Positions 1-49,034 are shown, counted from the first letter of the stretch. The stretch is DNA of 49,034 nucleotides from Candidatus Woesearchaeota archaeon (GCA_964554415.1 CAZKON010000001.1:1-49034); one strand, 5' to 3'. Notes: generated from the sequence alone by a model not told the origin. Numbers and translations are program-made.

Positions 1-2756
1 CCCCCCACCTTCTCATTCAGTTCTTTAAGTAATGGATTCAACTTTGTCCCAAAGACTTTTGCAGCTCTTCCAAGACCGCCCATTTGATTAAATGGGGCGT
101 CTTCGAGGTCTTCCTTGAGAATTTCAATAGAGGTAGCGATGTGGCCTTTTATGAGCATGAGCCATTTTAATTGTTCTTCACTGAATTGAACTCCTTCTTC
201 TTTTTGTCGTGCGAGCCATTCAGCAAACCGCTTATCAACGGTGTCGAGATAGGGTTCAAGTTCCTTTGTCTTTTCAATTTCAAATTTTAATAAAGAGATA
301 AAATTAGCAATTTCTTTATCTGAAACTCGCCCCTTGACTCTTGCTTCTTCAATCTGTCTGTAAGCTTGCCAGAGTCTTGAAGTCGTTAAAGCAAAAGGAG
401 GGGCTTTAATTCTTTCATACAGCTCTTTCAAATCGCTCCAATGGAGCTTTCCCTTATTATAGAATATCTCAATCGCGACAAGCTCTGTTTTATTTTTCTT
501 AATGAATTCTTTAAACGAGCCGACAACTTCCTTTGCCTTCTTGGTTGCAATTTCTGAATACTTGGCTTCTTCGACAACATCAAGCGATGAAACGTCAACA
601 ATAATTTCTGTCTCTTTCTTTATTTCTGGAAGTCTCCCGATAAATTTTGTATTCCCAATGAATGACTTTAATGAATTATCCATTCTTTTTTCAGATACTT
701 CATCAAGTTGTTTTGATGTCGGTTCCCTGCCAAATTCTTTTTGTGCTTGCTCAAAAATCTTATCTTCATCAATTGAATCAACCAGTTCCCTTGCAAAGTC
801 TTTTAATGTCTTTCCCTGTGTGATTGTTTCTATTTCATGGACTTGTTCTTCTGTTAACTTCTTTTGAAGTCTTGAGAGTCTGCTTACCAGAGAGGATACA
901 AGTTCCTTCGTTGGTTTTCCATATTGCAGAGATTTAAGCAACTTCTCAAATGAAAGAGAAGGATTCTGCTCCAGTGGACGGCTTTCATTTAATTCTTCAG
1001 ATTCACAAACTCCGACAGCATCAATAATAACAAACCGCTCTTTTGCTTGTGCATCTGGAGTTATAGACATAAAATCTTGATTATTCATTACACGAACTCC
1101 CCGACCTTTCATTTGCTCAAAATAATTTCTACTCTTAACTGATCTCATAAAAAATACAATCTCAAGAGGTTTAATATCTGTCCCTGTCGCAATCATATCA
1201 ACTGTTACTGCTATTCTGGGAAATGGACTGTTTTTAAAAGACCTTAACAAGGCATCGACATCGCCTTCTGTTCTATAGGTAATTTTCTGGCAAAATTCGT
1301 TCCCTTCTCCAAATTCTTCCCGTACTATATCAACAATTTCTTCTGCATGATTGTCATCCTTTGCATAAATTATGGTTTTTGGAACCCAATGTCTTCCGGG
1401 AAATATTTCAGTAAATAGCTTTTGCTTGAATGTTCTTATTACCTTTCTTATTTGGTCTTTAGAAGTTACTTTTCTATCAAGTTCACTTGCGTTATAGATT
1501 ACTTCGTCTTCGACTTTGTGCCACCTCTTTTCTCGTGTTCTTTTATCACGTTTTATGATAACTTCTCCACTTTCAATCTTTGAACCTTCTCTTGAAATCT
1601 TTGTTCGTATGTTATAGACTGTAAAATCAACATTAACATCATCAGCAACTGCTTGCTCGTGTCCATATTCCATAACTAAGTTGCTATTAAAAAAAGCAAT
1701 GGTACTTTTTGAAGGAGTTGCAGTTAATCCAATGAGATAAGCATCAAAATAGTCAAGAACTTGCTTCCAGATGTTATAGATAGACCTATGGCACTCATCA
1801 ACAATAATGAAGTCAAAAGATTCCATAGGAAGTTGAGGATTGTATTTAATTTCAACTGGCTTTAATGGGAGTTTTTGCTCATATCCTGATTTTTGCTCTT
1901 CAATAACATTCAGCTCTTTTCCACAAATCATTGAATATACTCTCTGAATTGTCGCAATACAAACTTTGTCTGATTCTTTAATTTTATTAGATCTTAAGAG
2001 ATGAACATTGTAAAGTTCTGTGAATTTTCTTCCATCTCCGGGCACTTCAAAATTTTGAAACTCTTGTTCCGTTTGCTCTCCAAGATTGAATCTGTCAACA
2101 AGAAAAAGAATTCTCTTGGCTTTTCCTTTATCAATTAATTCATTGCATAGGTTGACTGCCATGAGTGTTTTGCCTGCACCTGTTGCCATCTGAACGAGTG
2201 CTTTGGGCTTATCTTTTGCAAGAGAGCCCAAGAGATTATTTATCGCATTTTCTTGTACTTTTCTTAATTTCTTATTTTCAACACATGGTATTTTTTTTAG
2301 CCTATTTCTTAAAGTATCTTTTGTACGTTTTACCCACTCTTCAAATGTTTCAGGTCTATGAAAATTAAAAACTTCTCTACTTCTTGGCTTAGGATCCCAT
2401 AAATTTGTAAAACGAACTTCGTTTCCATTGGATTCATAAATGAAAGGTAACGGTAAAGAAATATGCCTATAATCTTTTGGAAATCCATCTGCATAGCCCT
2501 TTGTTTGCGTTTCCTTTCCAATAAGCGTTACTCCTTCTTTTTTTGCTTCAATAACACCAACAGCAACTCCGTTAACAAACAAGATATAATCTGCTTCTCC
2601 AATGTCCTTTCCCATTTGGAAATATTCAACCGCAACACCATTTGAACTATAGATGTTAGCGGTCTTATAGTCTTGAATATCCCATCCCGCGGAAACAAGT
2701 TTAGGATTTATTTTATCGTGCCTGGCTTTGACTTCTGGACTTCTTTCATTCCCCAT
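1..2756 (-). CDS. hsdR: Type I restriction enzyme R subunit (HsdR-like); C-terminal end runs off the left edge
   Basis: Absent from the ORF track because there is no stop inside the window. The minus strand from ATG 2756..2754 is open to base 3 (about 918 codons): MGNERSPEVKARHDKINPKLVSAGW... Motifs: Walker A VQMATGAGKT (Met codon 2187..2189, in frame), DEAH-type box IIVDECHR, GLTATP, then an EcoEI-R-like C-terminal region. TATA-like gcgtttttaaaaacc at 2773..2787, about 24 nt upstream. Confidence 0.85.
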   Translation of the reverse strand, partial: MGNERSPEVKARHDKINPKLVSAGWDIQDYKTANIYSSNGVAVEYFQMGKDIGEADYILFVNGVAVGVIEAKKEGVTLIGKETQTKGYADGFPKDYRHISLPLPFIYESNGNEVRFTNLWDPKPRSREVFNFHRPETFEEWVKRTKDTLRNRLKKIPCVENKKLRKVQENAINNLLGSLAKDKPKALVQMATGAGKTLMAVNLCNELIDKGKAKRILFLVDRFNLGEQTEQEFQNFEVPGDGRKFTELYNVHLLRSNKIKESDKVCIATIQRVYSMICGKELNVIEEQKSGYEQKLPLKPVEIKYNPQLPMESFDFIIVDECHRSIYNIWKQVLDYFDAYLIGLTATPSKSTIAFFNSNLVMEYGHEQAVADDVNVDFTVYNIRTKISREGSKIESGEVIIKRDKRTREKRWHKVEDEVIYNASELDRKVTSKDQIRKVIRTFKQKLFTEIFPGRHWVPKTIIYAKDDNHAEEIVDIVREEFGEGNEFCQKITYRTEGDVDALLRSFKNSPFPRIAVTVDMIATGTDIKPLEIVFFMRSVKSRNYFEQMKGRGVRVMNNQDFMSITPDAQAKERFVIIDAVGVCESEELNESRPLEQNPSLSFEKLLKSLQYGKPTKELVSSLVSRLSRLQKKLTEEQVHEIETITQGKTLKDFARELVDSIDEDKIFEQAQKEFGREPTSKQLDEVSEKRMDNSLKSFIGNTKFIGRLPEIKKETEIIVDVSSLDVVEEAKYSEIATKKAKEVVGSFKEFIKKNKTELVAIEIFYNKGKLHWSDLKELYERIKAPPFALTTSRLWQAYRQIEEARVKGRVSDKEIANFISLLKFEIEKTKELEPYLDTVDKRFAEWLARQKEEGVQFSEEQLKWLMLIKGHIATSIEILKEDLEDAPFNQMGGLGRAAKVFGTKLNPLLKELNEKVG

Positions 2757-2831
2757 GATAAAGTGATGAGAAGCGTTTTTAAAAACCTATCCTGAAAGAT
2801 TAAATAAATGGTTTTTATGAGACTTTATAAT

Positions 2832-5800
2832 CTATACCCCATAAAAATACTCATTGCAGAATTCGCAGTTCTTCTCCAAGCTGCATGCATTAAATCCTTC
2901 GTTGTAAGCTTTAATAACCGCCCGTGAAGCGTCAATCAACTGTTTTTTTACATCTTCTAAATTAAATCCGTCAATCCATTTAGAGCTGATGCATTTCGCA
3001 TTTCCCTGCTCATCAAATTCAAATTCCAAAGGTCTTTCCTGCTTAAGCATATCCAAAATAACTTTTCTTACTCGGCCATATCTCTCCTGTGCAGCCAAAG
3101 CGTAAAAACCAAGCTGCCAATCCCTGTCTTTTTTAGAAATTTGAGCCTTTCCTGTTTTGTAATCAACAATTGATATACTTCCGTCAGGAAGAAAATCAAT
3201 CCTATCTGCAAATCCCATGAACTTAACTTCTCCGAGTGTCAACGGTAAATACTGTTCTGTTTTAGTTAAAGAACCATATCTTCCTTTGTTTCTTTCAAAG
3301 AAAACACGAATTAAAGTTTCAGCCTCTCCCCATTCAACTCCTGACCACTCATTATTTAAGCTCAACTGCCGGGCAAGAAGCAAAAAGTCGTCAACTTTTT
3401 GCAAGCGTGAAACAACTCCTTTTTCAAGAACAAGGTGAACAAAACTTCCCATCTGCATTGCTTCCCAAGAGAAAGTTTTCTTTTCAGGCATTCTGTAGAT
3501 ATACTTATATTCAAATTCTTTTTGGCATTCATCAAAAAGCAATAACGCTGAAGGAGAAAGGCGTTCTATCTTTTCTTTCTCTCTTTTCTGTCCATTTTCA
3601 GCAGCAATTGTATTAAGCACATTTTCGAAATTATGTGAATCCAAAGCCTGAACAAAGGAAGATGTAGTCTTTATTTCAGGTTGTGGTTCACGATAAAGTT
3701 GCGCACTATCTTTCACAAAAATGACATCTGGATTTTTTAGGTAAGCAAACTCGTCAAGGAAAACGGAAGGAGCAACTTTCTTCTTAGCATATTCTTCAGC
3801 AAATGTGAGAATAAGTTTCTCCTTGGCGCGGGTAAATGAAACATAGGCAAGTCTTCTTTCTTCAAGAAGCTGATGATACTTCTCATAATTAATAACAAAA
3901 TCTTCTTTTTCATCTCCTGAAACACTTCCAAGCTCTTCGCGCACTTCAGGAAGCAGTTCAGTAGGAATTAATGAATTCCCAATATATCTTTCGATTGGAA
4001 ACCTCCCTTGTGCAAAATTTGTAAGAATGACTATGGAATATTCAAGACCTTTAGTTGAATGGCAGGTCATAAGACGCACTCCAGCCTCTTCAAGCTTAGC
4101 AGCTTCTATTTCAATTCCAAGATTCTGTAAGACCTCCAGATAATAAAGAAAATTAGAAACATCAGAATCGTATAATTCTTCATGAGTCTTAGCGACATCG
4201 TAAAACTTCTGGAGATTCATCATAACTTCTTTTTCTTCAAATGTTCTCTGTTCATTCAATAACCCGGATATTTTATACATCTCTTGCAAAGCCTCGGAGA
4301 GAGGTTTATCTAAAAGAGGAATCATATGATGTATCTTCTCCAGAAGAACCTTAAGCGAAAGCATTCCAGCCTCGCTAAGTTTAACTTTTTTAAGTATCTC
4401 TATAAATGCAGGAGAAAAAGCAGGCGTAATCTCACTCTCCGATGGTTTTTTGCTCTCTTCCCCCACTCTTCTGTTCTTTTTGGATAATTTTTGGATGTTT
4501 TTGCCCAGGACCACTAAGTCCTCTCCAGAAAAATTCATCAGGTAAATTAAATCCCACCAAGCCTGCTCTCCTCCACCGGCTTCCTTCTTGAGTTTATCCA
4601 ATATGACTAAATAATCGTAAATAGCTTTGACAGATTTCTGTTTGAGCAAAGAAGCCCTTGAAACAGCATAATAGGGAATTCCTGCATATTCCAGAGAGTG
4701 TTTAATCATTCTCCCATATTGATGCGCTCTAAAGATGACGCATATTTCTTCAAGGGGAGTTCCGTTATCATTCTCTCTTTGAATAAGCTCAATAATTTTT
4801 CGTGTTTCTTCCTGAGCGTCTTTTAATTGGAATACCTCAACTTTCTCTCCTTCTATTTGGTGTGCGTTCTCAACAAAGAAACATTCTTCAGGAGATAAAT
4901 AATTTCTTGAAATAAGCTGGTGGGCAACTCTCAATACACTATTAGGGGAACGATACGAGCGAGAAAGTGTAAAAACATCAGAATCTGAGACATCAAAGTA
5001 TTTTTTAAATAACTGAAGGTTCTTGCCGTATGCTCCTCTGAAGCGATAAATGCTCTGATTCATGTCTCCTACAATAGTCATATTTTTATGGGGAGCAATT
5101 CGGACAAGAAAGTCCAGTTGCAATTTGTTGGTATCCTGAAATTCATCAACTATAATATAAGAATAATTTTGATTGATGTCAGGAAATCTTTGCAATAATA
5201 AAAGTGCATTCGCACAAAGATCAGAGTAGTCCTGATAATTTCCTTTTATTTTCATCTTTTCGTAGGCATTCCAAGCCAAGACAAACTTTTTCATCTCTAA
5301 TACTCTCCTAAGATTCTTAATCTCTTCAACAAGGAATTTCTTCTTCTTTGAGTCCTGTCGTAGATGAATAGTCGCGAGTTCAAAATTCAGGCTTTCTATG
5401 CGTTTCTGAAAATCTATCTCACCATATTCTTTCATCTTTCTTTCAATAAATTCCTTGAATTCGTCTAAACTGATTCCTAAATCTTTTGCTGTGCCGATAG
5501 TATTGATGTACTTCTGGCAATAATTGACATGCACTCTCAAATTGCGATGCAATATTACCATTGCCTGATCAGGATCAAGTATTTTGAATTCTTTCATAAT
5601 GCCTATTTTATCGCCATATTTTCTTAAGATTTCAGCGCTAAATGCATGAAATGTTCTTATTATCGGCTCTTCCCCGACAGGCAGATGCAAGTTTTTCTGG
5701 ACTCGTAGAAGAAGATTATTTGCCGCTTCATTAGAGAAGGTTATACACACAATTCTTTTTGGTTCATAAACTTTATTCTCGACCATGTACTTCATCTTTT

Positions 5801-5894
5801 CCACAATCGCATGAGTCTTTCCTGTCCCTGCCCCGGCAAGAATAACACATGGACCAGAAATTTTCTCCATTGCTTCTTTCAGCTCATTCATCAT
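2832..5894 (-). CDS. UvrD/PcrA-family SF1 helicase fused to a C-terminal PD-(D/E)XK nuclease with Cas4/AddB-like cysteines
   Basis: 1020-aa ORF. Walker A AGAGTGKT, motif II IIVDEFQDTN, late helicase motifs (MTCHSTKGLEY, AYVSFTRAKEKL). The C-terminal ~230 aa has an FADRIDF...IVDYKTGK nuclease core, one Cys in FDECQKEF, and C-x6-C-x2-C (ACSLEKNCEFC). Confidence 0.85.
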   Translation of the reverse strand: MMNELKEAMEKISGPCVILAGAGTGKTHAIVEKMKYMVENKVYEPKRIVCITFSNEAANNLLLRVQKNLHLPVGEEPIIRTFHAFSAEILRKYGDKIGIMKEFKILDPDQAMVILHRNLRVHVNYCQKYINTIGTAKDLGISLDEFKEFIERKMKEYGEIDFQKRIESLNFELATIHLRQDSKKKKFLVEEIKNLRRVLEMKKFVLAWNAYEKMKIKGNYQDYSDLCANALLLLQRFPDINQNYSYIIVDEFQDTNKLQLDFLVRIAPHKNMTIVGDMNQSIYRFRGAYGKNLQLFKKYFDVSDSDVFTLSRSYRSPNSVLRVAHQLISRNYLSPEECFFVENAHQIEGEKVEVFQLKDAQEETRKIIELIQRENDNGTPLEEICVIFRAHQYGRMIKHSLEYAGIPYYAVSRASLLKQKSVKAIYDYLVILDKLKKEAGGGEQAWWDLIYLMNFSGEDLVVLGKNIQKLSKKNRRVGEESKKPSESEITPAFSPAFIEILKKVKLSEAGMLSLKVLLEKIHHMIPLLDKPLSEALQEMYKISGLLNEQRTFEEKEVMMNLQKFYDVAKTHEELYDSDVSNFLYYLEVLQNLGIEIEAAKLEEAGVRLMTCHSTKGLEYSIVILTNFAQGRFPIERYIGNSLIPTELLPEVREELGSVSGDEKEDFVINYEKYHQLLEERRLAYVSFTRAKEKLILTFAEEYAKKKVAPSVFLDEFAYLKNPDVIFVKDSAQLYREPQPEIKTTSSFVQALDSHNFENVLNTIAAENGQKREKEKIERLSPSALLLFDECQKEFEYKYIYRMPEKKTFSWEAMQMGSFVHLVLEKGVVSRLQKVDDFLLLARQLSLNNEWSGVEWGEAETLIRVFFERNKGRYGSLTKTEQYLPLTLGEVKFMGFADRIDFLPDGSISIVDYKTGKAQISKKDRDWQLGFYALAAQERYGRVRKVILDMLKQERPLEFEFDEQGNAKCISSKWIDGFNLEDVKKQLIDASRAVIKAYNEGFNACSLEKNCEFCNEYFYGV

Positions 5895-5982
5895 TTCCTA
5901 GAGAAAAGAGCATTAATAAGGTTTTATGCGTTTTGCTTTCTAGCTTGTCCTTAACAAAGGTTATATGGATGTATATCTTTCG

Positions 5983-7014
5983 TTAAGTGCTTCTTTCCAC
6001 CATTTTAGGTAGTCTTTGTTTTTCCCATTGCTCTTGGGCTTTTTGTAAGAGATGGTATTCTTTTGAGATGGTGAAGGGGATGCTGGTAAGATGAAACAGC
6101 ATCTCGGAGAAAGTAAGAGTTCCGATTGTCAACAATACGCGCGGAAGCATGAGAAGTGTCGAAAGAATCTCCTCTGCTCCGAATATTTGTTTTCCGCTCT
6201 TCTTATCAAATTTCAGAGTTTCGTACGACAAAGGTCGGTACGCTTTTGCGCTTACAGAATATCCTCCTCTGGCGTAGACCTCCGTAATTTCATTTTCCCC
6301 CTCTCCAGAATATTGACATACTAGAATACCAGAATCAGCTATTTTATCAATACAAAAAGTAAGACAATCACAAGACATTTCTTCTCCGCGTTGTTTCTTT
6401 TCCAATAATTCTCTGTGGTAATACGTAGGAAAATCAGAGACTGCAAGTCCTGCTTCGCGGTACTCCTTTTGTTTTTCAGTGGTTTGTTGTATAATCCGAT
6501 AGTTCTGGGAAAAAGCAGGTATTCCTGTTATTGCCGTTACAATGAGTGGCAGTCGTAATCGATATTTCAATGCAGCTTGAAGAGGACCGTATGCCTTGAC
6601 AACTTCAGAGATTCCTTCTTTCTTCCTTCCAAAGCTATCACTTGCAAAGAAGAGGTAACTTGAAAGCCCCTGATTTTTACTCTTTTCCGTTTGATGTTCT
6701 TTCACTTCTTGCCTTTCTGAGAAATCAAGCTTTTCACCATTCGCTCTTTGAAGCACGTGTAAATAAGGAGGATCGATAAGTTCGTCCAGAGAATCGAGAG
6801 AAATTCCCCGAGTATGAGCATTTCTTCTCAGTGTTTCTATCTCGTCCCGATAATACTGCGAAATAAAACGGTTTGCATTGTCGAGAAGGCGCGTATTCTC
6901 ATCTTCTATCTCCGCAGGAGCTCTTGTTTTAATCTCTTTCACAGCAGTGTTATGTAAATCAACAAGCTTGCGTAATTCGCGATTGCCTCTCCATTTTTGT
7001 ATTGTGTGTATCAT
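5983..7014 (-). CDS. Hypothetical protein (about 343 aa from preferred start; track ORF extends to 7080)
   Basis: Long ORF. I prefer Met23 (ATG 7014..7012) because it removes the 62-nt overlap with the upstream gene (stop 7019..7021) and follows GGAGAGG. No motif I recognise. Two hydrophobic stretches (LRLPLIVTAITGIPAF, LLMLPRVLLTIGTLTF). Confidence 0.5.
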   Translation of the reverse strand: MIHTIQKWRGNRELRKLVDLHNTAVKEIKTRAPAEIEDENTRLLDNANRFISQYYRDEIETLRRNAHTRGISLDSLDELIDPPYLHVLQRANGEKLDFSERQEVKEHQTEKSKNQGLSSYLFFASDSFGRKKEGISEVVKAYGPLQAALKYRLRLPLIVTAITGIPAFSQNYRIIQQTTEKQKEYREAGLAVSDFPTYYHRELLEKKQRGEEMSCDCLTFCIDKIADSGILVCQYSGEGENEITEVYARGGYSVSAKAYRPLSYETLKFDKKSGKQIFGAEEILSTLLMLPRVLLTIGTLTFSEMLFHLTSIPFTISKEYHLLQKAQEQWEKQRLPKMVERST

Positions 7015-7018
7015 GGGA

Positions 7019-7795
7019 TTATTCCTCTCCTCTAGGCTCAACGATAATATCAAATGGTGTGCGGTATAGATGTCCTGCAAATTTGACAGGGGTACCTACA
7101 TGAAACGTCAAATAGTCTCCGTGCGTTGTACTATCTCTTTGCGTTCGATAATGTACGACTGCATTCGCGCCAAATTCAGCAGCTTTGACGCGCAACCAAA
7201 GATGGCTGCGTTCGCGCAAAAATGTTTCTGGCGTCTGTGTGTCAATACGCTTTAATCGCATGTTCAAATCGCGCTCAACTTCGTCAATACTGCCCTGATA
7301 GAGGCGAATAAATTCGGCGAGTTTTTCTCTTTCTTGTCTCTTTTTGTTTTCATCATTGCGACGTTTATTTTCTTCTTCATGACGTTTAGTATCTTCATCT
7401 TGACGATTCTTATCCTGAAATTCCCACCATCTTTTTTCAAATTCTTTCGTCTTTTTTTGATGTATCTTGAATTCCTTGCCCCAATAATGAACAAAAAGGT
7501 CTTTTATTTCTCTGCATCTTGGAAGTTCAAAACAGATGAGAACATCAGAAATAATACTGATAAGTCCTCTTCTTTCTTTAAAAAAATCATTTCCTATAAT
7601 CTTCTTCTGTACATCATCATATGTAATTGTTTGATATCGGAAAAGGTTATCAGAACGAAGACTTGAGAAATCTCTGACAAGAACATAAAGCATATCATCT
7701 TCTCGTCTTGCAATGATGTCGTACCTGCCTTGAGGCAGAAGTGCTCTTATACTTTCAGGAATTGTGCTATGCTCAGTATTTTGTGTCTTGCTCAT
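7019..7795 (-). CDS. Hypothetical protein with a charged coiled-coil-like linker and a YbjQ/UPF0145-like C-terminal domain
   Basis: 258-aa ORF. K/E/R-rich segment KKTKEFEKRWWEFQDKNRQDEDTKRHEEENKRRNDENKKRQEREK. The C-terminal AAEFGANAVVHYR... resembles the GANAV core of YbjQ-type domains. GGAG lies 7 nt upstream of the ATG. Confidence 0.55.
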   Translation of the reverse strand: MSKTQNTEHSTIPESIRALLPQGRYDIIARREDDMLYVLVRDFSSLRSDNLFRYQTITYDDVQKKIIGNDFFKERRGLISIISDVLICFELPRCREIKDLFVHYWGKEFKIHQKKTKEFEKRWWEFQDKNRQDEDTKRHEEENKRRNDENKKRQEREKLAEFIRLYQGSIDEVERDLNMRLKRIDTQTPETFLRERSHLWLRVKAAEFGANAVVHYRTQRDSTTHGDYLTFHVGTPVKFAGHLYRTPFDIIVEPRGEE

Positions 7796-7912
7796 GTTTT
7801 CTCCGTGATGATGCCATCACTTTCTGATAGCAACTAAAGAGTTGTATTTATAGTCTTGGTTAGCTTTATTTACAACCAAAGGGTTTAATAATCTCACCTT
7901 ATTTGAAAAAGA

Positions 7913-8758
7913 ATGATTGAAATTGCCCTGCCTGAATTTGAGAATGAAGATAAGAATGTTAAGGACCTTGTGTTCAGCATTCTTGCTGAAGGAACACCGC
8001 AGAGCATAACACAATTACAGCGCGAGCTGAAGCGCCGTTATCAGAAGAACGTAAGCTTTCAGGCAGTCATGAAAGCCACTACGGTTTTAGTTGAGAAAAA
8101 AGTACTTCAGAGAGAAGGCATGCAGTATTCACTTGCTCGAGAGTGGATTTTTGAGAGCAGGAACTTTCTTGACAGACTGTATAGAATTCATTTTAATGTG
8201 CAAGAACCGATAAAAAAAGTAGAGTTAGGTAAACAGATAACAGTCTACACTGTCAGTAATTTGCTTGAGCTTGATCGCCTTTGGAACGACCTGTTAACAA
8301 ATTGGGCAAAAGAAGAGAAAGAAGACAAGCGGAACGTCTGGAAAGGCAGGCATTGTTGGTGGCTCATTCCAGACCTCCAAGAAGAAGACCTCATGCACGA
8401 TTTTTTAATTAAGCAGAAGATTGAAACGTATAATCTCATCACTTCAAAAACCTTGCTTGACAAAATTGCCTTGAAATATTATCTCAAAAAGGGCGCACAT
8501 GTAAAAATAAAAGAAAAAAGCAAAAATGAGAAAGATACTCACATTTCAGCTTTTGGAGAGTTTTTGGTGAAATTTGAAATTCCCGCACCTATTTCCAAAC
8601 GGCTTGAGAAAGTTTACGTAAAGATAAAACGTACAGAAGATGTTGATTTAAAGCAAGTTTTGGATATCTTCAAGGAAAATTGCCCTCTCGAGGTAACTGT
8701 TATGCAGGATACAATGCTCGCGGATAACATCAAGGAAGAGATAATAAGAGAGTTTTGA
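7913..8758 (+). CDS. Winged-helix-like DNA-binding protein (putative regulator), function unknown
   Basis: 281-aa ORF. N-terminal KDLVFSILAEGTPQSITQLQRELKRRYQKNVSFQAVMKATTVLVEKKVLQREG looks like a wHTH. TATA-like tttaataa about 25 nt upstream. Divergent from 7019..7795. Confidence 0.55.
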   Translation: MIEIALPEFENEDKNVKDLVFSILAEGTPQSITQLQRELKRRYQKNVSFQAVMKATTVLVEKKVLQREGMQYSLAREWIFESRNFLDRLYRIHFNVQEPIKKVELGKQITVYTVSNLLELDRLWNDLLTNWAKEEKEDKRNVWKGRHCWWLIPDLQEEDLMHDFLIKQKIETYNLITSKTLLDKIALKYYLKKGAHVKIKEKSKNEKDTHISAFGEFLVKFEIPAPISKRLEKVYVKIKRTEDVDLKQVLDIFKENCPLEVTVMQDTMLADNIKEEIIREF

Positions 8759-8771
8759 TGAGCGAGAAAAT

Positions 8772-10004
8772 TTATAGCATCTCTCCATGTCCGATTAAGC
8801 GCCAGTGATTGTTGATGTTTCTGGCAATCCCAACATTCTCCCCAGGGGCAGGCACGATAGGAACCTTTAGAGAGAGTTCAATCTCTTTCGACGAGAGTTT
8901 CTTAATCACACCAATCGTCATGCCGGTATTGATGCTCAAAAGCAACATCTCAGACATTTTTAGAGGTTCGACTTTCTGAGATCCGCTTATGCCAAAAAGC
9001 TCAGGAAAGAGTGCATACTTAATTTTTACAGAAGTAGTTATTTCAGGCAAAACTCCTGCATTGGACGCAATACATCCTGCAAGAGCGTCGCTTTTCCCGA
9101 GAGACATATCAAGTGAGGTCTCAATCGACATACTGCCTCCAGGCGTTAACTCTGAAACTGAGCGAGAGCCGTTGAATAACCTTATTACTTTAGCTTTTAA
9201 AGTCTTGTAAAAATGCTGGTTTGCTTCTTTTACAATTATACCGGGTTTGATTTCAATAACATCCCCAATTCTAAGAGTGCCTTGTTTGAGTGTACCACCA
9301 AGAACAGTGCCCTTCAAGTCTTGAGGCTTTGTTCCAGGACGGTTAACGTCAAAACTCCTTGCAATGACAAATTTCGGAACTCCTGATGTGACTCTTGCTG
9401 GTATCTGTATTTCTGCAATTGCGCAATAGATATAAGAAAGATTGATTTCTTGTTGCGCGGAAACAGGAATAACAGGGGTGTTATCATATCTTCCTTTTAG
9501 CAAGCTCTTAATCTCCTGATAATTCTTCAAAGCTTGCTCTTTCTCAACCAAGTCTATCTTGTTTTGAACAACAATTAAATTAGGGACTTTCTTTGCCTGC
9601 AGTGCTATAAGATGCTCGCGTGTTTGAGGTTTAATTCCTTCATTTGCAGCAATGACAAGAATTGCAGCATCAATAATGGCTGCTCCTGAAAGCATGGTTG
9701 CCATAAGCATCTCGTGTCCTGGGGCGTCAACGAAAGATACATGGCGAATTGGAGTTCCTTCTTTTACATTATAATTTTCCTTATCTTTATACAGTATAAT
9801 ATCTGCATAACCTAATTTTATCGTTATCCCGCGCTTCAGTTCTTCAGAATGCCGCGATGCCCAGACACCAGTTAGTTTTGACAATAAAGTTGTCTTGCCA
9901 TGGTCAATATGGCCGACAATGCCAACATTAAGAGTCGGCAGCTCTTCTTTATCTCTTTTGCTCTCTTTTTTCTGCTCTTGTCGTAATTTCTGCTTCTTTT
10001 CCAT
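8772..10004 (-). CDS. eif2g: Translation initiation factor aIF2 gamma subunit
   Basis: GTPase motifs GHIDHGKTTL, DAPGHE, NKIDL, plus the aIF2-gamma-type domains II/III. The track ORF starts at a GTG (10013). The ATG at 10004 sits about 25 nt downstream of tatttttaaa (10024..10033), so I prefer it. Confidence 0.95.
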   Translation of the reverse strand: MEKKQKLRQEQKKESKRDKEELPTLNVGIVGHIDHGKTTLLSKLTGVWASRHSEELKRGITIKLGYADIILYKDKENYNVKEGTPIRHVSFVDAPGHEMLMATMLSGAAIIDAAILVIAANEGIKPQTREHLIALQAKKVPNLIVVQNKIDLVEKEQALKNYQEIKSLLKGRYDNTPVIPVSAQQEINLSYIYCAIAEIQIPARVTSGVPKFVIARSFDVNRPGTKPQDLKGTVLGGTLKQGTLRIGDVIEIKPGIIVKEANQHFYKTLKAKVIRLFNGSRSVSELTPGGSMSIETSLDMSLGKSDALAGCIASNAGVLPEITTSVKIKYALFPELFGISGSQKVEPLKMSEMLLLSINTGMTIGVIKKLSSKEIELSLKVPIVPAPGENVGIARNINNHWRLIGHGEML

Positions 10005-10046
10005 ATCTTTCACAGAAGAAGGGTATTTTTAAACATTGAGATTGAA

Positions 10047-10472
10047 TTAAGCTGCAGGAGCTTCTGTTTTAAGAGCAGGAGAGGCAGATTCTTTCGGCTT
10101 GTTTTGCTCAGGGAAAACTTCTGCCAAGGGAGTTGTGCCTGATTTAATAACGCTCAGATTAAGCTGTGTAGTAGTGGCTGTAATTGTCTTGCCCCTCACT
10201 GTCTTTCTGCGGCGAATTCCAGGGTAAGAGTCTCTCATTCCAAATCCTTTTGTGAGTAATACTTTCTTAAGACCGATACCTTCAACATCTTTAGTCAATG
10301 GAAATCCAGAAATATCACTGCCCCCTGTTATTTGAAGTTGATATCCTGCAAGCTCGGATTTTAGCTCCTTGCCATCAATTGTATCGCCGACAGATTTGCC
10401 TGAAAGCATTTCATCTGCGAGTTCAGTTTTCCATGTCTTTCCTTTTTCAGATATGTTAACTTTTAGCGGCAT
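10047..10472 (-). CDS. rps6e: Ribosomal protein S6e
   Basis: 141 aa. MPLKVNISEKGKTWK...QITGGSDISGFPL...RRRKTVRG is typical of S6e. TATA gtttttaaac at 10493..10502. Confidence 0.95.
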   Translation of the reverse strand: MPLKVNISEKGKTWKTELADEMLSGKSVGDTIDGKELKSELAGYQLQITGGSDISGFPLTKDVEGIGLKKVLLTKGFGMRDSYPGIRRRKTVRGKTITATTTQLNLSVIKSGTTPLAEVFPEQNKPKESASPALKTEAPAA

Positions 10473-10507
10473 AATATGGAGAGAAAAATGGGGTTTTTAA
10501 ACGTATC

Positions 10508-12244
10508 TTAGGCGCCCCACAATTCATAGGATTTCTTTTTTATTTGTGCAATCTCTACCAGAACATGTAATTCTTGTGCAGACAAAAGTTCCTTGTTTTT
10601 CTTGAATTGCTTAAATTGTGCCTCAGACAAATCAGCATACAAAACACGAGTTTCTTTTAGCTGTCTGTCAAATGTTACTCCTTGAAGAGCAAGAGCAATC
10701 TCCTGCCCTTCTTTTGCTTCATTTAATGATGATTTCTCATTTTGCAGTGATTTAACATGTGCAATAGGTGTGCCCTTTGTATCAATAAGAGGTATTCCCA
10801 ACTTAACTTTTCCGACAGCTACACGAACTCCAAAAATCGCAGGGTTTGAATTTCTAAAAACATACTGCGGCAAGATTTCAAGCTTGCAGATAGTGGCTAG
10901 TCCAAGCATCTTCTCGCGGACAATTGCTTCTTGCTGCTCGCGTCTCCATAAAGTCAGCTCTTCAATAAGCTTATACACAACAGGATTAGCAAGAACTTTT
11001 ATCGCTGTGGGTATAGATAAATTGTCATCAAAACCAACATTAAAACCAAGAATAACTGCGTTAAGAGGCTCTATCATAAGGTTAGCCTGCGCAGAAATAA
11101 TGTCTGTTTTGCTTATCGGTCCAATTCCTGCTTTAATTATCTGGATATTCTCCTGTTTTAGAAGCGTAATCAGCGCTTCCAGAGAACCTAAAGAGTCTGC
11201 CTTGATTATAATACCCTGTTTATCAAGTTGCAGAACAGAAGCTATTTCTTTTTTGAACTGTGTCTTGATGGATGCAAGGTCTTTATTTGTTTCCTGGAAA
11301 GGCATGCCTGGCAGTATCCCTTCACGTTCTGTCAACTGCATGCGCACACCGCTAGCTGCAACAACCTGACTGACTGATTTGTATTTTGTTGAGAGCGGCT
11401 GAATCTCTAAGAGACAGCGCACTTTCGTGATAATCGGCTCATTGAAACTTGCAACCATGAGTTCGTCACCTTCGTCAAGCGAGCCGTCGTAAAGAATTGC
11501 CTCAGCCCACTCCATACCGCGCTCCTTTTTCAGTTCAAGAATAACTCCCTTTGCTTCTTTGCCAGTTGTCAGCCGCTCGCGGAGGAAACGCTGGCACAAT
11601 CCACAAAGTACAAACAAAAGCTCTGAAATGCCTTCTTTTGTTCTGGCAGAGCAGGGGACTAATGCAACTTTTTTAGTGAAATCTTTTACATCAAAAAATA
11701 AATCAGAATCAAAACCATGCTCCCGAAGCGAGCTTTGAAATGTTAATAAAACTTCATCAAATTCCTGGCGAACATGAATTGCTTGTTGCTCTATTGTATT
11801 CTTTACACCTTGTTCGCCTTTCTGCCAGCCAGAAATTGTATCAATTTTATTGAGTGCGATAAGAAAAGGTGTTTTATGTGCCTTAAGAATTTGTAAAACT
11901 TCTGCTGTCTGCGGCTTGATGCCTTCTTTTATACTAACTACGACAATCGCCAAATCAGCCAGCGAGCCTCCGCGTTTTCTTAAATTTGTGAAAGCTGCAT
12001 GCCCAGGAGTATCAATAAACATAAATCCAGGAATATCAAGTTTTACTCTTTGTCTTCCAATTAAAGGACATGCTCTTTTTATTTGTTCTGCAGGATATTT
12101 TGTGAATGAAATATTTTGAGTTATTCCCCCAGCCTCTCCTTCCTGAAGAGAACTCTCTCTAAAGCAATCAAGAATACTGGTCTTACCGTGGTCCACATGC
12201 CCGCAGAGCGTAACGATGGGGCTTCTGAGTGATTTTGCTGTCAT
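10508..12244 (-). CDS. infB: Translation initiation factor aIF5B (IF2-type GTPase)
   Basis: 578 aa. GHVDHGKTSILD, DTPGHAAF, NKID. The aIF5B-S6e-aIF2gamma neighbourhood is a conserved archaeal arrangement. Confidence 0.95.
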   Translation of the reverse strand: MTAKSLRSPIVTLCGHVDHGKTSILDCFRESSLQEGEAGGITQNISFTKYPAEQIKRACPLIGRQRVKLDIPGFMFIDTPGHAAFTNLRKRGGSLADLAIVVVSIKEGIKPQTAEVLQILKAHKTPFLIALNKIDTISGWQKGEQGVKNTIEQQAIHVRQEFDEVLLTFQSSLREHGFDSDLFFDVKDFTKKVALVPCSARTKEGISELLFVLCGLCQRFLRERLTTGKEAKGVILELKKERGMEWAEAILYDGSLDEGDELMVASFNEPIITKVRCLLEIQPLSTKYKSVSQVVAASGVRMQLTEREGILPGMPFQETNKDLASIKTQFKKEIASVLQLDKQGIIIKADSLGSLEALITLLKQENIQIIKAGIGPISKTDIISAQANLMIEPLNAVILGFNVGFDDNLSIPTAIKVLANPVVYKLIEELTLWRREQQEAIVREKMLGLATICKLEILPQYVFRNSNPAIFGVRVAVGKVKLGIPLIDTKGTPIAHVKSLQNEKSSLNEAKEGQEIALALQGVTFDRQLKETRVLYADLSEAQFKQFKKNKELLSAQELHVLVEIAQIKKKSYELWGA

Positions 12245-12438
12245 TATAAGTGGTCTCCTGTCTCATGTCTTTATAGAAGAAAAAGGGTGTTTTTAAACTG
12301 TACGATAACGTAATAAAAGCATCTAATCCACACACAGGAAACTCTTCAGAGATTAAGAACAAATCCCTGTTTCTATAGAGAGCTTTGAATAACCCTCTAT
12401 TTTGTAGTTCTAAGAGTGTTTTCAAAGCGGCTCGATAG

Positions 12439-12465
12439 AGGACTTTAGGGGTTTGTCAAAGTCCT
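12439..12465. repeat. 27-nt palindromic element, copy 1 (aggactttaggggtttgtcaaagtcct)
   Basis: 8-bp arms aggacttt/aaagtcct around an 11-nt spacer. Identical 27-mer at 31664..31690. Lies just upstream of a TATA-like tttaaata and the ATG at 12511. Confidence 0.8.
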
Positions 12466-12510
12466 TTATGATATGCAACAATTTAAATATTCAGTTTACT
12501 AATAAAAACA

Positions 12511-12882
12511 ATGGAAAAAGATATCGGAAAAATACCTAAGAGTATGGACACGGAGATTGTAGTGCGCATTGATGATTTTGGTGGGCGCGTTGGTTTGACA
12601 ATCCGCGAGTTTGTCCGCTCGGAACGCTATTCAGGATTCACAAAAGCAGGGACACGTATTCCTGCTGACAAATTCAAACAATTCAAGGAGATAATTAATT
12701 CTATTGACGAAAAAGAACTTGAGAAACTATCTGCGCAGACAATACCTCAATCTTCAAGCTTGCCAAATTCAGCAGGGCAACGCGCATTCTCGAAACCTGC
12801 TTCGAAACCAGTTACTTCAGATAAGAAACCTGTGGATGTGAAGGCAGAGCCTGTTGAAGAGATTGAAGAACAGGAATTTTAG
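12511..12882 (+). CDS. PC4/YdbC-like single-stranded-DNA-binding / transcription coactivator-like protein
   Basis: 123 aa. TEIVVRIDDFGGRVGLTIREFVRSERYSGFTKAGTRIPADKFKQFKEIINSI follows the PC4-fold pattern (beta-rich core, then KGI/TR-IP, then helix). Low-complexity C-terminal tail. Confidence 0.55.
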   Translation: MEKDIGKIPKSMDTEIVVRIDDFGGRVGLTIREFVRSERYSGFTKAGTRIPADKFKQFKEIINSIDEKELEKLSAQTIPQSSSLPNSAGQRAFSKPASKPVTSDKKPVDVKAEPVEEIEEQEF

Positions 12883-12945
12883 AGAACTTTATTCTTGTGT
12901 TTTTACGTGCATTTGATTGCTTTCTTTCTTTATGCCGGGGAGCGA

Positions 12946-13016
12946 TGGCCCCACAGGGAATCGAACCCCGGTGTCCTCCACGTGAAAGAGGCGTTCTGCC
13001 ACTAGACTATAGGGCC
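12946..13016 (-). tRNA. tRNA-Val (anticodon CAC)
   Basis: Reverse complement GGCCCTATAGTCTAGTGGCAGAACGCCTCTTTCACGTGGAGGACACCGGGGTTCGATTCCCTGTGGGGCCA. Acceptor GGCCCTA/TGGGGCC, anticodon stem CCTCT/GGAGG, loop TTCACGT, T-arm CGGGG-TTCGATT-CCCTG. No encoded CCA. Confidence 0.9.
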
Positions 13017-13142
13017 TTGTGCATTGAAGAAGAAACTGGTTTATAAGATTGTTCCTCCTCTGCGTGCACTTCCACTTTACATGGAAAAACAAAGTCCGAT
13101 TCGCTCTTGCTGTGAATCTCCTCGCTGACTCTGCGGACTTCA

Positions 13143-13190
13143 TCAAGAACTTTCAGTTCTTGAATGCCATCGAGAATCAATAGATTCTCG
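13143..13190. repeat. Two perfect 8-bp-stem hairpins in the spacer between the two tRNA-Val genes
   Basis: tcaagaac-tttca-gttcttga (13143..13163) and cgagaatc-aata-gattctcg (13171..13190). Confidence 0.7.
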
Positions 13191-13213
13191 AGGTCTCGCT
13201 GCGGCGAACGGAC

Positions 13214-13285
13214 TGGCCCTGGGCAGAATCGAACTGCCGCATGCTCGGTGTAAACGAGCCAGTCTAACCACTAGCTTACAGGGCC
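13214..13285 (-). tRNA. tRNA-Val (anticodon UAC)
   Basis: Reverse complement GGCCCTGTAAGCTAGTGGTTAGACTGGCTCGTTTACACCGAGCATGCGGCAGTTCGATTCTGCCCAGGGCCA. Anticodon stem GCTCG/CGAGC, loop TTTACAC, T-arm GGCAG-TTCGATT-CTGCC. Confidence 0.9.
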
Positions 13286-13378
13286 TTGCTTGTTTTTTAC
13301 CAGTGTTTTGGGGTTTTTGAATGCTTTGATTCGAGTTAATGCCCTTCGGGCAACTCCGTTAGGATAATCGCCGCATTT

Positions 13379-13534
13379 CTAACCAGACAGACAGCTTATT
13401 TTTATCTGGGGGCTTATCTCCCTCCGAATAAAGAATAAATTCCATTCTCTCATGACATTTTGGGCAATAATCTCTTTTACTTTCTCCTTCCATTCAATGT
13501 ATCTTTCTTTGTGTTTGTACGGGTCTATTTTCAT
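13379..13534 (-). pseudogene. Remnant of a tyrosine-recombinase/integrase N-terminus
   Basis: A 51-codon ORF, MKIDPYKHKERYIEWKEKVKE..., matches the MKIDPY(K/N)HKE(R/K)Y..WK opening that I recall from archaeal phage-type integrases. Similarity then decays and a stop follows. The fragment points into the 5' end of tRNA-Val(UAC) about 95 nt away. Confidence 0.4.
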
Positions 13535-13811
13535 GTTAATACTATGTAAGTCGATATTTTAATCAACTTGTATCAAACTTGTACTATCTACATTCCTTTA
13601 TTATACCAAAATGGCAGAACGCCCGGACCAGCAATGTCACCATTTTGGTACTTTCGTGGGCTTTTTTGGTTGTTTACACTTTCTCCTAATATTCACTGAT
13701 CTCAGGACTTTATAAAAAGAGTCGAAGTGCATTGGATATATTCGAGTCTATGGGAAGGTTCGTGACAAGACAAAACGAAAGATTTATATAGTAGGTAAGA
13801 CATTTCTTACA

Positions 13812-14081
13812 ATGGTTGAAATGGAAATAACGAGAATGAGTTCAAAGGGACAAGTAGTCATACCTTCTAATTTTAGAAAGCACATCAAGGAAGGAGATAC
13901 CTTGGTAGTTTTGAAGAATGATAATCAGATTATTTTGAAACCTGCTAGTGCGATGGATAAGCAACTTGCAGAGGACATTGAATTTGCTAAAAGAACTGAA
14001 GAATCTTGGAAAGAAATAGAGGCAGGAAAAGGTGTAAGAATGAGTGTGAATGATTTTCTTAAAGAAATGAAAAGCTGGTAA
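13812..14081 (+). CDS. AbrB/MazE/SpoVT-family antitoxin-like DNA-binding protein
   Basis: 89 aa. ITRMSSKGQVVIPSNFRKHIKEGDTLVVLKNDNQIILKP is the swapped-hairpin AbrB signature. TATA tttatata at 13783..13790, 25 nt upstream of the ATG. Confidence 0.75.
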   Translation: MVEMEITRMSSKGQVVIPSNFRKHIKEGDTLVVLKNDNQIILKPASAMDKQLAEDIEFAKRTEESWKEIEAGKGVRMSVNDFLKEMKSW

Positions 14082-14084
14082 AAT

Positions 14085-14135
14085 ATGGTACAAGAGGTTA
14101 TACGCGCGCCACGGTTTATACAGGAACTTATTTAA
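14085..14135 (+). pseudogene. Possible decapitated toxin gene (16 codons) directly after the AbrB antitoxin
   Basis: The ATG lies 3 nt after the antitoxin stop. MVQEVIRAPRFIQELI-stop resembles the first strand/helix of RelE/ParE-type toxins (M-x-x-V-x-x-x-x-R/K-x-x-K/Q-x-L), then terminates. Confidence 0.25.
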
Positions 14136-14137
14136 AG

Positions 14138-14302
14138 ATGAAATACACAGATTTACCAATGCCTGCAAATATGGCTTTGTGCGACAATAAGATGGCTATA
14201 ATTTCTTGGTCAGATAAGCCGATTGGAGTTTTGATTACATCTAAGCAGATAGTTGATAAACAGAAGGATTTCTTTAAATCTCTCTGGAAAATTATTGAGT
14301 AA
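14138..14302 (+). pseudogene. Fragment homologous to the C-terminus of the TrmB-like regulator at 26459..27211
   Basis: The 54-aa ORF MKYTDLPMPANMALCDNKMAIISWSDKPIGVLITSKQIVDKQKDFFKSLWKIIE aligns with ...RFLPQYFITNMTIVFYKNKAFFFFLTERPTAFLLESKEAADSLKAYFNVLWKIAK. It lacks the wHTH N-domain. Confidence 0.4.
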
Positions 14303-14400
14303 GGCGAATTACCTCGAGCAGATTAAATTGGTTATGAAAGTTAAGCAATCTCATCTTTAAGGGGAAGTCGAAAATCTGTCTTCGATAAAAAAGAAAAATC

Positions 14401-14558
14401 CGCCCGGACCAGGATTTGAACCTGGGAATCCGTGAGGAAACGAGATTTTTGCTATCCTGCTTTTGCAGGCATCAGTAGTTTTCTACCTGCCTAAAGTTTC
14501 TTTTTCTAAAAGAAACTGTAGTAGCAATCTCGCGCCGTAACCGCTGGGCCATCCGGGC
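14401..14558 (-). tRNA. tRNA-Ser (anticodon GCU) with a ~75-nt intron at the canonical 37/38 position
   Basis: Exon 1 (14522..14558) is GCCCGGATGGCCCAGCGGTTACGGCGCGAGATTGCTA. Exon 2 (14401..14446) is ATCTCGTTTCCTCACGGATTCCCAGGTTCAAATCCTGGTCCGGGCG and includes the long variable arm. The 3' end of the intron (TAGCAA) is the exact complement of loop residues TTGCTA, followed by an AAA bulge, which is BHB-like. TATA cttataagcc lies about 28 nt upstream. Confidence 0.85.
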
Positions 14559-14601
14559 ATAGATGTAGAGAAGAAAAGAGGCTTATAAGTTTTTGTGTTG
14601 C

Positions 14602-14871
14602 TTACGATTGTGCCCAGGTTATGATTCCCAGAACATCAATAACAAGATAAACTACAGATAATATAAGAAGCCCATAGTGCTTATGCTTCCACGCAAATGC
14701 TATCCAAAGCAAAGAAGCCACTGTCCAGATATAAAATCCTTCAATATATTTGAAGACATTGAGAATCGCCCCTGTAATGCTCAATAAGGTAGCCGCCCAT
14801 TCAATCAGGTGGTCACGCAGATTCTTTTCAATTACATGTACTGTATGGAATCTATCTTTTTTTCTTTTCAT
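14602..14871 (-). CDS. Small 3-TM membrane protein with a PnuC-like sequence pattern
   Basis: 89 aa. EWAATLLSITGAILNVFKYIEGFYIWTVASLLWIAFAWKHKHYGLLILSVVYLVIDVLGIITW resembles one 3-helix repeat of nicotinamide-riboside (PnuC) transporters. Confidence 0.45.
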   Translation of the reverse strand: MKRKKDRFHTVHVIEKNLRDHLIEWAATLLSITGAILNVFKYIEGFYIWTVASLLWIAFAWKHKHYGLLILSVVYLVIDVLGIITWAQS

Positions 14872-14931
14872 GTGTTATCTCAAATCATGAGATGACAACC
14901 TTTAAAAGCCCTCGCATGTCTCTATCTGTAC

Positions 14932-15041
14932 AGCGCGGTGGAGCAGCCTGGAGTGCTCGCGAGGCCCATATTCACAGTGCGAAGCACTGGTTCGCAACGG
15001 GGTAACCTCGAGGTCGTGCGGTTCAAATCCCACCCGCGCTA
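14932..15041 (+). tRNA. tRNA-Met (anticodon CAU, A1:U72, initiator-like) with a ~34-nt intron
   Basis: Sequence: AGCGCGG TG GAGC AGCCTGGAGT GCTC G CGAGG CCCATA [intron with CAGTGC-GAA-GCACTG hairpin] A CCTCG AGGTC GTG(C)GG TTCAAAT CCCAC CCGCGCT A. TATA tttaaaag at 14901..14908, about 25 nt upstream. An oligo-T follows the gene. Confidence 0.75.
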
Positions 15042-15062
15042 TTTTTATCATTATAGCTATAT

Positions 15063-15150
15063 CGAATAACTTTAATTTCCGTAGTTGTTTTGTTATTCGC
15101 TAGATAGGAAATCACATCAGAAATTACGATTATTAATGTGATTTCCTATA
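15063..15150. repeat. 88-nt two-hairpin repeat, copy A
   Basis: cgaataac-N21-gttattcg, then taggaaatcacat-N18-atgtgatttccta. Differs from copy C (33153..33240) at one base. About 80 percent identical to copy B (31559..31647). Confidence 0.85.
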
Positions 15151-15244
15151 ATTACGTCTTTCACTATATGTGGGATTTTCAAATCACTCTAATGATTTGT
15201 ATTAAGCACCATTATTTTTATTAACTCTGATTATATCTATTTTT

Positions 15245-16498
15245 ATGAGCTTTTTTAGAACGCAACTTGAATGCGGAGCAACTCTGCTCGGGCAGAGATT
15301 GAAAGACCAGCCAGTTGTATTGGGATGTTCTATTCCATATGGCTCAGCACACGATAAACCTCGGCTTCAAGGAATGGCACACTTTTTAGAGCATATGCTT
15401 TTTGAATCTGAAACAAATAACCGCAGAAAAATAATTGAAAAAGAGTTAGATTTTTGCGGTGGAGATATGAATGCTTATACTGAATATTTGCGCACAGTTG
15501 TTCATTGTTGTGTTTCTCCAAAAGAAGTTGGTAATGGCGCAAGATTTATCTGTGAACTAGTAAGAAAACCAGATTTCAGACCACATTATTTGGGAATAGA
15601 ACGTAATATCATAAGAATTGAAACTGATATGGCCGAAGACGACCCTCTTGAAACTGGAGAAGACCTGATAAATCTGGCTATGTATCTTCCACCTTTTGGG
15701 GCATTAGTAAGAGGCAAGGAAGAAACAATTCAGAATATTACTTCTGAAGATCTTCAAAGGGCTTGGAAGAGAGCATATCATCCTTCAGGATTTACTTTCT
15801 CTTTTGCTGGAGACGTTTCAGGGGATATTGTAAAAAAAGCTATCAACTCTAGTCTGGATAAACATGAACTTCTCTCAACTCCGTACACACCTCTTTCCAC
15901 TCCTAATATTATGCCTCACACTCAAATTCTTTTCCAAGCAAGAAAAGGAATGAAAAAAACTTATCTGTGTTTAGGTTATCAGAGCCCTCCTTTAACAGAC
16001 CCCCTTTATCCTGCATTTTGTGTCTTAGATGTTCATCTTGCTGGAGGTCCATTTTCAAGTTTATTCCAGGAAATTCGAGAGAAGAGAGGACTTGCATATC
16101 GTGTTATTGCTTTAGAAGACTCTGGAGCAAGACGCGGAGCTTATTGTTTATTTATTGGTACGCATCCTGGAAAAGTAAAGAAAGTTCACCAAATTGTTAA
16201 GAGAGAGATTGAGGCAAGTAAACACCTCTCTAAAAAGAGATTTGAATATGCTAGAAACAGACTTATAGGGAGCATTGATTCTACAACCATCCAGCCTGAA
16301 GATAGAATGAGTGACTTAATTGAATGGGAAACTGACGGCCCGGGTGCAGAACGACTATTGCGGAAAAAAGAATATATCCAGAAAGTTACTCTAGAAGAAG
16401 TGCGAACTGTGGCACACAAATTATTTGAGCAGAAACCAGCCAGAGTATTTATTAGTTCTCCAAAGTTCATACAGAAATATCGCGCGAAATACATGTGA
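15245..16498 (+). CDS. M16 (pitrilysin) family zinc peptidase
   Basis: 417 aa. Inverted zinc motif HFLEHMLFE. Two-domain M16 length and layout. Confidence 0.85.
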   Translation: MSFFRTQLECGATLLGQRLKDQPVVLGCSIPYGSAHDKPRLQGMAHFLEHMLFESETNNRRKIIEKELDFCGGDMNAYTEYLRTVVHCCVSPKEVGNGARFICELVRKPDFRPHYLGIERNIIRIETDMAEDDPLETGEDLINLAMYLPPFGALVRGKEETIQNITSEDLQRAWKRAYHPSGFTFSFAGDVSGDIVKKAINSSLDKHELLSTPYTPLSTPNIMPHTQILFQARKGMKKTYLCLGYQSPPLTDPLYPAFCVLDVHLAGGPFSSLFQEIREKRGLAYRVIALEDSGARRGAYCLFIGTHPGKVKKVHQIVKREIEASKHLSKKRFEYARNRLIGSIDSTTIQPEDRMSDLIEWETDGPGAERLLRKKEYIQKVTLEEVRTVAHKLFEQKPARVFISSPKFIQKYRAKYM

Positions 16499-16591
16499 AA
16501 TGTACTATTTATCTAATCCACTATGATGCTTCTAATTTCATGGAATTGTTTAGTAGAAAGGCATATAAAACATATTGTATCTTTCTTTTCT

Positions 16592-17284
16592 ATGTTAATC
16601 TTAGGAATTGACGACGCAGGTCGCGGACCACTGATTGGACCAATGCTTCTCGCAGGCGTTTTAATGGAAGAAAAAGATGAGCGTTTCTTGAAAGAAGAGG
16701 GAGTCGCTGATTCAAAGCAATTGGCACATCCTGTACGAGTAAGACTCTCTGAGATAATCAAAGATACTGCCAAAGAATTTTGTGTTGTTTCAACCTCTGC
16801 ATTGCAAATCGACCGTGCCATTCAGAGCGGGATGAATCTGAATACGCTTGAAGCCCTTAAAACAGCAGAAATAATTAACAAACTAAATCCTGAAAAGGAG
16901 AACATTAAAGTTATTGTTGATTGCCCTTCAGTAAATACAAAAGCATGGAGGGCAACGCTCATGTCTTATCTCCAGCACACTGAAAATCTTGAGGTTTACT
17001 GCGAGCACAAAGCTGATGTGAATCATCCTTCCGTCTCTGCGGCATCAATCCTTGCAAAGGTTGCAAGAGAGGAAGCAGTTGCGAAATTGCAGGAAGAATA
17101 CGGAAATATGGGCTCAGGCTATCCTTCAGATCCTGTGACGCAGGCGTTTCTGAAGAAAAATGGAATGCGGTTGAAAGACGCAGGAATCTTCAGGACAACT
17201 TGGCAAACATGGAAATCTTTGTTTCCTGAAGAATGCCCGCAAAAACAGTCAAAACTTTTTGACTTTGAGAATAAATCTTATTGA
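16592..17284 (+). CDS. rnhB: Ribonuclease HII
   Basis: MLILGIDDAGRGPLIGPM... with DSK and the later catalytic Asp region. The track ORF starts at 16523, but the first 23 codons are not RNase HII-like, so I prefer Met24. Confidence 0.9.
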   Translation: MLILGIDDAGRGPLIGPMLLAGVLMEEKDERFLKEEGVADSKQLAHPVRVRLSEIIKDTAKEFCVVSTSALQIDRAIQSGMNLNTLEALKTAEIINKLNPEKENIKVIVDCPSVNTKAWRATLMSYLQHTENLEVYCEHKADVNHPSVSAASILAKVAREEAVAKLQEEYGNMGSGYPSDPVTQAFLKKNGMRLKDAGIFRTTWQTWKSLFPEECPQKQSKLFDFENKSY

Positions 17285-17308
17285 ACTTTCAGAGAATCAT
17301 AATAAGAT

Positions 17309-20300
17309 TCACTCATCCTCTTCTTTTTGCGTAGCTTCATACTTAATCGCATGCTCCTCAGCCTCGTTTTCTTCTTCGTCTTCTTTGCTCTGTGCAAAGT
17401 CCTCATCCATAGGCATTACCTCTTCACTTTCACTGATTTCAGCTACATTCAAAACAGTATTAACTGGCGAGCCGGCAGGAGGCGCGGCTGCCAATGCAGA
17501 ATTCTCAGGCCCACTCACAGCGCCTGGATTCAATGTTGCATTTATGTTAAGACTTAGAATTTTAGACACTCCATCATGCATGCTGACTCCATACAAAATG
17601 TTGGCATTCATGATTATTGCATCATTATGTGTGACTACAATATACTGTCCTGCTTTCATGTACTGATTTAGCAATTCTGCAAGGCGTTCAGAGTTTCGCT
17701 TGTCAAGCGCAGCATCAATCTCATCAAAAATATAGAAGTGATAAGGTTTGTACTCCTGAATTGCAAATAAAAGCGACAATGCAATAAGAGTCTGCTCTCC
17801 CCCGCTCAGAGATGTTACATCAAAGTACTTCCCTTTTGCAAGCTTGACAATAATATTGACCCCGCCGGCAAATATATCTTCTTGATTTTCAAGTTCTAGG
17901 AATGCTACACCTTTTGATGAAAGTTTTGAGAAGTTTGAAGAAAATAATGCGTTCATGGCTCGGAATGTTTTCATGAAAGACTTTTTCTTCTTCTGGTCAA
18001 TCACTGCGATAATCTCCAGAATTTGCTGCTTCTCACGCTCAAGGGTCTTAACTTTCTCTTCAACAAGCTCATACTCTTTCTTTACCTCTTCATATACCTC
18101 TAGCGCGCGCATATTGATAGAACCAATCTGTTGTACTGATTCCTGAGACTTCTTTAAGCGTTCTTCAAGCGCGGGTATGCTTCCCTGAATAAGTCCTACA
18201 CCGTCAAACTCAGTTAGCTCCATCTGAATTGCTTCTCTCTCTGCATCAAGTTTAGCCTCGCCAATCTTTAAATAATTAATCTGGTCTTCAACTGCTCGCA
18301 CTTCGTTCTGCATCTCGGAAAGTTCAATGTTTTGTTTCTGAATGTTTCTCTGCAGGTTCTCACGTTCCTCAAAAAGTTTCTTAAAGTGCGCATGCAGTTC
18401 TCTTTCTTGTTTCTCTTTACTTTCCAATAGCTGGTGCTTTTCTTTAAGATTATGAACAAGGTCTTTAATCTGATGTTCAATATCTTCCAAATCTTTCATG
18501 CTTCTCTTGACAATATTTTGCATGCCTTCAAGTTCACGCTCCTTGTAAAGAAGTGTCGTGTCCATATTTCCCTTAGTCCGGGAGGATATTTCTTCAATTT
18601 CCATTATAATATTTTCATATTTTTCCTCAATCTTTGAAACGTCAGTTGTTTTCTCTTCAAGTGCTCTACGTCTCTGCTCAAGTTGCACAATCTCTTCTCT
18701 GATTGACTTTTCTTCATCAATAGACTTTTTGAGGTGTTCATTCTTTTCTTTCATACTCTTGTGTCTGATAAACTCAATATCTGCTGCTGATAGCTTGTCT
18801 TCAGCACTTTTAATTTCACTGGCAAGCAGCTGTTTATAATGCCTTAATTCTTGAAGCCTTGTATGTGCTTGTAGAATCTCTGCTTCTGCATGTTCAATTT
18901 TATCTTTAGAGTCTTGTGTGACATGAGATATATGGCTCTGCGTGATTGTACTCTGGCAGAGTGGACAGGTATCTAAACTCACTACATCGTGTATAATTTT
19001 CTCAGCTCTTGTTTTTTCAGCTTCTGAAACTGATATTTGTTTTTCATGAAGAAGTTCTTCTTTGCCTGCCTGTTCTAGCAATTTTTTGTGTGCTGCAAGA
19101 AATTGCCTGCTGGTAAGAGCTGCCTGTGCGCAGTCGGCTTCGGTTGCGTATACCAAAGTTTTAGCATAATCCTCAAGCTGTTTTAGCACTGCTTCAGAGG
19201 CTATCGTTGTGCGGTGCAGTTGCCTTTCTTTGTCTCTGATTCTTTCATGCAATGCCGCAAGTTCAGTCTTAAAAGTCAGAACTCTTTTTCTTTCATCCTC
19301 AAGAACACTAAGCTCCTCTTTCTTTTTCTTAAGTTCCTCTGCCTTCTGAGCCATCATAGGTGATTCTGTTTTCAGTTCTTTAATCTCTTTCTCAAGTGCA
19401 GGAATAGATTTCTCTACTTCATACATACGGCGCGCAAGTTCAGTCTTTTTGTTCTCATAGTTCTCGCGCCTTACTTTCAACCCTTCAAGTTCAGCTTTTA
19501 GATTTGCAATATGAGTTCTTATTGTTTCCTGCTCTAAGCCAGTGGCTTGCTGAATATGCTTGCCAATTTGATTAATCTGTTTTGTCTGCTTTTCAAGTTC
19601 TTTCTGAACTTTCTCAATTGATACTTTAATCTTCTCTTTTTGTTCACTCTTTTCAGCAATTGTTTTATTAATTAATCCTATTTCTTTGCTCTTATCCCCG
19701 GATTTCTTTGTTAGGATAGATGCCTTGCATTTTTTAACCATAAACTCAAGTTCTTTAAATCTAAGAGCCTGGCTTCTTTCACGCTCAAGATTCTTAAGAA
19801 ATGCACCTCGCTCCCGCAGAATAGCAGATATTTCTTTGAGCTTTTCTTCTGTTTTCTCAAGTTCACGCAAAGATTTTTCTTTCCTTGATTCGTAAATTGA
19901 GATGCCTGCTACTTCTTCAATAATCTTTCTTCTGTCTTCAGAAGGCATTTTAACAATGGATTGAATCTGCCCCTGCAAAATAAGATTGAATCCATATGGG
20001 TCAATTCCTGCCTGTGCAATCATCTCTATAACCTCAATGCGTGTTTTTGTCTCATTGTTAATCTTGTAGACACCCTGGCCATTATAACGGACAATGCGCT
20101 TCAAAGATACTTCATCAGAATCTATGGAAAATGTTCTGTTTTTGTTGTCAAATATAATCTCGACCATCGCTTCGCGCGCAGGTTTTATATATTTCGAACC
20201 CATAAACAATAAATTCCGAGCTTTTGCAGCCCGCATGGACTTTATAGATAATCTCCCAAGCGCAAAGCAGAGTCCATCTGCCACATTAGATTTTCCGCTC

Positions 20301-20404
20301 CCATTCGGTCCAAGAACAACAGATATCCCTTTGTCAAAATTAAGCTCGGTTCTTCTGGCAAAACTCTTGAACCCATGCATCACCATCCTCTTAATATAAG
20401 TCAT
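17309..20404 (-). CDS. smc: SMC chromosome segregation ATPase
   Basis: 1031 aa. Walker A GPNGSGKSN, long coiled coils flanking a hinge, signature LSGGEQT, Walker B FYIFDEIDAALD. An extra acidic ~76-aa C-terminal tail. Confidence 0.9.
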   Translation of the reverse strand: MTYIKRMVMHGFKSFARRTELNFDKGISVVLGPNGSGKSNVADGLCFALGRLSIKSMRAAKARNLLFMGSKYIKPAREAMVEIIFDNKNRTFSIDSDEVSLKRIVRYNGQGVYKINNETKTRIEVIEMIAQAGIDPYGFNLILQGQIQSIVKMPSEDRRKIIEEVAGISIYESRKEKSLRELEKTEEKLKEISAILRERGAFLKNLERERSQALRFKELEFMVKKCKASILTKKSGDKSKEIGLINKTIAEKSEQKEKIKVSIEKVQKELEKQTKQINQIGKHIQQATGLEQETIRTHIANLKAELEGLKVRRENYENKKTELARRMYEVEKSIPALEKEIKELKTESPMMAQKAEELKKKKEELSVLEDERKRVLTFKTELAALHERIRDKERQLHRTTIASEAVLKQLEDYAKTLVYATEADCAQAALTSRQFLAAHKKLLEQAGKEELLHEKQISVSEAEKTRAEKIIHDVVSLDTCPLCQSTITQSHISHVTQDSKDKIEHAEAEILQAHTRLQELRHYKQLLASEIKSAEDKLSAADIEFIRHKSMKEKNEHLKKSIDEEKSIREEIVQLEQRRRALEEKTTDVSKIEEKYENIIMEIEEISSRTKGNMDTTLLYKERELEGMQNIVKRSMKDLEDIEHQIKDLVHNLKEKHQLLESKEKQERELHAHFKKLFEERENLQRNIQKQNIELSEMQNEVRAVEDQINYLKIGEAKLDAEREAIQMELTEFDGVGLIQGSIPALEERLKKSQESVQQIGSINMRALEVYEEVKKEYELVEEKVKTLEREKQQILEIIAVIDQKKKKSFMKTFRAMNALFSSNFSKLSSKGVAFLELENQEDIFAGGVNIIVKLAKGKYFDVTSLSGGEQTLIALSLLFAIQEYKPYHFYIFDEIDAALDKRNSERLAELLNQYMKAGQYIVVTHNDAIIMNANILYGVSMHDGVSKILSLNINATLNPGAVSGPENSALAAAPPAGSPVNTVLNVAEISESEEVMPMDEDFAQSKEDEEENEAEEHAIKYEATQKEEDE

Positions 20405-20462
20405 GCTCTCAAGAAGTCTGGCGAGCTATTTAAGGATTCCTGCGATTGTGTGTTTTTTTCTC

Positions 20463-22127
20463 TTAACGCTTTGTGGAATGAGTGCCTTTAAGAAAATGCT
20501 GATGTATCCATAGCTTAAGTAGTCGTTCAGAAGGCATACGGCTCTCAATAAGTGTGCCTTGTGGAAGCAATTTGCGAGCAGTTTCCTGATAAGGTGCATA
20601 ACCGCTACAGATGAGAATCCCCAATTGTGGATTTTTCTGTTGCATACTATGCGCAACATCCAGATATCCTGCGGTTGGATGAATAATGAGTATATCGTAG
20701 TCTTTTGCATAGAGTGTTGCAATATCTTCAAATTCTTTTCTACTACGAACGTACTCTATCGAGCATCTAAGCTCGTTTTCTTCCCGAGTAAGGTATCGAT
20801 AATCTTCCCCACTATAATCGACAAGTAACACTCTTGTTCCTGAAGGAGGAAAATAGCTTTCGAGGCGCCGTATCTGGAAACCATTCCGGCTGAATTCTAT
20901 CTTTGCTATTGTTTCATCATTCCCCCATGAGAAACCTAAATCATAGTTCATTCTTCCCCCTATCTCAAGTACACGCCGTAAACCAAACTGTGTACCTGTT
21001 GCTTTAGTTGTTAATGGAAGATCCTCCATGAACACTGTTTTCTTTGCAAGAGATTCAGGCAAGGGTTTTCCTCTATTTCGTATTTTCAGTGATAACGTGC
21101 TAGATACTTCGCCTTCGAGAAAAAGTGTATCTACTTCGACTCTTTTCTCTCCTATGGTTCCTTGATATGCTTCAGCTGCATTAGATAATAAAATGCGGAG
21201 GCTTTCTCTAAATTTTCCTGAAATGAAGTATCTGTCCGGATCAGAATGTTTTGAATCTCCTCGGTCAAGTGTAAATCTCACGTCCGGATATAATTGCTCA
21301 ATTCGCCCGACCTCACGATTAAATAGTTGAGAGATATTCATCGTGCCGTCTCCTTGAGAAGCATCCAAGAGCGAGACCAATCTGGAGAGCATGAGTGTCA
21401 TAGCGCGATGTGCTTCTTGAGTATCATCTTGAATATGTCTGGAAAGCTCATCAGTTGCAATCGCCCATTGTCCCTTATAATCGTGAACTCGAGAGTAAGA
21501 TTCTCCTGCATCGGCTCCATAAAGTGAAGGAACTTGAGTTAATGTGAGGATGCGTTCGCGTAAGCCCTGTGATGAAGGAAGAGCTTCTGCAAGATAGGCT
21601 CTTAATGCAAAGAGATCAGGTCTTAGCGCGTCAATCTCACTATGAATCTGTGGAACCTGATTGAGTGAAAGCTCTTCATCAATAATTGCTTCTAAAGCAC
21701 GTTGTTCACGTTGTGTGGGAAAATTATTGTGTACGATGAATTCAACTTTTGCGCGCACTCTCTCAGGAGCTGTGAGGAGCTCATCCTTGGGAATATAGAG
21801 CAGTCCCAGCTCTTGTTCTTCAATAGCTTTGCGTGCTTTGTCGGATAATGTCCCGCTTAACAACGCCAGACGTGTTTCGGGATAGTTTGAAAGAATATGT
21901 GCAATTAACCTATTCCCATGTTCTCCTCTATTCAAGTGCAAATCAATGAGTGCAAGATCATAGGGTTTTTTTTCAAGTGCACTTTTTGCCCAGTTAAAAT
22001 TATTTACACTCGTAACCTTAAGTTCAGACGAATTTAGCGCTTGAGCAAGTAAAGCTTGCCAGTTCTCCTGATTTTCCAGATGGAGAACAGAATAAATATT
22101 TATCGTTTCTTCAATAGTAGAGTTCAT
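20463..22127 (-). CDS. Hybrid sensor-kinase-like protein: receiver - HATPase_c-like - degenerate receiver
   Basis: 554 aa. The N-terminal receiver has YDLALIDLHLN. The ATPase has an N-box LSNAAEAY, a G1-like IRNRGKPLP and a G2-like GTQFGLRRV. The C-terminal receiver-like domain has His where the phospho-Asp is expected (YDILIIHPTAG, His codon 20679..20681). Confidence 0.6.
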   Translation of the reverse strand: MNSTIEETINIYSVLHLENQENWQALLAQALNSSELKVTSVNNFNWAKSALEKKPYDLALIDLHLNRGEHGNRLIAHILSNYPETRLALLSGTLSDKARKAIEEQELGLLYIPKDELLTAPERVRAKVEFIVHNNFPTQREQRALEAIIDEELSLNQVPQIHSEIDALRPDLFALRAYLAEALPSSQGLRERILTLTQVPSLYGADAGESYSRVHDYKGQWAIATDELSRHIQDDTQEAHRAMTLMLSRLVSLLDASQGDGTMNISQLFNREVGRIEQLYPDVRFTLDRGDSKHSDPDRYFISGKFRESLRILLSNAAEAYQGTIGEKRVEVDTLFLEGEVSSTLSLKIRNRGKPLPESLAKKTVFMEDLPLTTKATGTQFGLRRVLEIGGRMNYDLGFSWGNDETIAKIEFSRNGFQIRRLESYFPPSGTRVLLVDYSGEDYRYLTREENELRCSIEYVRSRKEFEDIATLYAKDYDILIIHPTAGYLDVAHSMQQKNPQLGILICSGYAPYQETARKLLPQGTLIESRMPSERLLKLWIHQHFLKGTHSTKR

Positions 22128-22219
22128 CTTCTTTCTGCATTCATTATTTATATGTTCTTATATTTTTTGATATTCGGGAGCTACTAAAAGTTAATAAAAA
22201 ATAAAAATAAAGTATAAGC

Positions 22220-23455
22220 TTAGTAGTAGCTTTCTCCGAGTTCTTCAGACTTCTGCGGTTTGCGTGTTAATAATACAACTAACACGACAATCAAGACTAC
22301 AAAGATAATCGCCAGAACAACAGTTAAAACAACAGTTGTATTAGTTGCTTTGCCGGTTGTGCCTGCGATACCCGTGCTCTTGCCTTCAACATTCAGTGTA
22401 AAGCTTTCTTTCTTTACGAGATTCCCTTCAGAATACACGCTGACAGTGAATGGGTACGTACCTGCCTTTGCGGCAGTTGCACGTATTTTCACAGCTTTGC
22501 TGGTACCGGCAGGAATTGCTGCGAATGGTTCATCGGCTTCTACAGTAACTCCTGTAGGGGTGTCAGCAACCAATTCGTAGACTCGTACATTTCGCCCTGA
22601 GTTAACTAACGTTAGGCTATATTCTGCGTCTTCGCTGATCGCTGTACTTCTGCTTGTAGCAGAAGCGACAACGATGCTATTTCCGCTAGCACCAACGACA
22701 GCAACCTTTTTGCTTAGTTTAGTCGAGGAATCATCGCTGTAAGCTTCGATTTCGACAGCATAAACACCAGCAGGAGTGCTTGCAGGAATGTTCAAATTCA
22801 TGCGGCGCTCGCTTGCGTCCTCTTTGTCTGGGTTACTCTGATCAACCGGTGCAAGGTCGCCGAAGTAAGCTTGTCTTTCCAGACCCAAAGCGGGAACTGA
22901 AACCTTGACAAACGTATCTTCAGAGAAGTGGCGACCGCGGTTCTTTAGTACAATATCCATAGCGAGAATTTCGCCGGCTTGTACGCTAGAGTCCATTGCG
23001 ACATTGAGAACCTGTACAATGTATGATTCCCTCTGTGCACCAATGGCAATTTTGCGGAACGCTACCTCACCACGAGCGCGGTTTTCAATCGTAACATCGA
23101 GCTGCATTGGCTCGTTTTGTTCGATATTAAATGGTATCTGCACGTTGATGACACGACTGTAGGTTTGACCTGCAATCACATCAAAACGCTCAGAGACTGC
23201 GTCGTAGTCTTTTCCACCGGAGATTTCTGCTTTCACTCTAACGTCTGATGCATTATCCACTGCTGTAAAAGTTACGCGTACCGGGATTGTTTGCCCAGCA
23301 AACGCTGCAACGCTGACACTACTGCCTGACAGAACGTCAACGCCGTTTACTTCTACAATAAAGGGTTGTGCAACAAATGCGCTTACACTGCCTGTCACAA
23401 GGACAAGCAGAGAAAGTACCGCAATAAGTGAGACCAATATATGTTTAAATTCCAT
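22220..23455 (-). CDS. Cell-surface (S-layer-like) protein with a signal peptide and a C-terminal membrane anchor
   Basis: 411 aa. N-terminal MEFKHILVSLIAVLSLLVLVTGSVSA, beta-rich Ig-like repeats, a Thr-rich linker, then TM TVVLTVVLAIIFVVLIVVLVVLL followed by a basic/acidic tail. Confidence 0.6.
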   Translation of the reverse strand: MEFKHILVSLIAVLSLLVLVTGSVSAFVAQPFIVEVNGVDVLSGSSVSVAAFAGQTIPVRVTFTAVDNASDVRVKAEISGGKDYDAVSERFDVIAGQTYSRVINVQIPFNIEQNEPMQLDVTIENRARGEVAFRKIAIGAQRESYIVQVLNVAMDSSVQAGEILAMDIVLKNRGRHFSEDTFVKVSVPALGLERQAYFGDLAPVDQSNPDKEDASERRMNLNIPASTPAGVYAVEIEAYSDDSSTKLSKKVAVVGASGNSIVVASATSRSTAISEDAEYSLTLVNSGRNVRVYELVADTPTGVTVEADEPFAAIPAGTSKAVKIRATAAKAGTYPFTVSVYSEGNLVKKESFTLNVEGKSTGIAGTTGKATNTTVVLTVVLAIIFVVLIVVLVVLLTRKPQKSEELGESYY

Positions 23456-23591
23456 GGTTGAGGTTTAAATTTAGTTAAATGTATTATTATTTATCTATAT
23501 ATAAACTTTATGGTAATAACATATTAGCAACCATTATGTAGTAACAAAAGCTTATATAGTGGTATACGCATAAATACCAAAATATACCACA

Positions 23592-23792
23592 ATGGAAAAA
23601 GACATAACAACGATAAAAATAACAAAAGAAACAAAGTCTCGCCTGGATAATTTTCGAATGTACAAACGTGAAACTTATGAGGAGATTATGCGAAAAGTGC
23701 TTGAAATACTGAATCTATGCCGCTCTGCTCCTGAGCGCGCACGCAATTATCTTATTGATTTAGACAAACAGCGTAAGACAAAAAAGCCATAA
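23592..23792 (+). CDS. Small RHH-like/antitoxin-like protein, function unknown
   Basis: 66 aa. TIKITKETKSRLDNFRMYKRETYEEIMRKVLEIL has a strand-helix-helix pattern. Confidence 0.4.
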   Translation: MEKDITTIKITKETKSRLDNFRMYKRETYEEIMRKVLEILNLCRSAPERARNYLIDLDKQRKTKKP

Positions 23793-23797
23793 AGAAC

Positions 23798-24583
23798 TTA
23801 CAACTTCTGTGCCAATTTCATTCCTTCAACGCTATCATCAACCATTGTCGGGCTTTCATTAATGATACGAATATTTTTATCCTTGGGCAAATTTCTAAGT
23901 AATTCCTGCCAAGCTTTCTTCTCAGTGGGAATGTGATGCTTTTCACCCTTATCGCTATACACAATACCTGAAAAATGCACGTGCCACTCTTTTTGTGAAA
24001 ATCCCTGCTCAATTTCTTTATAGTCTACTTTCTTCTCCCGAGCGAGGATATGCGCAAAGTCAATGCAGAACGAGCAGCCTGTTTCCCTTACTAACCTGCT
24101 AATCTCTTCCACGCTTCCAAAGACATTCACTTTTCCCATGGTTTCAGGAGCAATCTGAATTTTCCATTTGTTCTTCTTAATTTCTTGTAAGAGCTCAAGT
24201 ACACCTTGCTTAATCGTCTGATACGTCTGCTCCCTTTTCTCCTCTGTATCTCCTGTATCAGTATAGTAGCCTGGATGGAAGACAACAATCTTCGCGCCGA
24301 GCAACTCGCCGATTTCGCAGCATTGCAGAATCCTTCTCTTTGTTGCCTCGCGCTTTGCTCTTTCCGCGGAATTGAGATTTACGAAATATTGAGCATGAAT
24401 ACTTAATTCTATTCCAAGCTCTTGTGCTTTCTCTCTAATGACTGTGCATTCAGTAGGTTTAATATACGCACTGTGGGTGAACGCAATTTCACATGCTCGC
24501 AGACCTAACTTATGATACTGCTCTAAGACCTGCACTGCTGTTTTGACAGGACCGAGGCCTGCGGGACCGAAGATGATTGGCAT
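23798..24583 (-). CDS. nfo: AP endonuclease family 2 / endonuclease IV-like TIM-barrel protein
   Basis: 261 aa. Conserved His/Glu/Asp pattern (SIHAQY, VVFHPG, APETMG, CIDFAHI, HVHFS, NESP) typical of the Nfo/xylose-isomerase-like fold. Confidence 0.75.
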   Translation of the reverse strand: MPIIFGPAGLGPVKTAVQVLEQYHKLGLRACEIAFTHSAYIKPTECTVIREKAQELGIELSIHAQYFVNLNSAERAKREATKRRILQCCEIGELLGAKIVVFHPGYYTDTGDTEEKREQTYQTIKQGVLELLQEIKKNKWKIQIAPETMGKVNVFGSVEEISRLVRETGCSFCIDFAHILAREKKVDYKEIEQGFSQKEWHVHFSGIVYSDKGEKHHIPTEKKAWQELLRNLPKDKNIRIINESPTMVDDSVEGMKLAQKL

Positions 24584-24613
24584 GTACGGAGAAGAGGGAG
24601 AGAGTTAATAAAA

Positions 24614-25018
24614 CTAATGTTCTTTTCTATTTGAGAGAGCGTTGAGATTTTGTTCCATTCTACAAAGTTCATTAAGAACGTACTCTACAGAAAACTCGCC
24701 CCAACTAAAAATAACTGCGTTTTGCTTGTCGCAAATAAATCTCGGTATCCAAGCATTCGACTCAAGTTCTAAAAAATTCATCTCAAAAATCTCATGTTCA
24801 CGATTTCCCACTTCTTGAATAGATATGTATCTTCTCTTAAGTCCCTCATAAAGAGAGACATACATTTGAAAATCTCGTACAGTCCCCATGTCTCTCTGCT
24901 TTTTACCTTGTTTAAAAATGTTTGTACGAAAGGTTCCGTTAACTCTAAAGTGATTACCTTTTTTCTTCCAGAACAAAGAAATAATCCCCTTGACTCTTGT
25001 GATAAGTGCGTTCATCAA
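24614..25018 (-). CDS. Hypothetical protein
   Basis: 134-aa ORF with no recognisable motif. The overlapping plus-strand ORF 24794..25186 looks less protein-like. Confidence 0.35.
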   Translation of the reverse strand: MMNALITRVKGIISLFWKKKGNHFRVNGTFRTNIFKQGKKQRDMGTVRDFQMYVSLYEGLKRRYISIQEVGNREHEIFEMNFLELESNAWIPRFICDKQNAVIFSWGEFSVEYVLNELCRMEQNLNALSNRKEH

Positions 25019-25240
25019 GACTATTGCAGACCTTGCAGAAGTTATACCTTCAACTTAGGAAAAGATGGAGTCGCTCCGCAATCTTGCCCCGCAGTTAGAG
25101 ATTATCAACATTTTCTTTCCCAAGGGATTGATTCTTCCTCATCTTTACAACAAGCATTAAGGCATAATCTGAAAGGCAGATTATAACTTTTCAACTACCC
25201 TCATCGAAAGATTTATATACAAATTACCACATTTGTATAC

Positions 25241-25540
25241 ATGGAAGAAACAGTCTCGGTACGTATAAGCAAAGAAGAACTGAATGCTCTTGATACATTG
25301 TCAGAGCAAGAGCGCTTAAAGCGTTCTGTTCTCTTGCGTGAAGTTCTGCGGCTGGGTATCCAGCAGAAACGGCTTGAATACGCTCTCGCGATATATCAAA
25401 AAAGAGGGGCTACCGCGTGGAAAGCTGCGCGTATGGCTAACATTCCATTGACAAAATTTCTAGACTTGCTTGTAGAACGAGGAGTAGATTTTAATTATAC
25501 TAGAGAAGATTTTCTTGAAGATGCAAAAGAATTCGCATGA
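25241..25540 (+). CDS. UPF0175-family antitoxin
   Basis: 99 aa. ...YALAIYQKRGATAWKAARMANIPLTKFLDLLVERGVDFNYTREDFLEDAK matches the UPF0175 pattern. ATGA overlap with the next gene. Confidence 0.7.
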   Translation: MEETVSVRISKEELNALDTLSEQERLKRSVLLREVLRLGIQQKRLEYALAIYQKRGATAWKAARMANIPLTKFLDLLVERGVDFNYTREDFLEDAKEFA

Positions 25541-26067
25541 TTTGCAATGCCTCCCCCCTCATTATCTTTGGAAGGCTGAACAAACTTAGTCTTTTAAGAG
25601 AAGTCCTAGGCAAAATAATCATTACAGAAGAAGTTTATAGAGAGGTTGTCCATGAAGGTAAAAGAATAGCTGCTCCAGACTCTTTTTTAGTTGAAGAGTT
25701 TTTATCAAGAGGATATATCACTGCAATTGTTCTCACGGAAAAGGGCAGGAAAAAATCTGCTGAGATTGCAATGATGCATGCTCACATAGATTTGGGAGAA
25801 GCTGCAACGATTGCATTGGCTTTGCAAGAAGGACAAAAAGAAGTTTTGCTTGATGACCATGATGCACGAAAAGCAGCGATTCTTTATGGTTTAATCCCAC
25901 GTGGCTCAATGTGGATCATTCTTAAAGCATTTCATAAAGGTCTTGTGACAGAGTTTGAAGCAAAAGACCTTCTTACGCAGATGATAGAAAGCGATTTTAG
26001 AATAAGTGCAAGAATAATGAATGATTTTTTCTTGCTCCTAGAAAAGATAAAACGGCGAAAAACTTAA
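25537..26067 (+). CDS. DUF3368-type PIN-like nuclease (toxin partner of UPF0175)
   Basis: 176 aa. MICNASPLIIFGRLNKLSLLREVLGKIIITEEVYREV is the DUF3368/PIN-like N-terminus. Start overlaps the antitoxin stop (25537..25540). Confidence 0.75.
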   Translation: MICNASPLIIFGRLNKLSLLREVLGKIIITEEVYREVVHEGKRIAAPDSFLVEEFLSRGYITAIVLTEKGRKKSAEIAMMHAHIDLGEAATIALALQEGQKEVLLDDHDARKAAILYGLIPRGSMWIILKAFHKGLVTEFEAKDLLTQMIESDFRISARIMNDFFLLLEKIKRRKT

Positions 26068-26324
26068 GGCTTAAAATTATATCTCAATAAAACCGCTCCC
26101 ATAGTCTCTTCAGGCATCTTCTTTGTTGCGAAACTTCTATCTGCAATAAACTCAATATGCCACATCTTGTTTCTTGGGAATGTGTATCGTGCAAGCGCTC
26201 GCGCTTTGAGGATATAATCGCCATCGTTTGGCTCTCCGATTTTATATGTACCGCGAAGACCTGCACCGATACGCCATGTATCATTGAGTTTTCTTCCGAT
26301 GATGAAACTTGTGTTAATTATTTG
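26064..26324 (-). pseudogene. Start-less protein-like reading frame (possible gene remnant)
   Basis: Stop-to-stop frame of 86 codons: QIINTSFIIGRKLNDTWRIGAGLRGTYKIGEPNDGDYILKARALARYTFPRNKMWHIEF... No ATG/GTG/TTG in the first 53 codons. Its stop overlaps the stop of the PIN-like gene. Confidence 0.25.
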
Positions 26325-26458
26325 TCATTTTTTCCTTTAAAGTGATTTATGTGACCACTTAATAATAACATCTTAATAGTGCTCTTTATAATAATTATTG
26401 CTCCCATAGGGGGGTCGTAGTTAGAAAAATTTAAATAGAGGTTATACAAGTAAAAGAG

Positions 26459-27211
26459 ATGGAAACGAAGCTACTGAAAAGCATCGGCTTGACAGAAGGA
26501 GAGACAAAAGTGTATCTCGCGCTTATACGTTTGGGAGAAACGAAAACAGGTTTATTGGCGAAAGAGGCGCGCGTTTCTTCGTCGAAAGTCTACAAGATTC
26601 TTGATCGACTTATTATGAAAGGTCTCGTCGGAAGTAAGATTAAGGGAAAAACAAGGTATTTCACTGCGACAAATCCGGAAGCAATTATTAATTACATGGA
26701 AGAAAAGAAAAAAGAGCTTACTGCGCAAATGCAGGAAGTGCAAAAACTCGTGCCTTTCTTGCAATCAGAACAACAACAGACAAAACAACATTCCCAGGCA
26801 ACACTCTATGAAGGATTTGCAGCCATTGCAAATTTTTATAAAAATATATTAAAAGATTTGAAAGCTGGAGATGAATATTATGTGATTGGCGCAGGCTATC
26901 CTGAAGGAAAACCTGAAATTCGCGCGTTCTTTTACGCATATCATCAGGAGAGAGCAAAACACAATATTAGAGTTAACATGCTTATGAATTACGAGGTGCG
27001 CGGCAATGAGGAAGCAACAACGCGTATCAATTCAAACGTCCGTTTCCTGCCGCAGTATTTCATCACGAATATGACGATTGTATTCTATAAAAACAAAGCA
27101 TTCTTTTTCTTTCTGACAGAAAGACCGACTGCATTCCTTTTGGAGAGCAAGGAAGCTGCAGATAGTCTTAAAGCATATTTCAATGTCTTGTGGAAGATTG
27201 CGAAAAGATGA
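26459..27211 (+). CDS. TrmB-family transcriptional regulator
   Basis: 250 aa. N-terminal wHTH GLTEGETKVYLALIRLGETKTGLLAKEARVSSSKVYKILDRLIMKGLV, a coiled linker, and a C-terminal effector-type domain. Confidence 0.8.
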   Translation: METKLLKSIGLTEGETKVYLALIRLGETKTGLLAKEARVSSSKVYKILDRLIMKGLVGSKIKGKTRYFTATNPEAIINYMEEKKKELTAQMQEVQKLVPFLQSEQQQTKQHSQATLYEGFAAIANFYKNILKDLKAGDEYYVIGAGYPEGKPEIRAFFYAYHQERAKHNIRVNMLMNYEVRGNEEATTRINSNVRFLPQYFITNMTIVFYKNKAFFFFLTERPTAFLLESKEAADSLKAYFNVLWKIAKR

Positions 27212-27408
27212 TTTTTACGAAGCAGAGTTTTTCCAGAGTATCTGCGGGTTGTTAGTCCAGAGAAATATTCCAAAGCATATTAAAATACTGCCGAAAGCTC
27301 TCAGCTAATTCTCTCTGGAATAAAGCAGAGGGGACCTAAATTGACGACGGTACTTAAATCCACATCGGCAGCTTTAAATAGCATCATCACGGACTTTAGT
27401 TTCACGCC

Positions 27409-27801
27409 ATGAAATATACTACAAATACTCCTATGGGGAATAAGATTCATCAGCAGTGGAGTTGCACACATGTAACTTTGCAATTGTATGAAGGACTAAG
27501 AAATTACTTGCCTAAAGAAGATGCTGCCGCAGTGCTTGTAGCTCATCAGGTCTGTTTCCCACGTTCTTCTCCAGCAGGAGTGGAGAGAGTAGTATACTTG
27601 GCGCGGAAATTATTGCCTAAAGAACAGATAGGTTTTCATAATATTGAAGAGTATTATCCTCATGTGAGAAGAGAGGTTATTTGTACAATGGTTGAGCAAG
27701 AAAAAGGATATGCGCTCTTGCTGGCAGGGGCATTAGAACTTGCTGCCAATGATGCTGCCCAACTCGCGCATCAAGGTATACTTACACGGCAAGCTCCTTA
27801 A
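27409..27801 (+). CDS. Hypothetical protein
   Basis: 130-aa ORF with no recognisable motif. TATA-like ctttaaatag about 33 nt upstream. Confidence 0.35.
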   Translation: MKYTTNTPMGNKIHQQWSCTHVTLQLYEGLRNYLPKEDAAAVLVAHQVCFPRSSPAGVERVVYLARKLLPKEQIGFHNIEEYYPHVRREVICTMVEQEKGYALLLAGALELAANDAAQLAHQGILTRQAP

Positions 27802-27841
27802 TTAAAAAACTTTATAAATCTTAAATTAATGATACATCAAG

Positions 27842-28237
27842 ATGGACTGGTATGACGACGACCCTTTTGAGGGCATATTTAGGGAATTTTTTGGGAATGC
27901 GCGCAGTCAGAGCCCTGTAAGAAAAAGGCGCGCTTCTTTCACAGAGGGTGAAGAAGAAGACAGGACGATTGATGCCATTGAGACAGAGCATTCAATTTTC
28001 TTCATCTTTGAGCTATCTGGCTACAGCGAAAAAGACATCTCAGTTAGCGTCAGGGAGCGACAGCTTGAGATAAATGCCAAGAAGCAGCAGGTTGCCGGTA
28101 TCCAAGAATACCTTCTCCAGAGGCTTCAACAAGGCATGATGATAAAGAAGGCCCTGCCCTCAGGAATTTCTGTGAAATCATTTAAGCACACTTTCAAGAA
28201 CGGCATTCTGGAGGTATGCTTCAAGAAGAATGACTAA
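27842..28237 (+). CDS. Small heat-shock protein (Hsp20/alpha-crystallin)
   Basis: 131 aa. Alpha-crystallin core FFIFELSGYSEKDISVSVRERQLEINAKK...FKNGILEV. TATA ctttataaatc about 27 nt upstream. 8-nt overlap with cdc48. Confidence 0.85.
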   Translation: MDWYDDDPFEGIFREFFGNARSQSPVRKRRASFTEGEEEDRTIDAIETEHSIFFIFELSGYSEKDISVSVRERQLEINAKKQQVAGIQEYLLQRLQQGMMIKKALPSGISVKSFKHTFKNGILEVCFKKND

Positions 28238-30437
28238 CGAACAGGACAAATCCACAACGCTGGAGATTGCAGAAGCGTTGCAGGAAGATATTGACAAAGG
28301 CATAGCGCGCATTCCTTCAAGAGCTCTTAAAAAGTTAGGGCTTGTTTCAGGAGATACTATTGAAATTAAAGGAAAACAGGCTGCCTCAATACGTGTTTTG
28401 CGCACCCCCCCGAAAGATGAATCAAAAGATATAATCCGAATTGATGGTACAACACGTGCAAACATTGGTTCATCTCTGGGGGAGCGTATCTCTGTAGTGC
28501 AGTTGGCAGTGCAGCCGGCAGAATCAATTACTCTCGCGCCAACACAAGAAGTCAGATTCAGCGATGACCCTACAGAATATTTTCATGCCAAGCTTTTAGA
28601 CCGTCCACTTGCGGTTAAGCAGGCAGTAATCATAGATGTTTTTGGCACGCGCCTAAGATACGTTGTAACAAAAACAAGCCCAAAAGGTTTCTGCATTGTT
28701 ACACCCTCAACAAAACTTTTAATCTCAGATGATGTGCAATCAGGAGATGCTAAGGCGACAAACGTAACTTATGAAGATATTGGAGGTCTGAAGAATGAAA
28801 TAGAACTAATCAGGGAGATGGTGGAGTTGCCGATGAAACACCCAGAAGTCTTTCAGAAACTGGGTGTAGGCGCGCCAAAGGGAGTGCTGCTAACTGGTCC
28901 TCCAGGAACTGGCAAGACACTTATTGCGAAGGCAGTTGCCAATGAAACTGATGCAAATTTTTACTCAATCGCAGGTCCAGAGATAATGAGCAAGTATTAT
29001 GGCGAATCAGAGAAGCATCTCCGTGAGGTTTTTGAAAAAGCAGAAAAAAATGCTCCTTCAATTATATTTATTGACGAGATTGATTCAATTGCACCCAAGC
29101 GCTCCGAAGGCACAGACCAGACAGAAAAACGCATTGTCGCGCAGCTTCTGACAGTTATGGACGGTCTGAAATCGCGCGGCCAACTGGTTGTTATGGCTGC
29201 GACAAACCGTCCTGACGATCTTGATGAAGCGCTTCGCCGCCCAGGAAGGTTTGATAGGGAGATACGGATTAATCCACCGGATGAGCGCGGCAGAAAGGAG
29301 ATTCTTCAGATTCATACAAGAGGTATGCCTCTGGAAAAAGATGTTAATTTCGAAGAATTAGCAGCGCGTACAATTGGATACACGGGTGCTGATGTTGAAG
29401 TTCTTTGCAAAGAAGCCGCGTTGAAATCAATTAAGCCGTATTTCAATGAACTGAAGAACATGCAGGATAGAGTTCCAACCGAGATTCTGGACAAGATAAA
29501 AGTAAGTAGGCAGCACTTTATTGATGCCATGAAGTTTGTAGAACCTTCAGCATTGCGGGAAGTTATGATAAGCAAACCGAATGTGCATTGGAATGATGTT
29601 GGTGGTTTGGAAGATGCAAAAGATAAGTTGCGCGAACTTGTTGAGCTTCCACTGCTTATGCCTGAGCTGTTCATCAAGGTAGGTATCAAGCCAGCAAAGG
29701 GAATTTTGTTGTCCGGTCTTCCAGGCACTGGAAAAACATTGTTGGCAAAGGCTGTTGCCACCGAGGCAAAAGCGAATTTCATCTCAGTAAAGGGTCCTGA
29801 ATTAGTGAGCAAATGGGTAGGCGAGTCAGAGAAGCACCTGCGGGAAATTTTCAAGAAAGCACGGCAGGTCGCTCCTACAATTATTTTCTTTGATGAATTT
29901 GACAGTATTGCAAAAGTCAGAGGTTCCTCTTTAAATGACAGCACAGAAAAAATGGTTAATCAACTTCTGACTGAAATGGACGGTGTCGAAGAGTTGGAGA
30001 AAGTAGTTATTATAGCAGCCACAAACAGGAAGGATTTGATTGATCCTGCATTGTTGCGCCCGGGGCGATTTGATGCGATTGTCGAGCTTTCCATTCCCGA
30101 CAAAAAAACACGTGAGAAAATATTTGCAGTGCATACACAGAAAATGCCTTTAGATTCATCTCTAAAGCTTACAGAGTATATTGAAAAAACCGATGGGTTT
30201 AATGGAGCAGAAATAGAAGCAATCTGTCGAGAGGCAGGTATTCGTACTATCAAACGGATGTATGGTGCCAAGATACTGCCTGATAGGATAACTGTTACAA
30301 AAGCTGATTTTGATGCAGCGTTTGAGGCAGTTATGCTGACAACAGGCAGAACACCGGAAAAAACTCTAAAAGAACAGAAGAAAGTATCGGAATCTGCGAA
30401 TGAAAAGAAAGACAAGCGCGCAATTACGGAGAATTAA
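28230..30437 (+). CDS. cdc48: Cdc48/VCP-like AAA+ ATPase
   Basis: 735 aa. N-domain, then D1 ([16 protein letters not shown]) and D2 ([16 protein letters not shown]) modules with second regions of homology. Confidence 0.95.
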
Positions 30438-30495
30438 ATTTATCATAAAATACACTGACCGACATGCTTATATAACCAGCAAAATGCTCTGTTGT

Positions 30496-31539
30496 ATGAG
30501 TCAGAAATCATTCTTTGAGAAACAGACACCGGAAGAGATGCGCGGTGCTTTACAAGTTAAACGGGTATTCACGCAGCGAGGTCTGGTTGAGCATATCTGG
30601 AATCTTAATCAAAAGAGCGAAGCTATTGAACTTCGGACGCCTTTGATTCCCGCGGTTTTCCGCATGCAAGTCAAAACTCAGGCGCGTGCCTCCAGGAAAA
30701 ATTACAAGCACGGATTAGTCATTAACCTCTATCAGCCGCAAACGCGAGAGCAGGCTTACGAGTATCCATACACTCCTTTAACAGCGCGGATGAGGTCGCT
30801 TGAGGCAGCGCTCAGAGACTTACGTGAGGAAGAAATTAAATTTGTCGGTGTTGCGTGGCATCCTGTGCAAACACGAGACCGTCGTCGGCGCGTAGTTCCG
30901 TTTGATGCAGTTCTCGAAGGGACAAAGCTGTATAATTATGCTGTTAATCGCGCAGGTAGTATTAAGGTAAATGAAAAATATACGGAAGCAGCAGTTGTGC
31001 AGCGTGAAGGAGGACAAGTTTTTTGTTCTGTTCCGTCTAGGACAAAGGGAAGAAAAAGATATAACCTGACTTTGATGAATCTACCCATAAAGCAGGGCAG
31101 GGAGAAAAATGCAATTATCTGGGGATTAAAAAGCCAGTATGAAGCAGGCGCAGAGCCAGAACGTACAACCTTCCTGCACCATCTTCGTTATGCTTTCGCT
31201 TCAGGCTCGCAAGGCTCAGATATTTTAGTTTTCGGTCCGCATGAAGTTGCAGCATATCTGGCAGTAATAAGGAGATATTGGGATGGTCTTGAGAACACAG
31301 TACCACTGGAGATGAATCCTTTTCCACTGCCTTCGAAAGCGTGGGCCGCATTTTATAATGCGCTCGATAATAATGTCATGATTTATGACCCGACACTTTC
31401 AGGCAGTGACAAACTTCGGAATCTTCATCTTGACGAGAAGTGCATGTTGCTGGCGCGCAGTATCAAGGTAAAAGGAGCTTATGAAACAGCATTCTGGGAT
31501 CCTCAGCGAGACGGTCAAATCAAGAAGTATTGGAAATGA
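30496..31539 (+). CDS. Hypothetical protein (about 347 aa from preferred start)
   Basis: The track ORF begins at 30400 inside cdc48. Met33 (30496) lies about 25 nt downstream of cttatataa (30466..30474). No recognisable domain. Followed by repeat copy B and palindrome copy 2. Confidence 0.5.
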   Translation: MSQKSFFEKQTPEEMRGALQVKRVFTQRGLVEHIWNLNQKSEAIELRTPLIPAVFRMQVKTQARASRKNYKHGLVINLYQPQTREQAYEYPYTPLTARMRSLEAALRDLREEEIKFVGVAWHPVQTRDRRRRVVPFDAVLEGTKLYNYAVNRAGSIKVNEKYTEAAVVQREGGQVFCSVPSRTKGRKRYNLTLMNLPIKQGREKNAIIWGLKSQYEAGAEPERTTFLHHLRYAFASGSQGSDILVFGPHEVAAYLAVIRRYWDGLENTVPLEMNPFPLPSKAWAAFYNALDNNVMIYDPTLSGSDKLRNLHLDEKCMLLARSIKVKGAYETAFWDPQRDGQIKKYWK

Positions 31540-31558
31540 ATTATGCGGATAAATATAT

Positions 31559-31647
31559 CGAATAACTTTAATATTCGTAGTTCTTTAGTTGTTCGATAGA
31601 TAGGGAATCACATACAAATATTACGATTATTAATGTGATTCCCTATA
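31559..31647. repeat. Two-hairpin repeat, copy B (diverged, 89 nt)
   Basis: cgaataac...gttgttcg, then tagggaatcacat-N19-atgtgattcccta. Relative to copies A and C, the second stem carries a paired a>g / t>c change that keeps 13/13 pairing. Confidence 0.85.
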
Positions 31648-31663
31648 AGTTAAAATATAGTCA

Positions 31664-31690
31664 AGGACTTTAGGGGTTTGTCAAAGTCCT
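31664..31690. repeat. 27-nt palindromic element, copy 2
   Basis: Identical to 12439..12465. Its right arm extends to aaagtcctctat, matching the extended left arm atagaggacttt of copy 1. Confidence 0.8.
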
Positions 31691-31713
31691 CTATAAATCA
31701 AAGAATATTTTAC

Positions 31714-32877
31714 TTACAAGCTAATCATCTGAACCTTCGGATTATCCACACTGCCAAAAGTTAGAGCAGCAAGGTATTGCACACTTCGTTCATCACATGC
31801 TCTGATTGTGGGAGAGACTGCAGAGCCATCAATGACAACAGCAAATATCTGCTTTCGTGAGCTCATAATATTTCTCGTTACTTCACGTGAACTTATTTTT
31901 TTGATAACATCAAAATTAGCATCAACTAAGACAGCGGTCCGTGTGCCCCTGATTTTCTCATATGATTCCTTAATCGCAGCATTCACATCTCCACCGTAAC
32001 TCTGTGATACTGTTGCCCCGGTTTCGCTGCTCAAATCTTCATCAAATCCTCGCTCAAACTGCAACCGCCGCAGAAATTCATCAGTCGGTAATTTTTTGCG
32101 TAGAGCCATAAGAATTTCTTTACCTGCAAGTTCTTCAACTTCCTTGCCATCAGGAGCCATGGCTACGAACAAAATACGCGCATTATTGATGACATTTTTG
32201 GCAATAAGCCTGCCCCCTCTGTCTCCATCAATGAAAAGAGTAAGCTCTTTGTCATTGCCAATTTTGGTAATAGTTATGGGTAATTTAGTTCCATTCATGC
32301 CAATGACATTATTCACTCTGTTTTTCAGCAGGTTTACAACATCTGCTCTGCCTTCAACTACAATAATTTCATTCCCATTCAAATCGCCTGCAGGAAGCTT
32401 TTCATCCCCATATTCTTGAATTTTCGAGGTACGTGCTTCTTCCTTCAACGTTCGCGACATCTCTCCTATCTCTCCTCCTTCATCAAGATTTTCAAGCAGT
32501 TTCTTTGCCCGTTCAAGAATAAAATCTCTTTTGCTTCCACGCACATCTTCGATTTTAGAAATTTCAATTTTAGCTTCAGTTGGGCCTATACGGTCTATTG
32601 TTTCCAGGGCTGCAGCAATAATAGTTGTCTCAGATTTATCAAGCGCGCTGGGAAGTTTAATCATTCCAACGCTCTTGCCGTCCACTATCTCCAAATCCAC
32701 TTCTATGCGGCCAATCCTGCCCTCTTTCTGCAATTCACGCATCTCCAAATCAGAGCCTAACAATCCCTCGGTTTGACCAAAGATAGCACCGATTACGTCG
32801 GGCTTCTCTAACGGCCCTTCTGCTCTAAATGAGGCATGGATCATATATTTAATCGATACCGGACTGATTTTTGCCAT
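31714..32877 (-). CDS. dnaG: Archaeal DnaG-type primase (TOPRIM protein)
   Basis: 387 aa. N-terminal IKYMIHASFRAEGPLEKPDVIGAIFGQTEGLLG is typical of archaeal DnaG. TOPRIM VVEGRADV and FIDGDRGG. Confidence 0.9.
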   Translation of the reverse strand: MAKISPVSIKYMIHASFRAEGPLEKPDVIGAIFGQTEGLLGSDLEMRELQKEGRIGRIEVDLEIVDGKSVGMIKLPSALDKSETTIIAAALETIDRIGPTEAKIEISKIEDVRGSKRDFILERAKKLLENLDEGGEIGEMSRTLKEEARTSKIQEYGDEKLPAGDLNGNEIIVVEGRADVVNLLKNRVNNVIGMNGTKLPITITKIGNDKELTLFIDGDRGGRLIAKNVINNARILFVAMAPDGKEVEELAGKEILMALRKKLPTDEFLRRLQFERGFDEDLSSETGATVSQSYGGDVNAAIKESYEKIRGTRTAVLVDANFDVIKKISSREVTRNIMSSRKQIFAVVIDGSAVSPTIRACDERSVQYLAALTFGSVDNPKVQMISL

Positions 32878-33152
32878 GTTTTAGTGCTCCAGCCATTTTA
32901 GGCTGTATTTCATGATACCTGTTATTTTAGAAAGAAAGCGATACAAACAATGTCCCCCGGGACGTGAATATGAGTGCGGACTTCTTTCTACATGTTATTG
33001 AATTTAATCTGCTATTTAAATGTTTCTTCGCAAGGTTTCGTTAACTTAAAATGTGATAATCACTTTTATCGATGATAAATGTCAAGTTATTAAAAGTTTG
33101 GATTAATTCTTTATCGAAGACAATACTTCATTTATCACCCGTTTAGTTATAG

Positions 33153-33240
33153 CGAATAACTTTAATTTCCGTAGTTGTTTTGTTATTCGCTAGATAGGAA
33201 ATCACATCAGAAATTACGATTATTAAAGTGATTTCCTATA
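33153..33240. repeat. 88-nt two-hairpin repeat, copy C
   Basis: Identical to copy A except t>a at 33227, which creates one mismatch at the top of stem 2. Followed by atttatata and a 35-codon ORF. Confidence 0.85.
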
Positions 33241-33295
33241 ACAGAACCTACTTTGCAAAACATTTATATACCTCTGCTCTTACTTTCGATAAACA

Positions 33296-33403
33296 ATGAT
33301 GGTGAAAAAAGAGGGACCAAAGGTAGAGGAGATGCACGAAGAATTGTCAGAACCTGTTGAGTTTGACGAATTGTTCGGCGGACTGGAATCAACGTCAGAC
33401 TAG
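33296..33403 (+). CDS. Possible 35-aa acidic micro-protein
   Basis: MMVKKEGPKVEEMHEELSEPVEFDELFGGLESTSD. The ATG lies about 30 nt downstream of atttatata. Below the ORF-track size cut-off. No homology evidence. Confidence 0.2.
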   Translation: MMVKKEGPKVEEMHEELSEPVEFDELFGGLESTSD

Positions 33404-33460
33404 ATTTCCCATCAGGCTCTTAGACAATCTGGTGCATAGTGTAGCAAAAGACAGCAGATT

Positions 33461-34111
33461 TTACAAAACTAAGTCATCATCAAGACTAATCTCTCTGAAA
33501 GAAAAACTTGATTTCTTTTCAACTGGATGTTGAGGCGGCTGTGTAAGTTGTGACATCATTCTTTTTAGGCTGCCGTACTCCACTATTTTGCCTAGTTTTT
33601 CGTACAATCCAAGAAGTAATGCCTGCGCTTCTTTTCGTTCTTGTTGAGTCAGTTCAGAGATACTAAGGTATTGTTGATATGCTTCCATCGCGCGTTTTCT
33701 TTTGTTTTTGCTGATACATTTTTGAGCATATGTCTTGTATGCCTCTTTTCGTCGCATACGCAACTGCTCTTTTTGTTTTTCACTAGCACAAGCGAGCGCC
33801 TTGGCATAAGAGATTTCTGCTTCATCAAAATTTCCGCCTTTAATATAATGATCACTTGATTTCATAAAGTCCTGCATCTTCCCCCCAAACGTTGTATTAA
33901 TCTCTGCAGCGATACGCAATAGTTTCCCTGCCTCCAGGTACATTTTGCGAGACTCATAAATCTCAGACAATTTCAGTAGTACAAATTTTTTCGTGTCAAA
34001 ATCAAGACTTTTCTTCAGACATGCAGAAAGATAGTCCATTTTTACATAATCTCCGGTATTTACAAGTTTGGCTTCAATATCCCTTCTATTCACACTCTCT
34101 TTTAGCTGCAT
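33461..34111 (-). CDS. Hypothetical helical-repeat (TPR-like) protein
   Basis: 216 aa, predicted all-helical with paired-helix periodicity (YLEAGKLLRIAAEI, FDEAEISYAKALACA). Confidence 0.4.
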   Translation of the reverse strand: MQLKESVNRRDIEAKLVNTGDYVKMDYLSACLKKSLDFDTKKFVLLKLSEIYESRKMYLEAGKLLRIAAEINTTFGGKMQDFMKSSDHYIKGGNFDEAEISYAKALACASEKQKEQLRMRRKEAYKTYAQKCISKNKRKRAMEAYQQYLSISELTQQERKEAQALLLGLYEKLGKIVEYGSLKRMMSQLTQPPQHPVEKKSSFSFREISLDDDLVL

Positions 34112-34286
34112 AGTCCTTTAGTATTTGTCTTTCTTTATAAGCATTGCTGTAGTAAAATAGAATATGCGTAAGAACTTGGCTTTCTAAAGCTCCGACGATA
34201 AAAAATTACTGATTTTTTACCAATTTTCATCTTTATAGACGATAACTATTTTACAAGCTAAGTAGATACGAATATGCAAAAACAAT

Positions 34287-35570
34287 TTAAGCAATCTTCT
34301 TCGCTTTCAATTCAATGCAAACACCTGCTGCAACAGTTGCGCCTGCATCTCTGATAGCAAAACGAGCCATATGTGGATTTGCTGCCTGAGTCTCCAAAAC
34401 TAGGTTGCCAATTGGTTTGATGCGCACTTTTGCAACATCTCCATTCTTTAGAAAATCAGGAGCCTTTGCAGTCTGTCCGTCAGGGCTTGTCTTTTCAATT
34501 AGTTCTATGAATTGGCATGGTACCTGTGCAGTGTGGACATGGAATACTGGGGTGTATCCTTTTGCGATAACAGTAGGATGTGAGATGACTGCAACCTGAG
34601 CTACGAATTCTTCAGCAATTGTTGCAGGTTTTGCTGCATCACAAACTACATCGCCGCGTGCAACATCTTTCTTGCCAACGCCTCTGATGTTGATTCCAAC
34701 ATTGTCTCCTGCTTCTGCCTGAGGCAGTTGTTCATGATGCATCTCAATACTTCTGATTTCGCCTTCTATACCTTTTCCTGATCTTCCAGGAAGAATTATT
34801 ATTTTCTGAGCAATCTTCATAATTCCTGTCTCAATTTTACCGACAGGAACAGTTCCTATACCTGTAATTTCATAAACATCTTGCAAAGGCATACGAAGAG
34901 GTAAATCAATAGGCTTTTCAGGTTGCGCAAATAAGTCCATTTGCTCAAGAACAGTTGGTCCTTTATACCAGGGCATATTCGTGCTCTTTTTAACAACATT
35001 ATCTCCCTTGAAACCAGAGATTGCAAGGAACGTAATTGTATCAGGCTTGTATCCTGCCATCTTCAATACAGCAGAGACATCTGTCTTGGTCTTATTATAA
35101 GTGTCTTCTTTATATTCTACTGCATCCATCTTGTTGATGTTTACTGCAATTTGCTGAACACCCATTGTTCTGAGAAGCCAGACATGCTCTTTCGTCTGAG
35201 GCTGAACCCCATCTTTTGCAGAAATAGTAAGGAATGCACAATCTGCCTGGCTTGCACCAGTAATCATATTCTTAACGAAGTCTTTGTGCCCGGGCGCATC
35301 AATGATTGTGACTTCATATTTGTTAGTAACTAGTTTCTGATAAGATAAGTCAATTGTTACTCCTCGCTCTCGCTCTTCTTTAATGTTATCCATAACGAAT
35401 GCAAACTCAAAACCCGCTTTTCCATGTTTCTGAGCTTCTGCTTTTAGTTTCTCCAATTCTTCAGGAGATACTTTTCCAGAGTCAAACATCAAACGACCAA
35501 TAGTAGTTGACTTGCCATGGTCTACGTGACCGACGAACACAACATTAAGTGTTGGTTTTTGCTTTGCCAT
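34287..35570 (-). CDS. tuf: Translation elongation factor EF-1 alpha
   Basis: 427 aa. [26 protein letters not shown]. Own TATA (tttaaata on the coding strand) about 30 nt upstream. Confidence 0.97.
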
Positions 35571-35643
35571 AGTAATACATCTTCGTAAATTATAAGGTAT
35601 TTAAATCTTTCTTTTTTGGAATCTACCGTCGGCGCAGGACGAG

Positions 35644-35708
35644 TTAGCCTACGGCGACTCCGCAGCAAGGAAGTCTGCAGCTCTTTAGCCGAGGAACTCC
35701 GCAGCAAG
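35644..35708. repeat. GC-rich imperfect direct repeat (2 units, period about 39-41 nt) in the EF-1alpha/island spacer
   Basis: ttagcc at 35644..35649 and 35685..35690. actccgcagcaag at 35657..35669 and 35696..35708. Confidence 0.7.
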
Positions 35709-35775
35709 AGAGGAACGAGATGGTATAATGGATTAAAGTCGTATATAGTTTATATACGAAGATATAGTCAGGGCT

Positions 35776-35782
35776 AAAAAAA
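35776..35782 (-). terminator. Oligo-T (T7 on the minus strand) downstream of the 629-aa island gene
   Basis: gggctaaaaaaacc on the plus strand. Preceded on the minus strand by a small gagc-gaaa-gctc hairpin. Confidence 0.35.
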
Positions 35783-35857
35783 CCTAAATACGGAATACGT
35801 TTCACTATCGCGATTGAGCTTTCGCTCAGTCATCGCTGTAATGTTTTTCGTAGTCGC

Positions 35858-37747
35858 TCATGTCTCTGCCTCCCGCTCTGCAGAAACTCTCCTGCAGGCA
35901 AGTTTCGGGCTTACCCACGCAGCTGTTGCACCGCACTGGCGGGGAGCGATGGAGATTCCTTTTCCTCGGAGATAATGATAAATTTCTTTAGATTTAAATC
36001 CCACTGTTCTCAGTTGGCGTATCTCCTCTTTGACCTGTTCGGGCAGTGCATCGCATTTTTTCTTCTTGGGGGGAGGTACACTTTCAACAAGAGAGGTTGC
36101 GTCGCGTACATTTTGATAGTACATATCTATAACATGGGAAGTGACGGGTTTTTTCTGCATGATGCGAGCCCGAAGCTCATCAAAAAAAGCGTAGAAACGC
36201 GTTTCTTCAAGTGGTATCTGCAGGTTTTCCTGAAACCTGCTGCGCATAAAAGCTTTTTCAATTTTCTGTCGTTTATCTTCAGGAAGCGGTGCAAGCACAT
36301 CGTTCACAAAAAAGTCAATCGCTTTCTGATGCGTTCTCGGAAGTTGTGTGGTGAACTCTTGGGGAAGATAACCGATACGCTTGGGAAGGTCTTCTTTTAG
36401 AACATTGTTCTTTCCCTGCTGCGCATTTTCCTGAAAGACATTATTTCTTTCAGAAACAACAAGTTCATTACGCGGAGCAAGAACATGCTCTAATTCATTC
36501 ACATGCGCCCCAAGAACCTCATCATAGATGCGCCAAAACTTCTTTCCACTTCCCTGCAGGAAAAGGCCTCCTTTACGATAATGGACCATAGGGTCATTAC
36601 TCTTTGCAAACATGATGCTTTCACGTTCAGTTAGCGGGCGCAATCTCCCTGGTTCTTGTGCAATCTCGCTCTTCTCTCCAAGCGTGATGCGTAGCATTTG
36701 TGTTTCTTCCCCACTGTCAATCCAGGCAGTAAGATGTGAAATCTGCGAACGGAGATTCTCAGCATACAAGAAGTCATACAACATCGGACTTCCGGTATCA
36801 GATACGTATCTTCCTTTCATAAAATCCTTGATAAAATACGGCCTTCGTAATTGAAGAATCTCCCAGAGCGCATGGAGGCAATTCTGTTTTGCTGCATCAT
36901 GTGGAAATGACTGATGAAATACTCTCATGATATGCATATTCCTCACAGCAGCAATAGAAAGAACAGAAAGATAATGCTTTAAAGGATTTTCTCGAATAAC
37001 GTCGAAGGAAGGAATGCTTCCCTTATCAATGGAACGCAGGTAGGTATGCAAGAAAGGATCTCTCACAAGATCATCAAGTGTTTCTTGGACCGTGTTCGCG
37101 CTCAGCATATAACGCAATCGCGATGTAATACTCTTATCTCTCGTATCATCTAAACTCTGACAGCGCCAAAAATCGTTGCCAGCACTGAGTACACTCGCAA
37201 TGTTTTCCATTTCTTCTCTCTGGTTTGTTCGCGCTATCCTTGCGATTTCGCCAACATCTCCTCCTTTTTCAAAGAAGTCAATTGTTTTCTGATATTCTCC
37301 CTGTCTTTCTTTGCTTTCCCTTGAGCCATAAAAATTCGTCCCCATGATGCATCGGTTTTTCATGCGCTCGTTGAAAAAGACAGTTTTAAGGGTTTCCATC
37401 TCATCCTCTCCAAACTGTGACTTGAAATCAAGATTGATGATATCAAAACGTGGGGTGTTTTTAAGAGAGAAAAACGAAAGCGCAGAGCTTTCATGAACAT
37501 CAATTCCAAGCTTACGCTGGCGAAGTTCTTGTGCAGCTTCTGCATCCTGTTCAATACCATAAATGCGTGTCGGCTTGATTCCTAAAGGAAGATAGACTTC
37601 ACTCACTTCAAGACCTTCATGCCCTGGAAGACATGCAACGCGCAAATTACAGCGCTCAATTTCTGTTGGGTAATGCTTTTCGATAAAGCTTTTTAGTTGC
37701 GCGCGATACAGCCGCTTTGCTTCAAAGTCATAGGTGTCTTTTCTCAT
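35858..37747 (-). CDS. Island protein: Rossmann methyltransferase-like N-domain, large unknown middle, C-terminal HTH-like module
   Basis: 629 aa. LRVACLPG...YGIEQD...FDIINLDFKSQFG resembles SAM-MTase motifs I/II/IV (compare Trm1 D-L-D-P-F-G). Paralogous to the upstream 474-aa protein (shared TNFYGSRES, TGSPML-DF). The C-terminal ALPEQVKEEIRQLRTVGFKSKEIYHYLRGKGISIAPRQCGATAAW (35900..36049) is the shared module. Confidence 0.55.
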   Translation of the reverse strand: MRKDTYDFEAKRLYRAQLKSFIEKHYPTEIERCNLRVACLPGHEGLEVSEVYLPLGIKPTRIYGIEQDAEAAQELRQRKLGIDVHESSALSFFSLKNTPRFDIINLDFKSQFGEDEMETLKTVFFNERMKNRCIMGTNFYGSRESKERQGEYQKTIDFFEKGGDVGEIARIARTNQREEMENIASVLSAGNDFWRCQSLDDTRDKSITSRLRYMLSANTVQETLDDLVRDPFLHTYLRSIDKGSIPSFDVIRENPLKHYLSVLSIAAVRNMHIMRVFHQSFPHDAAKQNCLHALWEILQLRRPYFIKDFMKGRYVSDTGSPMLYDFLYAENLRSQISHLTAWIDSGEETQMLRITLGEKSEIAQEPGRLRPLTERESIMFAKSNDPMVHYRKGGLFLQGSGKKFWRIYDEVLGAHVNELEHVLAPRNELVVSERNNVFQENAQQGKNNVLKEDLPKRIGYLPQEFTTQLPRTHQKAIDFFVNDVLAPLPEDKRQKIEKAFMRSRFQENLQIPLEETRFYAFFDELRARIMQKKPVTSHVIDMYYQNVRDATSLVESVPPPKKKKCDALPEQVKEEIRQLRTVGFKSKEIYHYLRGKGISIAPRQCGATAAWVSPKLACRRVSAEREAET

Positions 37748-39168
37748 GATATTGCCTCCTGCAATTTCTTATCCTGCATCGTTACCCACGCTTTATAAGA
37801 ACCGAGCTGGCGTGACGAGATGTTATAGGTGTCACAAAGCTCTGCATCACTGACACTGCCGTCGCGAAGCCATGTGTAGATTTCTGCTTTTTCCGCTGGA
37901 GAAGGCTCGTGAAGCTCTCGTGTCGAAGGCTCTCCATTGTAACCACAAGATAATTCTGGAACAAGCTCAATGCGCGGAGTCATTCGAATAGAGGCTGTTC
38001 TGTAGAAGTCTATTTCTACTTTAAAGATTTGATCGAGAAGGTGCCCATAATCCATCCTTGCTGGGTTAAAAATAAGTTGCAGCTCTTTGGGATTGTATTG
38101 AAGAATACCCTGCGCAGCCATAGTGAGTCTCCTCGGCAGAGGCTGAAAGAGAAAGAAGTCTGCAAGCATCGGACTGCCCGTATTGCTCGTGTAAGCATAA
38201 CGCTCCAGAGTTTTCGGAAGATATGATTTTTGTGATTCCATACAGAGGATTCCGAAAAGTGCCCGTGCGCTTTCTGGATCCATCCAAGTATGAAGCTTGC
38301 GCTCCAATTCGGCTCTGCGGAGTCTGTAATATGCCTGCTCTGCAGGATGCATATCTTCAAGAAGGTCTCGATTTCTTGCATCAGAAAAGCTGTTCATTTC
38401 GTGAAGATGATTCAATAATTGTTCTTTAGACATTTCGTTGAGCTCAGAAGCAACGGCGTCGAGTACTTTCGTGCGATGAGGATCTTCAGAAAAGAAGTGC
38501 TTTCTTATGGGGCGATTGATAGTCCCCCCAGAGAAAATGTTGACGATCTCGGCAGTTATGCCGTCTCTCAATCGTTCAGGCCTCGCTTCTTGTGAAAGCC
38601 GCCTTACTATCTCTGCGGAGTTTTGCCTGATATCTTCGGGAGACTTGTCAAGTGCTTGCATAGCTTCTCTATGGGAATCAAGCGCAAGAATACGCCCTAC
38701 AAGCAATTTCTTCATAGATTCACTTTCGCGCGAGCCATAATAGTTCGTAGCTAAAATGCCATGATGACTCAATAATTGTCGAGAAGCAATATACTCTAAC
38801 GTAAGACACTCTTCAAGTGTCTGTTGCCCTTTATAATCCAAGCTGATGACATCAAACTCCTTCGGCGTTTCGCGCAGGAAATAGTCAGAGGCATCTCTTT
38901 CGACAACTTCGATTCCCAGATTCGCAGCGCGCAGGCGCTGCGCAGGCTCTGCTTCTCGTTCAAGACCAATAATGTTCTGCGGCAGAATACCAAGAGGCAG
39001 ATATACTTCTCGAACTTCAAGTGCTTCTTCTCCTTCCTGCTCTGCGCCGGGGAAGCACGCGACTCTCAACGAAGATGCTCTTCGATATGGAAGAATATTT
39101 TTCTGAACAAATTCTCTTAACTTAATGCGCCAGAGCTGCTTTGCGGGATCGTTATAGGTCTTGCTCAT
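37744..39168 (-). CDS. Island protein: paralogous methyltransferase-like N-domain plus C-terminal HTH-like module
   Basis: 474 aa. LRVACFPG...IGLERE...FDVISLDYKGQ, TNYYGSRES, TGSPMLADF. C-terminal AEKAEIYTWLRDGSVSDAELCDTYNISSRQLGSYKAW. Its stop overlaps the next start (ATGA at 37744..37747). GGAG 9 nt upstream of the ATG. Confidence 0.55.
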   Translation of the reverse strand: MSKTYNDPAKQLWRIKLREFVQKNILPYRRASSLRVACFPGAEQEGEEALEVREVYLPLGILPQNIIGLEREAEPAQRLRAANLGIEVVERDASDYFLRETPKEFDVISLDYKGQQTLEECLTLEYIASRQLLSHHGILATNYYGSRESESMKKLLVGRILALDSHREAMQALDKSPEDIRQNSAEIVRRLSQEARPERLRDGITAEIVNIFSGGTINRPIRKHFFSEDPHRTKVLDAVASELNEMSKEQLLNHLHEMNSFSDARNRDLLEDMHPAEQAYYRLRRAELERKLHTWMDPESARALFGILCMESQKSYLPKTLERYAYTSNTGSPMLADFFLFQPLPRRLTMAAQGILQYNPKELQLIFNPARMDYGHLLDQIFKVEIDFYRTASIRMTPRIELVPELSCGYNGEPSTRELHEPSPAEKAEIYTWLRDGSVSDAELCDTYNISSRQLGSYKAWVTMQDKKLQEAIS

Positions 39169-39202
39169 AGAAGTGCTCCTAAACGGTTTTCATATTTTGT
39201 TG

Positions 39203-39315
39203 TCAAGAACCCACGGACCGAAGTCCGGGACGTGTTCGGGTTCTTGAGCACGCTCAAGAATTCAATTTGCTTACTCACCTCTAAAGTAACGAGTTTGCGC
39301 AAATTAAATTCTTGA
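39203..39315. promoter_or_regulatory. Palindrome cluster (putative operators) in the divergent island control region
   Basis: TCAAGAA/TTCTTGA occurs four times in alternating orientation (39203, 39241, 39254, 39309). These build three inverted repeats: caagaaccc/gggttcttg (39204..39212 / 39238..39246), ttcttgag/ctcaagaa (39241..39248 / 39253..39260), and a 15-bp pair with one mismatch (39256..39270 / 39299..39313). Confidence 0.5.
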
Positions 39316-39422
39316 CGTATCATAGAAAGTGAGTACCGTTGACCTTTTTAAATCTTCCTTAGTATCTACTTTTTAGGTACTACAAAAGAAAGATTTATAA
39401 ACGCCGGTTGTCGGGGAAGAGG

Positions 39423-39887
39423 ATGGATTACAAGAAGTTTTTTGAAAGGAAGACGCAGGATGTTGCTCAGGAACTGCTTGGCAGAATAGTGGTTAGAAAA
39501 TTAGAGTCAGGCATATTTGCTGCGGAGATTACTGAAACAGGAGCGTATGTTGGTTTAGGGAACGATGTTCACGAAGATGCGCGCAAGGGAATGTTTTATA
39601 CTGCAGGGCACATTTTCCTGATGCCTTTCAGAGGATCTCAACTGTTTAATATTGCAAGCGGTGCAGGTAGCCCTGCGTGTGTCGAAATTCGAGAAGTGTG
39701 TGGTGAACGGCGCGTAGCAGGTTCTGGGGCAATTGCAAACTTTCTCAAACTTACTGCAAATATGAACAACATGCCATTGGGAGAGAAGTCAGGAGTGTAT
39801 ATCTCAGATGATTCTTATCGCACAGGAAAAGTCTCACGTTCCGAGGGGCAGGCGGATAACTGCAAAGGATTCTATTCCTTTGCGTAG
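39423..39887 (+). CDS. 3-methyladenine DNA glycosylase (AAG/MPG, Pur_DNA_glyco) homologue, short and divergent
   Basis: FFERKTQDVAQELLGRIVVRK...AAEITETGAYVG...MFYTAGHIFLMPFRGSQLFNIAS...CVEIREV...GSGAIANFLKL follows the AAG family pattern. The track start is a TTG at 39408. The ATG at 39423 sits about 25 nt downstream of tttataa (39394..39400). Confidence 0.65.
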   Translation: MDYKKFFERKTQDVAQELLGRIVVRKLESGIFAAEITETGAYVGLGNDVHEDARKGMFYTAGHIFLMPFRGSQLFNIASGAGSPACVEIREVCGERRVAGSGAIANFLKLTANMNNMPLGEKSGVYISDDSYRTGKVSRSEGQADNCKGFYSFA

Positions 39888-39895
39888 GGTGCATC

Positions 39896-42235
39896 ATGGT
39901 TTATGAATTGCGCCCGTACCAACTGCAGGCAGTCTACAAGCAGCTGACTGATAAAAGGATTATTCTCGCAGATGACATGAGCATGGGCAAATGTTTAGAA
40001 ACCATTGCTGCAAAACCCTTGATTGACGAAGAGATAGGATACCGCCCATCGTTGATTGTTTCTCCGTTGGCAGTCATTCCCCACTGGAATGAAGAAATTC
40101 AAAAATGGCATTACAAAGGCGCAAAAACTTCTATTGTACATATCTCCATCAGAGACATGGTTGAAGATATCAAAAGAGCAGAAGGTGCTGAGTTTGTGCT
40201 CACTTCGTATCCTTTCTTATCCGAAGTAGGAAAACGCCCTGAAGCTCTCGATGCTTTGCTTCGTCTGAATTTCGGACAGGGAGTGTTAGATGAAGGCCAT
40301 CTTACCAGCAATCCAGAATCATTGCGCACACAGTCAGCAAGGGCATTGTTTCACCGCATTCCTTTCCTGACGATTCTCACAGGTACGCCTATCCCCAACA
40401 CTTTGATTGACATCTATTCACAACTTAATTTGATTGACAGAGAAGCATTTCCAATAGAGGAAGGGAATGAAAATACTATGGTTGAAAGTTTTTATGAGAT
40501 TATCCGCACCAAGCCGCATCTGGTCAGGGACATTCTGCATAGCCGCATGCTCCGCCGCACCGCAGAAGAGTACCTTGGAAAAAAGATGCCTCTCCTCATT
40601 CAGGAAACGTTGGAGATACAGTTAACAGGAGAGCATGAAAATGTTTACGAATCAATCTATGAAAACGACGACATCCTCGTCTCTTCAAAATTAGATGAAT
40701 TAAGAAAAGTCTCAATTGAGCCTAATCTTGCAAACCCACGGTTCCTTCCTGAATCTCTGCAGCATCGCTTAGGAAAAATGAGTTCCTGCACGCTTACAAA
40801 AATGAAAGAGCGCGTTCACAACATTATCACAAAAGACAAAGGAAAAGTCCTTTGTTTTTCAGACCTTCGCGAAGGGGTTTTTCCTGTCGTTCAAAAGCTC
40901 TTTCAGGAATACGGCGTTGTTGCTGTCAACAAAGATGTTTCTCCTCACGCGGCTCCGGGGAAGACAGCTCCGCGGGAAGATGCGCGCAAAAAGTTTCAGT
41001 TTAACTCTTGCTATAACTTCATGATTTCAACGAATGTCATGGATGTGGGTGTGGATTTGACAGGAGCAACTCATGAGATTCATCTTACGCTGCCGTTTAT
41101 GCCTTCTTCACTTGACCAGCGCATCAGCAGGATGGTAAGAGTGACTGCAGAAATCGAGAAAAATGAGGCAACATCTATTATTCTCAATCCTGTAATGAGC
41201 AATGGCGCCCCGACAATCACTGAAGGTGTCATGCAGCTCCTTGACGATAAACGGAGGATTATCAGGTACATCTTAGAATCTCCTGAAAAGCTCACGCGCG
41301 AAGATTTAGAGGCGATTAAAAACGGACATCCAGAAAAATCTTCTAGACTTGCAGGCTTTCTCAGTAAAAAATCAAGGATGGATATCCATCTTGGTACATT
41401 GCGGGGCATGGGTGGGGCAAGGATTCTTTCAGATTATGAAGAAGATCCTTCGACTGCGCAAAATTTGGCTTCTACATATGTCAAATACTGGGAAGGCTAT
41501 TATGGAGGAAATACTGCTACATTAACCCAAACAGTTATTCACCAGCTCTTAGGCAAAGACTTGCGGGACCGCTCTTTTGTTGACATCTGTTCAGGACCTT
41601 TCTCACTTTCACGCCGTTTACAGGTTCCTGTCACAAATCTCGATTTGAACCACTACATGCTCGAGGCAGGAAAAGCGCTTGAACAACAAGGCATCGTTCC
41701 AGAGGGCAATATCGTTCATCAGGGGCTTGCAAATAACCTTCCTTTTACCGATAACAAGTTTGAGCTTGCAAATTGCTCTCTTGCACTGCATATGTCAACG
41801 CTTGCAGATGTTGTCGGCAATGGAAGAAGCGAGCGCGAAGAGATTTTTCGAGAGGCACATCGGGTCTCCAAGGAGTTTTATGTATTTACCATGCCTCCCA
41901 GTGTCATCCGCAGAAGCGACCTGCCAACTTTCAAATTAGGATTAGAGCACATGGGCTGGGATATTCTGCCGCAGACAGGGTATTATCGCGGGACAGGAGA
42001 TTCTAAATTCAAGGTGTTTTTATGCGCATTGCAAAAAAGGGATAGCGGCAATGCAGAACCTGTTCCGGAAGAGCTTCTGCACTGGACTCTCGATGACAAA
42101 ATCAGAAACACGCGAAAAGGTAGGACAAGCTCTCCAAGAAAGGGTGGAATACCACGAAAGAAGAAAGACAAGTTTGAGCTCGTTTCAGGGTTTGTTCAGG
42201 AAGATTCAGGAATGGTTGTGGGAGGTGGAGCATGA
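39896..42235 (+). CDS. SNF2-family ATPase fused to a C-terminal class I SAM-dependent methyltransferase
   Basis: 779 aa. LRPYQ, motif I LADDMSMGKC (Cys codon 39992..39994), motif II LDEGH, motif III LTGTP, motif V STNVMDVGVDLTGA, motif VI QRISRMVRV. The MTase part has motif I VDICSGPFS (41579..41602), NLDLN, and LPFTDNKFELANCSLALHM (Methyltransf_11-like). Basic tail. Confidence 0.8.
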   Translation: MVYELRPYQLQAVYKQLTDKRIILADDMSMGKCLETIAAKPLIDEEIGYRPSLIVSPLAVIPHWNEEIQKWHYKGAKTSIVHISIRDMVEDIKRAEGAEFVLTSYPFLSEVGKRPEALDALLRLNFGQGVLDEGHLTSNPESLRTQSARALFHRIPFLTILTGTPIPNTLIDIYSQLNLIDREAFPIEEGNENTMVESFYEIIRTKPHLVRDILHSRMLRRTAEEYLGKKMPLLIQETLEIQLTGEHENVYESIYENDDILVSSKLDELRKVSIEPNLANPRFLPESLQHRLGKMSSCTLTKMKERVHNIITKDKGKVLCFSDLREGVFPVVQKLFQEYGVVAVNKDVSPHAAPGKTAPREDARKKFQFNSCYNFMISTNVMDVGVDLTGATHEIHLTLPFMPSSLDQRISRMVRVTAEIEKNEATSIILNPVMSNGAPTITEGVMQLLDDKRRIIRYILESPEKLTREDLEAIKNGHPEKSSRLAGFLSKKSRMDIHLGTLRGMGGARILSDYEEDPSTAQNLASTYVKYWEGYYGGNTATLTQTVIHQLLGKDLRDRSFVDICSGPFSLSRRLQVPVTNLDLNHYMLEAGKALEQQGIVPEGNIVHQGLANNLPFTDNKFELANCSLALHMSTLADVVGNGRSEREEIFREAHRVSKEFYVFTMPPSVIRRSDLPTFKLGLEHMGWDILPQTGYYRGTGDSKFKVFLCALQKRDSGNAEPVPEELLHWTLDDKIRNTRKGRTSSPRKGGIPRKKKDKFELVSGFVQEDSGMVVGGGA

Positions 42236-43377
42236 GCGCTGATATTCCTGAATCAGTTAAAGAAGAAATCCGCAAATTGAGAAAACAAGGTCTAAGAGTG
42301 AGAGAAATCTATGATATCACGAAAGGAAAATGCCCTTCTATGAACATTAAACAATGCGGCTCTATCGCAGCATGGATAAAAGAAAGCCTTGCACAAAAGA
42401 GAAAATCCAAGAATGCACGAGTAGTACAGAGCAACGGCTCCTCTCCGGCAGCAACGTATAAAAATGTCAGCAACATAGCAGAAAAAAGAACAAAAGCCAT
42501 GAACGAAAACAGGGAAATAACATCTAAAGCATCGCCTCTCGAAGCAGTTGCACAGGAAAAACCGACGTGGGCAGGCAATGAAGGGCCGATAATTACTAAA
42601 GCAGAGGCGATTCATATGCTTTCACAAGGATACGATCCGGGAAAAATGGCAGGATATTACAAAGGGTTTACAGAAGGAGAATTAGTTGCATTTAGCGCCC
42701 ATATAAATATGGGTACTTATAAAAACAATCCTGCGCTTCTCGAAGGCAACGGCAAAAAAAGGGGAAATGGTGAAAGCAAACCTATCCACAAGAAAGAGGA
42801 TTTTATTCCTTTCGTAGCGAAGAATGGACTTGCTCGCGACATGTCTCTGCTTGCTCTGACTCTTAGCGCAGATGGCGGGCAGATAGAAGAAGCAATTATG
42901 GAACTCTATCACGGAAAATTCAAGAGCAAGGACGAACTGCACGAACTATTAAAAGAGACGAAGGAAGATATTGCCAAGATTATTGAAGAAGGAGTCACGA
43001 ATCTCGGCGCATTTATGGGGGATTATACACTGTTCGACCGCCGCATGGCTCCGATTATCTTAGGTGGAGTAGCGAATGCAATTCCTCTGGATAAAGCAAC
43101 ACCTTCACTTGAAAAGATGCTGCTGCGCGTCGCGCACGGGCTATGGGATCCTGCATTTAACAGAGACACGCGAGGAACAATCGCAGATTTAACAAAAAAA
43201 GCAGAGAAGAGCGTTAACCTTGCCCAGGGAATGTATGCCTCTCTGGTAAGGCATTATCAGGCAACGCTTACAATAGAGGAAAATCTGAAAAAGTACGAAG
43301 CAGCGTGGAATGCCCAAAACACTAAAGTTGAAACAGATGGCTCTGCAAGCATGGCAATGTCAAGAAAAAGCGCATAA
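42232..43377 (+). CDS. Island protein with an N-terminal HTH-like module; rest unknown
   Basis: 381 aa. N-terminal IPESVKEEIRKLRKQGLRVREIYDITKGKCPSMNIKQCGSIAAW is about half identical to the C-terminus of the 629-aa protein. ATGA overlap with the SNF2-MTase stop (42232..42235). Confidence 0.55.
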   Translation: MSADIPESVKEEIRKLRKQGLRVREIYDITKGKCPSMNIKQCGSIAAWIKESLAQKRKSKNARVVQSNGSSPAATYKNVSNIAEKRTKAMNENREITSKASPLEAVAQEKPTWAGNEGPIITKAEAIHMLSQGYDPGKMAGYYKGFTEGELVAFSAHINMGTYKNNPALLEGNGKKRGNGESKPIHKKEDFIPFVAKNGLARDMSLLALTLSADGGQIEEAIMELYHGKFKSKDELHELLKETKEDIAKIIEEGVTNLGAFMGDYTLFDRRMAPIILGGVANAIPLDKATPSLEKMLLRVAHGLWDPAFNRDTRGTIADLTKKAEKSVNLAQGMYASLVRHYQATLTIEENLKKYEAAWNAQNTKVETDGSASMAMSRKSA

Positions 43378-43378
43378 A

Positions 43379-43394
43379 TCTCTTTTTTGTTTTT
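43379..43394 (+). terminator. T-rich tract ending the plus-strand island operon
   Basis: tctcttttttgttttt lies in the 21-nt gap between the convergent stops (43377 and 43399). Confidence 0.4.
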
Positions 43395-43398
43395 ATTG

Positions 43399-45588
43399 TT
43401 ACTGATTCTCCGCTAAACCCTTTCTCTGTCGAATCTCTCCAATAACACTTGGTTGCAGTTCATTCGGCAATTTCTGGAATTCCTGGTCCATCAGACTCGA
43501 GACTCCTCTGCCTTCAGTCGAGCTTCGTAAATCAGAGCTCCATCCAATCATTTCAGCAACAGGAATCTTTGATTTGATGTGAGCGTCAATACCTTCCTGG
43601 TTTACATCAATCAGGATGCCTCTCTTGCTTCCGACAAGCTGGGTAACAGAGCCCATGAATTCCATCGGGACTTCAATGAGATGTGTCTGTATGGGTTCAA
43701 GTATTATTGCTCCGCCTTTTTTCATACAATCATGCATGCCAAGCCTTACAGCAGGATAAATCTGCGCAGGACCTCTGTGCATGTGGTCAACGTGTAGTTT
43801 TGCGTCATGCAATATGAATTTAGTTTTCATCATAGGCTCTTTAGCGAGCGGTCCTCCATTAATAACAAGTCTCCATCCATCAAGTATTGACTCTATAACT
43901 TCAGGCAGTAAAACCAGGCCTCTTGTTCTCTCCTCAAATACATTGCCTTTGTAAATCTCTTGATATTGTCTTGCTTCTTCATTAGAGATTCCCAGAGCTG
44001 AAAGTTTTTTCCATAGCTCTTCTGCCTTCTTCTTGACTCTGCCTTCAGGCAACTCATTGCGTTCAATGGCATCATAAATCTCTTTTTCCAGAGGCTCCAT
44101 GCTGATATAAAATATATTATGGCCATTTGGTGTTCGTACTTCAATTTCAGGAGAACCCTTGGCGATTGACTCGCGATAAACAACAATTGGCGGTCCCATC
44201 TTCACATCAAGTCCTTTTTCAGTCTTTATTCTTCCTTCAATAATTTCCAGATGTAGCTCTCCCATACCAGAAAGAAGGTTCTCTCCTGTCTCTTCGTTAA
44301 TCTCAATTTTAATGCTCGGGTCTTCTTTGCCGACTTTTCTCAATACTTCAATGAGTTTTGGAAGATCCTGGGATTTTACAACTTCAATTGATTTAGTGAT
44401 AACTGGCTGGAATATATGCTTAATCTCCTCAAAAGGCGTCTGCTCGTTCAAGGTCAGCGTGTCTCCTACTTCAGAATTGAGTCCGGAGATTGCAAGAACA
44501 TTTCCTGCTGGAACGCTTTCCAGTTGTTCTGGTTTTATTCCATTATAAACTAAAACCTGCTGCACGCGGTATTTTCTTTTATTCATTGCAGAATACAATT
44601 CCATGCCGTTCTGGATAGTTCCAGAATATAATCTTCCGGCAGAGATCTCTTTTCCAGACCTGGGATCAATAACAATCCTTGTGATAACAAATGCAGGCTC
44701 GCCATCACGATTACAATTAATCAAGTCCTGCCCTAATTTACTTTCAGGATCTCCTCTCCAGATTTTAGGGATTCTGTATTTCTGTGCTTCAAGCGGGTTA
44801 GGAAGGTGTTTGACAGCCATATCAAGAATAACTTCGTGCAAGGGAGCGTTTTCCCATACCCATTTCTTCCTCGGCTCTTCTTCCATCTCATAGATTTTAT
44901 AAATATCTTTAAATGAGATATTTCTTTTCTTCATGAATGGCGCAGATAATGCCCAGTTCTCTCTTGCACTTCCAAAAGAAACGCTTCCATCAAAGACGTT
45001 AACCTGCCACTTTTCTTTATATTCTGGTTCAGCAATCTGCATGATTAAGTGATTGAAAGACTCTATTAGCTTCTTGAATCGCTCCTGCATCTGCTCAGGC
45101 GTTATTTTTAACTCTTTTATTAATCTGTCAACTTTATTGATGAACAGGACAGGCTTCACACGCTCTCTTAATGCCTGCTTCAAAACTGTCTCTGTTTGAG
45201 GCATTATTCCCTCTACAGCGCAAATTAGAACAAATGTGCCATCAATTGCCCGCATTGCTCTTGTAACATTGCCACCAAAGTCTACATGGCCTGGCGTGTC
45301 AATAAGATTGATAAGATATTCTTGTCCAAGATATTCGTGTGGCATGCTCACGTTTGCCGCGTCAACTGTCATAAGTCTCTCCTGCTCGTCAGAGTGCTGC
45401 CATGTTGTCATACCTTCTTCAAGGTCACCTGCATTTTTTGATGCCATCATGCCTGCTGCTGCAAGAAGATTGTCTGTAAACGCGGTTTTTCCGTGGTGAA
45501 TGTGCGCGCTCGTAGCTACATTTCTTATGTTCTTCTGATTTGAAGTCAATCGTTGGATTTTGTCTAAATTTGTTTCTTTCTCTGCCAT
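43399..45588 (-). CDS. fusA: Translation elongation factor EF-2
   Basis: 729 aa. AHIHHGKTAFTDNLL, DTPGHVDF, NKVDR, and a C-terminal diphthamide-region HRGPAQ. Confidence 0.97.
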   Translation of the reverse strand: MAEKETNLDKIQRLTSNQKNIRNVATSAHIHHGKTAFTDNLLAAAGMMASKNAGDLEEGMTTWQHSDEQERLMTVDAANVSMPHEYLGQEYLINLIDTPGHVDFGGNVTRAMRAIDGTFVLICAVEGIMPQTETVLKQALRERVKPVLFINKVDRLIKELKITPEQMQERFKKLIESFNHLIMQIAEPEYKEKWQVNVFDGSVSFGSARENWALSAPFMKKRNISFKDIYKIYEMEEEPRKKWVWENAPLHEVILDMAVKHLPNPLEAQKYRIPKIWRGDPESKLGQDLINCNRDGEPAFVITRIVIDPRSGKEISAGRLYSGTIQNGMELYSAMNKRKYRVQQVLVYNGIKPEQLESVPAGNVLAISGLNSEVGDTLTLNEQTPFEEIKHIFQPVITKSIEVVKSQDLPKLIEVLRKVGKEDPSIKIEINEETGENLLSGMGELHLEIIEGRIKTEKGLDVKMGPPIVVYRESIAKGSPEIEVRTPNGHNIFYISMEPLEKEIYDAIERNELPEGRVKKKAEELWKKLSALGISNEEARQYQEIYKGNVFEERTRGLVLLPEVIESILDGWRLVINGGPLAKEPMMKTKFILHDAKLHVDHMHRGPAQIYPAVRLGMHDCMKKGGAIILEPIQTHLIEVPMEFMGSVTQLVGSKRGILIDVNQEGIDAHIKSKIPVAEMIGWSSDLRSSTEGRGVSSLMDQEFQKLPNELQPSVIGEIRQRKGLAENQ

Positions 45589-45634
45589 GTTCTAAAGTAA
45601 GAGCTCATATAAAAATAGGTTTTTAAAGCTTTGT

Positions 45635-46249
45635 TTACCGCGCAGAATCAGCCTGCTTTTCCGCTTCATTCTTTTTGCTTATGGAATAACTTTCCATATT
45701 GCCTTCTGATGCAAGAACAATTTCATTTGCAAGAGTCTCAGCAATTTTCTTTTTCTTGCCAAATGCCTTTGCATATGCACCCCATATCATCCATCTGATT
45801 GCAATATTAATGCGTCTTATAGGACTGGTATCAACTGCCTGCGGATATCTTGCCCCTGCTTGCTCAATTACAGTAATCTCATCTCTCGGGCTTCCATTTT
45901 CGATGGCTTCGACAAGAACCTGTACAGGGTTTTTATTTGTCTTTTTTTGCACAATCTCTAAGGTTTGCAGGATGGTTTTCATATTTCTGTTGTATTTGCC
46001 GGAGCTCCAGGATGTGATAATTCTATGCTTCTTTCCTACATGTCCTGGCACTCCAAGGCGGTTAGCAAACCTTTCAACAACATTGACTCTTGTTGCGCCA
46101 AGATTTTCCATGTTCCTTCTTCCTTGCGATTTCAAAAGCAGTGAAGCGCGCACATTCATGTAAGGTCTTAATGCAGCATCTTTTACTTCTATCGCAGAAA
46201 CATCGTATTTGTCGAATATCTTGAACTGTGTTTGTTTTTGTTCTGTCAT
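45635..46249 (-). CDS. rps7: Ribosomal protein S7
   Basis: S7 core (KIFDKYD..., NRLGVPGHVGKK..., AIENGSPRDE). The track ORF reaches 46285, but Met13 (46249..46247) starts 2 nt after the S12 stop, so I prefer it. Confidence 0.93.
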   Translation of the reverse strand: MTEQKQTQFKIFDKYDVSAIEVKDAALRPYMNVRASLLLKSQGRRNMENLGATRVNVVERFANRLGVPGHVGKKHRIITSWSSGKYNRNMKTILQTLEIVQKKTNKNPVQVLVEAIENGSPRDEITVIEQAGARYPQAVDTSPIRRINIAIRWMIWGAYAKAFGKKKKIAETLANEIVLASEGNMESYSISKKNEAEKQADSAR

Positions 46250-46251
46250 GT

Positions 46252-46674
46252 TTATCGTCTTCCCTTCTCTATCTTGCCTTTCCATAACAAATGCAGAGGC
46301 TGGTCATTTACTTTGATTACCATAAATCTGATGCCTGGAATGTCTCCTTTAGAGCGGTTCATTCTGCCGCCAATGCGCTCAATTATTACTTCATCGTGCT
46401 CATCAATGAATTTTTGCGCAAGATTTCCAGGTATAAATGCGCCGACTTGAATGCTGTTCTTAATCAATTGCACCTTGCAGCACTTTCTCATGGCTGAATT
46501 AGGCTGCCTCGCTTCTTTCTGAAATTTTGAAATAACTATCCCCTTTGCCTGAGAGCATCCCTCAAGAGGGTCTGCCTTTTCTCGCAGACCAAGCGTTCGC
46601 TTCTTATATGCTTTCTGCCGCCATTTAAATTTACGGCTGCTTTTCAATAATTTTCGTGCGCTCATCAATCCCAT
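46252..46674 (-). CDS. rps12: Ribosomal protein S12
   Basis: 140 aa. ...PNSAMRKCCKVQLIKN...GGRMNRSKGDIPGIRF is the S12/S23e signature. Confidence 0.95.
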   Translation of the reverse strand: MGLMSARKLLKSSRKFKWRQKAYKKRTLGLREKADPLEGCSQAKGIVISKFQKEARQPNSAMRKCCKVQLIKNSIQVGAFIPGNLAQKFIDEHDEVIIERIGGRMNRSKGDIPGIRFMVIKVNDQPLHLLWKGKIEKGRR

Positions 46675-46695
46675 GTTCTTCTCTTTAGAGAAAAT

Positions 46696-46707
46696 GCTTT
46701 TTAAATG
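46696..46707 (-). promoter_or_regulatory. TATA box of the S12-S7-EF2 transcription unit
   Basis: catttaaaaagc on the coding strand, centred about 27 nt upstream of the S12 ATG. The same GTTTAAAAA-type motif precedes hsdR, rps6e and eif2g. Confidence 0.5.
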
Positions 46708-46732
46708 TGTCGAAAACCGGTGATGTCGCAGA

Positions 46733-47962
46733 TTAGGTTGATATTACCATTTTTTCCTCGCTTGTCGCTTTCGGTTGTTTAATTGAATTTAATAGCATAG
46801 TTTCCCATCTATTCCCAGATAAACCTATTCCACACCTTTCAGCAGGAGTTAATTTATCTTTCTCACACTTTTTTATGAAGTTATGAAACACCTTAAAGCC
46901 ATCTGAATAATCCTGAACTTCTGTTATTCCTCTCCTGACTTTCTGAAATTCCTTTTGATGAGTGTGCAAGTTTTCAATAGCATTATTATTTACTACTCTC
47001 CTTTGTCCAAGTATTGAAGTGTGCTTTACTTTTCTCTCGGCACCCCAGTTTCTAAAAGTCTTTCTTATCCCATCTTGATAAGCACCCAGTTTGTCGGTTA
47101 TGATTTGATTAGGCATTTTTATATTTTGTTTATATGCTTCTCTCATAACTATTTCAGCGTCTTTTGAACTTCTGCCTCTCCCAGAATTAACAGAAGCCAG
47201 TAAGAATTTTGTTTTGTTATCCATAACATTCCAAACATAATCAAATTCAGCATTAGGGTTTTTCTTGTCTATTCCCCTCTTTGTTTTAACCATAGTTTCG
47301 TCTGCGTTCCAAACCCCAGAAGTTTTTGGAGTTAATGTCTTTGAGTATTTTTCCATAACTTCTGTAAATCTTAAAACCCATCTTCTTATTGTTTCGTGGT
47401 GCAATTTTAAGCCATAGAATTGTGAGAACTGGTCGGCAATATCTCGGTAGCTTAATCCTTTGTAGTAGCAATCCATAGCCAAACAAACTAATTTAGCATT
47501 TCCCTTTATATTTTTTATTGGAGATAAAACAAACTTTTTATGACAATCCTTACAGCTAAACCTTTGTTTATCTCCTGATTTGTCGTGCCTTACTCCAAAC
47601 TTTGTTATATTCTTTGAAGCACAATAAGGGCAACAATCATCAAGAGGTTTATTTATGATTAATTCTATCTGTTGTTTTACTGGGCTTTCTTCAACTTCAT
47701 AAGCATTTTTCAGTTTCTCAAATAAAAGAATAGCTTTAATGTGTTTGCAGTATAAACCTTGTCCCTTACATCTTAATTCAAAATCCTTACAATTACAAGA
47801 ATAGCTATCAAAATGAGTAACTTCATACTTTTTACTGCTGTCAAATTGAGAAGGCACTAAGTAAGTATTCTCATCTAAACATTCTGGGTTACCTATTTGT
47901 AAGATGGCTTTTGCTCTTACATCTCTATTCTCTGTAAATTGTTTAATATTTTGTGTTTCCAT
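46733..47962 (-). mobile_element. IS6/IS240-like DDE transposase with an N-terminal SWIM zinc finger and a zinc ribbon
   Basis: 409 aa. SWIM CxC...CxH (YSCNCKDFELRCKGQGLYCKHIKA), ribbon CPYC...CKDC. DDE pattern WNADETMVK / IITDKLGAYQ / NNNAIENLH matches the IS6-family layout. I could not identify terminal inverted repeats. Confidence 0.75.
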
Positions 47963-48061
47963 AATAGTATATAGGTATAGAGGTATATAAGCTTTGTGGT
48001 AGTTTGAACATATATACTGGAAAATACAATTATTTATATACTCTCATAGGTATAGCTGTAT

Positions 48062-48202
48062 ATGGCAAAGAAGAAAACAAGTTTAGTAATTGAGGAGAGT
48101 TTATGGCAAGATGTTAAAATCCACTGCATTAAGGAAAAAAAGGATATTTCTGAATGGTTAGAAGAATTGATTAAGAGAGAATTACATAAAAATAAAAAGT
48201 AA
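48062..48202 (+). CDS. Small ribbon-helix-helix (CopG-like) protein
   Basis: 46 aa, below the track cut-off: MAKKKTSLVIEESLWQDVKIHCIKEKKDISEWLEELIKRELHKNKK (strand-helix-helix). Divergent from the transposase. ataggtatag occurs twice in the spacer (47971..47980, 48046..48055). Confidence 0.5.
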   Translation: MAKKKTSLVIEESLWQDVKIHCIKEKKDISEWLEELIKRELHKNKK

Positions 48203-48298
48203 AATTATTAGTGTTATTTTAATTACTATATAGTTACAATCTCACTACCCAAAGGTTTTTCAACTGCTTTTTCTATCTATAATAGGGTTTATAAAAAA

Positions 48299-49034
48299 AT
48301 GAAGATTAGAGAATTTTTTGAAAACACTGAACACGGATTAACATTATTTAATGAGAAATTGTTAGATTATATTGACATTTTTGAAAAAAATGGAAAGAAT
48401 TATATTAAATGCCTTGCTTCTGATGTAGATAGACTTGCTAAGCCAGAAGAAATTGTAAGACAGTTGTTTATTTTAAAATTAATAAAAGAATATGGTTATC
48501 CTAAAGAAAGAATAGCAGTTGAAAAAGAAGTTTGGTTTGGTTCTGGAATTTCTGAAAAAAGAGCCGATATAGTTGTATTTCACAAAAATTCAGAAGAACC
48601 ATATATTATTGTTGAAGTTAAAAAACCAAAGAGAAAGGATGGAGTTCAACAGCTTAAATCATACGCAAATGCAGAGGGTTCTCCTATTGCTGTATGGACA
48701 AATGGAAAAGATATAGAAATATTACATAGAGAAAAACCAAACAATTTTATTCATATTTCAGATATTCCAACAATAGGACAAACTTTAAATGATGTTTTAA
48801 CTGAGCCGTGGACATTCGAAAAATTAACAAAACAGAATAGGTTAGCACAAGGACTTTCATTAAGGGAAGTTATAGAAAACTTAGAAAATCTTGTTTTGTC
48901 TAATGCTGGAGTAGACGCATTTGAAGAAATTTTTAAGCTAATTTATGCTAAACTCTATGATGAATTTACAGCAAATACAAGTTCAGAAAAAAAGAGAAAA
49001 ATTTTATTTAGAGTTTATGGAGAAAGTAATGAAG
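48299..49034 (+). CDS. Restriction-modification enzyme, 3'-partial: HsdR-N-like nuclease-fold domain followed by the start of an N6-adenine methylase module (type I M / type IIG-like)
   Basis: Not in the ORF track because it is open at the right edge. ATG at 48299. MKIREFFENTEHGL...EEIVRQLFILKLIKEYGYPKERIAVEKEV...RADIVVF...IIVEVKKP is the HSDR_N-type motif. The ...GVDAFEEIFKLIYAKLYDE that follows is typical of HsdM-like N-terminal regions. Confidence 0.7.
   Translation, partial: MKIREFFENTEHGLTLFNEKLLDYIDIFEKNGKNYIKCLASDVDRLAKPEEIVRQLFILKLIKEYGYPKERIAVEKEVWFGSGISEKRADIVVFHKNSEEPYIIVEVKKPKRKDGVQQLKSYANAEGSPIAVWTNGKDIEILHREKPNNFIHISDIPTIGQTLNDVLTEPWTFEKLTKQNRLAQGLSLREVIENLENLVLSNAGVDAFEEIFKLIYAKLYDEFTANTSSEKKRKILFRVYGESNE

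Follow-up and report, generated by a model that had tools for sequence, protein, structure and literature searches.

Five genes between EF-2 and EF-1alpha in a DPANN archaeon look like an undescribed DNA-marking system

Results

A five-gene island between two elongation factor genes

The window analysed here is a 49,034-nucleotide stretch of DNA from a Pacearchaeota/Woesearchaeota-type DPANN archaeon. The island of interest occupies positions 35858 to 43377 of the window, between the genes for EF-1alpha and aEF-2, and has the following features (residue numbers refer to the respective protein).

34287-35570, minus strand: EF-1alpha, flanking gene (TIGR00483, 614 bits)
near 35595-35610: BRE/TATA-like box belonging to EF-1alpha itself
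35858-37747, minus strand: p629, 629 aa; putative MTase-like domain (approximately 1-150), variable helical insert, conserved 'GRYVSDTGSPM..DF' hairpin, extra middle region, HTH (568-623)
37744-39168, minus strand: p474, 474 aa; predicted RsmD/Trm1-like class I MTase fold, C-terminal DUF433/HTH_23-like HTH (approximately 420-470)
39169-39422, no strand: divergent promoter spacer, 254 bp
39408-39887, plus strand: AAG-like protein, mechanical call of 159 aa from a TTG
39896-42235, plus strand: SNF2-MTase fusion, 779 aa; SNF2 ATPase (approximately 1-480), Methyltransf_11-type MTase (approximately 540-720), basic tail
42232-43377, plus strand: p381, 381 aa; HTH modules (4-59 and 121-166), conserved all-helical C-domain (approximately 180-352, about 170 aa)
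43399-45588, minus strand: aEF-2, flanking gene (TIGR00490, 884 bits)

The initial annotation had described five ORFs with ATGA overlaps and a 254-bp spacer, flanked by S12-S7-EF-2 on one side and EF-1alpha on the other, and all of this was confirmed, with S7 and S12 identified in the EF-2 flank by profile scans. The genes form two divergent, closely packed operons, as proposed, and both ATGA overlaps (37747-37744 on the minus strand and 42232-42235 on the plus strand) were verified. Orthologues of all five genes, with 51-71% identity, occur in an identical arrangement on other contigs, demonstrating that these are genes and not chance ORFs. Since the orthologues of the AAG-like protein begin at Met6 of the 159-aa ORF, its likely start is the ATG at 39423, giving a protein of 154 aa (39423-39887, plus strand) and yielding the 254-bp spacer.

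The location of the island had been taken as a striking break of the conserved str cluster, a view that did not survive comparison. Among approximately 50 relatives with both genes, the gap between EF-2 and EF-1alpha ranges from 0.15 to 6 kb and is filled with an unrelated miscellany (PCMT, PAP2, kinase, HD-GYP, radical SAM and other genes), so that the position of the island is not special. S10 is indeed absent downstream of EF-1alpha, where the next gene encodes a TPR protein. DNA homology to the closest relative, L007, which lacks the cassette, breaks off at 43400, a point 21 bp away from the stop codon of p381, and resumes at 35616. The GC content of the island is 0.43-0.46 compared to a window mean of 0.40, and the region at 28-31 kb also reaches 0.44. 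An Rfam scan returned tRNAs only, located more than 20 kb from the island, and a search of the borders for an integrase, att repeats or a tRNA target gave nothing beyond a chance-level 9-mer. We also considered an integrated virus or other mobile element and rejected it on account of these borders, the lack of relatives among IMG/VR viral contigs, and PHROGs matches to the generic helicase core alone.

The spacer between the operons is palindrome-rich, as had been claimed. Among the orthologous spacers, only an inverted pair of BRE/TATA-like boxes of the AAAGATTTATAAA type (39345-39360 and 39386-39401) is conserved, across four orthologous cassettes (the window, L002, L003 and L167), giving a conserved shared promoter. 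A segment of approximately 115 bp (39203-39315) is specific to the window and contains four copies of TCAAGAA, arranged as two inverted pairs.

An SNF2 motor fused to a methyltransferase

In Pfam, the 779-aa protein matches SNF2-rel_dom (PF00176, 99 bits), Helicase_C (PF00271, 45 bits) and Methyltransf_11. The DE(A/G)H, (L)TGTP and QRxxRxxR signatures (motifs II, III and VI) are invariant in 26 family members, as are the MTase motif residues. The Walker A motif is GKC, not GKT/S, throughout the family; this counts against a functional motor, and the ATPase activity is thus a prediction. The closest solved relatives of the SNF2 domain are dsDNA translocases (SSO1653, ISWI, ZorD and CSB), which favours DNA as the substrate. 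The best of these is SSO1653 (1z63, E 7.5e-36), a Rad54/SNF2-like ATPase of Sulfolobus solfataricus that shares the archaeal dsDNA translocase core but is neither fused to a methyltransferase nor accompanied by AAG-like or HTH partners. The MTase half matches Methyltransf_11/25 alone in Pfam and NCBIfam and otherwise gives only weak, YcgJ-like matches. Judged by its profiles, it is a generic Methyltransf_11-type enzyme outside the recognised DNA-MTase families.

The SNF2-MTase family comprises approximately 28 clusters (E from 0 to 1e-135), followed by generic SNF2 proteins at about 1e-20. A GTDB scan with the full alignment yielded unrelated bacterial SNF2 genes only, the generic Walker A pattern overwhelming any other signal; a metagenome scan with the alignment of the MTase half gave 15 loci.

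The AAG-like protein has lost the catalytic glutamate

The small protein encoded upstream of the fusion matches Pur_DNA_glyco (PF02245) with 47.4 bits against a cut-off of 27 bits, over model positions 1-94 of 181 only. Its description as an AAG-like glycosylase therefore stands for the fold, with a score above the gathering threshold, but not for catalysis: alignment to human AAG (3qi5/1ewn) places a Gly ('ETGAY') where the catalytic Glu125 would be, and this Gly is invariant in an alignment of six orthologues. The stacking Tyr127 is retained, while Tyr159 is replaced by Met and Tyr162 by an invariant Arg. The protein is also shorter than AAG/MPG enzymes (approximately 150 aa vs 190-220 aa), and its gene always lies beside one for an SNF2-MTase. 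Taken together, the alignments suggest that the AAG-like protein is probably non-catalytic, having lost the general base of the glycosylase.

AAG folds recognise damaged purines, which brings in a chromatin or repair factor as an alternative. The island could encode an SNF2 remodeller with a protein MTase (acting on a histone, Alba or another chromatin protein) recruited by HTH adaptors, or an AAG-like sensor of purine lesions with a motor that clears or exposes the site in the manner of CSB or Mfd. The SNF2 matches, which include ISWI, CHD1L and ERCC6/Rad26, would fit, as would the protein MTases within the Methyltransf_11 class and the AP_endonuc_2 genes, close to the cassette in the window (23798-24583) and within the arrangement on contig ERZ1426824. 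However, none of the AAG-like orthologues has the residue with which base excision would begin, conserved local synteny accounts for the AP_endonuc_2 linkage, and the cluster contains nothing resembling a histone or a chromatin-protein reader. We consider this scenario quite improbable.

p474 and p629 are paralogues with a predicted methyltransferase fold

The two minus-strand proteins share 31% identity over 358 aa (E 5e-34). The AF2 model of the p474 N-domain (pLDDT approximately 85-90) has the strand order of a class I SAM-MTase, and Foldseek returned RsmD-family structures (2ift/2fpo), Trm1 and fibrillarin, with probability 1.0 to many class I MTases. Invariant residues occupy canonical motif positions: P40-G41 follows beta1, E70 closes beta2, and D111-Y112 follows beta4. 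The model, together with the invariance of E70 and D111, assigns the p474 N-domain to the class I SAM-MTase fold, and p629 is predicted to have a similar domain by homology to p474. With the Methyltransf_11 domain of the fusion, this accounts for the up to three MTase-like domains of the initial annotation, and the single SNF2 motor and single AAG fold were recovered by Pfam.

p474 belongs to a widespread DPANN subfamily of approximately 450 aa. The p474 family as a whole (1032 representative clusters, DPANN) has no Pfam model, and p474 itself has no Pfam match; p629 gave none in Pfam, NCBIfam, PADLOC or PHROG. Comparison of p474-family sequences with solved structures provided no link either, and a single member has sub-threshold matches to Cons_hypoth95 (RsmD) and RsmB-F. 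The p629 orthologues in L002 (624 aa, 51%) and L003 (675 aa, 46%) are of comparable size. L002 has six paralogues with divergent inserts, which we count in favour of the reading given in the Discussion, and some family members carry a terminal HNH-like nuclease motif, which points to DNA as the substrate.

Compared to RsmD/Trm1-type N-methyltransferases, whose motif IV is DPPF or DLDPFG, p474 has the same class I fold (TM-score 0.5-0.6, target-normalised, to RsmD-family structures) and an acidic-aromatic pair (D111-Y/F112) directly after beta4, as in amino-MTases. It differs in lying outside the family by sequence, in an approximately 165-aa helical insert between beta5 and the beta6-7 hairpin, and in its C-terminal HTH. 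In addition, motif IV is [NS]LD[FY] and so lacks the prolines of the (D/N/S)PP(Y/F/W) motif of recognised DNA methyltransferases.

These likenesses raise the question of whether the island has a housekeeping role in RNA or RNP modification, with the p474 family as DPANN-specific rRNA/tRNA base MTases (m2G-type, RsmD/Trm1-like) and the SNF2-MTase working on complexes of transcription or on RNPs. Among compact structures, p474 is indeed matched best by RNA MTases (the RsmD family, Trm1, fibrillarin and others), and the family is very widespread in Woese- and Pacearchaeota, usually as one copy. Its setting among translation-factor genes (the window, L025 and L186) would agree with such a role, as would the same S-layer-like gene adjoining in L173, L188 and the ERZ1426824 contig. 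On the other hand, the C-terminal HTH types are typical of DNA binders, the SNF2 core resembles dsDNA translocases, and rRNA/tRNA MTases would not usually be expected with HNH fusions or as many as six paralogues in one locus. Moreover, there is no THUMP, PUA or other RNA-binding domain, no RNA-MTase family matched above threshold in Pfam or NCBIfam, and profile searches assigned the proteins to no known RNA-modification or housekeeping pathway. An RNA-directed function is, in our view, unlikely.

p381 shares its HTH modules with both paralogues

The private HTH-like modules noted initially are shared, and fall into two subtypes: residues 568-623 of p629 match p381 4-59 with 49% identity, and the p474 C-terminus matches p381 121-166. 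Both are of the DUF433/HTH_23/HTH_7-like, DNA-binding class, which counts towards a DNA substrate. Structural identification of p381 failed, with a poor AF2 model (pLDDT 60) and no Foldseek match with E below 2, a point against its assigned part; a Pfam scan with p381 and a metagenome scan with its alignment found nothing. Its modules suggest that p381 is an adaptor-like protein, the C-domain of which marks the third component of the conserved set described below.

The island consists of two modules

The island had been regarded as one five-gene unit. Its genes are distributed as two modules, A (AAG-like, SNF2-MTase and p381-type) and B (p474 and p629). In every SNF2-MTase-family locus with flanks available (approximately 20), the three module A gene kinds occur together, i.e., an approximately 150-aa AAG-fold gene, an approximately 780-aa SNF2-MTase gene and at least one HTH gene with the p381 C-domain, and all attributable loci are from DPANN. 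As the initial annotation had asked, the genes do recur as a cassette, seen in the orthologous cassettes on other contigs. Around half of the distinct contexts of module A have no module B gene within 8-10 kb, which counts against joint function, while the adjacency of A and B in other arrangements (convergent in L197, and on the ERZ1426824 contig) counts for it. Because module A is often found without B nearby, and most p474-like genes are single and away from module A, any functional link between the modules appears clade-limited.

The cassette neighbours in L002 (GroES/GroEL, type I GAPDH and class II aldolase) and L003 (a sigma-70-like gene) prompted us to consider inter-domain transfer from bacteria. 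We rejected this since L002 is a Pacearchaeota MAG, L167 has the same aldolase/PfkB synteny in an NCBI assembly, and all other attributable family loci are DPANN.

An anti-virus or anti-plasmid defence of the DISARM/BREX type would have the MTases mark self, the SNF2 motor and AAG-like sensor detect unmodified or foreign-modified DNA, and a candidate effector, either the C-domain of p381 or the middle region of p629, block or degrade it. Module A is sporadic and rare (approximately 28 clusters vs more than 1000 for the p474 family), and the cassette sits at differing chromosomal places in related genomes and is missing in L007, as might be expected for defence genes. ZorD, DpdE and DrmD models give the SNF2 domain its best scores, the paralogue expansion and HNH-fused relatives would fit, and a DDE transposase lies 3.3 kb away, outside the island and beyond S12. 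However, the five proteins include no nuclease, PLD, PglZ, DUF1998, TGT or other hallmark, and assignment to a known defence system was rejected after PADLOC matched the generic SNF2 core alone. The neighbours are housekeeping rather than defence genes in every context seen, contrary to the suggestion that the cassette might occur in defence islands, the borders carry no integrase, att repeats or tRNA, and viral contigs and PHROGs hold no relatives. A dedicated defence system is therefore doubtful, and given that no nuclease or other effector, defence neighbours, or viral or plasmid-like context was found, the self/non-self role proposed initially is conjecture.

Discussion

The five genes look like an undescribed DNA-marking system, judging from their sequences, and we found nothing relevant in the literature on this gene combination. 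Our tentative reading, possible though short of probable, is that the region is an ATP-driven, HTH-targeted DNA methylation module of a DPANN lineage that acts on dsDNA. Module A would be a reader-motor-writer machine. The SNF2 domain would translocate on, or distort, dsDNA, and the fused Methyltransf_11 domain would methylate the site opened by the motor. The AAG-fold subunit, with its retained stacking Tyr and an Arg gained at the wedge position, may flip a (modified) purine out of the helix and retain it, or sense it, but not cut it. The HTH modules of p381-type proteins would tether the putative complex to DNA, whereas p474 and p629 would be HTH-tethered amino-methyltransferases, their variable inserts setting differing target specificities. 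In the clade of the window, module B shares one bidirectional promoter with module A. The tight spacing of the genes agrees with this reading (8 bp between the AAG-like stop codon and the SNF2-MTase start, and the ATGA overlap of SNF2-MTase and p381). The restriction of the Pur_DNA_glyco match to the N-terminal half of the model counts against it. A further point, against DNA as the substrate, is that Methyltransf_11 and RsmD/Trm1-like folds typically belong to MTases for small molecules, RNA and proteins. As for biological purpose, we infer epigenetic marking, or a self-modification with a protective role, in preference to a full defence of the restriction type.

In a more specific version, which we think rather unlikely, the module A machine would serve maintenance methylation and the p474 family would be a new class of HTH-guided DNA methyltransferases. 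The dead AAG fold would read a methylated purine on the parental strand and license the SNF2-coupled MTase to copy the mark.

For archaea of the DPANN group, with their tiny genomes and, in most cases, a presumed life attached to other cells, it is notable that several conserved genes are given over to methyltransferases and a DNA motor. If DNA methylation is indeed the function, this would be an ATP-coupled system in which an SNF2 motor is combined with a repair glycosylase fold that has been inactivated and repurposed, together with a large, unmodelled family of HTH-tethered MTases (more than 1000 sequence clusters) that would aid the interpretation of DPANN methylomes and of host-symbiont and virus interactions. 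Should the target be RNA or protein, the value would be more modest, i.e., new lineage-specific modification enzymes.

Comparison with known systems

The initial statement that the set matches none of DISARM, BREX, Dnd, Dpd or type I-IV R-M was upheld by Pfam, NCBIfam and PADLOC, beyond generic SNF2 similarity. DISARM, which acts via recognition of unmethylated DNA (bioRxiv 10.1101/2021.12.28.474362), resembles the island in its class 1 form by encoding an SNF2-family ATPase with methyltransferase(s), and there are weak HMM matches to DrmD. The score of 36 bits against the 950-bit cut-off of NF038318 reflects the generic SNF2 core only. PADLOC, Pfam and NCBIfam found none of the core proteins DrmA (helicase), DrmB (DUF1998) or DrmC (PLD) among the five, and no DrmMI or DrmMII DNA methyltransferase, the MTase here not belonging to the N6- or C5-DNA-MTase families. 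For BREX, PglZ, BrxC/PglY and PglX are absent and a weak BrxHI-like match covers the helicase C-domain alone (E 7e-8). For Dpd, there is no TGT-like protein (DpdA), DpdB or DpdC, and the DpdE-like SNF2 similarity is generic (51 bits vs a 500-bit cut-off). For Zorya, ZorA/B and the Mrr-like nuclease have no counterparts in the island, and ZorD HMMs align to the SNF2 core only (residues 5-460). Components of type I/III R-M (N6_Mtase, N6_N4_Mtase, a specificity subunit, Res/HsdR) were not found in the five proteins by Pfam, NCBIfam or PADLOC, nor were MethyltransfD12, DNA_methylase or MT-A70 by Pfam or NCBIfam.

Further parallels come from eukaryotes. Fungal Dnmt5 likewise has an SNF2 motor and a SAM methyltransferase in one polypeptide, and its methylation requires ATP hydrolysis by the SNF2 domain (bioRxiv 10.1101/2020.01.05.895227). 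In the archaeal protein the order is reversed, with SNF2 first, the MTase is of the Methyltransf_11 type and not a C5-DNMT, and there is no chromodomain or RING, so that the comparison is an analogy at the level of architecture and not one of MTase homology. In the CDCA7-HELLS pair, sensing of the modified base falls to a small protein distinct from the SNF2 ATPase with which it cooperates (PMC11343034), a part that the AAG-like subunit could fill here with an AAG fold in place of a zinc finger. In its maintenance version, the archaeal system would be a functional analogue of Dnmt5 or CDCA7-HELLS of independent origin and, provided that it methylates DNA, would offer a prokaryotic comparison point for SNF2-dependent DNA methylation in eukaryotes.

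Gene layout and the interval between EF-2 and EF-1alpha

ORF calls on the window returned all five genes claimed by the initial annotation at exactly its positions, with both ATGA overlaps (37747-37744 on the minus strand and 42232-42235 on the plus strand). The layout is as follows.

34287-35570, minus: EF-1alpha
35858-37747, minus: p629 (module B)
37744-39168, minus: p474, paralogue of p629 (module B)
39169-39422: 254-bp spacer, divergent promoter region
39423-39887, plus: AAG-like gene (module A)
39896-42235, plus: SNF2-MTase (module A)
42232-43377, plus: p381 (module A)
43399-45588, minus: EF-2

The ATG at 39423 is probably the true start of the small AAG-like protein, because its orthologues begin at its Met6; with this start the spacer has the 254 bp quoted previously, and the AAG-like stop lies 8 bp from the SNF2-MTase start. 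The flanking genes are archaeal EF-2 (TIGR00490, 884 bits), EF-1alpha (TIGR00483, 614 bits), S7 and S12. S10 is indeed absent downstream of EF-1alpha, where a TPR protein is encoded next. The window has a G+C content of approximately 40%, and its EF-2 is 69-93% identical to that of 80 MAG loci, nearly all assigned by label to Pacearchaeota, Woesearchaeota or Nanoarchaeota (a few bear no more than "archaeon", one is called Iainarchaeum, and one falls in a Parcubacteria bin). The source of the window is accordingly a DPANN archaeon.

The interval between EF-2 and EF-1alpha that contains the five genes is not a special position. In approximately 50 relatives carrying both factors, the distance between them ranges from 150 bp to 6 kb with 0-9 ORFs inside. 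These ORFs are mostly lineage-specific, and those that can be named are miscellaneous: PCMT, PAP2, DUF1761, radical SAM, MazE/PhoU-like, Ser/Thr kinase, HD-GYP/GAF, DHO dehydrogenase, pyridine-nucleotide oxidoreductase and Zot-like ATPase. Given such variable contents, the interval is generally fluid in this lineage. In the closest relative, L007 (EF-2 93% and EF-1alpha 95% identical as protein, 76-79% as DNA), DNA homology to the window ends at 43400 and restarts at 35616; the stretch between those points measures 1.19 kb in L007, where it contains a PCMT gene, and 7.78 kb in the window. A search of the island borders for an integrase, tRNA or significant repeats found none. The five genes have thus been gained, lost or exchanged in the gap without a recognisable mobility signature, and their location between the two factors is incidental.

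The wider neighbourhood contains the following genes, of which the four from TrmB to Toprim are ordinary housekeeping genes.

22220-23455: S-layer-like gene
23798-24583: AP_endonuc_2 gene
26459-27211: TrmB regulator
27842-28237: Hsp20
28230-30437: CDC48-type AAA ATPase
31714-32877: Toprim (DnaG-like) protein
46733-47962, minus: DDE transposase-like protein, 409 aa (DDE_Tnp_IS240, E 2e-12; IS66-like, SWIM zinc finger)

Homologues of the S-layer-like gene lie beside or near p474-like genes in four relatives (L173, L188, L025 and L186), the AP_endonuc_2 copy of L025 is 70% identical, and the neighbours of another module A/B arrangement, on contig ERZ1426824, carry the same Pfam labels, a Toprim gene among them. 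Moreover, a member of the p474 family (the relatives of p474 and p629) sits directly upstream of EF-1alpha in L186 and between EF-2 and EF-1alpha in L025. The family may thus have resided for a long time in this rearranging neighbourhood, a point that is suggestive only, since the members concerned fall into different subfamilies (22-43% identity).

Several further features were seen near the translation genes. The DDE transposase-like gene adjoins S12 on its upstream side, and relative L008 also has a copy near S12, with 64% identity. EF-2 genes of nine DPANN relatives carry insertions of approximately 0.6-1 kb compared to that of the window, which may be inteins: in L007 the insertion (145-730) is 586 bp and falls between window positions 45488 and 45489, and in L056, L057, L058, L060, L073, L075, L078 and L085 the EF-2 match spans 2.8-3.2 kb. 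Rfam also identifies a third tRNA of 158 nt (14401-14558, minus) that ARAGORN missed and that presumably contains an intron.

Two modules with a shared promoter

The proposal of a single five-gene island does not hold, as the genes form two modules with separate distributions. Modules A and B lie next to each other, divergently arranged in the same way, in the window and in loci L002, L003 and L167 (51-71% identity), and are neighbours in other layouts on ERZ1426824 and in L197. L002, which is the same contig as L172 from a Pacearchaeota MAG, has six module B paralogues in a row. A compact inverted BRE/TATA-like pair (AAAGATTTATAAA and its inverse) occurs in the spacers of all four divergent cassettes, and this conserved arrangement makes it probable that the modules are co-regulated in this clade.

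The window spacer has an additional segment of approximately 115 bp (39203-39315) in the 5' region of the minus operon, with four TCAAGAA/TTCTTGA heptamers in two inverted pairs; the density across the window predicts approximately 0.08 copies in 113 bp. The segment is missing from the L002 and L003 spacers, and L167 has one TCAAGAA copy. The segment may be an operator, or else a small element inserted there. At the other end of the minus operon lies a second feature:

35617-35857: G+C-rich stretch separating the p629 stop codon from the EF-1alpha promoter

In this stretch a 13-nt sequence (ACTCCGCAGCAAG) is repeated exactly in direct orientation, at 35657 and again at 35696, and there is also a perfect hairpin (CGTATATA..TATATACG). 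Its RNA fold z-score is -2.8, and an Rfam scan of it gave no match.

Some related cassettes have bacterial-type neighbours. The L003 contig, which otherwise holds only the cassette, encodes a 527-aa protein (42-1625, minus) with bacterial-type Sigma70 regions 2 and 4 (region 4 E 4e-18; best NCBIfam match MzaA/RpoD-like), co-directional and 143 bp downstream of the cassette. No similarity was found between this protein and the cassette HTH modules. Beside the cassette, Pacearchaeota contigs (the L002/L172 flanks and L167) encode GroES/GroEL, type I GAPDH, PGK and class II FBP aldolase of bacterial type, and such genes could mislead the taxonomic assignment of these contigs.

Module A is a conserved operon with an AAG-like protein that lacks the catalytic Glu

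The SNF2-MTase family comprises approximately 28 clusters of fusions of SNF2 and Methyltransf_11 (approximately 780 aa, E 0 to 1e-135), beyond which scores drop sharply to generic SNF2 at approximately 1e-20. One member is labelled Nanoarchaeia, and at other loci the neighbouring genes are archaeal, for example L37e, LSM, S8e, TFIIB and TFIIS. In approximately 20 loci examined (from NCBI, ENA, Tara, JGI and Logan), an AAG-like gene of approximately 150 aa precedes the SNF2-MTase wherever the corresponding flank is present, and 1-3 proteins with the p381-type helical C-domain of approximately 170 aa, placed behind variable HTH repeats, flank it before and/or after. Module A is therefore a robust, conserved operon. 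In a Nanoarchaeia genome (L168-L171), the module is directly preceded (approximately 1366-8199) by the gene for a 2,277-aa protein that weakly matches SLT (lytic transglycosylase).

The SNF2-MTase matches SNF2-rel_dom (99 bits) and Helicase_C (45 bits). Its best solved relative is the Sulfolobus dsDNA translocase SSO1653 (1z63, 7.5e-36), followed by ISWI, ZorD (8qy7), CHD1L and CSB. The family alignment shows no variation in DExH, TGTP or the arginine-rich motif VI, and Walker A reads GKC, not GKT. The C-terminal domain (Methyltransf_11, E 7e-7) has YcgJ-like proteins as its sole solved-sequence neighbours (E 0.1); with an invariant motif I, D-I-[AC]-[SC]-G-P-F-S-L-S-R, and an NLD motif II, it is plausibly an active MTase.

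The AAG-like protein matches Pfam Pur_DNA_glyco (47 bits) over model positions 1-94 of 181 only, and has lost the catalytic Glu. Compared to human AAG, "ETEAY" has become "ETGAY" at the catalytic position marked by the E125Q mutant chain 1ewn, and this Gly does not vary among six orthologues with identity down to 42%. Met stands in place of Tyr159 and an invariant Arg in place of the wedge Tyr162; the residue equivalent to Tyr127 is kept throughout. From these residue changes we infer a non-cutting protein that flips or holds bases. Chromatin-protein methylation or lesion sensing would be a rival reading of the region, one that we consider improbable.

Module B is a large family with a methyltransferase fold

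Profile searches with p474 and p629 gave no match at threshold, and only 8 relatives of p629 came up in a word-indexed search. By contrast, exhaustive profile searching yielded 1,032 representative clusters of the p474 family (324 below 1e-30), mostly of p474-like length (430-480 aa); module B is thus a large family without a model. Twenty GTDB loci of the family are DPANN by title except for two binned as Methanosarcinales. In 17 of these (L173-L191 minus the short fragments L180 and L190), the p474-like gene stands alone, the surrounding 8 kb having neither an SNF2-MTase nor an AAG-like gene, and in three MAGs with an island-free EF gap (L016/L173, L008/L188 and L050/L176) it is on a separate contig. 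Among individual relatives, P0142 is fused to a radical SAM domain, P0221 has an N-terminal tubulin/FtsZ fragment (possibly an assembly or gene-call artefact), and an HNH-like motif ends P0137 (E 0.003) and P0178 (E 0.02) and is visible in P0006.

The AF2 model of the p474 N-domain (pLDDT approximately 85-90) matches class I MTases in Foldseek with probability 1.0. The order is beta1-beta5, a helical insert of approximately 165 residues, a beta6-beta7 hairpin with a conserved "RY.S.TGSPM..D" motif, and a three-helix C-terminal module. Invariant residues occupy canonical positions: P40-G41 after beta1, E70 ending beta2 and D111-[YF]112 after beta4. The best compact matches are RsmD-family 2ift and 2fpo (target-normalised TM-score 0.5-0.6), PmtA, Trm1 and fibrillarin, and one relative has weak Methyltransf_31, RsmB-F and Cons_hypoth95 matches at residues 32-116. 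Such neighbours bring RNA or RNP modification into view as the role of the five genes, which we regard as unlikely; the best solved relative of the SNF2 motor acts on dsDNA.

Two subtypes of HTH module recur across p381, p474 and p629. Matches to DUF433 (17 of 40 copies, best E 1.3e-4), HTH_23, HTH_7 and CENP-B_N identify the shared module as a homeodomain-like HTH. p381 combines two such modules (pLDDT approximately 80) with its helical C-domain; the overall model is poor, and comparison with PDB structures gave no significant match.

A possible DNA-directed methylation module and its relation to known systems

The reading with the best support, which we hold tentatively, is a DNA-directed methylation module, with DNA as the presumed substrate. 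The SNF2 motor would open or track dsDNA for the fused MTase, the dead AAG fold would flip, hold or sense a purine, and HTH adaptors would supply targeting. They would be joined, in this clade, by co-expressed amino-MTase paralogues that are tethered through HTH modules and differ in their inserts; formation of a complex, like the purpose of the module, is predicted. The observations of the initial annotation are confirmed, while its interpretation is supported in part only.

The cluster had been said to match none of the DISARM, BREX, Dpd or R-M systems, and we likewise found no hallmarks of DISARM, BREX, Dpd, Zorya or type I/III R-M in it; PADLOC and NCBIfam matches concern the generic SNF2 core and score far under the cut-offs of the families. 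None of the ten ORFs scanned near the island (22-33 kb and 46.7-48 kb) is a defence gene. DISARM-like defence would call for an unrecognised effector, and we give it little credence. A search of the available literature for this gene combination found no paper describing it. The cluster joins known folds in a combination not described before and, on the present data, is confined to DPANN archaea.

The AAG-like protein is an AAG family member by sequence but fails at the catalytic residue. The nearest architectural analogies to the cluster are eukaryotic: Dnmt5, an SNF2-MTase fusion in which an ATPase step is required for methylation (bioRxiv 10.1101/2020.01.05.895227), and CDCA7, a sensor paired with the SNF2 ATPase HELLS (PMC11343034). 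Because the MTase of Dnmt5 is of a type unrelated to that of the cluster, the likeness is one of working principle and not of membership.
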